58,641 nt of DNA from Chloroflexota bacterium. GTDB lineage: Bacteria; Chloroflexota; Dehalococcoidia; SM23-28-2; HRBIN24. The notes below the pieces were generated by a model. It saw only the letters and a list, made by a program, of their open reading frames with translations. It was not told where the DNA came from and ran no database searches. The stretch lies in NCBI GenBank assembly GCA_030550295.1, contig JAUQPQ010000002.1:1-58641 (forward strand), in the 5' to 3' direction. Below, one piece after another: positions 1 through 58,641 of the stretch. A program made the translations under genes and the position numbers. Within the stretch, counting starts at the first letter, position 1. Each line of letters begins with the position of its first letter.

Positions 1-132
1 GTTTTCTACTTCGAGCATGAAGGAAACGTTGCCTATAAAGGAGAACCCTTTACCGAAACACCCTCCAATGAGGGCGATCTCGGACGGATTGGCTTCGGAT
101 GCGTCGTCATCGGTAGGTGGGACTATGTCTGA
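1..132 (+). CDS. cmr3: Cmr3-like type III-B RAMP protein, C-terminal fragment (5' end lies outside the window)
   Basis: Frame 1 is open from base 1 to TGA 130-132 (VFYFEHEGNVAYKGEPFTETPSNEGDLGRIGFGCVVIGRWDYV*). It has a Gly-rich GFG tail and sits directly upstream of cmr4-cmr5-cmr6. It is absent from the ORF track because there is no start codon inside the window. Confidence 0.4.
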   Translation, partial: VFYFEHEGNVAYKGEPFTETPSNEGDLGRIGFGCVVIGRWDYV

Positions 133-145
133 AGGAGGTGGTCCT

Positions 146-1075
146 ATGTTTGACAGAGCTGCCATAATTTACCTTTACGTGGAGACGCCCCTACATGCCG
201 GCAGTGGCACCAGCCTGGGCATCGTGGACCTCCCCATCCAGCGAGAACGCACGACAGGTTATCCGATCGTGCAGGCCTCGGGCCTAAAAGGTTGCCTGCG
301 AGATGCGGTAAGTAACATGAAGCCCCAGAAGGTGGAGCTCGTCTTTGGTCCGGACACCCAGCGGGCTTCTGAGCATGCGGGGGCGATCTCCGTCGGCGAT
401 GCCCGTATCCTGCTCTTTCCCGTTCGTTCCCTCTCGGGCGTCTTTGCCTGGGTTACCAGCAAGGACGTGCTGGCTCGCTTTCGGCGCGACGCCCAGATGG
501 CAGGCGTGTCCTTAAATTGGACGGAGACCGGCCCCGAGACAGATGGGGAAGCGCTGGTGAGTTCGAAAAAGGCTCTCGTCAAAGATGACTGCATCGTGCT
601 GGAAGAATTTTCCTTTAAAGCGAAGGAGCATACCACTGCAAAGGAAATCGCGGAATGGCTAGCCCAAAATGCCCTGCCCGCCTGTGAGGAGTACGACTAC
701 TGGCGGAAAGCCTTGCCCCAGCGCCTCGTCATCTTGCCGGAAAACGCCTTTCGCGACTTTACGCTGTTTTCTACCGAGGTGGTCAGCCGCATTCGCCTGG
801 ATGACGAAACAAAGACGGTGGCCCGCGGCGCCCTCTGGTCAGAAGAGCACCTCCCCTCCGACACCCTCCTGTACGCCTTGCTCTTTGCCAGCAAGCCGCG
901 GGCGAACAGCCCGCCGTCTGATCTTCAGGATGCGGCTTCAGTGCTGAAGTTTGTCACAGATCGTATAGACGGCAAGCGGCTACAGCTGGGCGGCGATGCC
1001 ACAGTAGGACGCGGTTTCGTAAAAGTCCGTATCTCGGAGGGTAGCCATGGAGCGGTCGCTTCAAAAAACCCTTGA
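146..1075 (+). CDS. cmr4: Cmr4, type III-B backbone RAMP subunit (target-RNA cleaving)
   Basis: ORF 17-1075 trimmed to ATG 146, which is preceded by GAAGGAGG at 131-138. RAMP hallmarks: YLYVETPLHAGSGTSLGIVDLPIQRE (conserved Asp), ASGLKGCLR, and a C-terminal G-rich loop LGGDATVGRGFV. Confidence 0.85.
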   Translation: MFDRAAIIYLYVETPLHAGSGTSLGIVDLPIQRERTTGYPIVQASGLKGCLRDAVSNMKPQKVELVFGPDTQRASEHAGAISVGDARILLFPVRSLSGVFAWVTSKDVLARFRRDAQMAGVSLNWTETGPETDGEALVSSKKALVKDDCIVLEEFSFKAKEHTTAKEIAEWLAQNALPACEEYDYWRKALPQRLVILPENAFRDFTLFSTEVVSRIRLDDETKTVARGALWSEEHLPSDTLLYALLFASKPRANSPPSDLQDAASVLKFVTDRIDGKRLQLGGDATVGRGFVKVRISEGSHGAVASKNP

Positions 1076-1451
1076 GCAGCGACGGGCAGAACAGGCCTGG
1101 AAGGACATACAAAGTGTGCTTGAGAAGGATGAAAGTTTTAAAAAGAAATACGGAAGCCTTGCCCGCAAAGTGCCCATGCTGGTGCTGACCAACGGCCTGG
1201 GGCAAACGCTGGCGTTTTTACGGGCCAAGGGTGAAAAAGGCGCCCAAAACAACGAGTACGAAATCCTGTTTCAGCATCTATCGGCGTGGACGATGAGCCA
1301 GGTCGCCCCTGAGGCAGCTAACAAAGACCTGCTTAACTGGATACTCAAAAATGACAGCGTCTCTTACCGCTGGGCCACCGCCGAGGCGCTCGCCTATCTT
1401 GTCTGGCTCAAGCGCTTTGCCGAAGCAGAACTGCCGACGGAGGAGGAATAG
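1047..1451 (+). CDS. cmr5: Cmr5, type III-B small subunit
   Basis: 134-aa helical protein with LVLTNGLGQTLAFLRAKG, lying between cmr4 and cmr6. GGAGGG sits 5 nt upstream of ATG 1047. It overlaps the cmr4 end by 29 nt. Confidence 0.8.
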   Translation: MERSLQKTLEQRRAEQAWKDIQSVLEKDESFKKKYGSLARKVPMLVLTNGLGQTLAFLRAKGEKGAQNNEYEILFQHLSAWTMSQVAPEAANKDLLNWILKNDSVSYRWATAEALAYLVWLKRFAEAELPTEEE

Positions 1452-1454
1452 GCG

Positions 1455-2627
1455 ATGGGGCCCAAGCCGTCACCCCAAGGAGGAAGGGGCGCCTCACCTC
1501 AACAGGGCGCCAGGCCATCCCCGTCTGGCCAAAATAAGTATCCCCTGCCGACAGATACCCAGGCTCTGGCCGGAATATACGCTAAGAATTGTCTCAACTA
1601 CGGCTTGCGCCTTGAAAAGTTCCTGCTGTGGCCGCGCAAGACTGGGGGGCTCCCAGAAAATGCAAAAAAGGATATACGGACCTTCCGACAATCGGGTGAG
1701 CTGGTGGCCATCCTGGATGCCTGTAAAGCCCGCTGGGAGGCCCTCCTTAATAGCTACCAGCAACGTGGTTATACGGTGAAGCGTTCTGCCATGAGCGCCG
1801 CCAGCCGCGTGATCGTCGGGTTGGGCGCTGAAAGCGTGTTGGAGACCAGCATTCGCTTACATCGCATTTACGGCTTCCCCATCATTCCGGCAAGTGCCCT
1901 TAAAGGGTTGGCAAGGTCGTATGCGAGACTCATAGAAGGTAAAGATCCGGACGATGAAGCCTTTATGGCTGTATTCGGAAAGCCGCCGCACAATGGCTGG
2001 GCGGGCAAAGTAATCTTCTTCGACGCCGTGCCTGCTAACTCAAATATAGAGTTGGAACTGGATGTGATGAATCCTCATTACGCTCCGTATTATCAAGGTA
2101 GTGCCCCTCCTGCGGATTATCATAACCCGGTGCCTATCTTTTTCCTCACCATTGCCCGGGGGAGTGAGTTTCTGTTTGCTGTGGCCTCAAAGGAAGAACC
2201 TCTCGCTCAGCAGGCTTGGGAGTGGCTCTGCAAGGGCCTGGAAGAAATGGGGATCGGCGCCAAGACCACATCTGGATATGGACTTTGGCAGGTAGCAAGC
2301 GAAATAGGAGAGCTAACTGAAGAGCCCAAAACAACATCTGGCCATGGACTTTGGCAAGGACCTCAAGGAACAACCGATAAGGAGCCACCGTTCTCGACCG
2401 AGCCGCCGCGTACGGGCCTCAAGGTATGGGCCGAAGTCGTAGATAATTCACAGAAGCCCATTAAGGTCCGACTTTTGCTAAAAGGCTACGAAGACGCCTC
2501 TCTTGAGTGCATGGGGGTGCGTAACCTATCTTCGTTTCCACCCGGGACTTATATTCTTGTGGAAATCACCCAAATGAGAGGCGGGCAGATCCAACAGGTG
2601 AGCCTTCGGGAGATACGGTGGCCATGA
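1455..2627 (+). CDS. cmr6: Cmr6, type III-B RAMP subunit with duplicated G-rich loop and about 110-aa C-terminal extension
   Basis: RAMP core GLGAESVLETSIRLHRIYGFPIIPASALKGLARS, plus HYAPYY and the G-rich loop GIGAKTTSGYGLW. A canonical Cmr6 would end near residue 280; here residues 281-390 are extra. Confidence 0.85.
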   Translation: MGPKPSPQGGRGASPQQGARPSPSGQNKYPLPTDTQALAGIYAKNCLNYGLRLEKFLLWPRKTGGLPENAKKDIRTFRQSGELVAILDACKARWEALLNSYQQRGYTVKRSAMSAASRVIVGLGAESVLETSIRLHRIYGFPIIPASALKGLARSYARLIEGKDPDDEAFMAVFGKPPHNGWAGKVIFFDAVPANSNIELELDVMNPHYAPYYQGSAPPADYHNPVPIFFLTIARGSEFLFAVASKEEPLAQQAWEWLCKGLEEMGIGAKTTSGYGLWQVASEIGELTEEPKTTSGHGLWQGPQGTTDKEPPFSTEPPRTGLKVWAEVVDNSQKPIKVRLLLKGYEDASLECMGVRNLSSFPPGTYILVEITQMRGGQIQQVSLREIRWP

Positions 2628-4144
2628 CCACCCTCCTGACCTTTCTGGGCACCGGATCCTATAAGGAAGTTACCTATGTCTGGCAGAAGGCGGAGGAAGA
2701 GAAGGTCTGTACCACGCATCTTTTCCCCAAAGCAGCCGCCGAATTCTTCCAGCCCGAGCGTGTCCTTCTTTGTGCAACCGATGAGGTGCGTACCGGCAAA
2801 GGGAAATCCCTTTTTGAAGAACTGACCCAAAGCCTGGGCAATGACCGCCAGGTACAGGTAGTGGAAATCCCTGAGGGCAAGTCTGAAGCGGAATTATGGG
2901 AGATCTTTGACCGCATCGTAAATGCGATCGCTGGGGGCGAAACGCTGATCCTGGACATCACCCACGCCTTTAGGTCCATCCCAGCGGTCGTGTTTGCCGT
3001 TGTTGCGTATCTCCGCCGTACAAAGGGCGTCCAGGTGGAGCGAATCGTCTATGGTGCGTACGAAGCCCGTCAACCTTTAAGGAGCCCACCCCAGCCAGAG
3101 GATCGGGCCCCCGTCTTCGACCTGACCCTCCTCCTGGATTTGATGGACTGGTTGTCGGGGGCCGAGGCCCTGCTCGACCGAGGTGACGCTGAAGTGTTGG
3201 CCCAGCGGATGGAGGAGACCCATCGCCGTCTTTGGAAAGGGCGGGCCGCTGAAGAGCTCCCCCAGAAGTTGCAGAACGTCGCCAATAAGCTTAAAAGCCT
3301 TTCCCAGGCCCTCCACCTGGCCCGGCCCGTGGACGTGCTACGCATCGCCCATGAGCTTCAGCCGCTGTTAGACATGGCCGGGGAGGAATTCCAGCGCTGG
3401 GCCAAGCCCTTCGCCGTCATCGTGAAAAAGATACAAGATGAGATTGCACCCCTTGCCTATAAACAGCCCAAGCATTTGGATGCTGAAAACCTCCGCAGGC
3501 AACTGGCCCTTATTGAGTACTGCCTGGGGAGACATCTGACCGTGCAGGCCGTCACCTTGGCCCGGGAGTGGCTCGTAAGCCGAGCGATCCTCGAGCAGGG
3601 GAAGGGAGACTGGCTGAATTTGGCCGAGCGGGAGGAGACGGAAAAAGCCCTTGGGGCGGCCGTTCAAAAGTGGTGCCGTGGCGATGACTCGGCCGCCATC
3701 CCGGCATGGCTGGAGGGCTGGTCCCTGGCCAAGGAGGTCGCCCAGACTTGGGACTGGCTGACGCAACTCCGGAACGACGTGGCCCACTGCGGCATGAAAG
3801 CTGGCGCCAGTTCGCAAGCAAACATCGCTCAAAAGGTTCAACAGATTCCCCACCACCTGCAGCCCTTACTTGATGGAGCGCCTAAAAGTGCCCTCTGGGG
3901 TGGGCGGGCCTTCATCGATCTGAAGGCCCTGTATGGGGAAGTAGCCAAACTGGACGATCTTCCCCTATACCTGGAACGGGCCCGGGAGCTGGCCGGCGAG
4001 GGTCAAGAGGTCGTCTTGACGGGCCAGGCACCCATCTGGCTCTATCTGGCCGTCGCCCATGCCCTCCACGGCAAGGCCCGTCGCCTGTGGTACGACTCGC
4101 CTGTGACAGGAGAGGTCCTCATCTTTGACCATTCGGCGAGATGA
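2618..4144 (+). CDS. csx1: CRISPR ancillary protein: Csx1-type CARF (DxTHG-like) + HEPN RNase fused to a C-terminal Csx3/Crn3-like domain
   Basis: N-terminal LLTFLGTGSY and LILDITHAFRS (nt 2954-2974). HEPN R-N-x3-H motif LRNDVAH (nt 3767-3787). C-terminal VVLTGQAPIWLYLAVAHALHGKARRLWYDSPVTGEVLIFDHS resembles the Csx3 signature. The start is GTG 2618 or ATG 2624; the latter forms an ATGA overlap with the cmr6 stop. Confidence 0.75.
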   Translation: MAMTTLLTFLGTGSYKEVTYVWQKAEEEKVCTTHLFPKAAAEFFQPERVLLCATDEVRTGKGKSLFEELTQSLGNDRQVQVVEIPEGKSEAELWEIFDRIVNAIAGGETLILDITHAFRSIPAVVFAVVAYLRRTKGVQVERIVYGAYEARQPLRSPPQPEDRAPVFDLTLLLDLMDWLSGAEALLDRGDAEVLAQRMEETHRRLWKGRAAEELPQKLQNVANKLKSLSQALHLARPVDVLRIAHELQPLLDMAGEEFQRWAKPFAVIVKKIQDEIAPLAYKQPKHLDAENLRRQLALIEYCLGRHLTVQAVTLAREWLVSRAILEQGKGDWLNLAEREETEKALGAAVQKWCRGDDSAAIPAWLEGWSLAKEVAQTWDWLTQLRNDVAHCGMKAGASSQANIAQKVQQIPHHLQPLLDGAPKSALWGGRAFIDLKALYGEVAKLDDLPLYLERARELAGEGQEVVLTGQAPIWLYLAVAHALHGKARRLWYDSPVTGEVLIFDHSAR

Positions 4145-4388
4145 AGGAGGCCGAGGGAACGAGAGCATGGAGTCACCCGCTTGGGTGCGAGGGATGGAGA
4201 AGGAGCCGCCGGCCAAGGAGGTGGAGGCACGTAAGCTGGTTCTGCCCCTCACTGCCAGGGTGCTGCGGCCCACAATCCCTGGACTCCATCGCCTTTCCAG
4301 CCAGCGAGTGGTCATGTTGTCCCCTACACTCCTATGAGCAGGTCGAGGAGGTGGCGGCTGGCCAGCTTCCCTATCTTTTCGGGTGCTT

Positions 4389-4465
4389 TGGCGCCCCCGG
4401 CAGGACTCGAACCCGCAGCCTCCTGGTCCGAAGCCAGGCGCTCTGTCCAGTTGAGCTACGGGGGC
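4389..4465 (-). tRNA. tRNA-Arg (anticodon TCG), CCA encoded
   Basis: The reverse complement folds as a cloverleaf: acceptor GCCCCCG/CGGGGGC, D arm GCTC..GAGC, anticodon stem CCTGG/CCAGG with loop CTTCGGA, T arm GCGGG-TTCGAGT-CCTGC, discriminator G + CCA. Confidence 0.9.
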
Positions 4466-4572
4466 GCCCGACCCTCAGGATAACACGCCACCAGACGCCC
4501 TGAAAGGGGCATTGTGAGGCCCCCATTTGCTATGTTCAAATAGTCAGGGGAATCCCCGGCCCATGGAAAGCT

Positions 4573-5931
4573 ATGACCACAGAGCAAGAGAGGGCGGCCA
4601 TCATCCAGCATGTGAAGGAGCTCTTGGGCGACGAGACGGCCCAAGTGGAGGAACTCTCCTTTCTCATCTCTTCCCTTCACCCTGCCGACCAGGTAGACCT
4701 TTGGCGACGCCTTCCCTCCTCCAAGAGGGAGACCTTTTTGGCCCTCCTCTCGGCTGAGGGGATGGCCAGATTCCTCCAACACCTCCCCGATGAAGATCGA
4801 GAAGAGCTCCTAGAGCGTATCCCTCGCGAGACCCTCGCCCTCGTCCTGGACCACATGGAGTCCGACGAGGCAGCAGATATCCTCCGCTCTCTTCCCCCAG
4901 CTGACGCCTCACGGGTGCTGGCCAACATGCGCACTGCCCTCCAGGTAGCACCCCTCCTTCACCATGCCGAGGGGACGGCAGGAAGCCTCATGACCCGCGG
5001 CTACCTCGCCCTCCACCCCGATATGACGGTAAGAGAGGCGATAGCCTTCATGCGCCTATACAGGCCCTTCGCCGATGAGCCCTACTACCTCTACGTCCTC
5101 GATGGGGCCAACCGCCTGCGGGGGGTGGTGAACCTGCGCCAGCTCATCATCGCCGAACCCGACACGCCCATAACAGAGCTTATGACCACCGATCTGGTCA
5201 CGGTGCGCCCTGGACAGGATCAGGAGGAGGTAGCCCGCCTCATCCGCCGCTACCGCCTGCGCGCCCTGCCTGTGGTGGACGAAGATGGCACCCTCTTGGG
5301 CATCGTCACCGCCGATGACGTCATCGACGTCATCACCGACGAGGACACGGAGGACATGTTCCGTATGGCAGGGGTAGGGGTGGAGGAGAGGGCCTTGAGC
5401 CCCCTTAAGGAGTCCCTACGTCGGCGAATTCCCCACCTTATGGTGAACCTGGTGACCGCCTTCATATCTGGCCTAACGGTGAGGGCTTTCGAGGGGACGG
5501 TGGCGCAAGCTGCCACCTTGGCCGTTTTTATGCCCATCGTAGCTGGCCATGGAGGTAATACGGGCACGCAGGTGGCTACTATCGTGGTGCGTTCCCTCGC
5601 CTTGGGCGAGGTGGGGCCTAAGGCCATGCCTCGCCTGGTAGCCAAGGAGATAGGGTTCGGGCTCATTCACGGGACGTTGGCCGGGGCCCTTACCGCTGCC
5701 CTGGCCCTGATCATCGCCCAGAACCTGTGGCTGGCCACCGTGGTCTTTGGGGCCATGATCGGCAACGTGTTGGTAGCTGGTATTACAGGGGTGATGATAC
5801 CCTTGCTCTTGCGCACCCTGCGCCTCGATCCCGCCCTAGCCTCATCTATATGGCTCACCACCTTCACCGATGTTATGGGCTTCCTCTTGCTGCTAGGGAC
5901 AGGGACCTTCCTTGCCCACAAGCTCTCCTAG
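4573..5931 (+). CDS. mgtE: Magnesium transporter MgtE
   Basis: 452 aa with an MgtE N-domain, a tandem CBS region (TVREAIAFM..., LPVVDEDGTLLGIVTADDVIDV) and a C-terminal membrane domain carrying AGHGGNTGTQ. Confidence 0.9.
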   Translation: MTTEQERAAIIQHVKELLGDETAQVEELSFLISSLHPADQVDLWRRLPSSKRETFLALLSAEGMARFLQHLPDEDREELLERIPRETLALVLDHMESDEAADILRSLPPADASRVLANMRTALQVAPLLHHAEGTAGSLMTRGYLALHPDMTVREAIAFMRLYRPFADEPYYLYVLDGANRLRGVVNLRQLIIAEPDTPITELMTTDLVTVRPGQDQEEVARLIRRYRLRALPVVDEDGTLLGIVTADDVIDVITDEDTEDMFRMAGVGVEERALSPLKESLRRRIPHLMVNLVTAFISGLTVRAFEGTVAQAATLAVFMPIVAGHGGNTGTQVATIVVRSLALGEVGPKAMPRLVAKEIGFGLIHGTLAGALTAALALIIAQNLWLATVVFGAMIGNVLVAGITGVMIPLLLRTLRLDPALASSIWLTTFTDVMGFLLLLGTGTFLAHKLS

Positions 5932-5935
5932 AGGG

Positions 5936-6012
5936 TGGGGTGGACGGCGGGATTCGAACCCGCGATCTCCAGGGCCACAGCCTGGCGCCTTCACCGCTTG
6001 GCCACGTCCACC
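5936..6012 (-). tRNA. tRNA-His (anticodon GTG) with encoded G-1 and CCA
   Basis: Reverse complement is GGTGGACGTGGCCAAGCGGTGAAGGCGCCAGGCTGTGGCCCTGGAGATCGCGGGTTCGAATCCCGCCGTCCACCCCA. It has an extra 5' G, anticodon loop CTGTGGC and discriminator C. Confidence 0.9.
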
Positions 6013-6015
6013 ACT

Positions 6016-6041
6016 GGGGTGGCCCCCATGGGGGCCACCCC
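6016..6041 (-). terminator. Perfect 26-bp GC-rich palindrome/hairpin between the repeat-protein gene and tRNA-His
   Basis: GGGGTGGCCCCCATGGGGGCCACCCC equals its own reverse complement. It lies 45 nt after the stop of the 700-aa gene and 3 nt before the tRNA-His 5' end. There is no U-tract. Confidence 0.4.
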
Positions 6042-6085
6042 ATCCTAAAGTCTAGAGCCCACCTATTAGCCCGTCAAGGCGAGCC

Positions 6086-8188
6086 TTAGCTACCGATCGC
6101 ACCACACCCAGGCGGCAAGTTAACAGGGAGCCCCACTATGTACCGCAGGATGAGGAGGGCGTCCACTGCGTCTACTTGGCCATCACAGTTGATGTCGCCT
6201 TTGACGGTGCCCACGCTGGTGGATGTGCAGTCGTAGTTATCGGGCTCGGTGTTGGTGTTGTCTAGGCCCTCGCCTACGCCGCCACAGGCCAGGTCAGCAT
6301 CATCGGCCCCTTCGTTGGCTTCGTCCACCACGTTGGTAGGATCGACCAGGGCGCCGTTGAGGATGTTACTACCCACGGGGGCCGTGACCTGGGCTGTTAT
6401 GGTGATCGTCTCTGTTCCTCCAGGTGGGGTGTTGAAGGGGCCGCAGCGGATGGTAGCCGCCCCTGGCCAGGGTGGGTCCCCGGCAAAAGAAGGTGCTATC
6501 TGGTCGCAGTCGCCCTCGGTGGTAGTGAAGGAAGTTACAGTGATGCCGCTACTTATGAAGTCGTCCACGTAGTAGTTGTTAGCCGCCGCCGTCCCCACGT
6601 TCTGGACCGTAATAGTGTAAGTGATGGTAGCACCAGAGGCCACGCTGATAGGCCCGCTCTTGGTGATGACCAGGTCGGAGCCTCCTACCTGGTGTAGAGC
6701 GCAATCGAAGTTGTCAGGTTCGGTAGCTACACCGGTATCCTGGCCCTCCCCTACGTTGCTGCAGTTGAAGTCGGGGTCGTCGGCGTCCTCGTTGAGCTCG
6801 GTGATCTCGTCCAGGGGGTCTACGGTGACTCCTTCTAGGACAGAACCTGAAGCGACGGTCACGGTAGCCTGGACGGTAAAGGTACGGGAGATGGGGCCAT
6901 TGGTGAGGAACTCTAAGTCGCACTCGATGGTGTTGCCGGCCACAGAGCAGTCTACCCCCGTGCCCTCGGTCACGTCGGTGATGCTAAGGCCGAAGGTGAG
7001 GCTGTCTTGCACCTTTACCACCCTGGCAGCAGCCCCTACCTTGTTCACCGTCACCTGATAGGTGATGGTAGAGCCCGAGGTCACCACCGAGCCCTCAGCT
7101 GGGTTGGCTGTCTTGGTCACTACCAGGTCTATAGAGCCCACCGTATGCTCGGTGCAGTCGAAGTTGTCCGGCTCATCATTGGGCCCTGCATCCGTCCCCT
7201 CCCCTACAGTTGAGCAGTCTAGGTCTGGGTCATCGGCGTCGTCATTGGTCTCGGTTATGTCGTTGTTAGGATCGACATAAACCCCTTGGCGGAGGGTGGC
7301 GCCAATAGCAGCGTTCGTGTTAACTCTCACTACTATGTCGAAGGTGGCTGTCAAGTCGTCCACGCTAAGGTTAGGGTCGTCCTCTTCAGGAAAGTCGACG
7401 GTACAGTTGGCCTGGGAGGGGGTATGGGTGCAAGATACGTTTGGGCCCGCTACCACATCTACGATGGCCACAGGCCCAGAGACCATGTCCCGCACAGGCA
7501 CCCCTAGGGCAGCGGCCCCGTTCTTGCGTACTGTCACCGTGTAGAGGACGGTGGAGCCGGGAGCTACCTGCTCGCTTTCGGCAGGAACCGCCGTCTTGGT
7601 AGCCATCAGGTCTATTGAGCCGATAGTGTGTATGAGACAGTCGAAGTTGTCCGGCTCATCAGGGGTCCCTGCATCCGTCCCCTCCCCTACAGTTGAGCAG
7701 CTAAGGGTGGGATGGTCAGCATCATCGTTGTCCTCTGTTAGTTGGTCTCCAGGGTCAGCTAGGGCGCCGAGGAGAACGTTGCCGCTGGGGGCAGTGACCC
7801 TCACCGTCACGTCTAACGTGATAGACTGTCCCGCCCCTAGCTGGTTGTTAAGTTGGCAGTCTATGGTAGTCACGGGGGGAGCAGTGCAGGTCATGGGGCC
7901 GGTGACGGACTCTATGTCGCCGTTGTCGGACTGAAGCCTCAAAGCGGGAGTGGCGTCAGTTGTGGATATAGCTGTATCCCCTGCGTTGCGCAACACCACC
8001 GTGTAGCGGATAAGGCTGCCCTGGGCCACCAACTCCGTGGTGGCAGGGCTGACGGAGGTGATGGTTACCTGAAAGTCCTTCCCTGGCGCAGCGCTCGTCT
8101 CCCTGACATCGTTGGCGTACAGGATGGAGACGACCGTCATCAGGACCAAAAGAGGCAACAAGATTATGCTCCTGCGCCATCTACCCAT
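6086..8188 (-). CDS. Secreted/cell-surface repeat protein: 4 Ig-like (DUF11-type) units with acidic two-Cys linkers, plus a C-terminal dockerin-like repeat
   Basis: Signal/anchor MGRWRRSIILLPLLVLMTVVSILYA. Four units of about 160 aa (e.g. DLVVTKTANPAEGSVVTSGSTITYQVTVNKVG). Each unit is followed by E-x-N-D-D-A-D-D-P-D-x-x-C-S-x-V-G-E-G-x-D...E-P-D-N-F-D-C. C-terminus GDINCDGQVDAVDALLILRYIVGL. Confidence 0.7.
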   Translation of the reverse strand: MGRWRRSIILLPLLVLMTVVSILYANDVRETSAAPGKDFQVTITSVSPATTELVAQGSLIRYTVVLRNAGDTAISTTDATPALRLQSDNGDIESVTGPMTCTAPPVTTIDCQLNNQLGAGQSITLDVTVRVTAPSGNVLLGALADPGDQLTEDNDDADHPTLSCSTVGEGTDAGTPDEPDNFDCLIHTIGSIDLMATKTAVPAESEQVAPGSTVLYTVTVRKNGAAALGVPVRDMVSGPVAIVDVVAGPNVSCTHTPSQANCTVDFPEEDDPNLSVDDLTATFDIVVRVNTNAAIGATLRQGVYVDPNNDITETNDDADDPDLDCSTVGEGTDAGPNDEPDNFDCTEHTVGSIDLVVTKTANPAEGSVVTSGSTITYQVTVNKVGAAARVVKVQDSLTFGLSITDVTEGTGVDCSVAGNTIECDLEFLTNGPISRTFTVQATVTVASGSVLEGVTVDPLDEITELNEDADDPDFNCSNVGEGQDTGVATEPDNFDCALHQVGGSDLVITKSGPISVASGATITYTITVQNVGTAAANNYYVDDFISSGITVTSFTTTEGDCDQIAPSFAGDPPWPGAATIRCGPFNTPPGGTETITITAQVTAPVGSNILNGALVDPTNVVDEANEGADDADLACGGVGEGLDNTNTEPDNYDCTSTSVGTVKGDINCDGQVDAVDALLILRYIVGLPVNLPPGCGAIGS
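7155..7217 (-). repeat. Intragenic 63-nt near-identical DNA repeat, copy 1 (linker module of the repeat protein)
   Basis: cagtcgaagttgtccggctcatca..gg..cctgcatccgtcccctcccctacagttgagcag. It matches 7638-7700 apart from a few mismatches around catt gggccc versus cagg ggtccc. Confidence 0.85.
7638..7700 (-). repeat. Intragenic 63-nt near-identical DNA repeat, copy 2
   Basis: Same sequence as 7155-7217, offset by 483 nt (161 codons). More diverged copies lie near 6225-6290 and 6700-6770. Confidence 0.85.
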
Positions 8189-8271
8189 TGTCCGACCCCC
8201 TTGCTAAATCATGTCCCTCCTATAAAGGGACAACGCATAGGGCCGCAGAATGTTACGCAACTTACGTCGCG

Positions 8272-8301
8272 TTGACAGAGGGCGGAGAAAGGGGTTAGAA
8301 T
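8272..8301 (+). promoter_or_regulatory. Sigma70-type promoter candidate for the bifunctional nuclease gene
   Basis: TTGACA (8272-8277), 18-nt spacer, TAGAAT (8296-8301), about 35 nt upstream of the start at 8335. Confidence 0.4.
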
Positions 8302-8334
8302 GCCGTTGCATGCTAGGGATGGGGGTAGGGTGCC

Positions 8335-8877
8335 GTGATCGAGATGGTAGTGGACAGCGTAAGGGTTAGCTTGGCTAGCTACCAGCGGGTGGTGATCCTG
8401 AAAGAGAAGTACGCTGACCGCTATTTGCCCATCTGGATTGGGCCAGCGGAGGCCGATGCCATTGCAGTGCGCCTGCAAGAAGTAGCGGTGGCCCGACCCC
8501 TTACCCATGACCTGCTGCGTTCGGTGATTGAGGCCTTGGGGGCCAGGGTGAGCCACGTGGTAGTCAACGACCTGGCCAACGACACCTTCTACGCCCGCAT
8601 ATATTTGGAAAGCAATGGCCGCCTATTGGAGATCGACTCCCGACCTAGCGACGCCATCGCCTTGGCAGTGCGTACCCAGTCGCCTATCTATGCCGAGGAA
8701 TCAGTCCTGGAGAGGGCTGGGGTTAGGCTAGAAGAGGAAGAGACAGGCCAAGAAGAGAAGCCAGCCACAGAGCCTCGCCGTAGCCTTAGCCCCGAGGAGC
8801 TGGAAAAGCTTTCTCCCTTCCGAGAGGTCATCGAGAGCCTAGACCTGGAGGACTTGGGCAAGGGCCCCGAGGCGTAG
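8335..8877 (+). CDS. Bifunctional nuclease family protein (DUF151/BFN domain)
   Basis: VILKEKYADRYLPIWIGPAEADAIA...RPLTHDLL...IDSRPSDAIALAVR, with an acidic C-terminal tail. GTG 8335, or alternatively ATG 8344. Confidence 0.75.
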   Translation: MIEMVVDSVRVSLASYQRVVILKEKYADRYLPIWIGPAEADAIAVRLQEVAVARPLTHDLLRSVIEALGARVSHVVVNDLANDTFYARIYLESNGRLLEIDSRPSDAIALAVRTQSPIYAEESVLERAGVRLEEEETGQEEKPATEPRRSLSPEELEKLSPFREVIESLDLEDLGKGPEA

Positions 8878-8889
8878 CTGGCGAGGGTA

Positions 8890-8918
8890 TTGGCCTCCAG
8901 GCATAGTAGTGATACAAT
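8890..8918 (+). promoter_or_regulatory. Sigma70-type promoter candidate for the ATP synthase operon
   Basis: TTGGCC (8890-8895), 17-nt spacer, TACAAT (8913-8918), 30 nt upstream of the atpZ start. Confidence 0.4.
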
Positions 8919-8924
8919 TCACAG
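8907..8924. promoter_or_regulatory. Rex-operator-like inverted repeat overlapping the atp -10 box
   Basis: TAGTGATACAATTCACAG versus consensus TTGTGAA-N4-TTCACAA gives 11 of 14 specified positions. The GTGA-N6-TCAC core is perfect. Confidence 0.35.
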
Positions 8925-8948
8925 GGCCAGGCCCATGGGGCGGCAGTC

Positions 8949-9167
8949 ATGGGTAAGTTGCCGCCTGCCATTCGTTTAGTGGGCCTCGGTTGGTATATTG
9001 CCCTGAGCATCGCCTTGCCAGTGGGGGGAGGCGTACTGCTAGACGCGCGGCTGGGCACGCGCCCGCTGCTGGCCATAATAGGCCTGGCTGCAGGGCTTCT
9101 TTTGGCCTTCTGGGGAGCTTATAGGATGGTGGTGGAGGCCACGAAAAAAGACGAGGGGAGGCGATGA
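8949..9167 (+). CDS. AtpZ/AtpI family small membrane protein
   Basis: 72 aa with two hydrophobic helices (LVGLGWYIALSIALPVGGGVLLD, LLAIIGLAAGLLLAFWGAY), immediately before atpB. ATGA overlap with the atpB start. Confidence 0.7.
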   Translation: MGKLPPAIRLVGLGWYIALSIALPVGGGVLLDARLGTRPLLAIIGLAAGLLLAFWGAYRMVVEATKKDEGRR

Positions 9168-10216
9168 GGGGTAGGGCCGTCCTGCTGGGCCTAGTGCTTT
9201 TGGCCATACTGGGTTTTGTATTTTTGCGTGGCCCCAGCCCTCACATCCAGATCAAAGCAGAGGTGCTCGCCTCCCTTGGGCCTGTAAACATCACTAACAC
9301 CATGGTGACTTCCTGGATAGTGGTGGCCCTCCTCATCGTCCTTGTCTTCCTCCTCACCCGGCGGTGGGAGCTGGTGCCCCGTGGCCCCCAGAACTTCGTC
9401 GAGGCGGTGGTGGAGGCCTTCTTCAACTTGGCATCCCAGATGGTGGGGGAGAGGCTAGCCCGTCGCTTCTTGCCTGTAACTGCCACCATCTTCTTCTTCA
9501 TCCTCTTTGCTAACTGGTTCTCCCTTGCGCCGGTGTTCAACGCCATAGGCCTGGTCAAGGAGGTGGTGCCTTCAGAGGAGGGTGCTGCCCACGAGGGGAA
9601 GGCCTTCGTCATGGAGAAGGTAGACTTGGGCCCCCTGCCCATAGCCTTTACCCTGCCCTCCAGCCCTGATAGGTTACAGGGGGAGGCTATTGAGCTGAAC
9701 GAGCCGGAGGCAGAGACGAAGGTAGAGGAGAAGCGGGCAGAGGGTAAGCTGGTGGGCGAGTTCTTGCCCTTCCTGCGCAGCATGAACACTGATGTAAATA
9801 TGCCCCTGGCCTTAGCCGTCGCCGCCAGTATCGCTGTGGAGTACTGGGGGATAAGCGCTCTGGGGCTTGGAGCTTACGGCCGCACCTTCTTCAACTTTGG
9901 CAAGCTGGGGAGGGGGCTGCGGTCATTGCGGCCTATGGCTATCATGGAGGGGGCGGTAGACGCCTTTGTAGGGCTATTGGAGCTGGTATCGCACCTGGTG
10001 CGTCTAGTGAGCTTCACCTTCCGTCTCTTTGGGAACATGTTTGCCGGGGAAGTGGTGATCCTTATGTTCACCTTCTTGGTGCCACTGCTCCTAACCCTGC
10101 CCTTCTATGGGCTAGAGCTATTTGTAGGGATCGTTCAGGCCTTTATCTTTGCTGCCCTCACCCTTGTATTTGGGCTGGGGGCAGTGGAGCACGCCGCTGC
10201 TGGGGAACATCATTAA
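9164..10216 (+). CDS. atpB: F0F1 ATP synthase subunit a, with an unusually long acidic loop insertion
   Basis: Essential-Arg motif FRLFGNMFAGE and its position in the operon. At 350 aa it is longer than I recall for typical subunit a proteins. Confidence 0.85.
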   Translation: MRGRAVLLGLVLLAILGFVFLRGPSPHIQIKAEVLASLGPVNITNTMVTSWIVVALLIVLVFLLTRRWELVPRGPQNFVEAVVEAFFNLASQMVGERLARRFLPVTATIFFFILFANWFSLAPVFNAIGLVKEVVPSEEGAAHEGKAFVMEKVDLGPLPIAFTLPSSPDRLQGEAIELNEPEAETKVEEKRAEGKLVGEFLPFLRSMNTDVNMPLALAVAASIAVEYWGISALGLGAYGRTFFNFGKLGRGLRSLRPMAIMEGAVDAFVGLLELVSHLVRLVSFTFRLFGNMFAGEVVILMFTFLVPLLLTLPFYGLELFVGIVQAFIFAALTLVFGLGAVEHAAAGEHH

Positions 10217-10230
10217 TGGGGAGGTGAACC

Positions 10231-10539
10231 ATGGACTGGCTCCTTTCCCTGCTGCCGCCAGTGACTGAGGCGCTGCGGGCTATAGCCCAGGAACAGACCA
10301 ACATGGTCTTTTCCGATGAAGGCCTGCGGTTCCTGGCGGCCGGCTTCGCTATGGCGCTGGGCGCTATAGGCCCGGCCATAGCCATTGGCAATATGGCCGG
10401 CAGGGCCATGGAAGCCTTGGGGCGCAACCCTGAGGCACAACCGGCCATCCAGACGAGCCTTATTTTGAGCCTGGCCTTTGCCGAGGCCATCGGTATCTAC
10501 GCCTTGGTAACGGCGGTGATGATCGGCTTCGTCTTCTAG
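10231..10539 (+). CDS. atpE: F0F1 ATP synthase subunit c
   Basis: Hairpin GFAMALGAIGPAIAIGNMAG...GRNPEA...LAFAEAIGIYALV (carboxylate Glu). GGAGGTG sits 5 nt before ATG 10231, which supports the roughly 24-aa N-terminal extension. Confidence 0.85.
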   Translation: MDWLLSLLPPVTEALRAIAQEQTNMVFSDEGLRFLAAGFAMALGAIGPAIAIGNMAGRAMEALGRNPEAQPAIQTSLILSLAFAEAIGIYALVTAVMIGFVF

Positions 10540-10550
10540 GGGGTGGGTGT

Positions 10551-11087
10551 ATGGCGTTTTTGGCGGGGTTCGTAGATGGGCTGAAGGCCCTGGGCATAAA
10601 CCTGCCCACCCTGCTGGCCCAGCTAGTGAATTTCACCGTCCTTTTAGTGGTGCTCTATCTTCTGGCCTACAAGCCGGTGATGCGCATGCTGGACGAGCGG
10701 CGCCGACGCATCCAGGAAGGGCTTGAGGCCTCAGAGGAGGCGAAGAGGCGTCTGGCCCAGGCCGAAGAAGAGGCAAGGGCCCAGATGGAAAGGACACGCC
10801 TAGAGGCCCAGGCCATCGTTGCCCAGGCCCAAGAGCTAGCCCGTCGTCTCCAGGAAGAGGCTAGGGCCCAAGCCCGCCAGGAGGCGGAGCAGATCTTGGC
10901 CCGGGCCAGGGAGGAGATCGTCTTAGAAAGGGACGCCGCCATCGCCCAGCTGAGGCGGGAGTTCGCCGACCTCACCGTGCAGGCAGCCGAGAGGGTTATA
11001 AGGCAGGCCCTAGACCGGGAAGCCCACCGCCGCCTTATTGAAGAGGCCCTTTCCCAATCACCTTTGGGCGATGGAGGGGGACAGTAA
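10551..11087 (+). CDS. atpF: F0F1 ATP synthase subunit b
   Basis: N-terminal TM helix (LLAQLVNFTVLLVVLYLLAY) followed by a long charged coiled coil; operon position. Confidence 0.85.
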   Translation: MAFLAGFVDGLKALGINLPTLLAQLVNFTVLLVVLYLLAYKPVMRMLDERRRRIQEGLEASEEAKRRLAQAEEEARAQMERTRLEAQAIVAQAQELARRLQEEARAQARQEAEQILARAREEIVLERDAAIAQLRREFADLTVQAAERVIRQALDREAHRRLIEEALSQSPLGDGGGQ

Positions 11088-11090
11088 GGG

Positions 11091-11630
11091 TTGATACGCA
11101 ATCCAGCAGCGAAACGTTACGCCGAAGCCATCTTCCAACTGGCCAAAGAGCAAGGACGATTAGAGGAGTGGGCCCAAAACCTGGAGATCATCGCCCAGGC
11201 CATGGGCCAACCCGACGTGGCCCGCCCCTTAGAGGATGCTCGCCTCCCCACGGAGGTGAAGATACGCATTGTAGAAGAGGCGATGTCTGGCCTTGACGGC
11301 CTAGCCCTCAACTTGGCCAAGCTCCTGGTCCTCAAGGGCCGCCCTTCCTTGGCCCCAGACATCGCCCGCGTTTACAGGGAGATGGTGGAGAGGGAGAAGG
11401 GGGTCATCCATGTACGGGTGCTCACAGCTATACCCTTGACGAGGGATGAACAGAAGGGGCTTAAGCAGCGCCTGGAGGAGGCCCTGCGGCGTTCTGTAGT
11501 GCTGGAAGTGGCAGTGGACGAGGAGATCGTAGGTGGGATCGTCCTACAGATAGGAGACAGGGTCATCGATGCCAGCACCAGGGCCCAACTGGAGGCCCTG
11601 CGGCGGCACTTGGCCGAGGCGCGCGTGTAG
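11091..11630 (+). CDS. atpH: F0F1 ATP synthase subunit delta (OSCP)
   Basis: AKRYAEAIFQLAKE N-terminus and GGIVLQIGDRVIDAS C-terminal motif. TTG start. Confidence 0.85.
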   Translation: MIRNPAAKRYAEAIFQLAKEQGRLEEWAQNLEIIAQAMGQPDVARPLEDARLPTEVKIRIVEEAMSGLDGLALNLAKLLVLKGRPSLAPDIARVYREMVEREKGVIHVRVLTAIPLTRDEQKGLKQRLEEALRRSVVLEVAVDEEIVGGIVLQIGDRVIDASTRAQLEALRRHLAEARV

Positions 11631-11639
11631 GAGGGAAAG

Positions 11640-13151
11640 ATGACGGTAAGGCCAGACGAGATAGCCTCTATCATCCGCCGCCAGATAGAGGAATTTAGCC
11701 CCACCATCGTAGCCGCCGAGGTGGGGACAGTCATTGAGGCCGGCGATGGGGTGGCCCGCATATGGGGGCTACGCCAGTGCATGTATAGCGAGGTCCTAGA
11801 GTTCGAGCGGGGGGTGCTGGGGTTGGCCCTCAACCTGGAAGAGGACACGGTGGGGGCCATCGTCCTAGGGGACTACACCATGGTGCGAGAAGGAGACGAG
11901 GTGCGCACCACGGGACGGGTCATAGAGACGCCTGTGGGCGAGGAGCTTTTAGGACGGGTAGTGGACCCCCTTGGCCGCCCCCTCGACGGCAAAGGGCCCA
12001 TCCGCTACCGCCGCACCCGCCCTGTGGAGCGCATCGCCCCCAACGTGGTGATGCGCAAAAGCGTGGACACCCCCGTCCACACCGGCATCAAGGCTATCGA
12101 CGCCATGATCCCCATCGGCAGGGGCCAGCGAGAGCTCATCATCGGCGACCGCTTCACAGGGAAGACGGCCATATGCCTGGACGCCATCATCGCCCAAAAG
12201 GGGGGCAACCTTTACTGCATCTACGTAGCCATAGGCCAGCAGGCCTCCAAGGTGGCCGAGGTGGTGGCTACCCTTGAAGAACATGGGGCCATGGAGCACA
12301 CCATTGTGGTGGCCGCTACCGCTGCCGACCCTGCCCCCCTCCAGTACTTGGCGCCCTACGCCGGCTGCGCCATGGGGGAGGAGTTCATGGAGCAGGGCAA
12401 AGACGCCCTCATCATATACGACGACCTCACCAAGCACGCCTGGGCCTACCGCCAGATGTCCCTCCTTTTGCGCCGGCCCCCTGGCCGGGAGGCCTACCCT
12501 GGCGACGTCTTCTACCTGCACTCCCGCCTGCTGGAACGGGCAGCCAAGATGGCGCCTGAGTATGGAGGTGGCTCCCTCACCGCCCTTCCTATCATTGAGA
12601 CCCAGGCCGGCGACATCTCCGCCTACATCCCCACCAACGTCATCTCCATCACCGATGGACAGATCTACCTGGAGACAGACCTCTTCAACGCCGGGGTGAG
12701 GCCAGCCATTAATGCTGGCCTCTCCGTCTCCAGAGTGGGAGGGGCAGCCCAGACCCGAGCCATGCGCAAGGTGGCAGGAGGCCTACGGCTGGCCCTGGCC
12801 CAGTACCGAGAGCTGGCCACCTTCGCCCAGTTCGGTACCGGTGAGCTAGATGTGGCCACCCGCCGCCAGCTGGAGCGAGGTATGCGCCTCACCGAGATCC
12901 TCAAGCAGCCCCAGTACCAGCCGCAGAAGCTCTGGCAAGAGGTGACCATCATCTACTGCGGCATCCACGGTTTCCTGGACGATGTGCCCGTGGCCAAGGT
13001 TCGCAGCTTCGAGGCCGCCTTCCACCGCTTCTTGGAGACCCAACACCCTGACATCGTCCGGGCCATAGAGGAGACGAAAGACCTATCGCCGGAGACGGAG
13101 GAGAAGCTGCGCCAGGCGATAGAGCAGTTCAAGGCAACCGTACCCTACTAA
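11640..13151 (+). CDS. atpA: F0F1 ATP synthase subunit alpha
   Basis: Walker [10 protein letters not shown], and alpha-type motifs throughout ([21 protein letters not shown]). Confidence 0.95.
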
Positions 13152-13155
13152 GGCG

Positions 13156-15458
<2,303 letters not shown>

Positions 15459-15460
15459 AG

Positions 15461-15886
15461 ATGGCCCTCCTCAAGCTAGAGATCATCACCGCCGAAAGGA
15501 TCGTATATTCGGCCGAGGACGTAGAGAAGGTGGTGATCCCCGGCGTAGAGGGTGAGCTCACCGTTTTGCCCCGTCATGCCCCCCTCATGACCATGATCCA
15601 GCCGGGTATCCTGCGCATTGGGCGAGGGGGACAAGAGGAAGAGCTGGCCATCCATGGCGGCTTCATAGAGGTAAGGGAGAACAAGGTCACCATCTTGGCC
15701 GATGCCGCCGAGAGGGCAGAGGAGATAGACGTAGAGAGGGCTGAGGCCGCCCGGCGGCGAGCCCAGGAGCGGATGGCCCAACGCCGGATGGACGATATAG
15801 AGTGGGCCATGGCCCAGGCCGCCCTGAGACGGGCCTTGGCACGCCTCAAGCTAGTGGAAAGGGCACGACGCCGCAGGGGCAGGTGA
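15461..15886 (+). CDS. atpC: F0F1 ATP synthase subunit epsilon
   Basis: ORF 15362-15886 trimmed to ATG 15461, 2 nt after the atpD stop. N-terminal beta-sandwich (LKLEIITAERIVYS...) and a C-terminal helical hairpin. Confidence 0.85.
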   Translation: MALLKLEIITAERIVYSAEDVEKVVIPGVEGELTVLPRHAPLMTMIQPGILRIGRGGQEEELAIHGGFIEVRENKVTILADAAERAEEIDVERAEAARRRAQERMAQRRMDDIEWAMAQAALRRALARLKLVERARRRRGR

Positions 15887-15891
15887 AGCCT

Positions 15892-17190
15892 ATGCCCCCC
15901 TTCTGTGATCCCTCTCCCCCCTCTGGTGCCCTAGCCGTGGAAGGGGGATACCCCCTTCGGGGCATGGCTCAGGTGAGCGGCTCTAAGAACGCCGCCCTAG
16001 GGGCCATGGCCGCTGCCCTCCTCACCACCGAGGACTGCTACATAGAAAACGTCCCCAACATAGGCGATGTCCACTACATGTCCCAAGTGTTGCGCAGCAT
16101 CGGCGCCCGGGTAGAATGGGCAGCCCCTGGCGTCCTCCACATAGATCCCTCCCAGGTCCAGGACGTGGCTCCGCCCTCCCATTGGGTAGCAAGCATGCGA
16201 GGGAGCTTCCTGGTGATGGGTGCCCTGTTGGGTCGCTTCCGGAGGGCCGCCTGTGCCCCCCCAGGGGGCGACGTCATAGGCCAGAGACCCATCGACGTCC
16301 ATCTCCAGGGATTTGAGGCCCTAGGGGCACACGTCTGGCGTGATGAAGAGCGATTCGTGGCCGAGGCGACAGAGCTCAGGGGGGCACCCATCTTCATGGA
16401 TTATCCCAGCGTGCTGGGGACGCAAAACCTTATGCTGGCAGCTGCCACAGCCCGGGGCACCACCACCATCATCAACGCCGCCTGCGAGCCAGAGGTGGTG
16501 GCCTTGGCCCATATGCTCAACCGCATGGGGGCCCACATCGAGGGAGCCGGCACCCATACCATCACTATAGAAGGGGTTCCCAGCCTTAAGGGCGTAGTCC
16601 ACCGCAACATGCCTGACCGCATTGAGGCCGGCACCTTCGCCATCGCCGCCGCCATCACCGGTGGGGAGGTAGAGGTGCGGGGCTCTGCGCCAAAGCACCT
16701 TTGTGCCCTCATATATAAGCTCAGGCAGGCCGGAGTCGAGATAGAGATGGGAGAGGACTGGCTGCGGGTGAAAGGGGGAGGCACCCTAAGGCCCCTTGTC
16801 ATCCAGGCCCTACCCTATCCCGGCCTTGCCACCGACCTGCAAGCCCCCATGGCTGTCCTTTTAACCCAAGCCCATGGCATCAGCTACGTCCACGAACGCG
16901 TCTTCGACAATCGCCTCCTTTACGTAGGCGAACTGCGCAAGATGGGGGCGGAGGTGGTGACCATGGGCACCACTACCGCCGTCATCACCGGCCCCACCCG
17001 CCTGATGGGGGCATCGGTGAGAGCCCTAGACGTGCGGGCGGGAGCAGCACTGGTGCTAGCAGGACTTGTAGCCAAGGGTCGCACCATCATCTCAGACGTC
17101 CACCATGTAGACCGCGGCTACGAAGGGCTAGACAAGAAGCTGTGCGCCCTAGGGGCCAGGGTAGAGCGCCTCACCTTAGGACAGGGGTGA
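15892..17190 (+). CDS. murA: UDP-N-acetylglucosamine 1-carboxyvinyltransferase (Asp in place of the fosfomycin-target Cys)
   Basis: VSGSKNAALG and PGGDVIGQRPIDVHLQG, with two-domain MurA architecture. ORF 15802 trimmed to ATG 15892 after the atpC stop. Confidence 0.9.
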   Translation: MPPFCDPSPPSGALAVEGGYPLRGMAQVSGSKNAALGAMAAALLTTEDCYIENVPNIGDVHYMSQVLRSIGARVEWAAPGVLHIDPSQVQDVAPPSHWVASMRGSFLVMGALLGRFRRAACAPPGGDVIGQRPIDVHLQGFEALGAHVWRDEERFVAEATELRGAPIFMDYPSVLGTQNLMLAAATARGTTTIINAACEPEVVALAHMLNRMGAHIEGAGTHTITIEGVPSLKGVVHRNMPDRIEAGTFAIAAAITGGEVEVRGSAPKHLCALIYKLRQAGVEIEMGEDWLRVKGGGTLRPLVIQALPYPGLATDLQAPMAVLLTQAHGISYVHERVFDNRLLYVGELRKMGAEVVTMGTTTAVITGPTRLMGASVRALDVRAGAALVLAGLVAKGRTIISDVHHVDRGYEGLDKKLCALGARVERLTLGQG

Positions 17191-17198
17191 AAGATGAC

Positions 17199-18224
17199 AT
17201 GCTAGGCCGAAAGATAGCCGTAGACCTGGGAACAGCCAACGTCTTGGTATACGTCAAAGGCCGGGGCATCGTCATCAATGAGCCTTCGGTGGTGGCCATC
17301 TCCCGTCACAATAACTCTATAGTGGCCGTAGGCAACGATGCCAAAGAGCTCCAGGGCCGAACCCCCGAGGCTATTGAGGTGGTACGCCCCATGCGCCACG
17401 GGGTAGTGGCCGATTACCCCACCACCGAGGCGATGCTCCGCTACTTCCTAGGCAAGACGATAGGTCGCCTCTCCCTGGTCAGGCCTGAGGTAGCGGTATG
17501 CGCCCCTGTGGGCGCCACTGAGGTGGAGCGTCGGGCAGTGAGGGAAGCTTGCGAAGCAGCAGGGGCCCGCCGCCCAGTGCACGTCATACCCGAGCCCCTA
17601 GCAGCAGCCTTGGGGGCCCGCCTCCCTGTGGACCTTCCCCAAGGCAACATGGTGCTAGACATAGGAGGAGGAAGGGCCGAGGCGGCCGTCATCTCCTTTT
17701 ACGGGATAGTGGCCGCCGCCTCAATAAGGGTAGCAGGCGACCGCTTCGATGGGGCCATCGCCTCCTACGTGAGGCGCCGCCATGGCGTGATCATCAGCGA
17801 TCGCATGGCCGAGGAGATAAAGATAGCCGTAGGCAGCGCCATACCCTTGGAAGAGGAGCTCACGTGCGAGGTGAGAGGCAGGGACCAGGCCACCGGCCTA
17901 CCCCGAACGGTGGAGATCACGTCCACAGAGATATGTCAGGTCCTCCAGGACCCCCTGGAGGCCATAATAGCTATGCTGCGCTCAGTCTTTGAGAGGACGC
18001 CTCCTGAGCTCATCTCAGACATTGTGGACCACGGCATCGTCTTGGTAGGGGGTGGAGCCCTTCTCCGTCACCTGGATTACCGTATAACCCGGGAAACAGG
18101 CGTCCCCTGTCACGTGGCCGAAAACCCGATGGAGTGCGTAGTCCTAGGGGCAGGCATCGCCTTGGACCATATGGACCTGATCAGGCGCGCCCTACCTGAG
18201 GAAGAGTGGGTCCCTGCCCTGTAG
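17199..18224 (+). CDS. mreB: Rod shape-determining protein MreB
   Basis: Actin-fold motifs IAVDLGTANVLVYV, MVLDIGGGRAEAAVI, GIVLVGGGALL. ORF trimmed to ATG 17199. Confidence 0.9.
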   Translation: MLGRKIAVDLGTANVLVYVKGRGIVINEPSVVAISRHNNSIVAVGNDAKELQGRTPEAIEVVRPMRHGVVADYPTTEAMLRYFLGKTIGRLSLVRPEVAVCAPVGATEVERRAVREACEAAGARRPVHVIPEPLAAALGARLPVDLPQGNMVLDIGGGRAEAAVISFYGIVAAASIRVAGDRFDGAIASYVRRRHGVIISDRMAEEIKIAVGSAIPLEEELTCEVRGRDQATGLPRTVEITSTEICQVLQDPLEAIIAMLRSVFERTPPELISDIVDHGIVLVGGGALLRHLDYRITRETGVPCHVAENPMECVVLGAGIALDHMDLIRRALPEEEWVPAL

Positions 18225-18854
18225 GAACCTTACCCCCTCTTGCCCTTTCAGATAGTAGGTCATAGTCTCCAGCAAGACTACCGGGTCAATACGCCTCACT
18301 TGCACCCCTGGGGGCACTCGAGGCGTCATGGGAGCATAGTTGAGGATGGCCCTCACCCCCGCCCGTACCAGCCGGTCTATAACCTCCTGGGCCGCCTCTG
18401 GGGGAACTGCCACAACGCCTATGTCCACTGGCTCCTGCGCCAGCGTCTCTTCCAGTTCCCGCACGTGACGCACCACTAGAGACTCGAACTTGCGGCCCAC
18501 TACCTCAGGATCTACATCGAAGGCGTGGACGATGTGGAAGCCCTGGGGAGCAAACCCCTCGTAGGACAAGATGGCTCGCCCTAACCTCCCTACGCCTACC
18601 AGGGCCATACGCCACTGCCGGTCCAGCCCCAGGATTTGTCGGATGCTCCCCAAAAGCCCCGCCACATTGTAGCCCCGCCCCTGCTTGCCAAAGCGACCAA
18701 AGTAGCTCAGGTCCTTGCGGATCTGAGCAGGAGTGATCCCTAAAGCTTCCCCCAAACGTTGAGAGCTTACTACCTCTTCCCCCTTTTGGGCCAAAGCCTC
18801 TAGCGCCTGGGCATACAGGGGGAGCCGAGCAATCACCACTCCCGGAATCTCCAC
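18192..18854 (-). CDS. rex: Redox-sensing transcriptional repressor Rex
   Basis: IARLPLYAQAL...VSSQRLGEALGITPAQIRKDLSYFGRFGKQGRGYNV winged helix plus a Rossmann domain (LVGVGRLGRAIL). GTG start preceded by AGGAGGGG. Confidence 0.9.
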   Translation of the reverse strand: MEIPGVVIARLPLYAQALEALAQKGEEVVSSQRLGEALGITPAQIRKDLSYFGRFGKQGRGYNVAGLLGSIRQILGLDRQWRMALVGVGRLGRAILSYEGFAPQGFHIVHAFDVDPEVVGRKFESLVVRHVRELEETLAQEPVDIGVVAVPPEAAQEVIDRLVRAGVRAILNYAPMTPRVPPGVQVRRIDPVVLLETMTYYLKGQEGVRFLQGRDPLFLR

Positions 18855-18878
18855 AGCCCCTCCTGTGTTAAGGGGGAT

Positions 18879-18896
18879 TTGTGCTATTTATAACAT
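18879..18896. promoter_or_regulatory. Weak Rex-operator-like palindrome overlapping the rex -10 box
   Basis: TTGTGCTATTTATAACAT versus TTGTGAA-N4-TTCACAA gives 9 of 14 specified positions. It sits in a conspicuously AT-rich patch. Confidence 0.3.
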
Positions 18897-18915
18897 TTTT
18901 TGGCCCCGCTGTCAA
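18887..18915 (-). promoter_or_regulatory. Sigma70-type promoter candidate for rex
   Basis: On the minus strand: TTGACA (18915-18910), exactly 17-nt spacer, TATAAA (18892-18887), about 30 nt upstream of the rex GTG. Confidence 0.45.
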
Positions 18916-18921
18916 AGGCGC

Positions 18922-19944
18922 TTACAGCTCTTGGATGGACCGCACCAGGGCCCTGGCCACATCGTCGTCCATCCCTAGGCGGCCGGGGAAGGCTAGGCTC
19001 ACGGTGGTAACGACCCCTCCCCACCGCTCTTTGAGCTGGGGGGCGATCTCATCGGGCGTCCCTATGATGGCGAACTCTTTGAGGATGTCATCAGTAATTA
19101 GGCGGGCCATCTCCTGCCACTTCCCCTCCAGGGAGAGCTGGTGGAGGCGTAGACCCAGTTCTCCCCATCCGTGGGCCTCCAAGACTCCCAAGTACGTCCT
19201 GGTGGAGCCATAAAAGGCTACCTGGGAACGAGTAGCCTCTTTCAACCTCTCCACCTCTTCACGGTTGCGCCCGGTGATAACGAAGCCGCCACCCACCACG
19301 TCTATCTCTTTCACATCGCGCCCTGCCTTCTTGGCCCCAGCCTCCAAGTTGGGGAGTATCACTTCCCGCGTGTACTTGAGGGTGTTGAAGCCATGGAGGC
19401 GTACGCCATCGCAGAGCTCTCCGGCCAAGCGGCACATATAAGGCCCCACCGCAGAGATGTATATGGGGACATGGGGGTGCTCGATAGGCCCAGCGTTGAA
19501 GAAGGGGTTTATAAGGGTGAATTGATAGTACTTGCCCTGGTAACGGGGAGGGGCATTGTTCTGGAAGGTGTCGAAGATGGCCCGTAAGCACTTTATGTAC
19601 TCCCTTAGACGGGGCCCAGGCGGGCCCACCCAGGGGGTAGAGTAGCGACGCTCGTTGTGCCCCTTTACCTGAGTGCCTAGGCCCAACCGGAACCTGCCGT
19701 TCGATAGGTACTGCAGGTCCCAGGCGATCTGGGCAGTGACGAAGGGGCTCCGGGGAAAGGCGATGGCTACCGAGGTGCCAAGGTATATACGCTGGGTATG
19801 CTCAGCGGCTACGAGGAGGGGGAAAAAGGGGTCATGGCCCGTTTCAGCAGTGATAACGCCATCAAATCCTAAGGCCTCCGCCCTCTGGGCCGATTCCTTT
19901 ATCTCCTGGAACGTGCGACCTACAATACCGGTCTCTACCCTCAT
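18922..19944 (-). CDS. LLM-class (luciferase-like) F420-dependent oxidoreductase
   Basis: 340 aa TIM-barrel LLM pattern (GFDGVITAETGHDPF, RFRLGLGTQVKGHNERRY). Confidence 0.6.
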   Translation of the reverse strand: MRVETGIVGRTFQEIKESAQRAEALGFDGVITAETGHDPFFPLLVAAEHTQRIYLGTSVAIAFPRSPFVTAQIAWDLQYLSNGRFRLGLGTQVKGHNERRYSTPWVGPPGPRLREYIKCLRAIFDTFQNNAPPRYQGKYYQFTLINPFFNAGPIEHPHVPIYISAVGPYMCRLAGELCDGVRLHGFNTLKYTREVILPNLEAGAKKAGRDVKEIDVVGGGFVITGRNREEVERLKEATRSQVAFYGSTRTYLGVLEAHGWGELGLRLHQLSLEGKWQEMARLITDDILKEFAIIGTPDEIAPQLKERWGGVVTTVSLAFPGRLGMDDDVARALVRSIQEL

Positions 19945-19975
19945 CGTTTCCTCCTTGATCCTTCAAGACGCCTTC

Positions 19976-20005
19976 ATTCTAGGGCCTTAAAGTATGCCCC
20001 CGCAA
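19976..20005 (-). promoter_or_regulatory. Sigma70-type promoter candidate for the LLM oxidoreductase gene
   Basis: Minus strand: TTGCGG (20005-20000), 18-nt spacer, TAGAAT (19981-19976), then AAGGAGGA before ATG 19944. Confidence 0.35.
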
Positions 20006-20009
20006 GATA

Positions 20010-20882
20010 TCAGGGACTACCCAGGAAGGAGACGATCTCCTTATTGACTAGCTCTGGCTGCTCCCGCATGAGGAAGTGGCCAGCCTGGGGTACTTTTCGA
20101 AAAGTTAGACGAGGGAAGAACTCCTGCAAGCGGTCGCTCCAGGCCACAGGCAGGATGGGGTCAGCTTCTGCCCAAAGGACCAGGGTGAGCACTTCCACCT
20201 TGGCCGGGGGGGCGGCCCCTGTGCGAAAGATCGCCCTGTAGCAGTTGAAGCCACCCTTTAGGGCACCTGGCTGGGAAAAGGCATCTACATAGCGCTCTAG
20301 CTCCTCCTCCGTCCATATATCCTTGCGGTAAGACCAATGAGTAAGGAAGTGGCGCAAGTAGGCCTTGGTAGCCTGCCTGGAGGAGCCCACTAACTCCTCG
20401 GCCAAGGAGAGCTGGTGGAAGAACATGTACCATACCTCAAACAGGTGGTTTAGCTGGAACCACCTGGCCCCTATGCCGCCATAGGGAGGGTTGAACAGGA
20501 CCAGCTTTTCCACCCGCTGAGGGTGGAGGACGGCCAGCTGCTGGGCCCAAATGGCCCCAAAGTCATGGGCCACTAGGCAGGCCTTAGGGAAGCCTAGATG
20601 GTCCATTAAGGCCACTAAGTCCTGGGCGAAGTGGGAGGGCGTATAGGCCTCCTCTGGGGGCAGATCAGGCTTTTCAGTGTAGGCGTAGCCTCGCATATCG
20701 GGGGCCACCACATCGAAATACTGGGAAAGGGGGCCTATGTTGGGCTGCCACTCATAGTAGAAGCCGGGCCAGCCGTGGACCAGGATGACAGGGGGCCCAC
20801 TCCCTTCCCGTACATAGTGGTAGCGTAAGCCATTGATGGAGGCCTCAAAGTGGCGGAAGCCATCGTTGGGATATCCGGGCAT
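20010..20882 (-). CDS. Alpha/beta hydrolase, epoxide-hydrolase-like
   Basis: ILVHGWPGFYYEW (HGWP motif) and nucleophile elbow LVAHDFGA. ORF 20010-20933 trimmed to the ATG that lies 8 nt after GGAGG (MPGYPNDG...). Confidence 0.7.
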   Translation of the reverse strand: MPGYPNDGFRHFEASINGLRYHYVREGSGPPVILVHGWPGFYYEWQPNIGPLSQYFDVVAPDMRGYAYTEKPDLPPEEAYTPSHFAQDLVALMDHLGFPKACLVAHDFGAIWAQQLAVLHPQRVEKLVLFNPPYGGIGARWFQLNHLFEVWYMFFHQLSLAEELVGSSRQATKAYLRHFLTHWSYRKDIWTEEELERYVDAFSQPGALKGGFNCYRAIFRTGAAPPAKVEVLTLVLWAEADPILPVAWSDRLQEFFPRLTFRKVPQAGHFLMREQPELVNKEIVSFLGSP

Positions 20883-20978
20883 GCCCATCACCTCCGATGA
20901 TCTTTGGCTCCAAGGGACCGTCGCCCTTGTCACGGGCCCACTGGCCCTTTAACATGAGACTACCTGGAGGTAAACGCC

Positions 20979-22358
20979 ATGGCAACGGTGGTGGAGCTCC
21001 CGTTCGGCACCCAGACGGTCTCCGTGGAGCTGCCAGATGGCGCCTCAGTGGTAGGAGGAGGCGACGGACGTCCCCGTCTGCCCCCTGTGGCCGACCAGGC
21101 CCAGGCAGTACGGGATGCCCTAGCTAACCCTTTGGGCATGCCCCGTGTAGGGGAGCTAGTGAGGCCAGGGGCACGGGTCCTTATCGCCTTCGATGATCCC
21201 ACGGTGCCGTCCTTCGGGCCGGTACGATGGCTAGCCATAGAGTACCTACTAGGAGAGCTGAAGCAGGCAGGGGTAAAGGAAGAAGATGTAACGCTACTGT
21301 GTGCCAACGCCCTGCACCGCAAGTGGCGGCCCCATGAACTCGCCTCCGTCCTCGGCCAAGAGCTGGTAGACCGCTTCCAAGACCGCCTAATCTGCCACGA
21401 TGCCGAAGACCCAGAAAACCTGGTCTACCTGGGCACCACCGCCAACGGCTACGACGTGGAAGTGCACCGCCTGGTAGCCGACTGCGACCTCACCATATAC
21501 GTCAACGCTGCCTGTCACCTGGGGTTCAACGGGGGCTGGAAGTCTATCGTTGTGGGCCTCTCTACATGGCGCTCCATCCGTTGGACCCACACCCCTGACG
21601 GGATGAGTATGTCTATCCACGACAACCGCATGCACCAGGTGCTTACGGAGATGGGGGAACACCTGGCCGCCCAGCTGGGGCATCCCATCTTCAAGGTGGA
21701 GACGGTGCTTGCTAATGCCTACACAATAGGCAAAATCTGGGCGGGAAGCATACCTGCAACTAGGGCAGCAGCTCTGCAGGTGCTTTCCCAGCTATATCCT
21801 CCTCGGCGTAGCGAGGCTCCCCAGCGATACGACATCGTAGTCTACGGGGTTCCCGCCTGGAGTCCTTACGCCACTTTTGCCAAGATGAACCCCATCCTCA
21901 CCCTTATCTCCTCTGGTCTAGGCTATCTTGGAGGCTACATCGATGCCCTAGGGAAGCCGGGGTGCTCCGTCATAATGGCCACTCCCTGCCCGGAGGAATG
22001 GGATATGGTGCACCACCCCGCCTACAAGGAGGTATGGGAGAGGGTGCTCACTAGGACTCGTGACCCTTATGAGATAAATGCCCTATTTCTGGACGAATTC
22101 GCCACCCGCAGCGACTATATAGAGCAGTACAGGTTTGGCTATGCCTACCATCCGGTGCACGCCATTCTGGCCACTCACCCTCTACGGCGACTGCGCCACG
22201 CCGCCCGCATATATGTGGCCGGAGCCCAAGACCCAGCTGTGCCCCGCCATTTGGGCTTCATACCTACAGCCACCGTAGAGGAGGCGATAGCCCAGGCCCG
22301 TCGCTTCCACGGGCCTGACGCCTCTATAGTTTGCATCGCCCGTTTTCCGGGGACGTGA
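20979..22358 (+). CDS. LarA-like (lactate racemase N-terminal domain/DUF2088) protein
   Basis: 459 aa. The N-terminal pattern ELPFGTQTVSVELPD...VLIAFDDPT is typical of LarA-family proteins. GGAGGT sits 7 nt upstream of the ATG. Confidence 0.5.
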   Translation: MATVVELPFGTQTVSVELPDGASVVGGGDGRPRLPPVADQAQAVRDALANPLGMPRVGELVRPGARVLIAFDDPTVPSFGPVRWLAIEYLLGELKQAGVKEEDVTLLCANALHRKWRPHELASVLGQELVDRFQDRLICHDAEDPENLVYLGTTANGYDVEVHRLVADCDLTIYVNAACHLGFNGGWKSIVVGLSTWRSIRWTHTPDGMSMSIHDNRMHQVLTEMGEHLAAQLGHPIFKVETVLANAYTIGKIWAGSIPATRAAALQVLSQLYPPRRSEAPQRYDIVVYGVPAWSPYATFAKMNPILTLISSGLGYLGGYIDALGKPGCSVIMATPCPEEWDMVHHPAYKEVWERVLTRTRDPYEINALFLDEFATRSDYIEQYRFGYAYHPVHAILATHPLRRLRHAARIYVAGAQDPAVPRHLGFIPTATVEEAIAQARRFHGPDASIVCIARFPGT

Positions 22359-22359
22359 G

Positions 22360-23202
22360 CTACACCTGGAGGCCCAGGAGGCGGGCAGCGTTATCTCGGA
22401 GGATCTTGGGGCGCACCTCATCCCGGAAGGGAGCCTCCTGGAAGTCCCTTATCCAGCGCTCGGGCGTGATGAAGGGATAGTCAGAGCCGAAAAGGACCTT
22501 GTCCTGCAAGAGGGTGTTGGCGTACTGGATGAGCTGGGGCGCAAAGTATCTGGGAGAATAACCAGAGAGGTCCATAAAAACGTTGCCCTTGTGCACCAGG
22601 ACAGCCAGTTGTTCGTCCACCCAAGGGAAGGCAGGGTGGGCCATAATTATGGTAAGCTCTGGGAAGTCGGCGGCCACATCGTCGATGTGGGGGATAGGCT
22701 GGCAATACTTGAACTTGATCCCTCCTCCGCCCCCCATACCTCCCCCTATACCGGTCATGCCGGTGTGGAAGATGACAGGGACGCCCAGCTTGGCTATCCC
22801 TTCCCATAAGGGGTAGAAGCGATGGTCATTGGGGTAGAACTCTTGCAGGGTAGGGTGAAACTTCACACCCTGCAGGCCTAGCTCCTCTATGCTACGGCGC
22901 ACTTCATCGATAGCCCGCTTCCCCTTCCACGGGTCTACGCAGCAGAAGCCTATGAACTGCTTAGGGTAGCGGCGCACTATCTCAGCTATTGTGTCGTTGG
23001 TTACTGGGGGCAGGCCGGTGGCAGCCTCCCAGTCTTCGGCCAAGAGGACGCCTATAATGTCCTTTTCGGCATAGTACTGGGCCATCGCCTCGACGCCTGC
23101 TGGCGTGGGAGGGGCCCGGAAGTAGGAGCGGCTCGCCTCCATGAGGGGGTGGGACACGTCGGGCCTGGGGAGGTGTACGTGCATATCGATGGCCTTTACC
23201 AT
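22360..23202 (-). CDS. Amidohydrolase family (amidohydrolase-2/ACMSD-like) protein
   Basis: IDMHVHL metal motif, GVKFHP, VIFHTG, and FGSDYPF near the C-terminus. GGAGGA sits 5 nt upstream of the ATG. Confidence 0.7.
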   Translation of the reverse strand: MVKAIDMHVHLPRPDVSHPLMEASRSYFRAPPTPAGVEAMAQYYAEKDIIGVLLAEDWEAATGLPPVTNDTIAEIVRRYPKQFIGFCCVDPWKGKRAIDEVRRSIEELGLQGVKFHPTLQEFYPNDHRFYPLWEGIAKLGVPVIFHTGMTGIGGGMGGGGGIKFKYCQPIPHIDDVAADFPELTIIMAHPAFPWVDEQLAVLVHKGNVFMDLSGYSPRYFAPQLIQYANTLLQDKVLFGSDYPFITPERWIRDFQEAPFRDEVRPKILRDNAARLLGLQV

Positions 23203-23318
23203 TATTCCTCCTCTCGGAATCCTATTGCTTCTCCTTCAGTTCTACATGCCCTACCATATCCTTGCAAGGGATGGAGAGGTCAAAGTATCCCCCACTGGAC
23301 CAGGATGGGAGGTAACCC

Positions 23319-24746
23319 TTGTTGGAAGGGGTCTCCTTTGAGGGGAGGGCAGGGCCCGAGGATGTGGGGAGGCAGCGCTATATCTACTTGCCCTTTCAGG
23401 TGCCACCTGGGACAAGGCGCATATCGGTACGTTATTGGTTCAACGATCCTGTAACAGCACCCCTGGGCACTGGCCCTGGCAACACTGTTGACATCGGCAT
23501 CTTCGACCCAAGGGGCATCCAATTTCCAGAGGCCCCAGGGTTCAGGGGCTGGAGCGGGTCAGCTAAGAGGGAGTTCTTCATCACTGCCACCGCGGCCACC
23601 CCAGGCTACATCCCCGGCCCCATCTTTCCCGGGCAGTGGCATATCGTTTTAGGGTTCGAGCGCGTGCAGGAGGAGGGGGTTCACTACCGGGTGGAGATAG
23701 AGCTGGAGAAGGGGGGCTCCGCCCCTTCTGAGGAGCTGCGAGAGACCAGGCCTTCCCCTAGGCCTTCCAAGTTGAGAGGAGGACGCTTCCTCCGGGGAGA
23801 CCTCCATTGCCACAGCGTCCATTCCGATGGCCTTAACACGGTGGAAGAATTGGTGCAAGAGGCCATCGCCTTGGGGCTGGACTTCTTGGCGGTAACCGAC
23901 CACAACACTTGCACCCATCACGCCCATTTAGCCTCCCTTTCCCACCTGCCCATCATCCTCATCCCAGGGGAGGAGGTGACCACCTACTGGGGACACGCCA
24001 ACACTTGGGGTCTTCGCCAGTTCGTAGACTTCCGCTGTACAGACGCTGAGTCTATGAAGACCCTGATGCGTTTCGTACAGGATAGGGGCGGGCTCATATC
24101 CATCAATCACCCTAAAAGCGTAGGGCCTCCCTGGCTTCTGGACTGGGAGGGATTCCAATGCATGGAGGTGTGGCAGGCCCCTTGGCGCTTCTACAACTGG
24201 GAGTCCCTTGAGCAATGGGACCTACTCCTTTGCCAAGGAGGACGGGTAGTCGCCGTGGGGGGAAGCGACGTCCACTCTATACCCCCAGCCCCCCCACTCC
24301 ATCCCCATGGCCTTGGTAACCCCACCACCTGGGTCTATGTCCCCCAGCTCGAGGCCGGAGAAGAAGACGTCCTGGATGCTATCAGGAAGGGCCATGTGTT
24401 CATTTCGGCTGACCCTCATGGTCCTGAGCTGATCCTTGAGGCCGACACCGACGACGATGGCCACTTTGAGGTCCTAATGGGCGATTCGATCACAGCTCCA
24501 GACGATCGTCCCCTCTCATTTAGGGTGCATGTGCGGGGAGGCCAGAGCCGACGCCTCTGGATAGTAAGTGATGGGGCAGTGGCCCACATCGTCCCCCTTG
24601 AGGAAGAAGAGACGATCTACCATTTCCGGCTGGCATGTAGTGGCCGTCGCTATGTGCGGGCAGAGCTCCGCGGGCCTAGGGGACGGCCTGAACGAGGGGA
24701 AGTAGTATGGGCCCTCACTAACCCCATTTGGTTCTCTCAAACATGA
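23319..24746 (+). CDS. CehA/McbA-family PHP-domain metallohydrolase
   Basis: GDLHCHSVHSDG and LAVTDHNT PHP motifs after an N-terminal beta domain. The start is uncertain (TTG 23319). Confidence 0.65.
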   Translation: MLEGVSFEGRAGPEDVGRQRYIYLPFQVPPGTRRISVRYWFNDPVTAPLGTGPGNTVDIGIFDPRGIQFPEAPGFRGWSGSAKREFFITATAATPGYIPGPIFPGQWHIVLGFERVQEEGVHYRVEIELEKGGSAPSEELRETRPSPRPSKLRGGRFLRGDLHCHSVHSDGLNTVEELVQEAIALGLDFLAVTDHNTCTHHAHLASLSHLPIILIPGEEVTTYWGHANTWGLRQFVDFRCTDAESMKTLMRFVQDRGGLISINHPKSVGPPWLLDWEGFQCMEVWQAPWRFYNWESLEQWDLLLCQGGRVVAVGGSDVHSIPPAPPLHPHGLGNPTTWVYVPQLEAGEEDVLDAIRKGHVFISADPHGPELILEADTDDDGHFEVLMGDSITAPDDRPLSFRVHVRGGQSRRLWIVSDGAVAHIVPLEEEETIYHFRLACSGRRYVRAELRGPRGRPERGEVVWALTNPIWFSQT

Positions 24747-27316
24747 AGCGTTTTACCCTGCTCGTCGTACCGCATACCCACTGGGACCGGGAATGGTACG
24801 CCCCCTTTGAGGTGATGCGTGCCCGCCTGGTGCGCATGATGGACCGCCTCCTGGACGTCCTAGAGGCCCACCCAGAGATCCCCTGCTTCCTTTTGGACGG
24901 CCAGACCATCTGCGTGGACGACTACTTGGAGGTGCGCCCAGAGCAGAGGCCCCGGCTGGAAAAGCTGGTAAGAGAAGGCAGGCTAGTGGTGGGGCCCAAC
25001 TACGTACTGCCCGACGAGTTCCTTATAGGCCTTGAGTCCCATATACGCAACCTAATGCTGGGTATAAGGTCGGCCCGCCAACTTGGGGCCTGCATGATGG
25101 TAGGCTACTTCCCAGACGCCTTCGGCCACATCGCCCATATGCCGTCCATCTTGCGTGGCTTCGGCATCGATGCTGCTGTGATCTGGCGGGGCGTAGGCCC
25201 TGAAGTTACCACCTCTGAATTCCGCTGGACTGCCCCCGACGGTTCCCAGGTCTTGGCCCTTTACCTCCCCTATGGCTATGCCTTGGCAGTAGACCTTCCC
25301 CAAGAGCCCCACCACCTCAAAGAGCGCCTCAGCTACATCTGGCGCCAGCTGGCCCCCTTGGCTACCACCCCTATCGTGTTAGCTCCCAACGGCAATGACC
25401 ACCGGGGCATCCAGGAAGACATAGGGCAGGTGGTACAAGTGGCCAACCAAGTCTTAGAAGAGGGGGAGGTAGCCATAGGCCACTATGGCCAAGCAGCGGA
25501 GGCGATAATAGCGGCCCTGGGGGAGAAGATCATGTCATTACCTTTGGTAGAGGGAGAGTTCCGATCGTCTAGATGGTCCCACGTCCTCCCAGGTGTCCTC
25601 AGCTCTCGCATCTGGATCAAGCAGCGATACCAAGAGTGCGAAGACCTGCTCGTCCGCTGGGCGGAGCCAATGCTAGTATGGGCCCAGCTTTTATCTAGCG
25701 TGTCCTCCTGCACCTTCAGCACAGAAAGGGCCCTTTTGGCCTACGCCTGGAAACTCCTTCTCCAGAACGCCCCCCATGACTCCGTCTGCGGCTGCTCAGT
25801 AGACGAAGTGCATGAAGAGATGAAGGTCCGTTTCCAGAGGTGTGAGCAGGTGGCAGGCTACGTCCTAGGGAGGGCCCTAAGGGAGGTGGCCGAAGCTGCC
25901 TCCCCCCAAGATGGCGTGCACCTGGTGGTGTTCAACTCTGAAGGGGGACCCCGCACCGACGTGGTAGTCGCCTCCGTCCCTACTCATCGCGGTGAGCTAC
26001 CCACCTCGGCCTGGGATGCAGAAAAGGGGGTGCCTGTGCCTTTGCAGCTCCTCTCTGTGAACGAGGCTGCTTCCCAGGCAACCGTTGCCCTGCTGGCCCC
26101 CTCTGTCCCAGGATATGGGCTGCGGGCCTTTCGCCTCGCCTATGGGGACTACCCTAGGCCCAGCGCGAAAAGTGACCGCACTATCGAGAACGAGTTCTTC
26201 CTAGTGGAAGCTTCCCCAGAAGACGGCACCCTTTTCATCACCCATAAGGCGACAGGCCATCGCTGGACAGGCCTCAACCGCTTCGTCGACGGGGGCGATT
26301 GGGGCGATGAGTACAACTATGCCCCACCCCGCGACGACCTGATGGTTGACTCCCCCTCGGCTCCACCTACTATCGAGGTGGTGGAGGCTGGGCCTGTCCG
26401 CTGGGCCCTTCAGGTCTCCATGGTCTACTCGCTCCCTGCCTCGTCCCATCAGGAGAGGCGCTCAGAGGAGAGGGTGGACTGCCCCTTAGTAAGCCGCATC
26501 TACCTTTACCCCAACGTTCCACGCATTGACATAGAGACAGAGGTAGATAATAGGGCCCAAGACCACCGCCTAAGGGTCCATTTCCCCACTGGCCTTAAGG
26601 CGCAAGAGGTGCTGGTGGACCAGCACTTGGGCGTCATCCGTCGCCCCGTAGAGTTGCCCCCTCCTTGGCCCACCGACATGGAGGCCCCCATAGCCACCCA
26701 GCCTCAAAAGGCCTTCTGCGCCGTTGAGGAGAACAGACTAGGGCTCTTGGTGGCCAACTGTGGCCTTCCGGAATACGAGGCCATTAGGGAAAAGGACGGA
26801 ACCATCACCTTGGCCCTCACCCTTCTGCGGTGCGTGGGGTGGCTCTCCCGCCCTAACCTCTACCCGTGGCGCAGAGGCCCCGCCGGGCCTACACTTGCTA
26901 CTCCTGGAGCCCAGATGTTGGGCCGGTGGGCCTTTCGCTACTCCATCATCCCGTACTCGGGCTCCTTGGAGGAGGCGATACCTCTGGCGTTTGCCTTCCT
27001 GCGCCCCATGCGAGGGGTGACGGTGCGGGAAGGAAGGGGGAAGTTGCCTCAAGCTTTCTCCCTGCTGGAGGTGACGCCTTCCCAGGTGGTAGTCTCGGCC
27101 ATCAAGCTCTCAGAAGAGGGCGATGGTGTGGTGGTAAGGCTCTATAATCCCACCTTCCGCCCCCTCTGGGCCCATGTGCGCCTCTTTGGTCACAGGGGCC
27201 AGGTGGAAGAGGTGAGCCTGGGGGAGGAATATTTAGGGCCAACCCTGGCTGACAAAGGCGAACTGGAGGCCATAGTACGCCCTAATGAAGTGAGGAGCTT
27301 CAAATTCAGACGATAA
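24743..27316 (+). CDS. Glycoside hydrolase family 38 alpha-mannosidase
   Basis: LLVVPHTHWDREW N-terminal GH38 motif, PDAFGH, and a large C-terminal beta domain. ATG 24743 forms an ATGA overlap with the upstream stop. Confidence 0.8.
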   Translation: MKRFTLLVVPHTHWDREWYAPFEVMRARLVRMMDRLLDVLEAHPEIPCFLLDGQTICVDDYLEVRPEQRPRLEKLVREGRLVVGPNYVLPDEFLIGLESHIRNLMLGIRSARQLGACMMVGYFPDAFGHIAHMPSILRGFGIDAAVIWRGVGPEVTTSEFRWTAPDGSQVLALYLPYGYALAVDLPQEPHHLKERLSYIWRQLAPLATTPIVLAPNGNDHRGIQEDIGQVVQVANQVLEEGEVAIGHYGQAAEAIIAALGEKIMSLPLVEGEFRSSRWSHVLPGVLSSRIWIKQRYQECEDLLVRWAEPMLVWAQLLSSVSSCTFSTERALLAYAWKLLLQNAPHDSVCGCSVDEVHEEMKVRFQRCEQVAGYVLGRALREVAEAASPQDGVHLVVFNSEGGPRTDVVVASVPTHRGELPTSAWDAEKGVPVPLQLLSVNEAASQATVALLAPSVPGYGLRAFRLAYGDYPRPSAKSDRTIENEFFLVEASPEDGTLFITHKATGHRWTGLNRFVDGGDWGDEYNYAPPRDDLMVDSPSAPPTIEVVEAGPVRWALQVSMVYSLPASSHQERRSEERVDCPLVSRIYLYPNVPRIDIETEVDNRAQDHRLRVHFPTGLKAQEVLVDQHLGVIRRPVELPPPWPTDMEAPIATQPQKAFCAVEENRLGLLVANCGLPEYEAIREKDGTITLALTLLRCVGWLSRPNLYPWRRGPAGPTLATPGAQMLGRWAFRYSIIPYSGSLEEAIPLAFAFLRPMRGVTVREGRGKLPQAFSLLEVTPSQVVVSAIKLSEEGDGVVVRLYNPTFRPLWAHVRLFGHRGQVEEVSLGEEYLGPTLADKGELEAIVRPNEVRSFKFRR

Positions 27317-27329
27317 GAAGGAGGAGAAG

Positions 27330-28292
27330 ATGGCCGTACCCCGAGAGCTGCCCAGCTACCAGCAGTTGCCAGTAAGGCCTGGAGCTCCCTCAGGATCGAC
27401 GTGGGGCCTCTTTGGGCCAGACGATGAGGTAGGTACCATTAACCTTTTGACCCCGGAGAGGGTAGTGGAGGCCGCCCGCCTGGTGAGGAAGGGTGCTGTC
27501 TTCTCCCTTAACTTGCCCTTAAATGTGCCCTCGCCACCCCTATACGGAAGGGGAGGGATACAGCACCGGTTGGTAGACCTTGGGGGGATAGCCAGAGACG
27601 ACTACCTGGAGAGCTTCTGGCTCCAGGCCTCTAGCCAGTGGGATGGCCTCCGCCACATCCGTCATCCCCGGGACGGCTTCTACAACGGCGTGCGCGACGA
27701 GGAGATAGTGGCGGGAGGGGGAAAGCTGGGGATAGAGCACTGGGCCCGCCGGGGCATCGTAGGCAGAGGCGTCCTTTTGGACGTAGCCCTTTATCTGGAA
27801 GGCCAGGGCCGCCCCCTAAACCCCCAAAGCTCCGATCTCATCACCCCTGACGACCTAGACGCCTGTGCCCGCCACCAGGGGGTGAGTCTTAGGATGGGCG
27901 ATATCCTGCTTATCCGGACGGGGTGGCTGGCATGGTATTTGAGGGCCTCGCAGGAAGAGCGGGAGGCCCTTGCCCACGGCCAAGGGGAAGGCCTTAAGTC
28001 CCCCGGCCTAGGGCCGGCCGAAGATATGGCCCGTTACCTTTGGGATAACCATGTGGCGGCAGTAGCTGCCGATAACCCGGCCTTAGAGGCGTGGCCACCC
28101 ACCCCCGAGAGGGGCTTCCTTCACTTTCGCCTCATCCCCCTCCTGGGGATGCCCATTGGGGAGCTGTGGTTCCTAGAGGACCTAGCCCAGGACTGTGCCC
28201 AAGACGGGGTATATGAGTTCCTCTTGGTCTCCGCCCCCCTGTATGTGATAGGAGGCGTAGGATCACCCCCCAATGCCCTGGCCATCAAGTAG
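27330..28292 (+). CDS. Cyclase family protein (kynurenine-formamidase-like fold)
   Basis: 320 aa, with QWDGLRHIRH and a LLIRTGW-type pattern seen in cyclase-family proteins. AGGAGGAG lies upstream of the ATG. Confidence 0.55.
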   Translation: MAVPRELPSYQQLPVRPGAPSGSTWGLFGPDDEVGTINLLTPERVVEAARLVRKGAVFSLNLPLNVPSPPLYGRGGIQHRLVDLGGIARDDYLESFWLQASSQWDGLRHIRHPRDGFYNGVRDEEIVAGGGKLGIEHWARRGIVGRGVLLDVALYLEGQGRPLNPQSSDLITPDDLDACARHQGVSLRMGDILLIRTGWLAWYLRASQEEREALAHGQGEGLKSPGLGPAEDMARYLWDNHVAAVAADNPALEAWPPTPERGFLHFRLIPLLGMPIGELWFLEDLAQDCAQDGVYEFLLVSAPLYVIGGVGSPPNALAIK

Positions 28293-29529
28293 CCCCCCTA
28301 TCGCCGGCCCCCGCTTCCAGGCCGACGCAGCAGTGATAGGGGCGGGCCCCTCAGGGGCCCGCACTGCCCGTGACCTGGCCCGGGAGGGGGTGAAGGTGCT
28401 CCTTATAGAGGAGCACCGCCAAGTGGGGATCCCTTCCCATTGTTCAGGCCTCATATCGCCTCGCACCTGGGAGATGGGGGAGATAGGGGATGAGGCTTTG
28501 GTCTGCAATCGCCTCCGGGGGGCCTTCCTGCATGTTGCGGACGACACCTACCTCCCATTGGGTGGGGATAAGGTGCAGGCAGTGGCCATAGACCGGGTGA
28601 TGTGGGACCGTGCCTTGGCTCAACAGGCCTGGGAGGCTGGGGCGGAGCCCGTCCACGCCCGCTTTGTGGGCGCTGAAAGGGTCACGGGAGGGGTGCAATT
28701 ATACCTTCAGCGAGGAGATAAGACCTTTTCAGCTTACGTACGTCTCCTCATTGGGGCCGATGGTGCCCACTCCCGGGTGGCTTACAGCATGGGGCTACCC
28801 CGCCCCGAGGAGAGGGTGCTCGCCTTAGGTGTGGAAGCGCACCTAGACCTCCCTAGGGAAGACTACGTCCACATCTTCGTGGGAGAAGATGTGGCCCCAG
28901 GTTGGTTCGGTTGGGCCATCCCCGCTGGCCCAGGGCTGGCCCGTCTGGGCATCGGTTGCGTCCTGGGGAAAGGGATACCTATGGAGCTGTACCGGGCCTT
29001 TAAGGAGCGGTTCCTGAGGCCCTTCGGCCCGGTGAGGGAGCTGCGGTTCTATGGGGGAGTGATACCTTTGAGCCCAGCCAAAAAGACGTACGGCCCCCAC
29101 GTCCTACTGGTGGGGGATGCAGCCGGACAGGCCAAGCCTCTATCAGGTGGGGGCTTATACATGGGGCTATTGGCGGCCTCGGTCTGTGCCCAGGCAGCTT
29201 TGAGGGCCTTGGCGCGGGACGATCTCTCCCCTTCAGGGCTCGCCTGGTATGAGAAGGAGTGGAGGCGTAGGCTGGGCCGGGAACTGGCCAGGGCCCGTCA
29301 CCTGCGGCGGGCAGGACTGGGCCTATCTAGCAGGGAACTGGTAAGCATCGTTAGGGCCTTGGAACGTCCCCGCGTCCAGGAGGCGGCCGTCCGATATGCC
29401 GATATCGATTACCCCTCCCGGTCCCTTTTGCGGGCTGCTGCCGCCGGCTTTCCCCTTCTCGCCTGGGCATGCCTGCGCCATCCTTCCCTGGCATGGCATC
29501 TGGTGAGGGCCCTGCTGGCCTGGGGCTGA
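28273..29529 (+). CDS. Geranylgeranyl reductase family FAD-dependent oxidoreductase
   Basis: AVIGAGPSGARTARDLAREGVKVLLIEE dinucleotide fold, SHCSGLIS, and LVGDAAGQAKPLSGGG. Confidence 0.7.
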   Translation: MPWPSSSPPIAGPRFQADAAVIGAGPSGARTARDLAREGVKVLLIEEHRQVGIPSHCSGLISPRTWEMGEIGDEALVCNRLRGAFLHVADDTYLPLGGDKVQAVAIDRVMWDRALAQQAWEAGAEPVHARFVGAERVTGGVQLYLQRGDKTFSAYVRLLIGADGAHSRVAYSMGLPRPEERVLALGVEAHLDLPREDYVHIFVGEDVAPGWFGWAIPAGPGLARLGIGCVLGKGIPMELYRAFKERFLRPFGPVRELRFYGGVIPLSPAKKTYGPHVLLVGDAAGQAKPLSGGGLYMGLLAASVCAQAALRALARDDLSPSGLAWYEKEWRRRLGRELARARHLRRAGLGLSSRELVSIVRALERPRVQEAAVRYADIDYPSRSLLRAAAAGFPLLAWACLRHPSLAWHLVRALLAWG

Positions 29530-29540
29530 GGTTGTGGCCA

Positions 29541-29549
29541 TGATATAAT
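29541..29549 (+). promoter_or_regulatory. Extended -10 promoter element (TGnTATAAT) for the RDD gene
   Basis: TGATATAAT at 29541-29549 has a perfect hexamer. It lies 13 nt before ATG 29563 and just after the upstream stop. Confidence 0.4.
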
Positions 29550-29562
29550 CTGGTGCCGGCCT

Positions 29563-30027
29563 ATGACCTATAACCAAAAAGCATCCACTGAGCTCCGCCC
29601 GGCAGGTCTTGGGGTGAGGATAGTGGCCTTTGTCCTGGATCTTATGGTCATCCTCACTTGTCTCATGGCGCTATTGGCTATCGCCCTTGTTCAACTCCTT
29701 GTGCGCACTGAGGGGGGCAAAGCAGAAGAGGAGGGGGCCGTGTGGCTAGCTGTGGCCATCGTCCTCGGTTGGATGGTGTTGGTGCCCCTTTATCATGTCC
29801 TGCTGTGGGCCTGGGGGGGCCAGACCTTGGGCCAGCGGGCCGTACGCATTCGCGTGGTGGCGGAGGATGGGGGACCACCTGGCCTATGGCGGGCCTCAGT
29901 TAGATATGTCGTTTACGCCATCTCCGTTCTATTCCTCATGCTAGGCTTTCTGCCCATCTTATGGGACGAAAGGAAGCGAGGCCTCCCCGATTTGGTGGCA
30001 GGCACCATGGTGGTAGACCTGACATGA
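29563..30027 (+). CDS. RDD family membrane protein
   Basis: RIVAFVLDLMV, three hydrophobic helices, and the WDERKRGLPDLVAGT motif. Confidence 0.7.
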   Translation: MTYNQKASTELRPAGLGVRIVAFVLDLMVILTCLMALLAIALVQLLVRTEGGKAEEEGAVWLAVAIVLGWMVLVPLYHVLLWAWGGQTLGQRAVRIRVVAEDGGPPGLWRASVRYVVYAISVLFLMLGFLPILWDERKRGLPDLVAGTMVVDLT

Positions 30028-30806
30028 GGGGGTTCCGTCCGCCCAGTGGGCCCCGCACCGCCCTGGGCATTTTGGTTGGCGCCCTCTTTTGGTTGTTGCT
30101 TATCCTCTTCTCCTCTGCCCAGGTCACTAGTCCTGGCCCAGGGCAGGCCCTCCTATCCCGGGCGATAGCCGCCCTGCTAGACTTGGACGCTGCCCTCCCA
30201 TACCTTGTCACCTCCCTCCATCAGCAGGCCCAGGAGGCCTCCCAGCCTATCGTCCAAGTGCCCGATTACCCCGTGCCAATTGAGGTAGATAGGGATATGG
30301 CCCTGGCCATGGACCAAATGCAGCTTCGGGCCCTCCTCCTGGACGAGACCGCAAGACGTGTATATGACCAAGGAATGGGCATTCTGGCAGAAGATGAGGG
30401 CCGTAGCCTTGATCCTTTCTCGGCCCCAGGCCTCATCGACAGGGGATTGGGGCTCATACGGGAGGAGGTGCACTTGTGGCTAACTGTGGCGACCATAGTG
30501 GTGGTAATAGCCTGGGCAGGCATCGCCTGGTCTGCTACCGCAGGGCTCAAGTGGCCTACAAGGCTTTTGCTCTGGGGTGGCACCATGGCAGCAGGGGCCC
30601 TCACCCTCGTCCTCACAGCTCTACTTGCTAGGGTAGCCATGAAAGCCTTGCAAGCCGGCTCCGATCCCCTTATCAGGGAGCTTTGGCAGGTAGGGCTAGA
30701 TGCCTCAAGCCTTTTCCTACGTAACGCCTTGGCCACAAGCGCCCTGGGAAGCGCTTCCTCCCTCCTGGGCATCCTATCCCTCACCACTAAGCGCACCCCC
30801 TCCTAG
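30024..30806 (+). CDS. Hypothetical membrane protein
   Basis: ATG 30024 overlaps the RDD stop (ATGA). It has an N-terminal TM helix, a soluble middle region and C-terminal TM helices. I do not recognise a family. Confidence 0.5.
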   Translation: MRGFRPPSGPRTALGILVGALFWLLLILFSSAQVTSPGPGQALLSRAIAALLDLDAALPYLVTSLHQQAQEASQPIVQVPDYPVPIEVDRDMALAMDQMQLRALLLDETARRVYDQGMGILAEDEGRSLDPFSAPGLIDRGLGLIREEVHLWLTVATIVVVIAWAGIAWSATAGLKWPTRLLLWGGTMAAGALTLVLTALLARVAMKALQAGSDPLIRELWQVGLDASSLFLRNALATSALGSASSLLGILSLTTKRTPS

Positions 30807-30818
30807 CCCCCAAAAGGA

Positions 30819-30847
30819 TTGACAAAGGGCCCCCCCTTGTGCATGAT
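30819..30847 (+). promoter_or_regulatory. Sigma70-type promoter candidate for the XRE-cupin regulator
   Basis: TTGACA (30819-30824), 17-nt spacer, CATGAT (30842-30847). Confidence 0.35.
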
Positions 30848-30874
30848 AGTGTTGTCCTGTTTCCCTTAGGAAAA

Positions 30875-31483
30875 ATGGCGATGAAAAGGAAAGGTGCTGG
30901 GGTAGAGGAGGCTGTGAGGTCCTCCCTGGAGCTTCTTCCTCGTCGGTTGCGGGAGGCGCGGCAGGGGGCGGGGCTCACGTTACGGGAGCTGGCCCAGCGG
31001 GCGGGGGTGGCGGCAAGCACCATCCTCAAGATAGAGCAGGGGAAGCTGGTGCCCAGCGTAGCCGTGACGGTGCGCTTGGCTGAGGCCTTGGGCAGACGTC
31101 CCAGCTACCTTATAGAGGGGGACAGGCCAGATGGCACGGAGGTACGCCTCATTCCTCGTGGTGGGGGACGGCTGGTGGCCAAGCCGGGTAGCCCCATCGT
31201 CTTTGAGCGCATCGCTGAGCCGTTAGTAGATCCCCAGATGGAGGCCTTCCTGGTGACATTAAAGCCTGGGGGGCATAGTGGGCGTGAGAGTCCCCTCTCC
31301 TTTCAGGGGGAGGCTTTAGTATTCTGCTTGCGGGGGCGGCTTTTATTCCAGTTCCCTCACCAAAGCTACCTTGTGACTCCTGGCGACGTACTCCATTTCA
31401 AGGGGCATCTTGCCCACAGATGGAGCAACCCAGGGCCAGAGGAAGCTGAGGCCATAATGGTATACGCCTTCGCCAGGAGATAG
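30875..31483 (+). CDS. XRE-family HTH transcriptional regulator with C-terminal cupin domain
   Basis: LRELAQRAGVAASTILKIEQGKLVPSVAVTVRLAEALG (HTH_3) plus cupin beta strands. ORF 30839 trimmed to ATG 30875 because the upstream codons overlap the promoter. Confidence 0.75.
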   Translation: MAMKRKGAGVEEAVRSSLELLPRRLREARQGAGLTLRELAQRAGVAASTILKIEQGKLVPSVAVTVRLAEALGRRPSYLIEGDRPDGTEVRLIPRGGGRLVAKPGSPIVFERIAEPLVDPQMEAFLVTLKPGGHSGRESPLSFQGEALVFCLRGRLLFQFPHQSYLVTPGDVLHFKGHLAHRWSNPGPEEAEAIMVYAFARR

Positions 31484-31555
31484 GAGGTGAGAGCCGGTTA
31501 AAGGAACCTCTCAGCCTCTAGGGACGCAGACAAGGACCTCTAGGAGGTGATGGCA

Positions 31556-32632
31556 ATGGTAGAGTTTGGCATGCTTCACCTGTTTGAACACCCGGCGGGC
31601 CGCACCGAGAAGCAGGTGTTAGAGGAGCAGCTGGACCTAATGGTCCAGGCCGAGGACTATGGCTTCCACTCGGTCTGGCCGGCGGAGCACCACTTCAGCG
31701 AGTACGGGTATTGCGCATCTCCTGTGGTACACCTAGCTTATGTGGCCGCCCGCACCAAGCGCCTACGCCTGGGGACGGGGGTAGTGGTGTTGCCCCTTAA
31801 CCATCCCATCCGCGTGGCCGAGGACTACGCCACCTTGGACCTAATATCCGAAGGACGGGTAGAGCTGGGCCTAGGCCGCGGCTACCAGCCCCACGAGTTT
31901 CGCGGCTACGGTATAGAACAGACCAAAAGCCGCCAGATCTTCCACGAGGGAGTGGAGATCCTCATCAAGGCGTGGACGGAGGAGCGCTTTAGCTATCATG
32001 GCCAGTTCTATCAGGTAGAGAACCTGGAGGTGAGGCCCAAGCCCCTCCAAAAGCCCCACCCACCCATCTGGATGGCAGCCCTCTCCAACGAGACCTTCGC
32101 CCTGTGCGGCCAGTACGGGTTCAACCTCCTAACGGCCTTCGCCTTCGGGGCCGACTTGGAGCGCGTCCACGGCAACATCGAGCAGTGGCGGCAGGCCCTA
32201 AGGGAGGGAGGACGAGATCCCAGCCAGTATCGGGTCGGGTGCCTGGCCATGACCTACGTGGCCGAGACTACCCAACAGGCCATAGACGACTTCGCCGAGC
32301 CTGTGCTGTGGTACTACCACACCTTCGCCAAGTATGTAGCCCCTCCCCCTGGCCACCCCCCAATACCTACGTACGAGCTGTATGCCCTCACACGGGACTT
32401 TGTAGCATCGGCCACCTGGGAAGACCTGCTGCGGCGTGGAGCAGTAGTCGTGGGCAGCCCCGACCAGGTGGTGGACAGGATAGGCCAGATCGTGGAGGCC
32501 ACAGGGATCAACCTGTACCTGGCATGGATCCGCATAGGTGGCCTGGACCACAAGAAGGTACTGCGCTCCATGGAGCTTATGGCCAGCCGGGTAATGCCTC
32601 AGCTTAAGGCCTTAGGGGTCCCTGCTAGCTAG
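31556..32632 (+). CDS. LLM-class flavin-dependent oxidoreductase
   Basis: GFHSVWPAEHHF and RVELGLGRGY luciferase-like motifs. AGGAGG sits 8 nt upstream of ATG 31556. Confidence 0.7.
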   Translation: MVEFGMLHLFEHPAGRTEKQVLEEQLDLMVQAEDYGFHSVWPAEHHFSEYGYCASPVVHLAYVAARTKRLRLGTGVVVLPLNHPIRVAEDYATLDLISEGRVELGLGRGYQPHEFRGYGIEQTKSRQIFHEGVEILIKAWTEERFSYHGQFYQVENLEVRPKPLQKPHPPIWMAALSNETFALCGQYGFNLLTAFAFGADLERVHGNIEQWRQALREGGRDPSQYRVGCLAMTYVAETTQQAIDDFAEPVLWYYHTFAKYVAPPPGHPPIPTYELYALTRDFVASATWEDLLRRGAVVVGSPDQVVDRIGQIVEATGINLYLAWIRIGGLDHKKVLRSMELMASRVMPQLKALGVPAS

Positions 32633-32659
32633 GCGAGGCGTATGGGGGGAGGGCGGGCG

Positions 32660-33754
32660 ATGAAGGCAGCTGTCCTGTACAGCCTCGAGGTGCCCCTCCA
32701 GGTAGAGGAGGTGGAGCTAGCCCCTCCTGGCCCCCAGGAGGTGCTAGTGCGCATCGTCGCCTCGGGCGTCTGCCACTCCGACCTGCACGTTATGGAGGGG
32801 GTGCTACCCCACCCCCTACCTGTCGTCCTTGGTCACGAAGGAGCAGGGATAGTGGAGGAGGTAGGGCCAGGCGTAGATTCTCTCCGGCCCGGCGACCACG
32901 TGGTCATCTCGGTAGTGCCTGTGTGCGGTCGGTGCCGCTTCTGCATCAGGGGCCGCACAAACTTGTGTATTGGCATTCGCACCGCCCCAGGAGTAATGGC
33001 CGATGGAACCCGTCGCCTACGCCGGGGTGAGGAGGAGATCAACCACTTTAGCCTCGTTTCCTCCTTTGCCCAGTATGCTGTGGTCCATGCAGGGGCAGCG
33101 ATAAAAGTGCGCAACGACGCCCCCCTTGACAAGGTATGCCTCATAGGGTGCGGCGTGATAACGGGGGTAGGGGCAGCCCTCAACCGGGCTCGGGTGGAGC
33201 CAGGAAGCTCATGCGTAGTAGTGGGATGCGGCGGGGTAGGCCTTAGCGTCATCCAGGGATGCGTGTTGGCCGGGGCCTCCACCATCGTTGCTGTAGACCT
33301 GGTGCCTCAAAGGCTAGAGGTGGCCCAACGCCTTGGGGCCACCCACGTAGTGAACGCCAGCCAAGGCGATGCCATAGCCCAGGTGCGAGAGATCACGGGA
33401 GGAGGGGCCGATTACGCCTTCGAGGTGGTAGGCAAGGAGGAGACGGCCTCTCTGGCCTTCTCTTGCCTAGCCCGGGGAGGCACTTTAGTGCTGGTGGGCG
33501 TGGGGCCCAGAGAAGCGCGGCTGCCTATACCCATCACCCCCACTGTCCTTAACGAAAGGGCCGTCCTGGGCTGCGACTACGGATCGGCCCGGCAGTGGCG
33601 AGACATCCCCTGGCTGGTGGACATGTACATGGCCGGCCGCCTCCACCTAGACGAGATGGTGGGCCGAACCTACCTTCTGGAAGCCATCAACGATGCCATT
33701 AACGACCTAAGGGCCGCCCAAGTGGTGCGCCCCGTAGTCCTCCCCTGGGGATGA
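32660..33754 (+). CDS. Zinc-dependent alcohol dehydrogenase
   Basis: GVCHSDLHV, GHEGAGIVEEVG, the structural-Zn Cys cluster CGRCRFC, and Rossmann GCGGVGL. Confidence 0.85.
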   Translation: MKAAVLYSLEVPLQVEEVELAPPGPQEVLVRIVASGVCHSDLHVMEGVLPHPLPVVLGHEGAGIVEEVGPGVDSLRPGDHVVISVVPVCGRCRFCIRGRTNLCIGIRTAPGVMADGTRRLRRGEEEINHFSLVSSFAQYAVVHAGAAIKVRNDAPLDKVCLIGCGVITGVGAALNRARVEPGSSCVVVGCGGVGLSVIQGCVLAGASTIVAVDLVPQRLEVAQRLGATHVVNASQGDAIAQVREITGGGADYAFEVVGKEETASLAFSCLARGGTLVLVGVGPREARLPIPITPTVLNERAVLGCDYGSARQWRDIPWLVDMYMAGRLHLDEMVGRTYLLEAINDAINDLRAAQVVRPVVLPWG

Positions 33755-33804
33755 CAGGGGATATAGCCTAAGGATAGCTCCCCTATGTAATATGGGATGG
33801 GGGA

Positions 33805-33879
33805 GCCACCGTAGCTCAGAGGCAGAGCAGCGGTTTCGTAAACCGCGTGTCGTGGGTTCGAATCCCACCGGTGGCTCCA
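33805..33879 (+). tRNA. tRNA-Thr (anticodon CGT), CCA encoded
   Basis: GCCACCGTAGCTCAGAGGCAGAGCAGCGGTTTCGTAAACCGCGTGTCGTGGGTTCGAATCCCACCGGTGGCTCCA, with anticodon loop TTCGTAA. Confidence 0.9.
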
Positions 33880-33911
33880 GGCCCTTCGTCTAGAGCTAGA
33901 GGAGGAAAGAA

Positions 33912-34433
33912 ATGGGAGTGCGTACTACCTCCCAAGAGCTGGAGCATGCCCGAGCGATCCAAGACATAGCCAAGGCCCGCTTCCCCTACCCTACCCGGGG
34001 CCGCCCTTACCTGAAGACCTACACGAATCACCCCCAACGCACCATGGGCGTAAAGACGCCGCGAGGGATCGTAGTATACCCAGACATCGTGGTGGTGCGC
34101 CACCCAGAAAACGAGGTGGTGATCTTGGCAGAGGTGGAGACGGCCGACACGGTAACCGCGGACGAGGCCCACGAATGGAAACTCTTCGCCTCACTAGGGC
34201 CCCTATATCTATACGTGCCCATAGGGTACGCCGATGAGGCCCGGCGCCTCTGCAAAAGCCTCAAGATACCTATTGTAGGCCTACGTACCTGGCGGTACAT
34301 CCAAGGGCAAGACCGCCTAGAGATAAACGACATCTTCACCCAGTGGACAGGCCTGGAAGACCTAGCCCCTGAGCCCCTGCGTGGCTTCCTCAAGCGCTAT
34401 CTAGAGTTCAGAGAGCGGGAGATGGCCAGCTAG
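33912..34433 (+). CDS. Hypothetical protein, possible PD-(D/E)XK-like nuclease fold
   Basis: 173 aa. GAGGAGGA lies upstream of the ATG. The core VVYPDIVVV...VVILAEVET...LYLYVP resembles restriction-endonuclease-like/Uma2-type cores, but the family is not recognised. Confidence 0.35.
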   Translation: MGVRTTSQELEHARAIQDIAKARFPYPTRGRPYLKTYTNHPQRTMGVKTPRGIVVYPDIVVVRHPENEVVILAEVETADTVTADEAHEWKLFASLGPLYLYVPIGYADEARRLCKSLKIPIVGLRTWRYIQGQDRLEINDIFTQWTGLEDLAPEPLRGFLKRYLEFREREMAS

Positions 34434-35527
34434 CTTAGGCCCAGGGCCCCTAGAATCTCCTCTCCCCGCTGGGGGTACTTCTCAGCGAAGGCCCATAACA
34501 GCCCAAAGCATCCTGCTAGCATCATGTCGCCGTGGGGCACAGCAAAGTAGGGGTTAAGACTGCTCCCTTTGAGCTTGCCTCTCTGGGGGCCAGTTACCGC
34601 TACAAAGGGCTCCCTACCGCCCGAGGGATCAGCGTAATAGACTCCGTGACCATGCCCCTCAAACACCTCATCGTGAGTGAGGCTACCCAAGACGAGGCGA
34701 CGGCTCATGTCCTCTATCTGCTCAGGAGAGAGGAGGCCTGTATGGTGCTCATAAAGGGAGTATATATGGGTGCCCCGCAAGTGGAAGGCTAAGGTATGCA
34801 TATTGCCTAGGTTGATGATTAACTGCTCTTGGTGGCCTTTCACTACCGGGTCTTGTAGGGCACCCAAGGCGGCTGCCGGGCCAGTATCTAGGAACACCAC
34901 GGGCACCCCCTCGGGGGCGGCCAAGGCCAAGAGAGCACGGGCCCTAGTTAGGTAAGGCGGCACCTCCTCTGGGGTCATGGCGAAGCGCAAAAGGTCGTTC
35001 CCTCCCTCTGCCACCCGACGCAGGTGCTGGAAGCGGAAGAGGCGATCGGAGTATCCGGGAGGGGCCGCGCCATGATCTAGGCACGCCACCGCCAGGCCAT
35101 CCCACTGCCCTTCCACTGCGAAGAGCTGCAAGGCGCGCCTGATGGCCTCCAGGTCCAGGTCTTTCAGCTCTATGCGCACCGTCCGCCCATCGAGGGAGCG
35201 GGCCTCATCTTCTGATATTAGGACTACCCCCATTTCGCGCACACGTTCTAAGTCGTCATCGAAGGTCTGGGCCGCTTCTGGGGTGGCATAGGCAGGGAGG
35301 CCTGCCTTGATATGTCGTTCCAGGGCCCAGTGGCAGGGGCCTCCCCCCTGCACCGTGCCTGTAAGGACCACCGCCTTCCCTTCCTGGGTGGCCTGGGAAA
35401 TGCGACGGGCAGCGATCTCAGTGGGCGAGGGGAGGATGAGCTGGACGCAGTTCTCTATGGGCTGCTCCGTGTCCAGAAGCAGGATGTCTTGGGTGCCCGT
35501 TCCCACGTCTATGGCCAGGATGCGCAT
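34430..35527 (-). CDS. DUF1786 domain protein (ASKHA/acetate-kinase-like fold)
   Basis: MRILAIDVGTGTQDILLLD phosphate-1 motif. 365 aa. Confidence 0.5.
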   Translation of the reverse strand: MRILAIDVGTGTQDILLLDTEQPIENCVQLILPSPTEIAARRISQATQEGKAVVLTGTVQGGGPCHWALERHIKAGLPAYATPEAAQTFDDDLERVREMGVVLISEDEARSLDGRTVRIELKDLDLEAIRRALQLFAVEGQWDGLAVACLDHGAAPPGYSDRLFRFQHLRRVAEGGNDLLRFAMTPEEVPPYLTRARALLALAAPEGVPVVFLDTGPAAALGALQDPVVKGHQEQLIINLGNMHTLAFHLRGTHIYSLYEHHTGLLSPEQIEDMSRRLVLGSLTHDEVFEGHGHGVYYADPSGGREPFVAVTGPQRGKLKGSSLNPYFAVPHGDMMLAGCFGLLWAFAEKYPQRGEEILGALGLS

Positions 35528-35542
35528 CGCCTCAACGCCCCC

Positions 35543-36442
35543 TCAACGTCCCTTAAGATGCTCGATGAACCAGTCCCTGGCCGCCTGGGCCGTCTGCTGG
35601 AAGAAGGTGGTATAGACATCGAAGTGGCCCCCGGGGACCAAAAGGAGCTTTTTCGGCTCCAGGGCCACGTTGTAGGCCTCCAAGGCCAAGTCGGCCACTG
35701 CTAGATGGTCGTAGGCGGCGACGATCATGAGAAGGGGTGTGGGGCTTACCCTCTGGATGAAGGCCCCCGGCTCATATTCCAAGATGAGCTCCAGAGATCG
35801 CAGGGTGACCTCGTTACGCCAAGAGGGTGCCCTTTGGGCAGCCAGCATAAACCACTCGTAGGAGTCGCGCGTAGGTAAGGCGCAGGGGGTGGAAAGGGGG
35901 TCTTCGGCCACGACAGGGATGGTAGCTGGGGGGTTACCTGCCATGCGCGCCTGCCTATCGGCCTCCAGCACCTCCTCTACCTGGTGGAGAAGATCAGCCC
36001 GCACCAGACGTTGGCGGTTACGATAGCCACTTATAAGGGGGACCTGGGATACGACACAGCGCACCCTCCGGTCGAGGGCCCCCACCACAATGGCATGCCC
36101 CCCTGAATAAGAGGTACCCCAAACGCCAAGGCGCTCTTTGTCCACCTGAGGGAGGGTGCGGGCATAGGTGATAGCATGGCGATAGTCCCGTACCTGGGCC
36201 CAGGGGTCTATCTCCTGGCGGGGGTGGCCATCGGAGGCGCCAAAGTTGCGGTGGTCGAAAACCAAAACACCAAGCCCCGCCTCAGCGAAGGCCTCAGCGT
36301 AACTGTCTAGGAACATCTCCTTGACGGCGGAAAATCCGTGGGCCATGACTACCGTGGGCAGGGGCCCCTGGGCGTTTGGGGGGTAATAGAACCATCCGCG
36401 CAGAGTCACCCCTTCTGCGTTGAACTCTATGTCCTGGCGCAT
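35543..36442 (-). CDS. Alpha/beta hydrolase
   Basis: ORF 35543-36742 trimmed to ATG 36442 (GGAGG sits 7 nt upstream); the longer N-terminus overlaps the GDT1 gene. Motifs: VVMAHGFSAVKE and nucleophile elbow GTSYSGG. Confidence 0.75.
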   Translation of the reverse strand: MRQDIEFNAEGVTLRGWFYYPPNAQGPLPTVVMAHGFSAVKEMFLDSYAEAFAEAGLGVLVFDHRNFGASDGHPRQEIDPWAQVRDYRHAITYARTLPQVDKERLGVWGTSYSGGHAIVVGALDRRVRCVVSQVPLISGYRNRQRLVRADLLHQVEEVLEADRQARMAGNPPATIPVVAEDPLSTPCALPTRDSYEWFMLAAQRAPSWRNEVTLRSLELILEYEPGAFIQRVSPTPLLMIVAAYDHLAVADLALEAYNVALEPKKLLLVPGGHFDVYTTFFQQTAQAARDWFIEHLKGR

Positions 36443-36474
36443 CCGTCTACCTCCGGTACTTAAAGGTATGGCCA

Positions 36475-36747
36475 TTATAACTTGCCCACCAAGATAAGTA
36501 GCCCTATCAGGATGAAGGCCAAAGCGGCCCCTTTCTCTACCCACTCCATGGGGATGTAACGCCCTCCAATTAGGCCCACCAACACCGCCAGTCCGGTGGC
36601 GAGGCCGAAGGCCACCAAGGCCCCCACGAGGATGGGGATAGGGGCCCGCTCGCGAGCAGAAAGGGCCAGCACTGCCAGCTGGGTCTTGTCGCCCAGCTCG
36701 GCCAAGAAGATGAGGGCGAAGGTGGTTAGGAACACTTTCCACTCCAT
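36475..36747 (-). CDS. TMEM165/GDT1 (UPF0016) family half-size cation transporter
   Basis: ORF 36475-37062 trimmed to MEWKVFLTTFALIFLAELGDKTQ (E-x-G-D-K-T motif), giving 90 aa. The upstream part of that ORF is antisense-like Arg/Pro-rich sequence overlapping serS. Confidence 0.7.
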   Translation of the reverse strand: MEWKVFLTTFALIFLAELGDKTQLAVLALSARERAPIPILVGALVAFGLATGLAVLVGLIGGRYIPMEWVEKGAALAFILIGLLILVGKL

Positions 36748-36776
36748 GGCTGCCTTCTGCCTTTGCCCAGCCACCT

Positions 36777-38114
36777 TTATGGCGCCAGGGGACGATCGTC
36801 GTCTGGGGTTATCACCTCTTGTCCTGCTAGGTATGGGCGCAAGGGGGCAGGGACTATGACTGCGCCGTCGGCCTGTTGGTAGTTTTCTAGGAGGGCGATC
36901 ATGGTACGGGGCAGGGCGAGGCCGGAGCCGTTGAGGGTATGGACGAACTCTGGCCTGGCCCCCTTTTCGCGGCGGAAGCGGATGTTGGCCCGCCTCGCCT
37001 GGAAGTCGGTACAGTTGGAGCAGGAGGATACTTCTAACCACTCTCCCGATCCTGGTGCCCACGCCTCGATGTCATAAGTCATGGCAGCGCTGAAGCCCAG
37101 CTCTCCGGTGCAAAGGAGGACCACCCGGTGGGGTATGCCCAAAGCCCTCAGCACGGCGCAGGCGTCTTCCACTAGGGCCTCCAATTCCTCCTGGGACCGC
37201 TCCGGTTCGACGAACTTATAAAGCTCCACCTTATCGAACTGGTGCACCCGCTTTATGCCTCTTACTTCGCGGCCAGCGGTGAACTTCTCCCGACGGAAGC
37301 AGGGGGTGTAGGCCACGTAATAAATGGGCAGGCTCCCCGGGGACAAGATCTCGTCGCGATGGAGGTTGGTAAGGGCTACCTCGGCAGTAGGAAGGAGCCA
37401 AAGGTCTTCTTCAGCGTCGCGGTACATAAATTCGGCGAAGGTGGGCAGCCATCCGCCCTTCCACATGCACTCCCCACGCACCAAGGCAGGCGGATACACC
37501 TCTTTGTAGCCGCGAGCGGTGTGGAAGTCTAGCATCCAGGAGATGAGGGCCCGTTGGAGGCGGGCCCCAGCCCCCCTTAGGACGTAAAAATGGGAGCCAG
37601 AGAGTTTTACTCCCGCCTGGAAGTCGATTATTCCTAGGTGTTCGGCTAGCTCCCAATGGGGCCGCGGCGTGTAAGTGAAAGAGGGGGGATCACCCCATTG
37701 GCGCACCACTAAGTTGTCCTTCTCCCCCTCCCCGAGGGGGACGCGGGGGTGGGGGATGTTGGGGAGCTGGAGGAGGAGTTGGTGGAGCCGCGCCTCTGCC
37801 TCTTTCAACTGGGCCTCCAAGCCCTCCAGCTGCTGCGAGAGGAAAGATGATCGGGCTACCAGGTCATCACGGCGGTGCTGGGCCCGCCTCCTCTCCCTCA
37901 CGTCCACCTGAGGGTCGTTGATCAGGCGAGAGAGCTGGCCTATCTCCTTGGAGAGGGCATTGCGCTCAGAACGTATCGTCTCTACCTGGTGGGTGTACTG
38001 GCGCCACAGGCGGTCCACCTCTATCAGTTCGTCGAGAGGGGCCTGAGCATGGCGGCGCTGTAAGGCCTCCCGTACCACATCGGGATGGTCACGGATGAGC
38101 TGGAGGGAAAGCAC
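36777..38114 (-). CDS. serS: Seryl-tRNA synthetase
   Basis: N-terminal coiled-coil arm (MLSLQLIRDHPD...) plus a class II core (GSGLALPRTMIALLENYQ). GTG start 1 nt after the nudix stop. Confidence 0.9.
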   Translation of the reverse strand: MLSLQLIRDHPDVVREALQRRHAQAPLDELIEVDRLWRQYTHQVETIRSERNALSKEIGQLSRLINDPQVDVRERRRAQHRRDDLVARSSFLSQQLEGLEAQLKEAEARLHQLLLQLPNIPHPRVPLGEGEKDNLVVRQWGDPPSFTYTPRPHWELAEHLGIIDFQAGVKLSGSHFYVLRGAGARLQRALISWMLDFHTARGYKEVYPPALVRGECMWKGGWLPTFAEFMYRDAEEDLWLLPTAEVALTNLHRDEILSPGSLPIYYVAYTPCFRREKFTAGREVRGIKRVHQFDKVELYKFVEPERSQEELEALVEDACAVLRALGIPHRVVLLCTGELGFSAAMTYDIEAWAPGSGEWLEVSSCSNCTDFQARRANIRFRREKGARPEFVHTLNGSGLALPRTMIALLENYQQADGAVIVPAPLRPYLAGQEVITPDDDRPLAP

Positions 38115-38115
38115 T

Positions 38116-38607
38116 TTATCTCCTCTCCCTGGCCAGTCGGAACCCCTCTAGGGCCAACAGGCGTACGTCCTCGGAAGGGCGGGCGGCGAGGCCACAGGCA
38201 CCCTGGGGCTCAAGAGGATACCCCTGGCGCAGATCTGATTCGGTAGCCCAACACATGAGAAAAGGCCCCCTCGGCACAGGAGAGGGCCCGGCTACAGGAC
38301 GGCAGAAGTAGATAAGGTCTATATGGAAGTGGGGATTTTGGGGATCGGCAGCATCTTCGATGAGCACTGTATAGGGAGGCTGCACTTGTCTGGGGTATGA
38401 GAAGGGGAGGTGGGGAGCTACAGGTATAACTTCTACCTCTAGCCCCGTCTCCTCCTGCACCTCCCGCAGGACAGCGGTGACAGGATCTTCGCTAGGCAAT
38501 AGGTGGCCCCCCGGGGGCACCCACATCTGGAGACGGGGATGCCATAGGAATAGGGTCTTGTCTTCATGAATGACAAAGCCGGTGCAGGTGAAGTGGGCCT
38601 CAGTCAT
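38116..38607 (-). CDS. NUDIX hydrolase
   Basis: Perfect Nudix box GHLLPSEDPVTAVLREVQEETGL (G-x5-E-x7-R-E-U-x-E-E-x-G-U). The start overlaps the lysS end by 8 nt. Confidence 0.85.
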   Translation of the reverse strand: MTEAHFTCTGFVIHEDKTLFLWHPRLQMWVPPGGHLLPSEDPVTAVLREVQEETGLEVEVIPVAPHLPFSYPRQVQPPYTVLIEDAADPQNPHFHIDLIYFCRPVAGPSPVPRGPFLMCWATESDLRQGYPLEPQGACGLAARPSEDVRLLALEGFRLARERR

Positions 38608-40075
38608 GGCTCTCCCTGAGGGCTGGGAAGAGGATCACCTCGCGAATGGAGCTCTGGCCGGTGAGGGCCATCACCAGGCGATCGATGCCGATGCCCAGGC
38701 CGCCAGCGGGAGGCATGCCGTGTTCCAGGGCTACCAGGAAGTCCTCATCGCCCAACTCTACCTCTTCGTCTGCCGCCTGGCGACGCTGGGCCTGGTCCAA
38801 AAACCGCCGACGCTGCTCCATGGGGTCGTTCAGCTCGGTATAGGCGTTGGCCACCTCCCTTCCGGCGATGAACAGCTCGAAACGCTCCACAAAATAAGGG
38901 TCATGGGGCTTGCTCTTGGCTAAGGGGGAGAGCTCCACAGGGTAGTCCAAGATGAAGGTAGGGTGGATAAGCCTAGGCTCTACCAGATGGGCCAGGGACT
39001 CATCAATGATCTTGCCCCGGTCCCAATGGGGCTGCACGGGAAGGCCACGGGCCTCCACCGCCTCCCGCAGCTGGGAGAGGGGTGTATGGGGAGATATGTC
39101 TAGGCCAGCGTACTGGAGGAGGGCCTCCCGCAGGGTCATACGCCGCCAGGGCGGCGAGAAATCGATCACCTCGCCTTGGTAGGGGACGCAGAGGGTCCCC
39201 ACCGCCTCTTTGGCCACGTATACTATCAGCTCCTCTGTAAGCTCCATGATGTCGTTGTAGTCGGCGTAGGCCTGGTAGGCCTCCAGCATGGTGAACTCAG
39301 GGTTGTATTTACCAGACACCCCTTCATTCCGGAATACCCGACCCAGCTCGTACACCTTCTCGTAGCCACCTACCAGTAGGCGCTTAAGGTGGAGTTCTAG
39401 GGCGATGCGTAAGTACAGATGGCGCTCCAGGGCATTGTGATATGTCACGAAGGGACGAGCAGCAGCACCACCAGCATAAGGCTGAAGGACGGGCGTTTCC
39501 ACCTCCAGAAAGCCTTTGGCATCCAAAAAGCGGCGAATGGCAGAAACGATGCGGCTACGGGTGCGGAACAGCTCCCTTACCTGCCTGTTGGCCATTAGGT
39601 CTAGATAGCGCTGCCGATAACGAACCTCTACGTCCTGAAGGCCGTGCCATTTGGCAGGCGGAGCTCGCAAGGCCTTACACAGGACGACGTAGCGGCGGGC
39701 CAGGACCGTAGGCTCACCGGTACGGGTACGGAAGACCTCTCCCTCCACCCCTAGGAAGTCGCCAAGGTCTAAGTCGTGGAGGGCCTCATAGGCCTCTTCC
39801 CCCAAAACGTCCAGGCGGTGGTGCGTCTGCACGCGGCCACTAGTGTCCTGGAGATCGATAAAGGTCGCCTTGCCCATATGGCGCATGGCAGTGATACGTC
39901 CTGCCACCACTACCTTAGGTGGGGCAGCGCCTTGGGCCTCAGCCTCCTCCAGGGCAGCTACCGCCTCCTGAGCTGTATGGGTACGGTGGAAGCGGTGAGG
40001 GTAGGGATCTATTCCCCGTTCTCGCCACCGTTGGGCCTTGGCTATACGCTGGGCTATCACCTGGTCGAGATCCAT
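38600..40075 (-). CDS. lysS: Lysyl-tRNA synthetase (class II)
   Basis: OB anticodon-binding domain plus a class II core (YLRIALELHLKRL, FRNEG, GGLGIGIDRLVM). The start is taken at MDLDQVIAQR (40075); the ORF extends to 40150. Confidence 0.9.
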   Translation of the reverse strand: MDLDQVIAQRIAKAQRWRERGIDPYPHRFHRTHTAQEAVAALEEAEAQGAAPPKVVVAGRITAMRHMGKATFIDLQDTSGRVQTHHRLDVLGEEAYEALHDLDLGDFLGVEGEVFRTRTGEPTVLARRYVVLCKALRAPPAKWHGLQDVEVRYRQRYLDLMANRQVRELFRTRSRIVSAIRRFLDAKGFLEVETPVLQPYAGGAAARPFVTYHNALERHLYLRIALELHLKRLLVGGYEKVYELGRVFRNEGVSGKYNPEFTMLEAYQAYADYNDIMELTEELIVYVAKEAVGTLCVPYQGEVIDFSPPWRRMTLREALLQYAGLDISPHTPLSQLREAVEARGLPVQPHWDRGKIIDESLAHLVEPRLIHPTFILDYPVELSPLAKSKPHDPYFVERFELFIAGREVANAYTELNDPMEQRRRFLDQAQRRQAADEEVELGDEDFLVALEHGMPPAGGLGIGIDRLVMALTGQSSIREVILFPALRESHD

Positions 40076-40162
40076 CGACGTAGGCCTTAGATTAGCAAAA
40101 CTGCCCTGGGAGGATATCCCGCTTGCCCATTTTAGGGCATATGAGGCCAAAGGGGGATGGCG

Positions 40163-40630
40163 CTAGCTTAGCGCCAATATGGTCCAGCGCCTCTTGCCTG
40201 CCGGCACCTCTACCTCTACCACATCCCCTACCCGGCGCCCCAAGAGGGCCCTGCCTACAGGCGACTCGTTGCTGATGCGCCCTTCCCTAGGCTCCGCCTC
40301 GGCACTGCCTACGATGGTGTACCGGAAGACTCGCCCATCTTCGGCCTGGAGGGTCACGGTAGAGCCTAACACCACCACCTGCGAATTGTGTTGCTCCTCA
40401 ATGATGACGGCGTTCTGAATAATGTGTTCCAGCTCCCTGATCTCCCCCTCCACCATGGCCTGCTCATTCTTGGCATCCTCAAACTCTCCTGACGCCTCTG
40501 AGCCAGCCAGCTCCCGCGCCTCCTGAATGCGTTTGGCCACCTGAGGACGACGGACGTTGATGAGGTAGTCCAGCCGCTCCTTGAACCGGGCCAACCCTTC
40601 CCTGGTGACAGGTATAGGCTTGTCAGACAT
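40163..40630 (-). CDS. greA: Transcription elongation factor GreA
   Basis: ORF trimmed to MSDKPIPVTREGLARFKERL. N-terminal coiled coil and C-terminal ISNESPVGRALLGRRVGDVVEV. Confidence 0.9.
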   Translation of the reverse strand: MSDKPIPVTREGLARFKERLDYLINVRRPQVAKRIQEARELAGSEASGEFEDAKNEQAMVEGEIRELEHIIQNAVIIEEQHNSQVVVLGSTVTLQAEDGRVFRYTIVGSAEAEPREGRISNESPVGRALLGRRVGDVVEVEVPAGKRRWTILALS

Positions 40631-40674
40631 CTGCTGATCACCCCTTGCGGCTGAATATATGAGAAAAGGGCACA

Positions 40675-40698
40675 CTGAGGCGTTGCGCCCCGCCTCAG
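40675..40698 (-). terminator. Hairpin plus U-rich tract in the greA 5' leader (leader terminator or 5' stem-loop candidate)
   Basis: Minus strand: CTGAGGCG-gggcgcaa-CGCCTCAG (8-bp stem), followed after 7 nt by TTTTCTC. It lies between the predicted greA promoter and ATG 40630. Confidence 0.3.
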
Positions 40699-40709
40699 GA
40701 GGCACACCT

Positions 40710-40738
40710 ATTTTAGACAAAAGGGGGACGCCTGTAAA
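40710..40738 (-). promoter_or_regulatory. Sigma70-type promoter candidate for greA
   Basis: Minus strand: TTTACA (40738-40733), 17-nt spacer, TAAAAT (40715-40710). Confidence 0.4.
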
Positions 40739-40825
40739 GGGTCTAGTTCCCTGACCATGGAGAGCTATGGGGTAGCAAGGGGGTAAGGGGGCTTAGCCAC
40801 CTACAAACCACGCCCCCACTCCTAA

Positions 40826-42442
40826 TCACTCAAGAGAGGCGATGTAGTAGTAGTGGGGTTGACCCCCATCTACTACCTCGATCTGTAGGGCGGGACGCTC
40901 CTTACGCAGTTGCTCTGCCAGGGCCTCGGCCTCCTGGGGGGTGATGTCAGCCCCGTAATACAAGGTAAGGAGCCCCTCTTGGCCATGGAGGATGTTCAGG
41001 GCCTCACACAAGGCCTGCTGAGGGGTGGCTGCTACCACTTGGAGATCGCCGTCGATGAGGGCGACGATGTCCCCCTGGCAGATCTGGAGCCCGTGTATCT
41101 GGGTATCCCTGATGGCACGGGTCACCTCAATGGTGCGTACTAGTTGGGAAGCCTCGGTCATGGCTTGGAGGTTATCCTTTAGGCCACGCTCGGGGTTAAA
41201 GGCCAAGAGGGCAGCGATGCCTTGAGGGATGGTGCGGGTAGGAACCACGGCCACCTCTTTGGGGGAAAGCTGGGAAGCCTGGTGCGCGGCGACGATGATG
41301 TTCTTGTCGTTGGGTAAGACGATGACCTGATCTGTAGGGCATGATTCTATAGCTTCCAGCAACTGGCCTACGCTGGGGTTCATGGTGGGCCCCCCCGATA
41401 CCACCTTGGCACCCATAGATCGGAAGACCCTCAGCAATCCCTGCCCAAAGGCGACGGCTACTACGCTGGCCTGGGCCTCAAAGGCCTGATGCCACTCCAA
41501 GAAACGGTCAGCCTGCTGACGGATGTTATCTACCTTCACCTGAAGCAGCTCTCCTAGGCGAGTGCCCAGGCTTATGGCCGCACCAGGGTCGTCAGTGTGG
41601 ACATGGACTCGGAGCATTTGCACATCGCCCACCACTACTACCGAGTCCCCCAGGGCATCTAGACGAGAGCGGATAAGGGCTACATCTAGCCCCTCCCCCT
41701 GGAGGAGGAATTCGGTGCAGTAGCCGTAAAGGGAGGGGGTAGTGGCGTGTAGCTCCTGGGCATGGGCCAGCCACTCCCTCTGCAAGCGAGTAGCCACCGC
41801 TGGGGACTCTAGTTCCTCCCCTCTCAGGTGGCGGGCCATAGCTTCTAAGATTACCCATAGGCCCTGGCCCCCTGCATCTACTACGCCGGCCTCAGCCAAA
41901 ACGGGCAGAAGCTCAGGGGTGTGCTCTACTGCCTCTTTGGCCGCCTGCGCTACCCGGGAGAAGAGTAGCCTCAGGTCTTCTTCCCCATCTTCGGCCAAGG
42001 TGCGCGCTGTTTGGGCCGCCTCCCGGAGGACGGTGATGATGGTCCCTTCCCTTGGCTGGGCTATAGCCTGACAGGCGAGCCTAAGCCCCTCTTCTAGGGC
42101 TGCCGCCAAGGTAGGGGCATCTAGCTCCTCTTTATCTTGGCAAGCCCTGGCCAGCCCCATGATGATCTGGGCAAGGATTACCCCTGAGTTGCCCCGGGCC
42201 CCCATGAGGGCACCCTTGGCCAGCGCCTGACATAGGACAGGCAGAGGCACTAAGGAGCCATTGGGGCTCACCTTGGATGCCTCTTCTAAGGTGGACCTGA
42301 GGGTAAGGCTCATGTTGGTGCCCGTATCGCCATCAGGCACGGGGAAGACGTTTATGGCGTTTAAGGCCTCAGCGTGGGCATCGAGCCATGAGGCTGCTGC
42401 CTGAAGGGTTTCAAGGAGCTCTTTTGCCGATAGGGCCCTCAT
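40826..42442 (-). CDS. yloV: DAK2 domain fusion protein YloV
   Basis: NVFPVPDGDTGTNM DAK2 motif plus a C-terminal DegV-like/YloV domain. ORF trimmed to MRALSAKELL. Confidence 0.8.
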   Translation of the reverse strand: MRALSAKELLETLQAAASWLDAHAEALNAINVFPVPDGDTGTNMSLTLRSTLEEASKVSPNGSLVPLPVLCQALAKGALMGARGNSGVILAQIIMGLARACQDKEELDAPTLAAALEEGLRLACQAIAQPREGTIITVLREAAQTARTLAEDGEEDLRLLFSRVAQAAKEAVEHTPELLPVLAEAGVVDAGGQGLWVILEAMARHLRGEELESPAVATRLQREWLAHAQELHATTPSLYGYCTEFLLQGEGLDVALIRSRLDALGDSVVVVGDVQMLRVHVHTDDPGAAISLGTRLGELLQVKVDNIRQQADRFLEWHQAFEAQASVVAVAFGQGLLRVFRSMGAKVVSGGPTMNPSVGQLLEAIESCPTDQVIVLPNDKNIIVAAHQASQLSPKEVAVVPTRTIPQGIAALLAFNPERGLKDNLQAMTEASQLVRTIEVTRAIRDTQIHGLQICQGDIVALIDGDLQVVAATPQQALCEALNILHGQEGLLTLYYGADITPQEAEALAEQLRKERPALQIEVVDGGQPHYYYIASLE

Positions 42443-42463
42443 AACCCCCTCCCCCGCCCACCC

Positions 42464-42492
42464 TTGCCCTCTTTCCCGTAGGATGATATCAT
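42464..42492 (+). promoter_or_regulatory. Sigma70-type promoter candidate for rpmB
   Basis: TTGCCC (42464-42469), 17-nt spacer, TATCAT (42487-42492). Confidence 0.35.
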
Positions 42493-42543
42493 GCCTCTTG
42501 CGCATTCTAACAAGGCGCCAGGGAAGGGTAAAGGCAAGAAAGG

Positions 42544-42756
42544 ATGGCTAAGTGTCAGATCTGCGGCAAGGGCACCAGGACTGGGCGCAATATACGCCAC
42601 CGCCACGCTGGGCGCTGGGAACGCCGCGCCCCTAAGACGCCGCGCCTCTTCAAGGCGAATGTCCAGAGGAAGACCTTGGTCATAAACGGCCGCCCTCAGA
42701 AGGTCAAGGTCTGCACTGCTTGCCTAAGTGCCCTCCTCAAGAAGATGGCCATCTAG
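42544..42756 (+). CDS. rpmB: 50S ribosomal protein L28
   Basis: MAKCQICGKGTRTGRNIRHRHAGRWERRAPKT..., 70 aa. Confidence 0.9.
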   Translation: MAKCQICGKGTRTGRNIRHRHAGRWERRAPKTPRLFKANVQRKTLVINGRPQKVKVCTACLSALLKKMAI

Positions 42757-42801
42757 CACGCGTTGACCTTGGGACAGGGGCCATCTGCCCGCTTGGGGCC
42801 C

Positions 42802-43476
42802 CTAGGTGTGCAGTTCGGCCAAGGCGGCACGCAGCCGGGCCATGTTGGCGGTCACTGTCGCCTGGTCGTTGAAGATGGCCGAAGCCGCCACTAACACGGT
42901 AGCCCCTGCTGCCACGCAGCGAGGGGCCGTCTCCACGTTCACTCCTCCGTCCACCTCAAGCTCGGCCTTTAGGCCCAACTCGTCCAGGAGGGTGCGGAGG
43001 CGACGCACCTTTCCCAGGGCCTCTGAAAGGAAGGGCTGGCCAGCGTAGCCTGGGTTGACCGTCATCACCATCACCTGGTCTACCCAGGGTAGCACCTCCT
43101 CAATGGCGCTTATGGGGGTGGCAGGGTTTAGACATACCCCTACTTGACGCCCCCGCCGCCTTACTAACTGGATGATGCGGTGGAGATGAGTGGCCGCCTC
43201 CACATGGACGTTGATGATATCGCCCCCGGCATCTATAAAGGCCTCCACTTGCCGCTCTGGTTCCACGACCATCAGGTGTATATCCAAGGGCAGACGGGTA
43301 ACTCTTCGCACCGCCTCCACAATGGGAACGCCCATGGATATGACAGGGACGAAGCGCCCGTCCATTACATCGATATGGATACGGTGGGCACCGGCATCTT
43401 CCGCCTCCCTTATCTGCTCCCCTAGGCGGGCGAAATCAGCCGATAGGATGGAGGGAGCGATCTTTATCTCCCTCAT
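42802..43476 (-). CDS. rpe: Ribulose-phosphate 3-epimerase
   Basis: IAPSILSADF, HIDVMDGRFVP, VMTVNPGYAGQ. The ATG overlaps the argH stop (ATGA). Confidence 0.9.
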   Translation of the reverse strand: MREIKIAPSILSADFARLGEQIREAEDAGAHRIHIDVMDGRFVPVISMGVPIVEAVRRVTRLPLDIHLMVVEPERQVEAFIDAGGDIINVHVEAATHLHRIIQLVRRRGRQVGVCLNPATPISAIEEVLPWVDQVMVMTVNPGYAGQPFLSEALGKVRRLRTLLDELGLKAELEVDGGVNVETAPRCVAAGATVLVAASAIFNDQATVTANMARLRAALAELHT

Positions 43477-44873
43477 GGCCCTTCCTTCAAAAGGTGCCGG
43501 GCCAGGGCTATCTGCTCCCGAACCCGTTGGGGGGATGTCCCTCCTGGATGGTCACGGTCTTTCACAGCAGTCCAGGGGTCTAGGGCCAAGTCCTCCTCCT
43601 TAAAGAAAGGGCAAAAGCGGCGCATCTCGTCCAGGGTGAGGTGGGAGAGATCTTTCCCCGCCTCCCTCAGGTATGAAAAGAGCTCCTTTACCGCCTGATG
43701 GGCCTGGCGGAAGGGCATGCCCCTTTTTACTAGACGGTCGGCCAAATCGGTGGCCAGAAGGGCAGGGTCTTGGGCCGCCTTTTCTAGGACATCAATACGG
43801 AACTGTAGACGAGACAGCATGGCTGCAAACAGGCGCAAGGTAGAGATGAGGGCATCGGCAGACTCGAAGAGAGGCACCTTGTCCTCCTGCAGGTCGCGGT
43901 TGTAGGCGAGGGGAAGGCCCTTGATGATGCCTAAAAGGGCGACCAAGTGCCCAGCTACGCGGGCTGCTTTTGCCCGGGCCAGCTCGGCCAGATCGGGGTT
44001 ACGTTTTTGGGGCATAATGGACGAGCCGGTGGCGAATTCCTGGGGAAGCTCTAAGAAAGCGAAGGGGGGACTCGCCCAAAGCACTACCTCCTCAGCCAGA
44101 CGCGAGAGATGGGTAAGGCAGATGGCAGCAGCGGCTACAAATTCTACCGCGAAGTCCCGGCTGGACACAGCGTCCACCGAGTTGGGGGACAGGCGGGAGA
44201 ATCCTAGCTGCTGCGCCAAGAACTGCCTGTCTATGGGATAGGGGACGCCGGCCAGGGCACCAGCGCCTAAAGGCAGCTCATCGGCCCTGACACGGCACCC
44301 CTCCAGCCTCTCCCGGTCCCGCTCCAACATCCAGAAGTAGGCCATGAGATGGTGGGATAGTAGCAAGGGCTGGGCACCCTGGAGATGGGTGTAGCCAGGC
44401 ATAACCACGCCCAGGTGGGCCTCCGCCTTGTCCAAGATGGCCCTCTGGAGCTCGCGCAGGGCCCTTATCGCCTCTTGACAGGCATCCATTACGAAGAGGC
44501 GCAGGTCGGTGGCGATAAGGTCGTTGCGGGAACGGGCGGTATGAAGCTTTCCCGCTACCTCCCCCACCTTCTCGAACAGTCGCGCCTCGATGTTCATGTG
44601 GATATCTTCCAGCTCCTGGCGGAAGGGGAAAGCCCCAGCCTCTATCTCCTCCCTTATCTCCTCCAAGGCCTGGGCCAACTTCTGGGCCTCCTCGGGGGCG
44701 ATGATCCCTTGACGGGCCAACATGCGGGCATGGGCTATGGAGCAGGCGATGTCATACCGGTAGAGGCGCCGGTCCCAGTGGAGGGAAGCAGAATAGGCGA
44801 GGGCTAAGGGATGTAGTCCTTGGGCGGTAGGGCTTGTTGGGCTGGGGCTCTCCGGGTTAGACATGGCAGCCAC
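43473..44873 (-). CDS. argH: Argininosuccinate lyase
   Basis: Fumarate-lyase signature GSSIMPQKRNPD, and SIAHARML and TARSRND motifs. Confidence 0.9.
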   Translation of the reverse strand: MAAMSNPESPSPTSPTAQGLHPLALAYSASLHWDRRLYRYDIACSIAHARMLARQGIIAPEEAQKLAQALEEIREEIEAGAFPFRQELEDIHMNIEARLFEKVGEVAGKLHTARSRNDLIATDLRLFVMDACQEAIRALRELQRAILDKAEAHLGVVMPGYTHLQGAQPLLLSHHLMAYFWMLERDRERLEGCRVRADELPLGAGALAGVPYPIDRQFLAQQLGFSRLSPNSVDAVSSRDFAVEFVAAAAICLTHLSRLAEEVVLWASPPFAFLELPQEFATGSSIMPQKRNPDLAELARAKAARVAGHLVALLGIIKGLPLAYNRDLQEDKVPLFESADALISTLRLFAAMLSRLQFRIDVLEKAAQDPALLATDLADRLVKRGMPFRQAHQAVKELFSYLREAGKDLSHLTLDEMRRFCPFFKEEDLALDPWTAVKDRDHPGGTSPQRVREQIALARHLLKEGP

Positions 44874-44911
44874 ACTATATAAGGGTACGCATTTGCCCCT
44901 TCCCTCACAGG

Positions 44912-45685
44912 CTACTGGAGGATAGGGATCTCCAAGAGCTGGGATATGGAATCGATAGCATAATCGGGCGAAACTTCGCCGATGGCATCAGGCGGGTCAG
45001 TGGTGTCCTCTACAGGCTCGTCCTTGGGGGGACGGCGCCAGATGGTGTACATGCCTAGGGCTTTCGCCCCGGCCACGTCAGCTCGCAGGGAGTCGCCCAC
45101 CATAGCTACCTCATGGGGCTCCAGGCCCATCTCCTTTAGGGCCACCTGGAATATGTAAGGATGGGGCTTCATGTAGCCTACTACACAGGACACCACCACT
45201 ACCTCGAAGAAGGAAGAGAGGCCCATCTCATCTAGCTCCTGCCAGAAGCGGGGCCCGGCCCATCCCCGGTTGGTCACCGATCCTAGGCGCAGGCCCCTCT
45301 GGCGCAACGCCTCAAGGGTGGGTATCACATCGGGGAAGAGCTCCCTGCCCAAGAACTTCCCCCCTAAGTTCCAGGTGTCCCACAGCTCCTCTGCCTGGGG
45401 ACGGCTTAACTCGATGCCCACCCGGGCCGCTACCTCACGGCAGATCTCAGGGTAATCGGGGCTGCGCAGGTCACCGTGGAAGGCCTTATCGGTGGCCTCT
45501 TCGATGGCCAGGCGGATATCGCGGGGAAGAAAGCGTCGGTCCTGGGTGACCTTATAGCCCCACCGCCGCAAAAGCCTAGAGACACGGGCGACAGTCTCGG
45601 CCCTTACCACCTCCACCGATGGCATGCGGGGGAAGTGCCAGAGAGTATCGCCCAAGTCCAGCAGTAAGGCCTTTATTTCTGGCAT
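44912..45685 (-). CDS. HAD-superfamily hydrolase
   Basis: ORF trimmed to MPEIKALLLDLGDTLW (motif I). VGDSLRADVAGA (motif IV). The start lies 1 nt after the argG stop. Confidence 0.7.
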   Translation of the reverse strand: MPEIKALLLDLGDTLWHFPRMPSVEVVRAETVARVSRLLRRWGYKVTQDRRFLPRDIRLAIEEATDKAFHGDLRSPDYPEICREVAARVGIELSRPQAEELWDTWNLGGKFLGRELFPDVIPTLEALRQRGLRLGSVTNRGWAGPRFWQELDEMGLSSFFEVVVVSCVVGYMKPHPYIFQVALKEMGLEPHEVAMVGDSLRADVAGAKALGMYTIWRRPPKDEPVEDTTDPPDAIGEVSPDYAIDSISQLLEIPILQ

Positions 45686-45686
45686 A

Positions 45687-46883
45687 TCATTCCTCCCTGC
45701 CCTGAGCCTGGGCCTGGACCCTGGCTGGCAGCCCCCAGATGTGTATGAAACCAGGGGAGGCCCGATGGTCAAACTTGTCGCCAGCCTCATAGGTGGCGAG
45801 AGAGAAGTCGTAAAGGCTGTGGGGGGACTTGCGACCCACCACCACCGCCTGGCCCTGGAAGAGCTTCATACGCACCGTCCCAGTTACAAAGCGTTGGGTA
45901 GAGGCTATATAGGCGTCTAGGTCTTGCCGGTGGCGGGTAAACCAGAGGCCGTAATAGACCAGCTCAGCATATTCTTGGGCTATCCGCTGCTTGAAACGCC
46001 TCTGCTCCCGTGAAAGAGTTAACTGCTCTAGGGCCTCGTGGGCTGTGAGGAGTATGACAGCCGCCGGCGCCTCGTAGACCTCCCGTGTCTTTATGCCCAC
46101 AAGGCGGTCTTCTACCATGTCGATGCGCCCTACCCCCTGCTCTCCTCCCAGCTCGTTCAGGCGTCGCACTAGCTCCACTGGCCCCATCTCCTTGCCGTCC
46201 AAGGCTACAGGCACCCCTTGATGGAAGGTGATCTCCACATAGATAGGTTCCCGTGCCCAACGTGAGGGAGGGGCTGTCCATAAGAAGACCTCCTCCGGCG
46301 GCTCCTGCCACGGATCCTCTAGAGGGCCACACTCTATGGAGCGGCCCCAAAGATTGGCGTCCACCGAGTAAGGGCTCCCTTGGCTGAGAGGGACGGGTAT
46401 GCCCTTCTCCTGGGCGTAGCGCAACTCCGCCTCCCGGTCCATGTCCCACTCGCGCACCGGGGCCACGATGCGTAGGTGGGGCGCCAACGCCTGAACCGAT
46501 ACGTCGAAGCGCACCTGGTCGTTGCCCTTCCCGGTACAGCCGTGGGCGACCGCTGTTGCCCCCTCTTCTTGGGCCACCTCCACCAGGCACTTAGCGATGA
46601 GGGGACGCGATAAGGCAGTGGCCAGGGGATAATGACCCTGGTACAGGGCACCGGCCTTGAGGGCCTTAAAGGCATAGTCGCGAAGGAAGCTTTCCTTGAC
46701 ATCACGCCAGACGAACTTGACCGCCCCAGCAGCCAAGGCTCTCCCCTGGACCTCTTCCCGCTCCCGGTCCAGCCCTAAGTCCACGGTAAGGGCTACCACC
46801 TCGTAGCCCTTATCAGCCAGCCAGCGCACCGCCACCGAGGTGTCTAGCCCCCCTGAATAGGCCAACACAACCTTTTCGCCCAT
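45687..46883 (-). CDS. argG: Argininosuccinate synthase
   Basis: VVLAYSGGLDTS ATP-PPase motif and GCTGKGNDQVRF. Confidence 0.95.
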   Translation of the reverse strand: MGEKVVLAYSGGLDTSVAVRWLADKGYEVVALTVDLGLDREREEVQGRALAAGAVKFVWRDVKESFLRDYAFKALKAGALYQGHYPLATALSRPLIAKCLVEVAQEEGATAVAHGCTGKGNDQVRFDVSVQALAPHLRIVAPVREWDMDREAELRYAQEKGIPVPLSQGSPYSVDANLWGRSIECGPLEDPWQEPPEEVFLWTAPPSRWAREPIYVEITFHQGVPVALDGKEMGPVELVRRLNELGGEQGVGRIDMVEDRLVGIKTREVYEAPAAVILLTAHEALEQLTLSREQRRFKQRIAQEYAELVYYGLWFTRHRQDLDAYIASTQRFVTGTVRMKLFQGQAVVVGRKSPHSLYDFSLATYEAGDKFDHRASPGFIHIWGLPARVQAQAQGREE

Positions 46884-46886
46884 AAC

Positions 46887-48071
46887 CTAGCCCTCCACCT
46901 GGGAGATGGCCCTCTCCAGGACCTCTACCCCCCAAGCGAGCTCTTCCTCCGATATCACCAGGGGTGGCATGATGCGGACAGCGTTGGGACGTACGTTATT
47001 TAGGAGGACCCCCTCTTTGAGGGCGGCAAGGACTACCTGCTGGGCCACGTCCCTTTTAAGCTCCACAGCCCATAAAAGGCCCTTCCCACGCACCTCCTTA
47101 ACTAAAGGATGACAGCTGGCCAGGTCCTGAAGAAGCCCACCAAGGAATCGCCCCTTCTGGGCTACCTGGGAGGGGATCCCCTCCTCTACCATGGTGCGCA
47201 AAGTGACCAAGGCGGCCCGACAAGCAAGGGGATTGCCGCCAAAGGTGGATCCGTGGTCTCCAGGCTCCAGCACGGCGCACTGCTCCCCAGCCAAAAAGGC
47301 CCCTATGGGGAAGCCCCCCGCAAGCCCTTTGGCCACCGCCAGAACATCGGGTGGGGATTGACACAGCTGATAGGCGAAGAAGGCACCACAGCGTCCCAGC
47401 CCCGTTTGCACCTCGTCCAGCATGAAGAGGATCCCTGCCTGCTGACACCACTCCCTCACCTGGGGCAAGTAATCCTCAGGAGGGACGATGACGCCGTTTT
47501 CTCCCTGGATGGGCTCCAAGAGGACGGCTGCCGTTAAGGGGGTAGTAGCGCGCTTTATAGCCTCTACATCGCCATAAGGGACGCGCACGAAGCCTGGAGG
47601 AAGGGGGGTAAAAGGTTCAGCGTAATGTCCCCCTCCTGCAGCTAAGGTAGCCAAAGTCCGCCCATGGAAGGCCCCCTCAGCTACGATGATCTCGTAGGCC
47701 CCCTGGCGGCGCACCTTGCCCCACTTGCGGGCCAACTTTATGCACCCCTCCACCGCCTCTGCCCCCGAATTGCAGAAAAAGACCCTATCAAGCCCCGAGA
47801 GCTCACAAAGGAGGTGGGCTAACTCCAGCTGCGGTATGGTGTAGAAGAGGTTGGATACGTGCATCAGCTCCCGGGCCTGTGATGCTATCGCCTCCACCAG
47901 GGCAGGATGACTATGGCCTAGGCTAACACAGGCGATGCCAGCTACCAAATCCAGGTAGCGGCGTCCCTCCTCGTCATATACGTAACATCCTTCACCCCGC
48001 ACTAATACCACGGGAAGGCGCCGTGCCACCTGGAAGTAATGGCGCCGCTCCAGCTCCTGCCAGCGGCCCAT
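46887..48071 (-). CDS. argD: Acetylornithine aminotransferase (class III PLP aminotransferase)
   Basis: FFCNSGAEAVE, DEVQTGLGRCG and a class III pattern; position in the arg cluster. Confidence 0.85.
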   Translation of the reverse strand: MGRWQELERRHYFQVARRLPVVLVRGEGCYVYDEEGRRYLDLVAGIACVSLGHSHPALVEAIASQARELMHVSNLFYTIPQLELAHLLCELSGLDRVFFCNSGAEAVEGCIKLARKWGKVRRQGAYEIIVAEGAFHGRTLATLAAGGGHYAEPFTPLPPGFVRVPYGDVEAIKRATTPLTAAVLLEPIQGENGVIVPPEDYLPQVREWCQQAGILFMLDEVQTGLGRCGAFFAYQLCQSPPDVLAVAKGLAGGFPIGAFLAGEQCAVLEPGDHGSTFGGNPLACRAALVTLRTMVEEGIPSQVAQKGRFLGGLLQDLASCHPLVKEVRGKGLLWAVELKRDVAQQVVLAALKEGVLLNNVRPNAVRIMPPLVISEEELAWGVEVLERAISQVEG

Positions 48072-48076
48072 ATCCC

Positions 48077-48985
48077 TTAGCCCTTAGGGGGTACTACCAA
48101 AACTGGCATCCTCCCTTCCCTTACTACCGCCTCGGTGACCCCTCCCAGAAGCTTTATGAGCCCCTTGCGCGCACGACTGGCCATGACGATAAGGGTGGGG
48201 CCATTGCGGCTGGCCCAGGAGACGATAGCATCTACAGGGGAGCCCCCCATGACATCCCAGTCCACCTGTAGACCTTTCTCCATCAGGCGTCGCCCTATCC
48301 CTGCCAGATAGCCCGAGGCGAGCACATCTAACCGTCTATGGTAGGTGCTGGAGGAGTCCCAGAGGATGACGTTGGCCGCCCCCACAGGCACCACCACTGT
48401 GGTAGGCAACACCTGTATTAGGCTTATAGGCAACGATAGGATGCCCGCCAACTCCTCAGCGTATGGTAAGGCGGCTTCGGCGCCCTCACTACCATCAAGG
48501 GGCACCAATAGCCGACTTATGCGGCTGGGGGCAGTCCAGAAGCGCCTACGCCTTTGGGGACGTACCATCAGCACCGGCATCGGCGAAGCCTGTAAGACGC
48601 GACTGGCGACGCTGCCTATAACCGTCCCAGGAAAGACCCCACGCCCTCTGGTGCACATGGCTATCAGGTCATACCCCTCTTCCTGGGCCTTGTGGACGAT
48701 GATATCGGCCGGGTGCCCGTACACTACCTCGGTCTGCACGGTGATACCGAGGTCCCTTAGGCCTTGGGCGAGCCCCTCTAAGTAGTCGCGCACGGTGGCG
48801 GTAATCCGTTCTCTCTGGGCCCTTGTCCCCGCCTCCACCTCTTCATCCGCCGTCTCCACAGGGGACTCCAGTACATGGAGTAGGCAGAGGCTGGTACCTA
48901 ACCTTGGGGCCAGGAAGGTCAGTGGTTTAAGAATGGCCTCCGAGCGATGGGAACCGTCTAGGGCTACAAGAGCCTTCCGGAACAT
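48077..48985 (-). CDS. Tandem universal stress protein (2 x Usp domains)
   Basis: Two repeats of the Usp pattern (ALVALDGS...MCTRGRG...GSVASRVL and LLVPLDGS...MASRARKG...GGVTEAVV). Confidence 0.75.
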   Translation of the reverse strand: MFRKALVALDGSHRSEAILKPLTFLAPRLGTSLCLLHVLESPVETADEEVEAGTRAQRERITATVRDYLEGLAQGLRDLGITVQTEVVYGHPADIIVHKAQEEGYDLIAMCTRGRGVFPGTVIGSVASRVLQASPMPVLMVRPQRRRRFWTAPSRISRLLVPLDGSEGAEAALPYAEELAGILSLPISLIQVLPTTVVVPVGAANVILWDSSSTYHRRLDVLASGYLAGIGRRLMEKGLQVDWDVMGGSPVDAIVSWASRNGPTLIVMASRARKGLIKLLGGVTEAVVREGRMPVLVVPPKG

Positions 48986-49021
48986 GCTAACCTCCCTTCT
49001 CCACCAATATTTGGCTCTAGT

Positions 49022-49798
49022 TTAACCGATCCTCGTACCTTCCGGCTCTCCCTTTAAGCATTGGACGATAGCCCCCGGGCGGCGACCGTCGACGATGAAG
49101 ACGGTCACTCCTGCCTCTGCTGCCCGGAGGGCAGCCTCCACCTTGGGCACCATCCCTCCCGAGATCTCTCCCGAGGCGATGAGGGCCCACGCCTCTTGCG
49201 GGGATAGGTGAGGCGTGGGACGACCGGACACCATCACCCCCGGCACGTCAGTGAGGAGCAAAAGGACGCTAGCCGGTAGGGAGGCCGCCACCACGGCCGC
49301 CGCCAAGTCAGCATTTACGTTAAGGAGGCGCCCAGTAGGCTGACCATCCTGCCACTCCAAGGCCACAGGGGCGATAACAGGCATAAGCCCCTGCCCCAAA
49401 AGGGACGCCAAGAGGGCGCCGTTTACCTCTTCCACTTCCCCAACGAGGCCTAAACGGGGGTGACGGATGCGAGCACGTAGGAGGGCCCCATCGGCCCCAG
49501 AAAGGCCAATGGCAGGGGCCCCCAACGCCTGCAGGGAGGCTACCATAGACTTGTTCACCAGCCCTGCCAAGACGGCCACCACCACTTCTAAGGTATCCTG
49601 ATCGGTGATGCGCTGGCCCTGCCAGAACTGGGCCTGGGCCCCCAGCCGCTGCGACCATTGGGATATGAGGGCTCCCCCGCCGTGCAGAATTACCAGGGAG
49701 ATCCCCTCCCTCCATAGATCGGCCGCCTGGGCCAGGGTGGGGTCGTGGTCCCCCCAGGTAGACCCTCCCACCTTGATGACCACTGGCTGCATGGACAT
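49022..49798 (-). CDS. argB: Acetylglutamate kinase
   Basis: VIKVGGS, VILHGGG, and amino-acid-kinase fold motifs. Confidence 0.85.
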   Translation of the reverse strand: MSMQPVVIKVGGSTWGDHDPTLAQAADLWREGISLVILHGGGALISQWSQRLGAQAQFWQGQRITDQDTLEVVVAVLAGLVNKSMVASLQALGAPAIGLSGADGALLRARIRHPRLGLVGEVEEVNGALLASLLGQGLMPVIAPVALEWQDGQPTGRLLNVNADLAAAVVAASLPASVLLLLTDVPGVMVSGRPTPHLSPQEAWALIASGEISGGMVPKVEAALRAAEAGVTVFIVDGRRPGAIVQCLKGEPEGTRIG

Positions 49799-49804
49799 CC
49801 TACC

Positions 49805-51013
49805 TCAGGTGGTATATAGGCTGTTGAGGCGCACGTAGTCTTCAGTGAGGTCAGAGCCCCAGGCAGTGGCGTGGGCCTCCCCCAAGCCGAGGTGGGCCCG
49901 CAACCTCACCACCGGTTCCGAAAGGAGGGCCTTAGCACGCCTATCATCGAAAGGCTGAGGGTGGCCTCCCAAAAAGAAGCAGATATGGTCGCCCTGGGGG
50001 TCTAAGAGCCAGAGGGCCAAGGAGCCCAGCTCTAGACGACAGCCTGAATTGCCCAGGGCAGCTACTACCCGGCCCCAATTGGGGTCAGCCCCTTTTATGG
50101 CCGTCTTCACACCTAGGGAGCGCACCACCTCACGGGCAGCCCGACGCGCTTCGGCCAGGGACACAGCACCCTCTACCGTCATCTCTATGACCTTGCCTGC
50201 CCCTTCGGCATCGGCCACCAAGGCGCGGGCCATATCCTGACAGAGGGCAGATAAGGCCTGACGGAAGGGCTGCCCCAAAGGATGGTCATCATCTATGGGA
50301 GGCCCTTCGCCGTTGGCCATGACCACCACCATGTCATTGGTGCTCGTGTCCGAGTCTACATCGATCATGTTGAAGGAGGAGTCCACTGCCTCCTTCAGAG
50401 CTTCCTGGAGGAAAGGCTGGGCGACGGGGGCATCAGTAGTGATAAAGCAGAGCATGGTGGCCAGGTTGGGGTGGATCATGCCGGCCCCCTTCGCTACAGC
50501 CCCCAGGCAGTAGGGCCCCAGGGCATAGGCCCCATATTTGGGGCGAGTATCGGTGGTCATAATGGCCATCGCCAAGTCCTTCCCCCCAGTCCTGGTGAGG
50601 GAGATAGAGGCTATGGCCTTGGCCACCTTGTCCATGGGCAAGAAGGTGCCTATTACCCCTGTAGAGGCCACTACTACGTCCTTGGGGGATATGCCCATGT
50701 GTTGGGCAGCCAGCTGGGCCATCCGACGGGCGTCTTCTAGGCCCCTTGAGCCAGTGGCGGCGTTGGCACACCCTGAGTTGACTACTAATCCCTGGGCCCG
50801 GCCGTCGGCCAAGTGCTCCATCGTTACCAAAAGGGGAGCCGCCTTGACTGCGTTGGCCGTATATACAGCTGCCGCCACGCAAGGCCTCTCTGAGTATAGG
50901 AGGCCCAGGTCAGGCTTGTTGGGGTTGTAGCGGATGCCTGCATGGACGGCCCCGGCTAGGAACCCCTCGGGCATCGTCACGGTGCCACCTTCTATCTTCT
51001 GGGGCGCAGTCAT
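49805..51013 (-). CDS. argJ: Bifunctional ornithine acetyltransferase / N-acetylglutamate synthase
   Basis: Autoprocessing site PNLATMLCFITTDA, and the GFLAGAVHAGIR N-terminus. Confidence 0.9.
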   Translation of the reverse strand: MTAPQKIEGGTVTMPEGFLAGAVHAGIRYNPNKPDLGLLYSERPCVAAAVYTANAVKAAPLLVTMEHLADGRAQGLVVNSGCANAATGSRGLEDARRMAQLAAQHMGISPKDVVVASTGVIGTFLPMDKVAKAIASISLTRTGGKDLAMAIMTTDTRPKYGAYALGPYCLGAVAKGAGMIHPNLATMLCFITTDAPVAQPFLQEALKEAVDSSFNMIDVDSDTSTNDMVVVMANGEGPPIDDDHPLGQPFRQALSALCQDMARALVADAEGAGKVIEMTVEGAVSLAEARRAAREVVRSLGVKTAIKGADPNWGRVVAALGNSGCRLELGSLALWLLDPQGDHICFFLGGHPQPFDDRRAKALLSEPVVRLRAHLGLGEAHATAWGSDLTEDYVRLNSLYTT

Positions 51014-51024
51014 GGCTTGCCTCC

Positions 51025-52065
51025 TTAAGGGAAGAGAGGGGGAATCTCAAGGCCCATCGTCTCCGGCAGGCCCAGGAGTATGTTCATGTTCTGGACTGCC
51101 TGGCCTGCTGCCCCCTTCACTAGGTTATCAATGGCGCTTACCACAATTAGCCGCTCGCCGCTGGCGTCCACGGTAGGGTACACTAGGCACATGTTGCTTC
51201 CCTGGACATGCTTGGTGGAGGGAGGCTCAGAACAAATGCGGACGAAGGGTTCCCCTTGGTAAAACTGCTCGTAGAGGTCACGGACGGCGCGGCGGCCAGC
51301 CTCACCTGAGGGGAGGCCCCCTGGACGTAGGGGCGCATAGCAAGTGGTGAGGATTCCCCTGGTCATGGGCACTAGATGGGGGACGAAAGTGACCCGAGGA
51401 CGCCCCCCCTCAACTAGGAGGGCCGATATCTCCTGCACCATCTCCGGCAGGTGGCGGTGCCCACCAAGACCGTAGGCGCTGACGCTCTCGTTTACCTCCG
51501 AGAAGTGGTAACGTAGGTCTACCGTCCTCCCCGCCCCTGAGACGCCTGACTTGGCGTCCACTATTATGTCTGGGGTGATTAAACCTTCCTTTAAGGCGGG
51601 GGCCAGCGCCAAGAGGGCCCCCGTAGGGTAACAGCCAGGGTTGGCCACCAAATGAGCCCCCTTTAAGCGCTCACGGTAGATCTCAGGCAGCCCATATACC
51701 CCTTGCCCCAAGTAGTGGGGAGCCGGATGCTCGCCTCCATACCATTGGGCGTACTCCTGAGGATCGCGCAGGCGAAAATCGGCCGAAAGGTCGATCACCA
51801 GGACCCCTGATTCAAGGAATGGTACTAAGGCCTGGGCACTGGCCCCATGGGGAAGGGCCGAAAAGACGACGTCTACCTCGTCCGCTATCTCTTGGGCCAC
51901 CGTGATGTCCCATTGGGCGAGATGGGGAAACACCTGGCCCAACGCCTTACCTGCTCCTGAACGTCCGGTGGCGGCTATCACCTTCACCTGGGGATGAGCA
52001 TGCAGGATGCGGGCCAGCTCTGCCCCAGCGTAGCCGGTAACGTTTAAGATGCCTAACCTGATCAC
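51025..52065 (-). CDS. argC: N-acetyl-gamma-glutamyl-phosphate reductase
   Basis: ORF 51025-52095 trimmed to GTG 52065, preceded by GGAGGTG with a 5-nt spacer; the ATG at 52095 lies inside the tail of the upstream terminator hairpin. Motifs: GILNVTGYAGAEL and active-site NPGCYPT. Confidence 0.85.
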   Translation of the reverse strand: MIRLGILNVTGYAGAELARILHAHPQVKVIAATGRSGAGKALGQVFPHLAQWDITVAQEIADEVDVVFSALPHGASAQALVPFLESGVLVIDLSADFRLRDPQEYAQWYGGEHPAPHYLGQGVYGLPEIYRERLKGAHLVANPGCYPTGALLALAPALKEGLITPDIIVDAKSGVSGAGRTVDLRYHFSEVNESVSAYGLGGHRHLPEMVQEISALLVEGGRPRVTFVPHLVPMTRGILTTCYAPLRPGGLPSGEAGRRAVRDLYEQFYQGEPFVRICSEPPSTKHVQGSNMCLVYPTVDASGERLIVVSAIDNLVKGAAGQAVQNMNILLGLPETMGLEIPPLFP

Positions 52066-52086
52066 TGCCCCACCTCCAGATTGTGT

Positions 52087-52127
52087 AAAAAGCATGGGGC
52101 CCCACTGCTCGGCTGGCAGTGGGGCCC
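52087..52127 (-). terminator. Intrinsic-terminator-like hairpin in the arg operon leader (attenuator candidate)
   Basis: Minus strand: GGGCCCCACTGC (52127-52116), loop cagccga, GCAGTGGGGCCC (52108-52097), then CATGC and TTTTT (52091-87). The stem is 12 bp, all Watson-Crick. Confidence 0.5.
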
Positions 52128-52163
52128 TCCTATCGTTCTAACCCTTCTGGCCGCGATGGCGCT

Positions 52164-52232
52164 CTAAGGCCCCCCGCCAGCCCTACCTCGAAGGGCTCGT
52201 CGTCGCATCTGGCGGAAGGCCCATGCAGTCAT
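52164..52232 (-). CDS. Candidate Arg-rich leader peptide of the arg operon (22 aa)
   Basis: ATG ACT GCA TGG GCC TTC CGC CAG ATG CGA CGA CGA GCC CTT CGA GGT AGG GCT GGC GGG GGG CCT TAG, translating to MTAWAFRQMRRRALRGRAGGGP. It has 6 Arg codons including three consecutive CGA, and lies between the predicted promoter and the terminator hairpin. Confidence 0.35.
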   Translation of the reverse strand: MTAWAFRQMRRRALRGRAGGGP

Positions 52233-52241
52233 TACAGCCTT

Positions 52242-52270
52242 AACTTAGCGTTCCTGGGAGTTTGTGTCAA
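52242..52270 (-). promoter_or_regulatory. Sigma70-type promoter candidate for the arg operon
   Basis: Minus strand: TTGACA (52270-52265), 17-nt spacer, TAAGTT (52247-52242). Confidence 0.35.
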
Positions 52271-52346
52271 TCCCAATGGGCCTTATCTTTTGCTGCCCCT
52301 GCTAGGGGACTGGGGGTAGAAGCTCTCTCTGGGCTATGAGGGCAGA

Positions 52347-53138
52347 TCACGCCAGGTCAGGAGGGGGTTCCAATGGGGGAGGCCTTTCGCCCCGGGCATA
52401 CCTTTCCAGCCATTCCCCCATGGCTGGGTCGCGGAACGACTCGCGATGTAACTGGGCCTCCAAGGCCAACCCTTGCTCTAAGGGGAGGGACAAGCCCCAT
52501 AGGGTTGCAAGACGGTCTATGCGCATCGCCGTCTGGGGGTAGTCACAAAGGCGGCGGGCCACCTCAAGGGCCCGGGGTAGCGCCTGCTGGGCCGGCACCA
52601 GTTCCTGTACAAGGCCCATCTGATAGGCGCGCCAGGCATCTATGAGCACCCCAGTGAGGATAAGGTATAAGGCGTTGCCTAGCCCTACAATGCGGGGAAG
52701 GCGTTGGGTCCCCCCATCTACCAAGGGCACCCCCCAACGCCGGTTGAGGACGCCGAAACGGGCCGTCTCATCGGCGATGCGGAAGTCGCACCAAAGGGCA
52801 AGTTCTAGTCCCCCGGCCACGCAGTAGCCCGAGACGGCAGCAATTGTAGGCTTCCCTACATCGGTTATGCGGGTGAACCCCATAGGCCCCAAGCGGTCTG
52901 CCCCTGGCCTTGAGGCCAAGCTGTCTATGGCCTTCAGGTCGGCGCCAGCGCAGAAGTGGCCTCCCGCCCCTGTAAGGACCATGGCCCTCAATTTGGCGTC
53001 AGACCGGAACTCTTCTACTGCCTGGAAGAGGAGGGAGGCCGTCTCGCCATCGACACAGTTGCGCACCTCAGGACGATGGATGATCACCACTAGGACGGGC
53101 CCTTCCCGCTGTAGGATCACCTTCCCCTCGCTGGCCAT
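52347..53138 (-). CDS. Enoyl-CoA hydratase/isomerase (crotonase) family protein
   Basis: VLTGAGGHFCAGADLK oxyanion-hole motif and AAVSGYCVAGGLELALWCD. Confidence 0.85.
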   Translation of the reverse strand: MASEGKVILQREGPVLVVIIHRPEVRNCVDGETASLLFQAVEEFRSDAKLRAMVLTGAGGHFCAGADLKAIDSLASRPGADRLGPMGFTRITDVGKPTIAAVSGYCVAGGLELALWCDFRIADETARFGVLNRRWGVPLVDGGTQRLPRIVGLGNALYLILTGVLIDAWRAYQMGLVQELVPAQQALPRALEVARRLCDYPQTAMRIDRLATLWGLSLPLEQGLALEAQLHRESFRDPAMGEWLERYARGERPPPLEPPPDLA

Positions 53139-53325
53139 GGCTCCCTGGGGGAAGGTTAATGCGCCTCTGGTAACCCTGTCAAACGAAGATAGGGAGGAGG
53201 CTCACGACTGGAGGGCGGGCCTTTTGGGGCAGCCGTAAGCCCCTCTCCCTATTCCCAACTTAAGGGTAGGCGCCCCGTGCGGTCTTGTCTGTAGGGCCAA
53301 GCCATATTTTTTGTAGGGGTTTGCT

Positions 53326-53976
53326 TTAATCCTCGCTCAAAAGGCCACGGCGGAGGGCGAAGCGTACCAGCTCTGAGCGGCGGTGAAGGCCCAGCTTCTC
53401 CATGATCCTCTGCCGGTAGGTGTCCACCGTCTTGGGGCTTATCCCCAGCTTTTGGGCGATCTCCTGGTTAGTGTAGCCGGCAGCAGTGAGGCGTAAGACG
53501 GCTGTCTCCCTGGCCGTAAGGGTGCTAAGGGGATCGCTAGTGGTCCTGCCTCCTTGCAGGTACTCGCTCAAAAGGCGCCGCACTGCCGAGGGATATAAGA
53601 ATACTTCGCCGCGGCTGGCCAGACGTATAGCCTCTAGAAGATCTGTGTCAGTGGCACTCTTTACCACGTAGCCGCAGGCCCCCACCTGGAGGGCCCGCAT
53701 TAGGTACTCGTCTTGGGCATGTACGGTAAGAATGACTACTTGGGTGGGGATGCCTAAGTTGCGGATGGCCTTGGTGGCCTCTAGTCCGTCCATCTCCGGC
53801 ATGGATATATCCATTACCACTACATGGGGCTGGAGCTGGGCGGCCTTATCTACCGCTTCCCGGCCTGACGACGCCTCCCCTATCACCTCCATGTCGGGCT
53901 CATGGGAGAGGAGGGCCTTAAGGCCTGCCCTGACTACGGCATGGTCCTCGGCCAGAAGTACCTTTATCTTGCCCAT
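53326..53976 (-). CDS. NarL/FixJ-family response regulator (REC + LuxR HTH)
   Basis: KVLLAEDHAVVR, VVVMDISMPEMDG, and C-terminal LTARETAVLRLTAAGYTNQEIAQKLGISPKTVDTYRQRI. Confidence 0.9.
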   Translation of the reverse strand: MGKIKVLLAEDHAVVRAGLKALLSHEPDMEVIGEASSGREAVDKAAQLQPHVVVMDISMPEMDGLEATKAIRNLGIPTQVVILTVHAQDEYLMRALQVGACGYVVKSATDTDLLEAIRLASRGEVFLYPSAVRRLLSEYLQGGRTTSDPLSTLTARETAVLRLTAAGYTNQEIAQKLGISPKTVDTYRQRIMEKLGLHRRSELVRFALRRGLLSED

Positions 53977-53986
53977 ACCTTAGCCT

Positions 53987-54979
53987 TTACCCCCTTATGG
54001 GGATACGGGCCCTTACTGTCGTCCCCCGTCGCGGACGGGAGCGGATCTCCAGATGGCCCCCTACTAGGCTGAGGCGCTCCTCCATGCCAAATAGGCCCAG
54101 CCCCTTTTCCCGCTGGGACTTCACCGCGGCCATCCGGAAGCCACAACCGTCGTCCCTCACTTCTAAAACTATGGCATCGTCTACCCTGTGCAGGCTTACC
54201 CACACCTGAGAGGCACGAGCGTGCTTGGCCACGTTAGTAAGGGCCTCTTGCCCTACCCTGTAGAGGGCCAGCTCAGTGTCAGGGTGGAGCCGGGGCAGGG
54301 GCTCCACGTCCATATGCACCGCAAAGCCCCAATGGCGGGAAAACTCGTCACAGAGGGCCAAGAGGGCAGGAGCTAGTCCTAAATGGTCTAGGGCGCTAGG
54401 GCGCAGGCCCAATGCCAGACGGCGTACCCCTTCTAGAGCATCGGCTACTAGCTGCCGCAGCTCCGCCACCTGGGGGATAAGGGTAGCATCTACCTGCTTC
54501 TCTAGGAGGCCTAGCCTCACCAGCAGGGCAGCAAGGGCCTGGGCGGTGTCATCGTGCAGTTCACGAGCCACCCGCTTCCTTTCCTCTTCCTGAGCCCGCA
54601 AGATCTGGGCAGAAAGGCGCCGCAACCGCTCGTTCTGATCCCGGGACCTGTGCAGGAGGTGGACCAGCTCTTTTAGCAAGCCCGCAATATAGGACGATTG
54701 GCCACACTGCAAGCATTGCCAAGGGGGTGGAACCCAAGGCTGCAACTCCTCCTTCAACCCACCATCCCAGAGAAGCGAGTACCTGGACCCCCGACGAACT
54801 ACGAGGCCTAAAGAGCGTAACTCCTGAAGCTGACGTCGCACCGACGGGAGCGCCTTGCCAAGCCTTTGTGCCAACTCCCTGGCTGTGCAGGACCCCTCTG
54901 TTAGCGCCCTAACTACCTCAACCCGTAAGGATCCCAACGCCCCGCCTCGGGCTCCTGCCGACGCCCCCTGCCCCTTCAT
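53987..54979 (-). CDS. Soluble HisKA_3/HATPase sensor histidine kinase with N-terminal winged-helix domain and CxxC motif
   Basis: No TM segment. wHTH-like LRVEVVRALTEGSCTARELAQRLGKALPSVRRQLQELRSLGLVVR. WQCLQCG (nt 54704-54715). H-box RVARELHDDTAQAL. HATPase LEVRDDGCGF...GLGLFGMEER. Confidence 0.8.
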   Translation of the reverse strand: MKGQGASAGARGGALGSLRVEVVRALTEGSCTARELAQRLGKALPSVRRQLQELRSLGLVVRRGSRYSLLWDGGLKEELQPWVPPPWQCLQCGQSSYIAGLLKELVHLLHRSRDQNERLRRLSAQILRAQEEERKRVARELHDDTAQALAALLVRLGLLEKQVDATLIPQVAELRQLVADALEGVRRLALGLRPSALDHLGLAPALLALCDEFSRHWGFAVHMDVEPLPRLHPDTELALYRVGQEALTNVAKHARASQVWVSLHRVDDAIVLEVRDDGCGFRMAAVKSQREKGLGLFGMEERLSLVGGHLEIRSRPRRGTTVRARIPIRG

Positions 54980-54989
54980 CCTACCCCCG

Positions 54990-54998
54990 ATTGTACCA
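54990..54998 (-). promoter_or_regulatory. Extended -10 element (TGgTACAAT) upstream of the histidine kinase gene
   Basis: The minus strand reads TGGTACAAT, ending 10 nt before ATG 54979. A TTGACA at 55023-55018 is 22 nt away, which is too far for a standard spacer. Confidence 0.3.
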
Positions 54999-55058
54999 TG
55001 AACGGCTGTATCCTTTTTGTCAAGTAAAACCTTACAGCCATTTCGTGGCTTTGCCTGA

Positions 55059-55086
55059 TAGACCTCCCTTTAAACTGAGCTACTAT
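55059..55086 (+). promoter_or_regulatory. Sigma70-type promoter candidate for the cytochrome oxidase operon
   Basis: TAGACC (55059-55064), 16-nt spacer, TACTAT (55081-55086), about 50 nt upstream of the TTG start at 55139. Confidence 0.3.
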
Positions 55087-55138
55087 CTAACTCAGCAAGG
55101 ATCGTGTAAATAGTAACGAACGGACTTAGGAGGGCGTC

Positions 55139-55861
55139 TTGAGGCGGGACTTGGCGTTAGCGGCCCTCTTGTGGGCGGTGTTGACAGGGGTTGGGGAGGC
55201 CTTGTTGGTAGCCTTTGACTTTCAGCCGTCTGCCCTTTCTGACAAGGGGGAAAGGATAAAGGATGCGGTTTCCATCCTCGCTTACTTCGCCATGCCCGTT
55301 CTGGCCCTGGTGTTAGCTGGCCTTGTTTACAGCGTGGTGCGCTTCCGGGGCCGGGGCCCTGAGGAAGAGGGCACGCCCATTAGGGCCGGCATAGTCCCCT
55401 GGATATGGTTGGGGGCCACGAGCGCTTTAGCCTTCACCATCATGTTATACCCAGGCCTATGGGGGACAGTGGAGGTGGCCAAAGGGTCTTCCTCCCAAAG
55501 CCTGACCGTGCAGGTGGAGGGGCTCCAGTGGACATGGCTCGTGCATTACCCTGGGCAAGGGCTGAAGAACCAGAGGGAGCTGGTGCTACCTGTGGGGCAG
55601 GAGGTGACCATTGAGGTCACTTCCCGTGACGTCCTCCACTCTTTCTGGGTGCCGGCCTTGATGATGAAGATCGACGCTATACCAGGGACGGTGAACCGCA
55701 TCACCTTCACGCCCCAGGAGGCTGACAGCTACGCCAATAATCCCCTCTTGCGTTTGCAATGCGCCGAGCTATGTGGCCTTAGTCATGCCCGCATGGTTAT
55801 CCCGGTGCGGCTGGTAGAGAAGCAAGAGTTCTTGAACTGGGTAGAGCAGCAAAAGAGGTGA
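55139..55861 (+). CDS. ctaC: Cytochrome c oxidase subunit II (CuA)
   Basis: Two N-terminal TM helices. CuA ligands HSFWVP...CAELCGLSHARM. TTG start after AGGAGGG. Confidence 0.85.
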   Translation: MRRDLALAALLWAVLTGVGEALLVAFDFQPSALSDKGERIKDAVSILAYFAMPVLALVLAGLVYSVVRFRGRGPEEEGTPIRAGIVPWIWLGATSALAFTIMLYPGLWGTVEVAKGSSSQSLTVQVEGLQWTWLVHYPGQGLKNQRELVLPVGQEVTIEVTSRDVLHSFWVPALMMKIDAIPGTVNRITFTPQEADSYANNPLLRLQCAELCGLSHARMVIPVRLVEKQEFLNWVEQQKR

Positions 55862-55873
55862 GGGGGCAACGCT

Positions 55874-57727
55874 ATGGCTGCAAGCGAGCAGGTAGGGCTG
55901 TGGCAAGGCCTTTATTACGTGCGCCGAGGCCTTTTGTGGGGGCTGGTGGGTTTCGCCTTAGGGACGGGCATCGCTGCCTTATTTAGGGTGGCCACGGGGG
56001 GAAACCCTTGGTGGCTGGAGCACAACTTCACCGTAGGCTACGTCTTCGGGCTCATAGGGTGGCTTTTGGGAGTGGGTATGTGGGAGCGATGGGTGAAGGA
56101 GTGGCTTGGGCTTCCCACCCAGCCTAACCCCCATGGCTGGATGCGCTACTTCGCCTTCACCACCGATCACAAGGTGATAGGCGTTCAATACCTGGTGACC
56201 TTCTTGGCCGTCTTCCTCATTGCAGGCCTTTTGGCCATGCTCATGCGCTACCACTTCTTGGACTCTGGGGGCCTTCTGTTCGACGATGGGGTCTATAACC
56301 AGGTGATGAGCCTCCACGGGATCCTCATGATCGCCGTGGCGGTGGCGGTGATTATAGGTGGATTTGGCAACTTCCTGGTCCCCCTCATGATCGGGGCGCG
56401 GGACATGGCCTTCCCCCGGCTGAACGCCCTCACCTATTGGCTTATTCCGCCCGTGGCGATCCTCCTCTTCGCTGCCCAGGCAGTAGGGGGATGGGATACA
56501 GGATGGACGGCCTATCCCCCCTTGGCGGTGCGCAACGCTGCTGGCCAGCTCTTTTTCAACCTGGCCATTATAACCTTTGGCCTCTCCTCCATACTGGGCG
56601 GGCTCAACTTTATGGTGACCATCTCCTTCCTGCGGGCACCAGGGATGACATGGTGGCGCCTACCTATATTTGCTTGGTCCATCTTGGCTGCCTCCATCCT
56701 GGCCCTCATCTTCACCCAGGCCTTCGCCGCCTCCATGCTAATGGAGGCGGTAGACCGCCTGGCCGGCACTAGCTTCTTTGCCCCTCCAGGAAAACCTATC
56801 CTCTACCAGCACATCTTCTGGTTCTACTCTCACCCAGCGGTATACATATTCATCATCCCTGGGTTCGGGATCCTCTTAGAGGTGATAACCCACTTCTCCC
56901 GTAAGCCCTTGTTCGCCTACCGGTGGGCGGTGGCGGGGTTCCTGGCCATCGTAGCGCTGAGCGGCCTGGTATGGGCCCACCACATGTTTGTGACCACTAC
57001 CGAGGTAGCCCTCCTGGGATCCTTCCTAGTGACTACGGAGGCGATCTCCATACCCACGGGGCTGGTCTTCCTTTCGGCCCTGGGGACGATATGGATGGGT
57101 AGGTTGTGGCTTACCACCCCCATGCTCTTCGCCTTGGGAGGGGTGTTCAACTTCCTCATTGGGGGCATCACCGGCATCTATCTGGCCGATGTGCCTACGG
57201 ACATTCAGCTTTCAGACACCTACTTCGTAACGGCCCACTTCCACTACACCATCATTGGAGGCGAGATCTTCGCCCTTATGGCCGCCATCTACTACTGGTT
57301 CCCCAAGCTTACTGGGCGCATGTACGATGAGAGGCTGGGCAAGCTCCACTTCTGGCTCATGTTCTTGGGGTTCAATTTGGCCTTCTTGCCCATGTTCTGG
57401 TTGGGGCTTCATGGCATGAACCGTCGGGTGGCTATATACGAGCCAGGACTAGAAGGGGTGAACATGTTCGTCAGCGCCGCTGCCTTCCTCATGGGGAGCG
57501 GTTTCCTTGTCTTCCTGGGCAACATGCTTCGGTCATGGGTACGGGGCAAAGTGGCAGGAGCCAACCCTTGGCAAGCACGGACCTTGGAATGGCAGGTGCC
57601 CTCGCCTCCACCCGAGGAGAACTTCCCTGCCCCACCTGTGGTGGTGGGTGACCCTTACGACTACGGTGTAGCTGGGGCAGGACCCCATGTGGTGCTGGCC
57701 CCCGCTGGTGGCCGGGAGGAGGGATAA
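55874..57727 (+). CDS. ctaD: Cytochrome c oxidase subunit I, with about 75-aa N-terminal two-helix extension
   Basis: TTDHKVIGVQYL, HGILMI, WAHHMF, and FHYTIIGG heme/CuB ligand motifs. 617 aa. Confidence 0.9.
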   Translation: MAASEQVGLWQGLYYVRRGLLWGLVGFALGTGIAALFRVATGGNPWWLEHNFTVGYVFGLIGWLLGVGMWERWVKEWLGLPTQPNPHGWMRYFAFTTDHKVIGVQYLVTFLAVFLIAGLLAMLMRYHFLDSGGLLFDDGVYNQVMSLHGILMIAVAVAVIIGGFGNFLVPLMIGARDMAFPRLNALTYWLIPPVAILLFAAQAVGGWDTGWTAYPPLAVRNAAGQLFFNLAIITFGLSSILGGLNFMVTISFLRAPGMTWWRLPIFAWSILAASILALIFTQAFAASMLMEAVDRLAGTSFFAPPGKPILYQHIFWFYSHPAVYIFIIPGFGILLEVITHFSRKPLFAYRWAVAGFLAIVALSGLVWAHHMFVTTTEVALLGSFLVTTEAISIPTGLVFLSALGTIWMGRLWLTTPMLFALGGVFNFLIGGITGIYLADVPTDIQLSDTYFVTAHFHYTIIGGEIFALMAAIYYWFPKLTGRMYDERLGKLHFWLMFLGFNLAFLPMFWLGLHGMNRRVAIYEPGLEGVNMFVSAAAFLMGSGFLVFLGNMLRSWVRGKVAGANPWQARTLEWQVPSPPPEENFPAPPVVVGDPYDYGVAGAGPHVVLAPAGGREEG

Positions 57728-57730
57728 GCT

Positions 57731-57952
57731 ATGCAGGAGGAGAAGCCCCACAGGCTGATCTTTGGCCTGGTCACCCCTGAGCAGGTCACCTGGTTCATGG
57801 TGGCCTGGTTGGCGGTCCAGACGGCGGTGGAGTATATCATCGCCCAGGTGCTGGATGCCAATCTACCTATCATGTTGGTCATTAACCTCTTAGAGGCAGC
57901 TAGCATCATCTACTTCTTCCAGCACGTATATAGGCTGTGGCGGGAGGACTAG
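57731..57952 (+). CDS. Small hydrophobic protein encoded between ctaD and ctaE (possible oxidase accessory/subunit IV-like)
   Basis: 73 aa with two hydrophobic stretches. GGAGGAGGG sits 7 nt upstream of the ATG. I do not recognise a family. Confidence 0.45.
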   Translation: MQEEKPHRLIFGLVTPEQVTWFMVAWLAVQTAVEYIIAQVLDANLPIMLVINLLEAASIIYFFQHVYRLWRED

Positions 57953-57954
57953 AG

Positions 57955-58590
57955 ATGGCCGAGATAGCAGTTCACGTCATTCCCCTCCCCGTTAAGAAGC
58001 GCCTATACCAGTGGGGCCTTTGGCTATTCTTCCTGTCAGAAGCGTTCCTTTTTGGCTCGGTAGCATCGGCCCGTTTCTTCTTGGCTGGACTGGAGCGTCC
58101 CCATGTCAACCAGGCGCTGGGCCTGGCCATTACCTCTGTCCTCTTGGCTAGCTCTGTCTTCGCCTATCGAGCAGAGGAGGCCTGCCGCCGAGGAGACCGG
58201 CCAGCCTTTTTGCGCAACCTCTTGGCCACAATAGGGCTGGGGCTAGCTTTCTTGGCTGGATTAGGGATTGAGTGGTCTACCGCTGAGTTCACCCCCTCCG
58301 AGCCGTACGGTACCGCTTTCTTCTCGATGACTGGGCTGCACGGATCCCACGTAGCCTCGGGGGTGCTCATCCTCCTGCTTGTCCTCTACAATGGCCAGAA
58401 GGGGCGATTCATACCCACCGAGTGTTCTTGCAAAAGGGTCTGGCCTTGGCGGTCTTGTCACCACCCTAAGAGTCGTCCCACCTGGGACCAGATGTGGGCT
58501 GTTGAGGCCAGCATCAAGTACTGGCACTTCGTAGATGTAGTCTGGGTCTTCTTCTATCCCATCCTCTACCTTATGAGCTGGCCCACTTAG
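57955..58590 (+). CDS. ctaE: Cytochrome c oxidase subunit III, with a 23-aa Cys/Trp/His-rich insertion before the last helix
   Basis: LFFLSEAFLFG, FFSMTGLHGSHV, and the YWHFVDVVWVF signature. The start is moved to ATG 57955 (GGAGGA 6 nt upstream, right after the small-ORF stop). Confidence 0.85.
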   Translation: MAEIAVHVIPLPVKKRLYQWGLWLFFLSEAFLFGSVASARFFLAGLERPHVNQALGLAITSVLLASSVFAYRAEEACRRGDRPAFLRNLLATIGLGLAFLAGLGIEWSTAEFTPSEPYGTAFFSMTGLHGSHVASGVLILLLVLYNGQKGRFIPTECSCKRVWPWRSCHHPKSRPTWDQMWAVEASIKYWHFVDVVWVFFYPILYLMSWPT

Positions 58591-58641
58591 GGCCTAGGTT
58601 TATAGGCAGGGCAGGGCCACATAGGGGACGTAGATTTCGCT

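Follow-up and report, generated by a model that had tools for sequence, protein, structure and literature searches.

Whether a type III CRISPR response leads to recovery, or to dormancy or death, depends on ring nucleases. In the literature searched, Csx1-Crn2 is the only fusion of an effector with a ring nuclease that has been studied. The Csx1-Crn2 protein of Marinitoga (PDB 8Y6Z, 8Y7G and 8Y75; Samolygo 2020, PMC7293037; Zhang 2024, PMC11317161) is activated by cA4 and is self-limiting, and its ring nuclease is located at the C-terminus, after the HEPN domain. This ring nuclease is a DUF1874/Crn2 domain, which is metal-independent and uses His495 as general acid. The Crn2 domains pair in trans to form a tetramer that is needed for full RNase activity, and deletion of the C-terminal domain decreases RNase activity more than 10-fold (PMC11317161). 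Trimming of RNA 3' ends is a further activity of this Crn2 domain (PMC7293037). The two C-terminal domains of one Csx1-Crn2 dimer are too distant from each other to pair.

A ring nuclease of a different type is Csx3/Crn3 of Archaeoglobus fulgidus (AfCsx3; PDB 3WZI, 6YUD and 6VJG), a stand-alone protein of about 100 amino acids. The first activity reported for it was Mn-dependent deadenylation, and it has been crystallised in complex with an RNA tetranucleotide (PMC7371418). Catalysis by Crn3 requires head-to-tail stacking of two dimers, and AfCsx3 forms head-to-tail filaments bridged by cA4. Residues H57, H60 and H80 are absolutely conserved in catalytic Crn3 proteins, the D69A variant of AfCsx3 is inactive and the R71A variant is strongly reduced in activity (PMC7371418). 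A gene combining Csx1 and Crn3 has also been mentioned. A 2021 review citing Makarova 2020 names such a gene from Thermodesulfobium narugense and reads this kind of fusion as 'directly implicating Crn3 in Csx1 regulation' (PMC8284326). No biochemical or structural study of a Csx1-Csx3 fusion was found in the literature searched.

Location and layout of the csx1-csx3 gene

The window, which is the whole stretch of 58,641 nucleotides of Chloroflexota DNA analysed here, contains a csx1-csx3 fusion gene. Profile searches placed it at the end of a type III-B operon, directly after cmr4-cmr5-cmr6 (Table 1). The cas operon is truncated at the left edge of the window, upstream of cmr4, and no CRISPR array was found within the window. 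The tRNA-Arg(TCG) gene forms the boundary of the operon. An ORF of 120 amino acids (4141-4503) that shares nucleotides with the stop codon of csx1-csx3 was examined as a candidate small partner gene. It was rejected as spurious, because it contains the tRNA-Arg on its other strand, no family matched and a homologue was absent from the 77 related loci.

The reading frame of csx1-csx3 can be opened by a GTG at 2618 or an ATG at 2624 and ends at 4144 (stop codon 4142-4144). The ATG is the likely start, judged from the sequence, since homologues begin with M-[KT]-x-L-x-[TS]-F-L-G and a GGGAGA is located about 12 nt upstream. The ORF of the original prediction (2618-4144, 508 aa) thus exists, but the protein probably comprises 506 amino acids. 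The predicted overlap with cmr6 was confirmed in the sequence, with the cmr6 stop codon TGA at 2625-2627 sharing nucleotides with the ATG of csx1-csx3 (ATGA, 2624-2627). The motifs DITHAFR and LRNDVAH were likewise found where they had been predicted.

Table 1. Features of the cmr operon end and of the csx1-csx3 gene in the window.
Feature	Position	Strand	Evidence and remarks
cmr4 (type III-B Cas7-like RAMP)	17..1075	+	TIGR02580 Cmr4, 260.7 bits; Pfam RAMPs
cmr5	1047..1451	+	Pfam Cas_Cmr5, 131.9 bits; TIGR01881
cmr6	1455..2627	+	TIGR01898 Cmr6, 158.5 bits
csx1-csx3 fusion gene	2624..4144	+	506 aa from the likely start; CARF, helical region, HEPN and Csx3-like domain
CARF domain	2624..3118	+	aa 1-165, boundary approximate; motif I FLGTGSY; DxTHG/motif II DITHAFR at 2954-2974
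Helical (HTH-like) middle region	3119..3478	+	aa ~166-285, boundary approximate; secondary structure of the model, alignment to the HTH region of 8y75/8y7g
HEPN domain	3479..3883	+	aa ~286-420; R-N-x3-H motif LRNDVAH at 3767-3787
Csx3/Crn3-like domain	3905..4135	+	aa 428-504 (~80 aa); Pfam, PADLOC, Foldseek
His triad	H479 4058-4060; H482 4067-4069; H503 4130-4132	+	aligned to AfCsx3 H57/H60/H80
tRNA-Arg(TCG)	4389..4465	-	Rfam tRNA, 68.3 bits; ARAGORN

The CARF-HEPN body

The protein was matched by the NCBIfam models TIGR02221 (109.2 bits, cutoff 76.25) and TIGR02549, which describes the DxTHG domain (34.9 bits). A full-length structure was predicted with a pLDDT of 89.5, and its best PDB match in Foldseek was Marinitoga Csx1-Crn2 (E 4e-17, TM 0.67, 447 columns); SisCsx1 (E 3e-9) and TtCsm6 (E 5e-7) were also matched. 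In the predicted model, the body of Csx1-Csx3 has a Csx1/Csm6 fold. Marinitoga Csx1-Crn2 is the closest solved relative of this CARF-HTH-HEPN body and also matches it in a sequence search (E 1e-10). In an alignment of 26 homologues, the CARF residues G9, D111, T113 and R117 are invariant, as are R383, N384 and H388 of the HEPN domain, where LRNDVAH occupies residues 382-388. In Marinitoga Csx1-Crn2, the position aligned to R117 is occupied by the essential arginine of motif II.

Identity of the C-terminal domain

The C-terminal domain was matched by the Pfam family Cas_csx3 (PF09620) with 28.2 bits, above the gathering cutoff of 21, and by the Csx3 model of PADLOC (50.5 bits, E 4e-14). A profile built from 41 C-terminal domains and compared with the PDB gave E-values below 0.1 for AfCsx3 chains only, the best being 0.003. 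The AlphaFold model of the domain (88 residues) has a pLDDT of 90.8, and the top nine PDB matches of this model in Foldseek were all AfCsx3/Crn3 (probability 1.0, TM 0.56-0.66, 83-87 aligned columns). These results bear out the original prediction that a CARF-HEPN protein with a Csx3/Crn3-like C-terminal domain terminates the cmr operon, and supply the profile and structural match to Csx3 on which it depended.

The similarity could nevertheless be a chance match of motifs, with the tail being a lineage-specific extension of Csx1. A single-sequence phmmer comparison of Csx1-Csx3 with AfCsx3 reached only an E-value of 0.2, and the Pfam match covers no more than residues 461-504, corresponding to profile positions 25-68 of 78. 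This explanation is extremely improbable and is refuted by the AfCsx3-only profile matches, the nine best Foldseek matches and the PADLOC models, one of which, a curated CARF-HEPN-Csx3 profile, fits the protein end to end. The catalytic histidines align as well. The match to Csx3 is therefore far beyond chance. The domain scored below the cutoff of the Crn3/Csx3 equivalog model of NCBIfam (TIGR02579, 22.2 bits versus 55.4). No Crn2/AcrIII-1 structure was among the listed PDB matches of the C-terminal domain in Foldseek. Csx1-Csx3 is thus an analogue of Csx1-Crn2 but not a member of that group, as its C-terminal domain matches Csx3 and not DUF1874/Crn2. The Crn2 domain and the Csx3-like domain have unrelated folds, which indicates that the two fusions arose independently.

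Distribution and gene context of the fusion

The end-to-end match is to the PADLOC profile PDLC01844, 'CARF2--CARF_HEPN_CSX3' (602.6 bits, E 1.3e-181), in which residues 3-505 correspond to profile positions 2-464 of 464. Its name CARF2 presumably follows the CARF2 clade in the CARF classification of Makarova et al. 2020. The Csx1-Csx3 architecture is therefore not new. It is a family that was already catalogued and predicted, to which the window adds one member; from the standpoint of genome annotation this is nothing unusual. The original prediction described the architecture as uncharacterised, which agrees with the literature searched, but it overstated the novelty, as PADLOC holds a named model of the architecture and the review had already noted a Csx1+Crn3 gene (PMC8284326).

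The closest database protein shares 63% identity with the window protein. More than 100 full-length Csx1-Csx3 homologues were found, mostly in thermophile-type metagenome genomes, and the fusion is far commoner than Csx1-Crn2. Among the 77 loci of species-representative genomes that were kept, about 33 contain the Csx3-like module. The neighbouring operon is of type III-B or III-D, or else of type I-B. The order cmr4-cmr5-cmr6 followed by csx1 also occurs in 13 related loci, locus L011 has the complete cmr1-6 operon, and csx1-csx3 follows type III-D operons in loci L015, L017 and L022. Orthologues from cultured strains include those of Pyrinomonas methylaliphatogenes K22 (L011) and Fervidibacter sacchari PD1 (L020). 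The Cas10 proteins of related loci contain the GGDD motif.

Within the fused clade, the module was lost in loci L025 and L026, where a CARF gene of the APE2256 family is inserted beside csx1. Four further loci inside this clade (L029 and L031-L033) lack the module and show no obvious replacement within 10 kb. Apart from a canonical Csx3 domain in locus L043, no separate csx3 was found within 10 kb of the unfused orthologues. The only families enriched beside unfused relative to fused csx1 were other type III subunits, cas2 and the APE2256-family CARF gene, which occurs in four loci, too few for a statistical claim.

Conservation of the putative active site

Conservation within the protein is highest in the Csx3-like domain, with 78% identity to the window protein versus 40-55% for the other domains. 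The fused domain shares about 20% identity with AfCsx3, and both contain a G-x-x-P-[IV]-W motif. The residues corresponding to H57, H60 and H80 of AfCsx3 are kept across the fused homologues, H479 and H482 in all 112 and H503 in 111 of them. The same Csx3-like subfamily also includes short proteins that stand alone; of 53 representatives of these, 30 have the triad intact and 23 have lost it. As the triad is near-invariant when fused but often lost in stand-alone proteins, selection appears to act on a metal or catalytic site and not on the fold alone. T466-G467, equivalent to the cA4-contacting residues S44-G45 of AfCsx3, are invariant.

In contrast to the histidines, the D69/R71 pair of AfCsx3 has no conserved counterpart in the 112 fused homologues. 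Position 491 is occupied by threonine (36 homologues), aspartate (20, and also the window protein), serine (19), alanine (13) and other residues, whereas position 494 is only valine, threonine, alanine or isoleucine and never arginine or lysine (0 of 112). The hairpin loop harboring D69 and R71, Y-D-P-R-L-G in AfCsx3, contains a one-residue insertion in Csx1-Csx3 (Y-x-S-P-x-T-G), and Q468 takes the place of R46. Without a conserved D69/R71 half-site, the chemistry cannot equal that of AfCsx3. E497 and D502 are nearly invariant among the fused homologues; E497 is positioned across the beta-hairpin from position 491, and K484, R486 and R487 adjoin the histidine cluster. E497, K484, R486 and R487 are candidate substitutes for the missing half-site. 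The fusion thus poses a mechanistic puzzle, as a Crn3-type domain is tethered to Csx1 but lacks the half-site that AfCsx3 requires.

Proposed function

The best explanation for the gene is that its product acts as the signalling effector in a Cmr (type III-B) CRISPR system. Judged from conserved residues and the analogy to Csx1-Crn2, this effector is, on balance, probably a self-limiting RNase activated by cA4; its Csx3-like module would drive oligomerisation of the enzyme as well as degradation of cA4. Once the Cmr complex encounters a target RNA, Cas10, encoded beyond the left edge of the window, would produce cA4 as the presumed ligand. The dimeric CARF domains would bind cA4, with the invariant motif II R117 reaching into the ring, and binding would switch on the HEPN RNase (R383/N384/H388) and lead to non-specific RNA degradation. 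By analogy to Csx1-Crn2, the Csx3-like domain may pair in trans with that of a second Csx1 dimer, yielding a tetramer or higher assembly. The cluster of H479, H482 and H503, which is metal-dependent in AfCsx3, would also bind and cleave cA4. With the off-switch fixed to the RNase at a ratio of 1:1, the response would be self-limiting.

This proposal is supported by the closest relative of the body, which is itself activated by cA4 and self-limiting, by the invariant motif II arginine, HEPN triad and T466-G467, and by the near-invariant His triad. The strong conservation of the Csx3-like domain, the type III gene context, the GGDD motif of Cas10 and the APE2256-family CARF gene beside csx1 in the two loci that lost the module point in the same direction. 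The original prediction of a built-in off-switch for cA4 is a reasonable analogy-based reading, but it is weakened because of the Crn3 residues only the His triad is kept, D69/R71 are not conserved and the TIGR02579 cutoff was missed. The self-limiting proposal is weakened by the same two points and further by the change of R46 to Q468, by the need of Crn3 for stacked dimers when the domain here is tethered to Csx1, and by the four loci with neither the module nor an obvious replacement.

The main rival reading, which is less probable, is that the module is non-catalytic. It could serve assembly, forming tetramers or cA4-bridged filaments that stabilise or activate the HEPN domains, or provide a second cA4 site that acts as a buffer or sponge and sets the threshold, with the histidine cluster binding a structural metal or ligand. 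The lack of conservation of the catalytic pair and the missed equivalog cutoff would be consistent with this, and unusual conservation is expected of a module with several interfaces. The Marinitoga tetramer and its RNase activity depend on the C-terminal domain, AfCsx3 itself forms filaments, and the 23 stand-alone proteins show that the fold persists without the triad. However, exactly these catalytic histidines are near-invariant in the fusion although relatives tolerate their loss, E497 and D502 are nearly invariant too, and the Csx3 proteins tested experimentally are, as far as known, all ring nucleases. Very improbable, in turn, is a domain that acts on RNA instead of cA4, binding or trimming 3' ends or poly(A) and aiding substrate engagement by HEPN. 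The deadenylase report and RNA-bound crystal of AfCsx3 and the 3'-end trimming by Crn2 are precedents for such an activity, but AfCsx3 has an affinity for cA4 some 100-fold higher than for RNA and shows far greater activity towards cA4, and the face that diverged here is the one that binds RNA and cA4.

A more speculative reading, to which we assign a low probability, regards the fused module as a distinct Csx3 subfamily with a mode of action unlike that of Crn3, which lost the D69/R71 face and kept the His face, lined by K484, R486 and R487. Such modules would pair Csx1 dimers in trans and cleave or clamp cA4 with no more than the His face, or do so against cA4 bound in a CARF domain of a neighbouring dimer. 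If so, signal degradation and effector oligomerisation would be one coupled event.

Members of the Csx3-like subfamily outside Csx1

The same Csx3-like subfamily also occurs in proteins that are not fused to Csx1 (e.g. P0128, P0134, P0137 and P0173), including the tandem P0122/P0126. In P0189, P0219, P0156 and P0132 it forms the C-terminus of proteins other than Csx1. Pfam Cas_csx3 scored above its cutoff in six of the seven non-Csx1 members tested, whereas P0219 had no match. The non-Csx1 members share the motif set TGxAPxWLY...AHALHGK...Y-x-SP-x-TG...FDH.

Gene and operon

The fusion gene csx1-csx3 lies in a forward-strand ORF that opens at GTG 2618 or ATG 2624. The ATG appears to be the better start, because it forms an ATGA with the TGA stop of cmr6, is preceded by a GGGAGA about 12 nt upstream and yields the N-terminus M-x-x-L-x-[TS]-F-L-G common to all homologues aligned. 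The original prediction of this ORF was confirmed together with the positions of its named motifs and stop codon, but the predicted product is shortened from 508 to 506 aa. The window's left edge cuts the cmr operon, so that cas10, cmr1 and cmr3 are outside view, and no CRISPR array was found in the window.

Features of the csx1-csx3 region and its surroundings
Feature	Position	Strand	Remark
cmr4	17-1075		upstream of csx1-csx3
cmr5	1047-1451		upstream of csx1-csx3
cmr6	1455-2627		directly upstream of csx1-csx3
direct repeat in cmr6	2260-2290, 2326-2356		31 nt
csx1-csx3	2624-4144	+	alternative start 2618
DITHAFR motif	2954-2974		in csx1-csx3
LRNDVAH motif	3767-3787		in csx1-csx3
csx1-csx3 stop codon	4142-4144
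120-aa ORF	4141-4503	+	spurious; overlaps csx1-csx3 stop
tRNA-Arg(TCG)	4389-4465	-	inside the spurious ORF
tRNA-His(GTG)	5936-6011	-	after mgtE
gene for 700-aa protein	6086-8188	-	unrelated to csx1-csx3

Domain identity

The N-terminal body matched NCBIfam TIGR02221 (109 bits, above cutoff) as well as the DxTHG domain model. Its nearest solved structures by sequence (8Y75, 8Y7G and 8Y6Z; E about 1e-10, aa 4-331) are those of Marinitoga Csx1-Crn2, an effector/ring-nuclease fusion. An AlphaFold model of the protein, built on 26 homologues (mean pLDDT 89.5), also had Csx1-Crn2 as its top PDB match (E 3.7e-17, TM 0.67, 447 columns), followed by S. islandicus Csx1 and then T. thermophilus Csm6. In the homologue alignment the HEPN residues R383, N384 and H388 and the CARF residues G9, D111, T113 and R117 are invariant. 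The motif II arginine of Csx1-Crn2, which inserts into the cA4 ring and whose mutation abolishes activity, is matched by R117 in the alignment.

The C-terminal 80 residues scored 28.2 bits with Pfam Cas_csx3 (gathering score 21) and the domain 50.5 bits with the PADLOC Csx3 model (E 4e-14), whereas the NCBIfam Crn3/Csx3 equivalog model gave 22.2 bits, below its cutoff of 55.4. A profile from 41 C-terminal domains retrieved from the PDB, at E below 0.1, only chains of stand-alone Archaeoglobus fulgidus Csx3/Crn3 (AfCsx3; best 0.003). The top nine Foldseek PDB matches of a domain-only model (88 residues, pLDDT 90.8) were all AfCsx3/Crn3 (probability 1.0, TM 0.56-0.66, 83-87 aligned columns); CARF-type ring nucleases ranked after these with much weaker scores. 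The tail is a Csx3-fold domain, and the original assignment of a Csx3-like C-terminus holds in both profile and structural searches.

Active-site residues

The active site of AfCsx3 is composed of two faces of two stacked dimers. The first bears the absolutely conserved H57, H60 and H80, which probably bind Mn2+; the second makes the majority of cA4 contacts and bears D69 and R71; the D69A change inactivates the enzyme, and R71A leaves it with strongly reduced activity. Absolute conservation in the AfCsx3 family extends to G45, I49 and R71 (PMC7371418). By HMMER alignment (PDB chain numbering offset +6), AfCsx3 S44, G45, R46, I49, H57, H60, D69, R71 and H80 correspond to T466, G467, Q468, I471, H479, H482, D491, V494 and H503 of the window protein.

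Among 112 fused homologues the His triad is kept (H479 and H482 in 112/112, H503 in 111/112), and T466, G467, W472, S492 and P493 are invariant. Position 491, equivalent to D69, is occupied by T (36), D (20), S (19), A (13) and others, and position 494, equivalent to R71, by V (55), T (43), A (11) or I (3) and never by a basic residue. The hairpin loop reads Y-x-S-P-x-T-G in the fused family, in contrast to Y-D-P-R-L-G in AfCsx3. Despite the D69 and R71 positions not being kept, no other part of the fusion protein is as conserved as the Csx3-like domain, whose mean identity to the window protein is 0.78 (helical region 0.55, CARF 0.52, HEPN 0.40). As the D69/R71 pair is not conserved in the fused family, these alignments imply that the chemistry of the domain must differ from that of AfCsx3. 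From topology, candidate substitutes are E497, across the hairpin from position 491 and kept in 106/112 fused homologues, and the basic K484, R486 and R487 after the His-bearing helix.

Proposed mechanism

The best-supported reading, and a plausible one, is that the csx1-csx3 product is a self-limiting, cA4-activated RNase. cA4 made by Cas10 would be bound by the CARF dimer, the HEPN RNase would be turned on, and cA4 would be removed by the Csx3-like module. The steps up to RNase activation are predicted from homology to characterised Csx1 proteins and the invariant motifs, and the removal of cA4 from the fold, the His triad and the analogy to Csx1-Crn2. The main rival has the Csx3-like module serving, without catalysis, in assembly or cA4 binding. 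The original proposal of a Csx1-type effector with its own off-switch stands for the architecture, as both CARF-HEPN body and Csx3 fold were matched, while the off-switch is plausible with the caveat of the D69 and R71 positions.

At the C-termini of a Csx1-Crn2 dimer, the two Crn2 domains sit about 45 Å from each other; they form trans pairs with those of a second dimer, and their deletion drops RNase activity more than 10-fold (PMC11317161). Since the linker between HEPN and Csx3-like domain is only about 10 residues in the AlphaFold model (aa 418-427), a similar pairing in trans is likely for the Csx3-like domains, and would explain their very high conservation.

The novelty of the architecture was originally overstated. 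The PADLOC-DB 2.0 model CARF2--CARF_HEPN_CSX3, with siblings CARF_HEPN_CSX16, CARF_HEPN_CSX20 and CARF_HEPN_CARF, matches the window protein end to end (602.6 bits), and a passage in a 2021 review credits Makarova et al. with a Csx1+Crn3 gene (PMC8284326). The fusion is not discussed in the 2020 Crn3 paper nor the 2025 ring-nuclease survey, and a full-text literature search found no paper on a Csx1-Csx3 or Csx1-Crn3 fusion. The window protein is a further member of a family already known bioinformatically, and its worth lies in the mechanistic question of a Csx3-like domain without conserved D69/R71.

Distribution and gene context

A protein search returned 436 significant relatives. In the best 120 of these (full-length identity 48-63%) the C-terminal motif occurs in 118; the other two, of 412 and 414 aa, end before the domain. 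Many of the best 120 bear the precomputed Pfam pair PF27248 and PF09620. In a survey with one genome per species, 159 stretches held a relative and 77 loci (L numbers) were kept. About 33/77 carry the fused form (476-545 aa) and about 40/77 unfused orthologues of 390-450 aa, which stop just past the HEPN motif. Hosts of the fused form are mostly of thermophile type (Rhodothermus, Fervidibacter/Armatimonadota, Thermoflexus, Pyrinomonas methylaliphatogenes K22, Caldatribacterium, Bipolaricaulota, Moorellaceae, Desulfoscipio).

A rough neighbour-joining tree was built on the Csx1 core. Nearly all fused forms fall into one clade, within which the unfused L025/L026, L029 and L031-L033 are nested; L030 was scored unfused, yet the gene is cut there by the end of the contig. 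L063 is the one fused protein outside the clade, and the deeper branches carry unfused forms throughout. Most of this pattern would be explained by a single early gain of the Csx3-like module and several later losses. L025 (8958-10004) and L026 (6582-7640) carry a 348-352-aa Cas_APE2256 (CARF) gene between cmr6 and csx1, which may replace the lost module. Frameshifted or truncated fused-gene copies, either assembly errors or decaying genes, occur in L027 (1824-3291), L021 and L058; in L027 a separate frame encodes the Csx3-like part as an 86-aa ORF.

In 13 loci the fused gene comes immediately after cmr4-cmr5-cmr6, the order also seen in the window. The order in L011 is cas6, cmr1, cas10, cmr3, cmr4, cmr5, cmr6, csx1-csx3, cas6 and a type I-B module, and the GGDD cyclase motif is present in Cas10 of L001 and of L011. 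The fused gene follows a type III-D operon in L015, L017 and L022, and heads a type I-B operon (Cas7, Cas5, Cas3) in L020, the Fervidibacter sacchari PD1 chromosome. The ORFs examined up to 10 kb upstream of the latter included housekeeping genes, and none belonged to a type III system. Its cOA source must be encoded elsewhere. L003, with a near-identical ORF layout, probably has the same arrangement.

Wider subfamily and side observations

A profile search with the C-terminal domain against 1.84 billion representative proteins gave 238 matches (P numbers), among them stand-alone proteins of the subfamily (74-135 aa), tandem copies (P0122, P0126) and fusions to other N-terminal domains. The His triad is kept in 30/53 short versus 5/5 fused representatives, which suggests selection on the putative metal or catalytic site specifically where the domain is joined to Csx1. 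Other architectures of the subfamily occur in P0189, P0200, P0222 and P0186; in P0189 the Csx3-like domain follows an N-terminal domain of about 190 aa that lacks a Pfam match and has a GDGL motif, nucleotidyl-cyclase-like by eye. It follows a P-loop domain in P0219, a predicted membrane region in P0156 and HEAT repeats in P0132. In L043 (a Chlorobiota MAG), a 422-aa protein (18375-19643) about 7 kb downstream of an unfused csx1 orthologue has 320 N-terminal aa without Pfam match and a C-terminal canonical Csx3 domain (Pfam 78 bits, His triad) that, unlike the fused family, keeps D-P-R-L-G.

In the window, about 45-50 aa of the Cmr4 ORF precede the RAMP/Cmr4 profile start (aa 50-53) as an N-terminal extension, and the true start codon may lie further downstream. 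The cmr6 repeat (87% identical, copies 66 nt apart) duplicates the glycine-rich RAMP motif (KTTSGYGLWQ / KTTSGHGLWQ); about 90 C-terminal residues after it have no family match, and Pfam RAMPs spans only aa 117-277 of 390. With tRNA-Arg behind csx1-csx3, the cas operon ends against a tRNA gene; such genes are a common boundary of acquired islands. G+C is 0.56 in the cmr stretch (1-2623), 0.60 in csx1-csx3 and 0.61 in 4600-58641, a weak hint of separate histories. The 700-aa protein has DUF11/CARDB repeats and a C-terminal dockerin-type match.

Follow-up and report, generated by a model that had tools for sequence, protein, structure and literature searches.

Textbook examples of leader-peptide attenuation concern Trp, His, Leu, Thr, Phe, and Ile/Val, and the control of arginine biosynthesis is ascribed to the ArgR repressor, or to T-boxes in some Firmicutes. 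The locus described here, which lies in a 58,641-nt stretch of DNA from a Chloroflexota bacterium (contig JAUQPQ010000002.1; the whole stretch is referred to as the window), raises the question of whether an arginine-biosynthetic operon can be controlled by a translated leader that reads arginine codons. A first-pass annotation had proposed this for the gap of 281 nt upstream of argC, and the support for an attenuator is stronger than that annotation held. The gap probably contains a ribosome-mediated (leader-peptide) transcription attenuator that would tie expression of argCJB-usp-argDG-HAD-argH to the supply of charged tRNA-Arg.

Promoter, Leader ORF, and Start of argC

The promoter TTGACA-17 nt-TAAGTT, the leader ORF of 22 codons with 6 Arg codons (three of them consecutive CGA), the 12-bp hairpin followed by CATGC and TTTTT, and the argC Shine–Dalgarno sequence (SD) with its GTG start are all present on the minus strand where the first-pass annotation had placed them (table 1). 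The -10 hexamer agrees with TATAAT at only 3/6 positions and is therefore missed by a generic promoter scanner; its TAnnnT positions are invariant among relatives, and the TTGACA hexamer is unchanged in 8/8 aligned relatives and found too in L002, L104, and L110, the conserved promoter form being TTGACA-17/18-TAnnnT. The GTG at 52065 is the correct start of argC, as the TIGR01850 match starts there and the relatives, 346 aa long, align at 100% coverage; this corrects the annotated start, which gene callers had set inside the terminator. Farther downstream in the operon, the argG–argH interval of ~810 nt contains the HAD-hydrolase gene.

Table 1. Features of the arg leader and its operon in the window
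Feature	Positions	Strand	Sequence or content	Pairing partner	Basis
-35 hexamer	52265..52270	(-)	TTGACA; leader/arg operon promoter		read directly
-10 hexamer	52242..52247	(-)	TAAGTT; spacer 17 nt from -35		read directly
Leader ORF	52164..52232 (ATG 52232; TAG 52166-52164)	(-)	22 codons + TAG; encodes MTAWAFRQMRRRALRGRAGGGP*		
Segment 1	52209..52222	(-)	GGGCCUUCCGCCAG; codons 4-9	segment 2	
Regulatory codons	52197..52205	(-)	CGA-CGA-CGA, codons 10-12; another CGA, codon 15, at 52190-52188		
Segment 2	52166..52182	(-)	GGCUGGCGGGGGGCCUU; last 5 codons + first base of stop	segment 1 or 3	
Segment 3	52111..52128	(-)	AGGGCCCCACUGCCAGCC; terminator 5' arm = antiterminator 3' arm	segment 2 or 4	
Segment 4	52096..52108	(-)	GCAGUGGGGCCCC; terminator 3' arm	segment 3	
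U-run	52087..52091	(-)	UUUUU; starts 4-5 nt past stem		
argC SD and start	52063..52077	(-)	SD GGAGGUG 52077-52071; GTG 52065-52063		
Controlled operon	43473..52065	(-)	argC-argJ-argB-usp-argD-argG-HAD-argH		NCBIfam + Pfam assignments, ORFs

The leader ATG lies 9 nt past the -10 hexamer in the window, so that the leader is near-leaderless, and it is not preceded by an SD. The first-pass annotation had listed the missing SD as a caveat; the SD is indeed absent, and we read this absence differently, because the start codon is found 9–10 nt past the -10 hexamer in all members of the family of homologous leaders described below, a conserved spacing that fits leaderless initiation at the leader ATG.

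Competing Helices in the Leader RNA

The putative terminator is a 12-bp helix of GGGCCCCACTGC (52127-52116) with GCAGTGGGGCCC (52108-52097), and no terminator-like site in 13.6 kb was stronger in a terminator scan. Its 5' arm lies within segment 3, which can pair instead with segment 2. The first-pass annotation had described this alternative as an 8-bp pairing (52173-52166 with 52128-52121) much weaker than the terminator. These regions do pair; however, the helix has 16 bp (52182-52167 with 52127-52111), its 5' arm reaching the leader stop codon, and the antiterminator is therefore not the weaker structure, with duplex energies of about -33 to -35 kcal/mol for helix 2:3 versus about -28 to -30 kcal/mol for helix 3:4. 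A further helix of 14 bp, absent from the first-pass annotation, joins segments 1 and 2 (52222-52209 with 52180-52167) and encloses the Arg codons. The duplex energies in the window are -28.3 (1:2), -35.4 (2:3), and -29.9 (3:4) kcal/mol.

The minimum free energy (MFE) fold of the leader combines helices 1:2 and 3:4 (z = -3.4 vs. dinucleotide shuffles), and the best upstream partner of the terminator 5' arm has a z of -4.8, equalled in 0/500 shuffles; segment 3 invariably finds its best upstream partner in segment 2. The small hairpin AGCCCT/AGGGCT that the first-pass annotation had placed inside the ORF exists as a complementarity (52197-52192 with 52184-52179) but does not appear in the MFE fold.

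These helices suggest a mechanism in which transcription from TTGACA-17-TAAGTT would begin a few nucleotides before the ATG and the 22-codon leader would be translated without an SD. When Arg-tRNA is short, chiefly the reader of CGA, a ribosome would stall at CGA-CGA-CGA and cover segment 1. Segment 2, beginning only at codon 17, would stay free and would pair with segment 3 once the latter is made. The 16-bp antiterminator would then block the 3:4 hairpin, so that RNA polymerase would continue into argC. When Arg-tRNA is plentiful, the ribosome would reach the TAG and mask segment 2, the 3:4 hairpin would form, and transcription would stop at the hairpin and U-run. If no ribosome is present, 1:2 and 3:4 would both form, and the default state would therefore be off. 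We infer the transcription start site, leaderless initiation, termination efficiency, coupling, and arginine response of the leader from these features.

The logic of stalling and stopping, which the first-pass annotation had put forward, is reproduced by folding ten leaders with the nucleotides under the ribosome masked: stalling at CGA-CGA yields the antiterminator, and occupancy of the stop codon yields the terminator. Without a ribosome, or with one at the stop codon, 10/10 leaders fold into the terminator. A stall at the Arg codons produces the antiterminator in 6/10 leaders at equilibrium and in 10/10 if the transcript is truncated before segment 4; at equilibrium the terminator is still preferred in 4/10 leaders despite the stall, and a kinetic argument is therefore needed.

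Conservation among Relatives

The first-pass annotation had suggested alignment of argC upstream regions from related genomes as a check on the ORF frame, the Arg run, and the stems, and the comparison came out in favor of its reading, with 12 distinct homologous leaders and compensatory changes in both alternative helices. All 12 leaders are found directly upstream of argC, at loci that include different upstream genes (unrelated in the case of L084, L086, and L091) and ArgC sequences only 62–78% identical. Each has an in-frame homologous short ORF, the terminator, an Arg cluster, and a segment at or near the end of the ORF that pairs with the terminator 5' arm.

We also scanned metagenomes with a pattern in which the helix cores were fixed and the Arg codons, start codon, promoter, and downstream gene were all left unspecified. 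The scan recovered 11 true members, each with the ORF, the Arg cluster, and argC downstream, and 4 chance matches with none of these three. The element was thus found upstream of argC only; because the pattern fixed the helix cores, diverged leaders before other arg genes would be missed. The element is confined to a narrow clade, being absent from L107–L109 and from some 80 further argC loci in Chloroflexota. An ArgC scan of genome contigs gave at least 600 rows with nothing closer than 66% ArgC identity among the matches listed, and therefore does not define the true taxonomic range. A crude scan of L001–L080 for RR-containing short ORFs upstream of argC was noisy, and only L002 proved real; the candidates L050 ("MTAWRF...") and L011 ("MHRRRAGHGGG") were rejected, being unsupported by the covariance model and the terminator scan.

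Helix 2:3 is paired in 87.6% of alignment cells versus 36–58% in slid controls and helix 3:4 in 98%, with 4 pairs changed on both sides in each; this covariation support is thin, as it comes from 10–12 sequences with invariant cores, shuffles reach the observed values in 7–8/500, and relatedness can inflate it. Helix 1:2 is paired in only 75% of cells across the family; RNAalifold recovers helices 1:2 and 3:4 independently. The segment 3 core GCCCCAC is invariant. L084 has A in place of G at one position of segment 3, and both alternative partners of that position, in segments 2 and 4, have U in place of C. In L110 and L002, segment 2 differs in both sequence and place, yet it pairs with segment 3; there it ends about 17–18 nt before the stop codon, and masking by a terminating ribosome would therefore be less direct. 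In the L086 lineage, the first CGA-CGA is lost and the stop codon lies 18 nt further downstream.

Across the family the terminator hairpin is GC-rich (-20 to -34 kcal/mol), is flagged by the scanner, and is followed by a UUU that is invariant in the alignment. The U-run itself consists of 3–5 U and starts 4–6 nt from the stem in 11/12 members, and this short, distal run departs from canonical intrinsic-terminator geometry; to our knowledge, Chloroflexota terminators have not been characterized. The same geometry would be expected to cause less difficulty if the translated leader sensed Arg-tRNA and the output were Rho-dependent termination, mRNA stability, or downstream translation, for which there are precedents in the Salmonella speF leader orf34 (PMC6386406) and the mycobacterial leaderless poly-Cys short ORFs (bioRxiv 10.1101/834739). 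We regard such an output as unlikely, since the hairpin excludes the argC SD and the competition targets the 5' arm of a GC-rich hairpin with an invariant UUU, which is the layout of a terminator and antiterminator. In the window, a GUGGGGC repeat at the SD (52072-52066) could pair with segment 3; this SD-like repeat is absent in relatives, and sequestration of the SD was therefore rejected as a part of the mechanism.

Rare Arg Codons and Maintenance of the Reading Frame

Every leader of the family encodes RR or RRR, and tandem CGA-CGA is present in 10/12. CGA makes up 33/55 Arg codons (60%) in ten leaders, versus 71/1165 (6.1%) in genes of the window and 20/850 (2.4%) in genes of relatives, and CGA-CGA was found in 0/190 genic Arg-Arg pairs. 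Indels within the ORF are of 3 nt (multiples of 3), and those within the linker are of 1, 4, 6, and 14 nt. The caveat of the first-pass annotation that Arg-rich ORFs arise easily in GC-rich DNA is answered by this use of rare CGA and by the frame-keeping indels.

A further alternative is that there is no regulator: an Arg-rich ORF would lie by chance beside an ordinary terminator or stability hairpin, or else the ORF would specify a short peptide with a function of its own. Random frames in GC-rich DNA are often rich in Arg, and 71% of shuffled 281-nt gaps hold some ATG ORF of 12–40 codons; however, an ATG ORF with RRR occurs in 2% of them and an in-frame CGA-CGA in only 0.12%. Moreover, leaders whose ArgC sequences share 62–78% identity retain the ORF in frame together with the CGA pair, and the hairpin follows a conserved promoter and persists at loci with another upstream gene. 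Against a functional peptide, conservation of the leader peptide is limited to the Arg cluster and to the tail that is under RNA constraint, and a Pfam search with four leader peptides gave no match at E <= 1, including to PF10940 (DUF2618). We therefore consider both versions of this alternative highly improbable.

A regulatory RNA acting independently of translation, such as a riboswitch or a protein-binding leader, could also choose between helices 2:3 and 3:4, with the ORF being incidental. The conservation of the alternative helices and the high conservation of the nucleotides GGGGGGCYTTAGCGCGCC speak for such an RNA, and it is nevertheless improbable: frame-preserving indels are found only inside the ORF, the start codon is held at a fixed distance from the -10 hexamer, and rare tandem CGA is kept where the remaining ORF has diverged, as in L002 and L110, in which the peptide is wholly diverged outside the Arg cluster and the Arg codons are kept. 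Furthermore, the linker that an aptamer would need varies in length (26–40 nt) and in sequence, and no Rfam family is matched.

Returning to the attenuator, its sensor may be a tandem of the genome's rarest CGN codon, in which case expression of the operon would follow how well a single minor tRNA-Arg isoacceptor is charged. The tRNA-Arg(TCG) gene that the first-pass annotation had reported in the window was located at 4389-4465 on the minus strand; its proximity is no more than circumstantial.

Comparison with Known Systems

The usual bacterial control of arg genes is exerted by the ArgR/AhrC repressor and its ARG-box operators, through which arginine acts by negative feedback; this protein–DNA mechanism differs from the arg leader. 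A search of the whole window for ARG boxes (TNTGAATWWWWATTCANW-like, <=3 mismatches) gave 0 matches; any Chloroflexota ArgR operator may differ from this motif, so that this negative result is weak. In fungi, an arginine-biosynthesis gene is made arginine-responsive by the arginine attenuator peptide (uORF of arg-2/CPA1), in which a conserved nascent peptide and free arginine stall the ribosome at termination and block downstream translation, whereas in the arg leader the peptide is unconserved and the signal would be too little charged tRNA, with transcription as the step affected. A 2005 survey names Arg-specific T-boxes as the known form of RNA-level control for arginine genes (PMC1262725). 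The Arg-specific T-box leaders of Firmicutes likewise read tRNA-Arg charging and switch between terminator and antiterminator; however, they bind uncharged tRNA directly and do not need translation. At gathering thresholds, Rfam matched only tRNAs, with no amino-acid leader family such as the Trp, His, Leu, Thr, or Phe leaders and no T-box, and a permissive scan of 51950-52400 also gave neither, only chance matches far below threshold.

A leader-peptide attenuator is known for lysine in Thermus thermophilus. The arg leader closely resembles the enterobacterial attenuators (trpL, hisL, leuL, thrL, pheL, and ilvL/ivbL), which likewise have a short ORF with codons for the end product and four segments that form 1:2, a 2:3 antiterminator, or a 3:4 terminator, with a default off state and a ribosome at the stop codon that masks segment 2. 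The arg leader differs from them in its amino acid (arginine) and its Chloroflexota host, has no sequence or covariance-model similarity to them, starts near-leaderless without an SD, and has a distal U-run; its regulatory codons lie in the 1:2 loop rather than in segment 1, and its stop codon lies in segment 2. Biased usage of regulatory codons is shared with the leu leader, in which these codons are rare (PMC1183508).

Two leaders with other outputs are also similar in part. The mycobacterial leaderless poly-Cys short ORFs (Canestrari et al., bioRxiv 10.1101/834739) are likewise leaderless first cistrons of biosynthetic operons with consecutive cognate codons, at which stalling remodels a downstream RNA duplex; they differ in controlling translation via sequestration of the ribosome-binding site, in sensing Cys, and in belonging to Actinobacteria. 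Salmonella speF leader orf34 likewise combines two consecutive Arg codons, ribosome pausing, and alternative mRNA folds, by which it senses arginine, and rare and frequent Arg codons are equally effective in it (PMC6386406). In contrast to the arg leader, it targets ornithine decarboxylase, acts through decay by RNase G and through Rho termination, and has a peptide with the conserved domain DUF2618 (PF10940); the gene downstream here is argC, not speF.

The sequence evidence as a whole supports assigning the arg leader, as a candidate arginine case, to the known class of leader-peptide attenuators, and in the literature searched we came across no arg operon described as having an Arg-codon attenuator. 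More tentatively, and with our doubts slightly the heavier, we propose that this may be the first leader-peptide attenuator for an arginine-biosynthetic operon, that it is leaderless, that it senses through tandem CGA and responds to a single minor tRNA-Arg isoacceptor (UCG anticodon, encoded in the window), and that it may replace the almost universal ArgR in an uncultured Chloroflexota clade. If confirmed, the attenuator would fill the arginine gap among leader-peptide attenuators and would bring both the Chloroflexota and a leader ORF that is itself leaderless into the range of classical attenuation. The contrast in CGA usage between leaders and genes would also offer a clean natural example of rare-codon choice in a sensor, and hence a useful test case for selective-charging theory in organisms other than E. 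coli. For annotation, the element is described by the signature TTGACA-17-TAnnnT, 9–10 nt, ATG...CGACGA...stop, and a GCCCCAC hairpin.

Leader Elements Upstream of argC

Reading the minus strand over 52500–51900 places the promoter, the 22-codon Arg-rich ORF, the hairpin with its T-run, and the argC SD and GTG exactly where the first-pass annotation had put them, and ARAGORN likewise bears out its tRNA-Arg(TCG) gene. The gene 3' of the leader is argC (TIGR01850, 413 bits), followed by argJ, argB, a tandem-USP gene, argD, argG, a HAD hydrolase gene, and argH; argF and carAB are absent from the window's arg cluster. The same-strand gene upstream of the leader encodes an enoyl-CoA hydratase. The G+C content of the window is 60.5%, and in shuffles of the 281-nt gap an ATG ORF with RRR arises in 2% of trials and an in-frame CGA-CGA in 0.12%.

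Features of the leader, the arg operon, and the rest of the window
Feature	Position	Strand	Remark
Promoter -35, TTGACA	52270-52265	minus	sequence read; 17 nt to -10
Promoter -10, TAAGTT	52247-52242	minus	sequence read
Leader ORF, MTAWAFRQMRRRALRGRAGGGP, 22 codons	ATG 52232 to TAG 52166-52164	minus	sequence read
Segment 1, GGGCCUUCCGCCAG	52222-52209	minus	codons 4-9; arm of 14-bp helix
CGA-CGA-CGA in leader ORF	52205-52197	minus	sequence read
Segment 2, extended, GGCUGGCGGGGGGCCUU	52182-52166	minus	complementary to segment 3
Segment 2, 1:2 arm, CUGGCGGGGGGCCU	52180-52167	minus	MFE fold; pairs with segment 1
Segment 3, AGGGCCCCACUGCCAGCC	52128-52111	minus	16 bp with segment 2, one A bulged
Putative terminator hairpin, GGGCCCCACTGC/GCAGTGGGGCCC	52127-52097	minus	then CATGC
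TTTTT run	52091-52087	minus	sequence read; 3' of hairpin and CATGC
argC SD, GGAGGTG	52077-52071	minus	sequence read
GUGGGGC repeat, GGAGGUGGGGC	52066-52072	minus	directly after argC SD
argC start, GTG	52065	minus	sequence read
Tandem USP gene, 302 aa	48077-48985	minus	between argB and argD
HAD-family hydrolase gene, MPEIKALLLDLGDTLWHF...	44912-45685	minus	between argG and argH
Two-component pair	53326-54979	minus
Antisense GTG ORF, 66 aa	52119-52319	plus	mechanical ORF in GC-rich DNA
Type III CRISPR-Cas-like genes	17-4141	plus	window edge
Mechanical ORF	4141-4503	plus	overlaps tRNA-Arg gene
tRNA-Arg(TCG)	4389-4465	minus	ARAGORN
mgtE	4573-5928	plus	between the two tRNA genes
tRNA-His(GTG)	5936-6011	minus

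In 52095-52063 (minus strand), the longest-ORF rule and also some gene callers put the argC start at ATG 52095, which falls within the terminator's 3' flank and yields a 356-aa product (proteins P0001 and P0129). GTG 52065, preceded by an SD of its own, is favoured by the family profile and by relatives of 346 aa.

Competing Helices in the Leader RNA

In its minimum free energy (MFE) structure (-85.9 kcal/mol, z = -3.4) the leader forms two helices: the terminator (3:4) and, between segments 1 and 2, a 14-bp helix (1:2) whose loop holds the Arg codons. Helix 1:2 was absent from the first-pass annotation, and with it the leader has the full four-segment layout of an attenuator. The antiterminator complementarity proposed there is present, but its extent of 8 bp does not hold, as the complementarity of segments 2 and 3 reaches 16 bp with one bulged A. 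Duplex energies are -28.3 kcal/mol for helix 1:2, -35.4 kcal/mol for 2:3, and -29.9 kcal/mol for 3:4; the antiterminator is therefore not weaker than the terminator, let alone much weaker as had been supposed. The 2:3 duplex has z = -4.8 and is equalled in none of 500 dinucleotide shuffles of the upstream sequence, and a generic scanner ranks the terminator hairpin first among terminator-like sites across 45000-58641.

In a ten-leader alignment, standard pairs occupy 98.2% of the cells of helix 3:4, 74.8% of helix 1:2, and 87.6% of helix 2:3, the last compared with 36–58% when the partner is slid; helices 2:3 and 3:4 each include four pairs with both sides changed. At L084, one of the relatives' argC loci, column 122 in segment 3 has gone from G to A, and the positions opposite it in the two alternative helices (columns 76 and 150) have both gone from C to U. 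RNAalifold recovers 1:2 and 3:4 with no structure supplied. Because the alignment is shallow and the helix cores are invariant, this covariation is supportive rather than decisive. Throughout the members, the upstream stretch that pairs best with segment 3 is the one running up to the leader stop, except in L086, L002, and L110, where a homologous or analogous stretch 17–25 nt before the stop takes this place. Segment 2 of L110 differs in sequence (GGGUGGGGCG) and forms 10 bp with that leader's own segment 3, suggesting that selection acts on the 2:3 pairing and not on the sequence.

The segment 4 core, GUGGGGC, is repeated next to the argC SD; this copy could pair with segment 3 in the window genome and is absent in relatives.

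Distribution of the Leader

We examined ArgC homologues, from MAGs named as Dehalococcoidia or Chloroflexi, with their contigs, plus at least 80 loci from a genome scan. A homologous leader is present in every relative that has an ArgC 68–78% identical and an intergenic gap, the peptides being MIAEAFPALRREAREGAGGGP (L081), MAVKAFRALLRRGARIGAGGGP (L082), MKGEAFRRPRRWARGRAGGGP (L083), MQAGAPSVLRRRARAGRSGGL (L084), MVRAGRSSLPRRRARRGTDGGL (L085), MGMEGAFRPLRRRVRRAGGGL (L091), and the variant MTDGRACCPRPLRARRGPSRGLGAPSAR (L086). Since the upstream genes differ at L084, L086, and L091, shared gene order does not account for this conservation. A metagenome scan, whose pattern was restricted to the stop region plus the segment 3 and segment 4 cores and left the Arg codons, start codon, promoter, and downstream gene unspecified, gave 15 matches; 11 are the arg leader, all 5' of argC with an ORF and an Arg cluster, and add L104 (MGEARSFCPLRRRVRRGGGGL) and L102, and the other four are chance matches with TGG at the stop position and no ORF. 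Ten leaders served to build a covariance model, which found L002 (ArgC 62% identical, 21 bits, MLHAIDARARRPRPVNGAVALAHR) and L110 (ArgC 66% identical, 28 bits, GTG start, (M)IAASGGRERRRARPIEGGAHSYACR). Among the loci listed, it found no leader in the other ~78, from Chloroflexota and elsewhere, and no match in the 111-nt gap of L109; the gaps of L107 and L108 (3 and 71 nt) have no space for one. The first-pass annotation had asked whether the ORF, the Arg cluster, and the stems persist in relatives, and they are kept across 12 leaders. The element is therefore real and, among the loci listed, limited to a clade.

Signs of Leader Translation

Across the promoter-to-argC alignment TTGACA is invariant, as are the T, A, and T positions of the -10, and the start codon lies 9–10 nt past the -10 in every member. 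From this spacing, which agrees with the earlier description of a nearly leaderless ATG, transcription is predicted to start 0–3 nt before the ORF, and leaderless initiation would explain the missing SD. Indels in the ORF are all 3 nt, save one 1-nt deletion in L086 (stop moved 18 nt downstream); those in the untranslated linker are 1, 4, 6, and 14 nt. Peptide conservation is confined to the Arg cluster and a GGG(P/L) tail, which is translated segment 2; the L002 and L110 peptides keep the Arg cluster alone, and a Pfam search of the peptides gave no family match.

CGA accounts for 33 of the 55 Arg codons (60%) in ten leaders, nine of which have a tandem CGA-CGA; counted over all members the tandem occurs in 10/12, with another CGA three codons on. 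The window's genes use CGA for 71 of 1165 Arg codons (6.1%), with CGA-CGA in 0/110 Arg-Arg pairs, and the relatives' genes for 20 of 850 (2.4%), with 0/80. Strong codon bias at regulatory positions is known in attenuator leaders, the leu operon being the rare-codon paradigm (PMC1183508).

Leaders of the lineage of protein P0007 (L086–L090 and L101) are variant: the first CGA-CGA has become CGA-CCC-CUG-CGG, the stop, through a 1-nt deletion and a TAG-to-TGG change, now lies 18 nt downstream at CGA-TAG, and the second Arg pair (CGA-CGC) alone is left. Attenuation in this lineage may be weakened or tuned differently.

Predicted Switching and Alternative Outputs

Ten leaders were folded with a 27-nt ribosome footprint set unpairable. 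In the full transcript the terminator forms in 10/10, both with no ribosome and with one at the stop, and a ribosome stalled with the Arg pair in its P and A sites gives the antiterminator in 6/10 at equilibrium. When the transcript ends before segment 4, the segment 3 core pairs with segment 2 in 10/10 with the stalled ribosome and in none with the ribosome at the stop. The window's spacing fits this scheme, as a ribosome whose A site lies on codons 10–12 extends roughly to codon 16, just short of segment 2, which starts in codon 17.

The reading with the most support is ribosome-mediated attenuation of the classical type. Scarce Arg-tRNA would stall the ribosome at CGA-CGA, helix 2:3 would form, and polymerase, presumably coupled to the ribosome, would read through into argC-argH; with ample Arg-tRNA the ribosome would reach the TAG inside segment 2, and helix 3:4 would terminate transcription, as it would when translation is lacking and 1:2 and 3:4 both form. 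The sequence elements, their conservation, the constraint on frame, the codon bias, and the competition between helices are observed, and the TSS, leaderless initiation, coupling of polymerase and ribosome, the efficiency of termination, and the response to arginine are predicted. The longer antiterminator, helix 1:2, the rare-codon bias, the leaderless geometry, and the 12 conserved leaders strengthen the original attenuator interpretation, and we consider it probable that the element is a functional Arg-responsive leader-peptide attenuator.

The main structural weakness of this reading is the U-run, which has 3–5 U and begins 4–6 nt past the stem in 11/12 members. So short and distant a run would also be compatible with a variant that has the same translational sensor but acts via Rho or on mRNA stability, like speF orf34 (PMC6386406). 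An output at the level of translation, like that of the mycobacterial Cys short ORFs (10.1101/834739), is less probable, since the hairpin does not include the argC SD.

Relation to Known Systems

By mechanism, the arg leader belongs to the leader-peptide attenuator class; by sequence, it is in no curated family, Rfam giving no match even at permissive thresholds. No ARG-box-like operator was found in the window. A 2005 survey gives T-boxes as the known RNA-level control for arginine genes (PMC1262725), and a 2021 survey describes uORF attenuators for Cys and Phe and none for arginine. In full-text literature outside subscription journals, Arg-codon sensing was found for speF only (PMC6386406), and no prior description of arginine leader-peptide attenuation, for argC or in Chloroflexi, was found. 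An Arg attenuator of an arg operon is therefore likely, rather than certain, to be undescribed, given that coverage. Such an attenuator would supply a missing case of a textbook mechanism, from a phylum that has been little studied, and brings no new principle.

Other Features of the Window

The USP gene of the arg operon is kept in L081, L082, and L084; in L085, L086, and L091 it is missing and argD directly follows argB. The antisense GTG ORF lies opposite the leader and promoter. Upstream of the enoyl-CoA hydratase gene, and syntenic in L081 and L082, is a pair comprising a HisKA_3/HATPase kinase, with an N-terminal ArsR-type HTH in place of an obvious membrane sensor, and a NarL/GerE-type response regulator. 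The ORF overlapping the tRNA-Arg gene is probably not a gene. Among the products of the CRISPR-Cas-like genes, two belong to the RAMP superfamily, and a third, of 508 aa, has a Csx3-like match at its C-terminal end.
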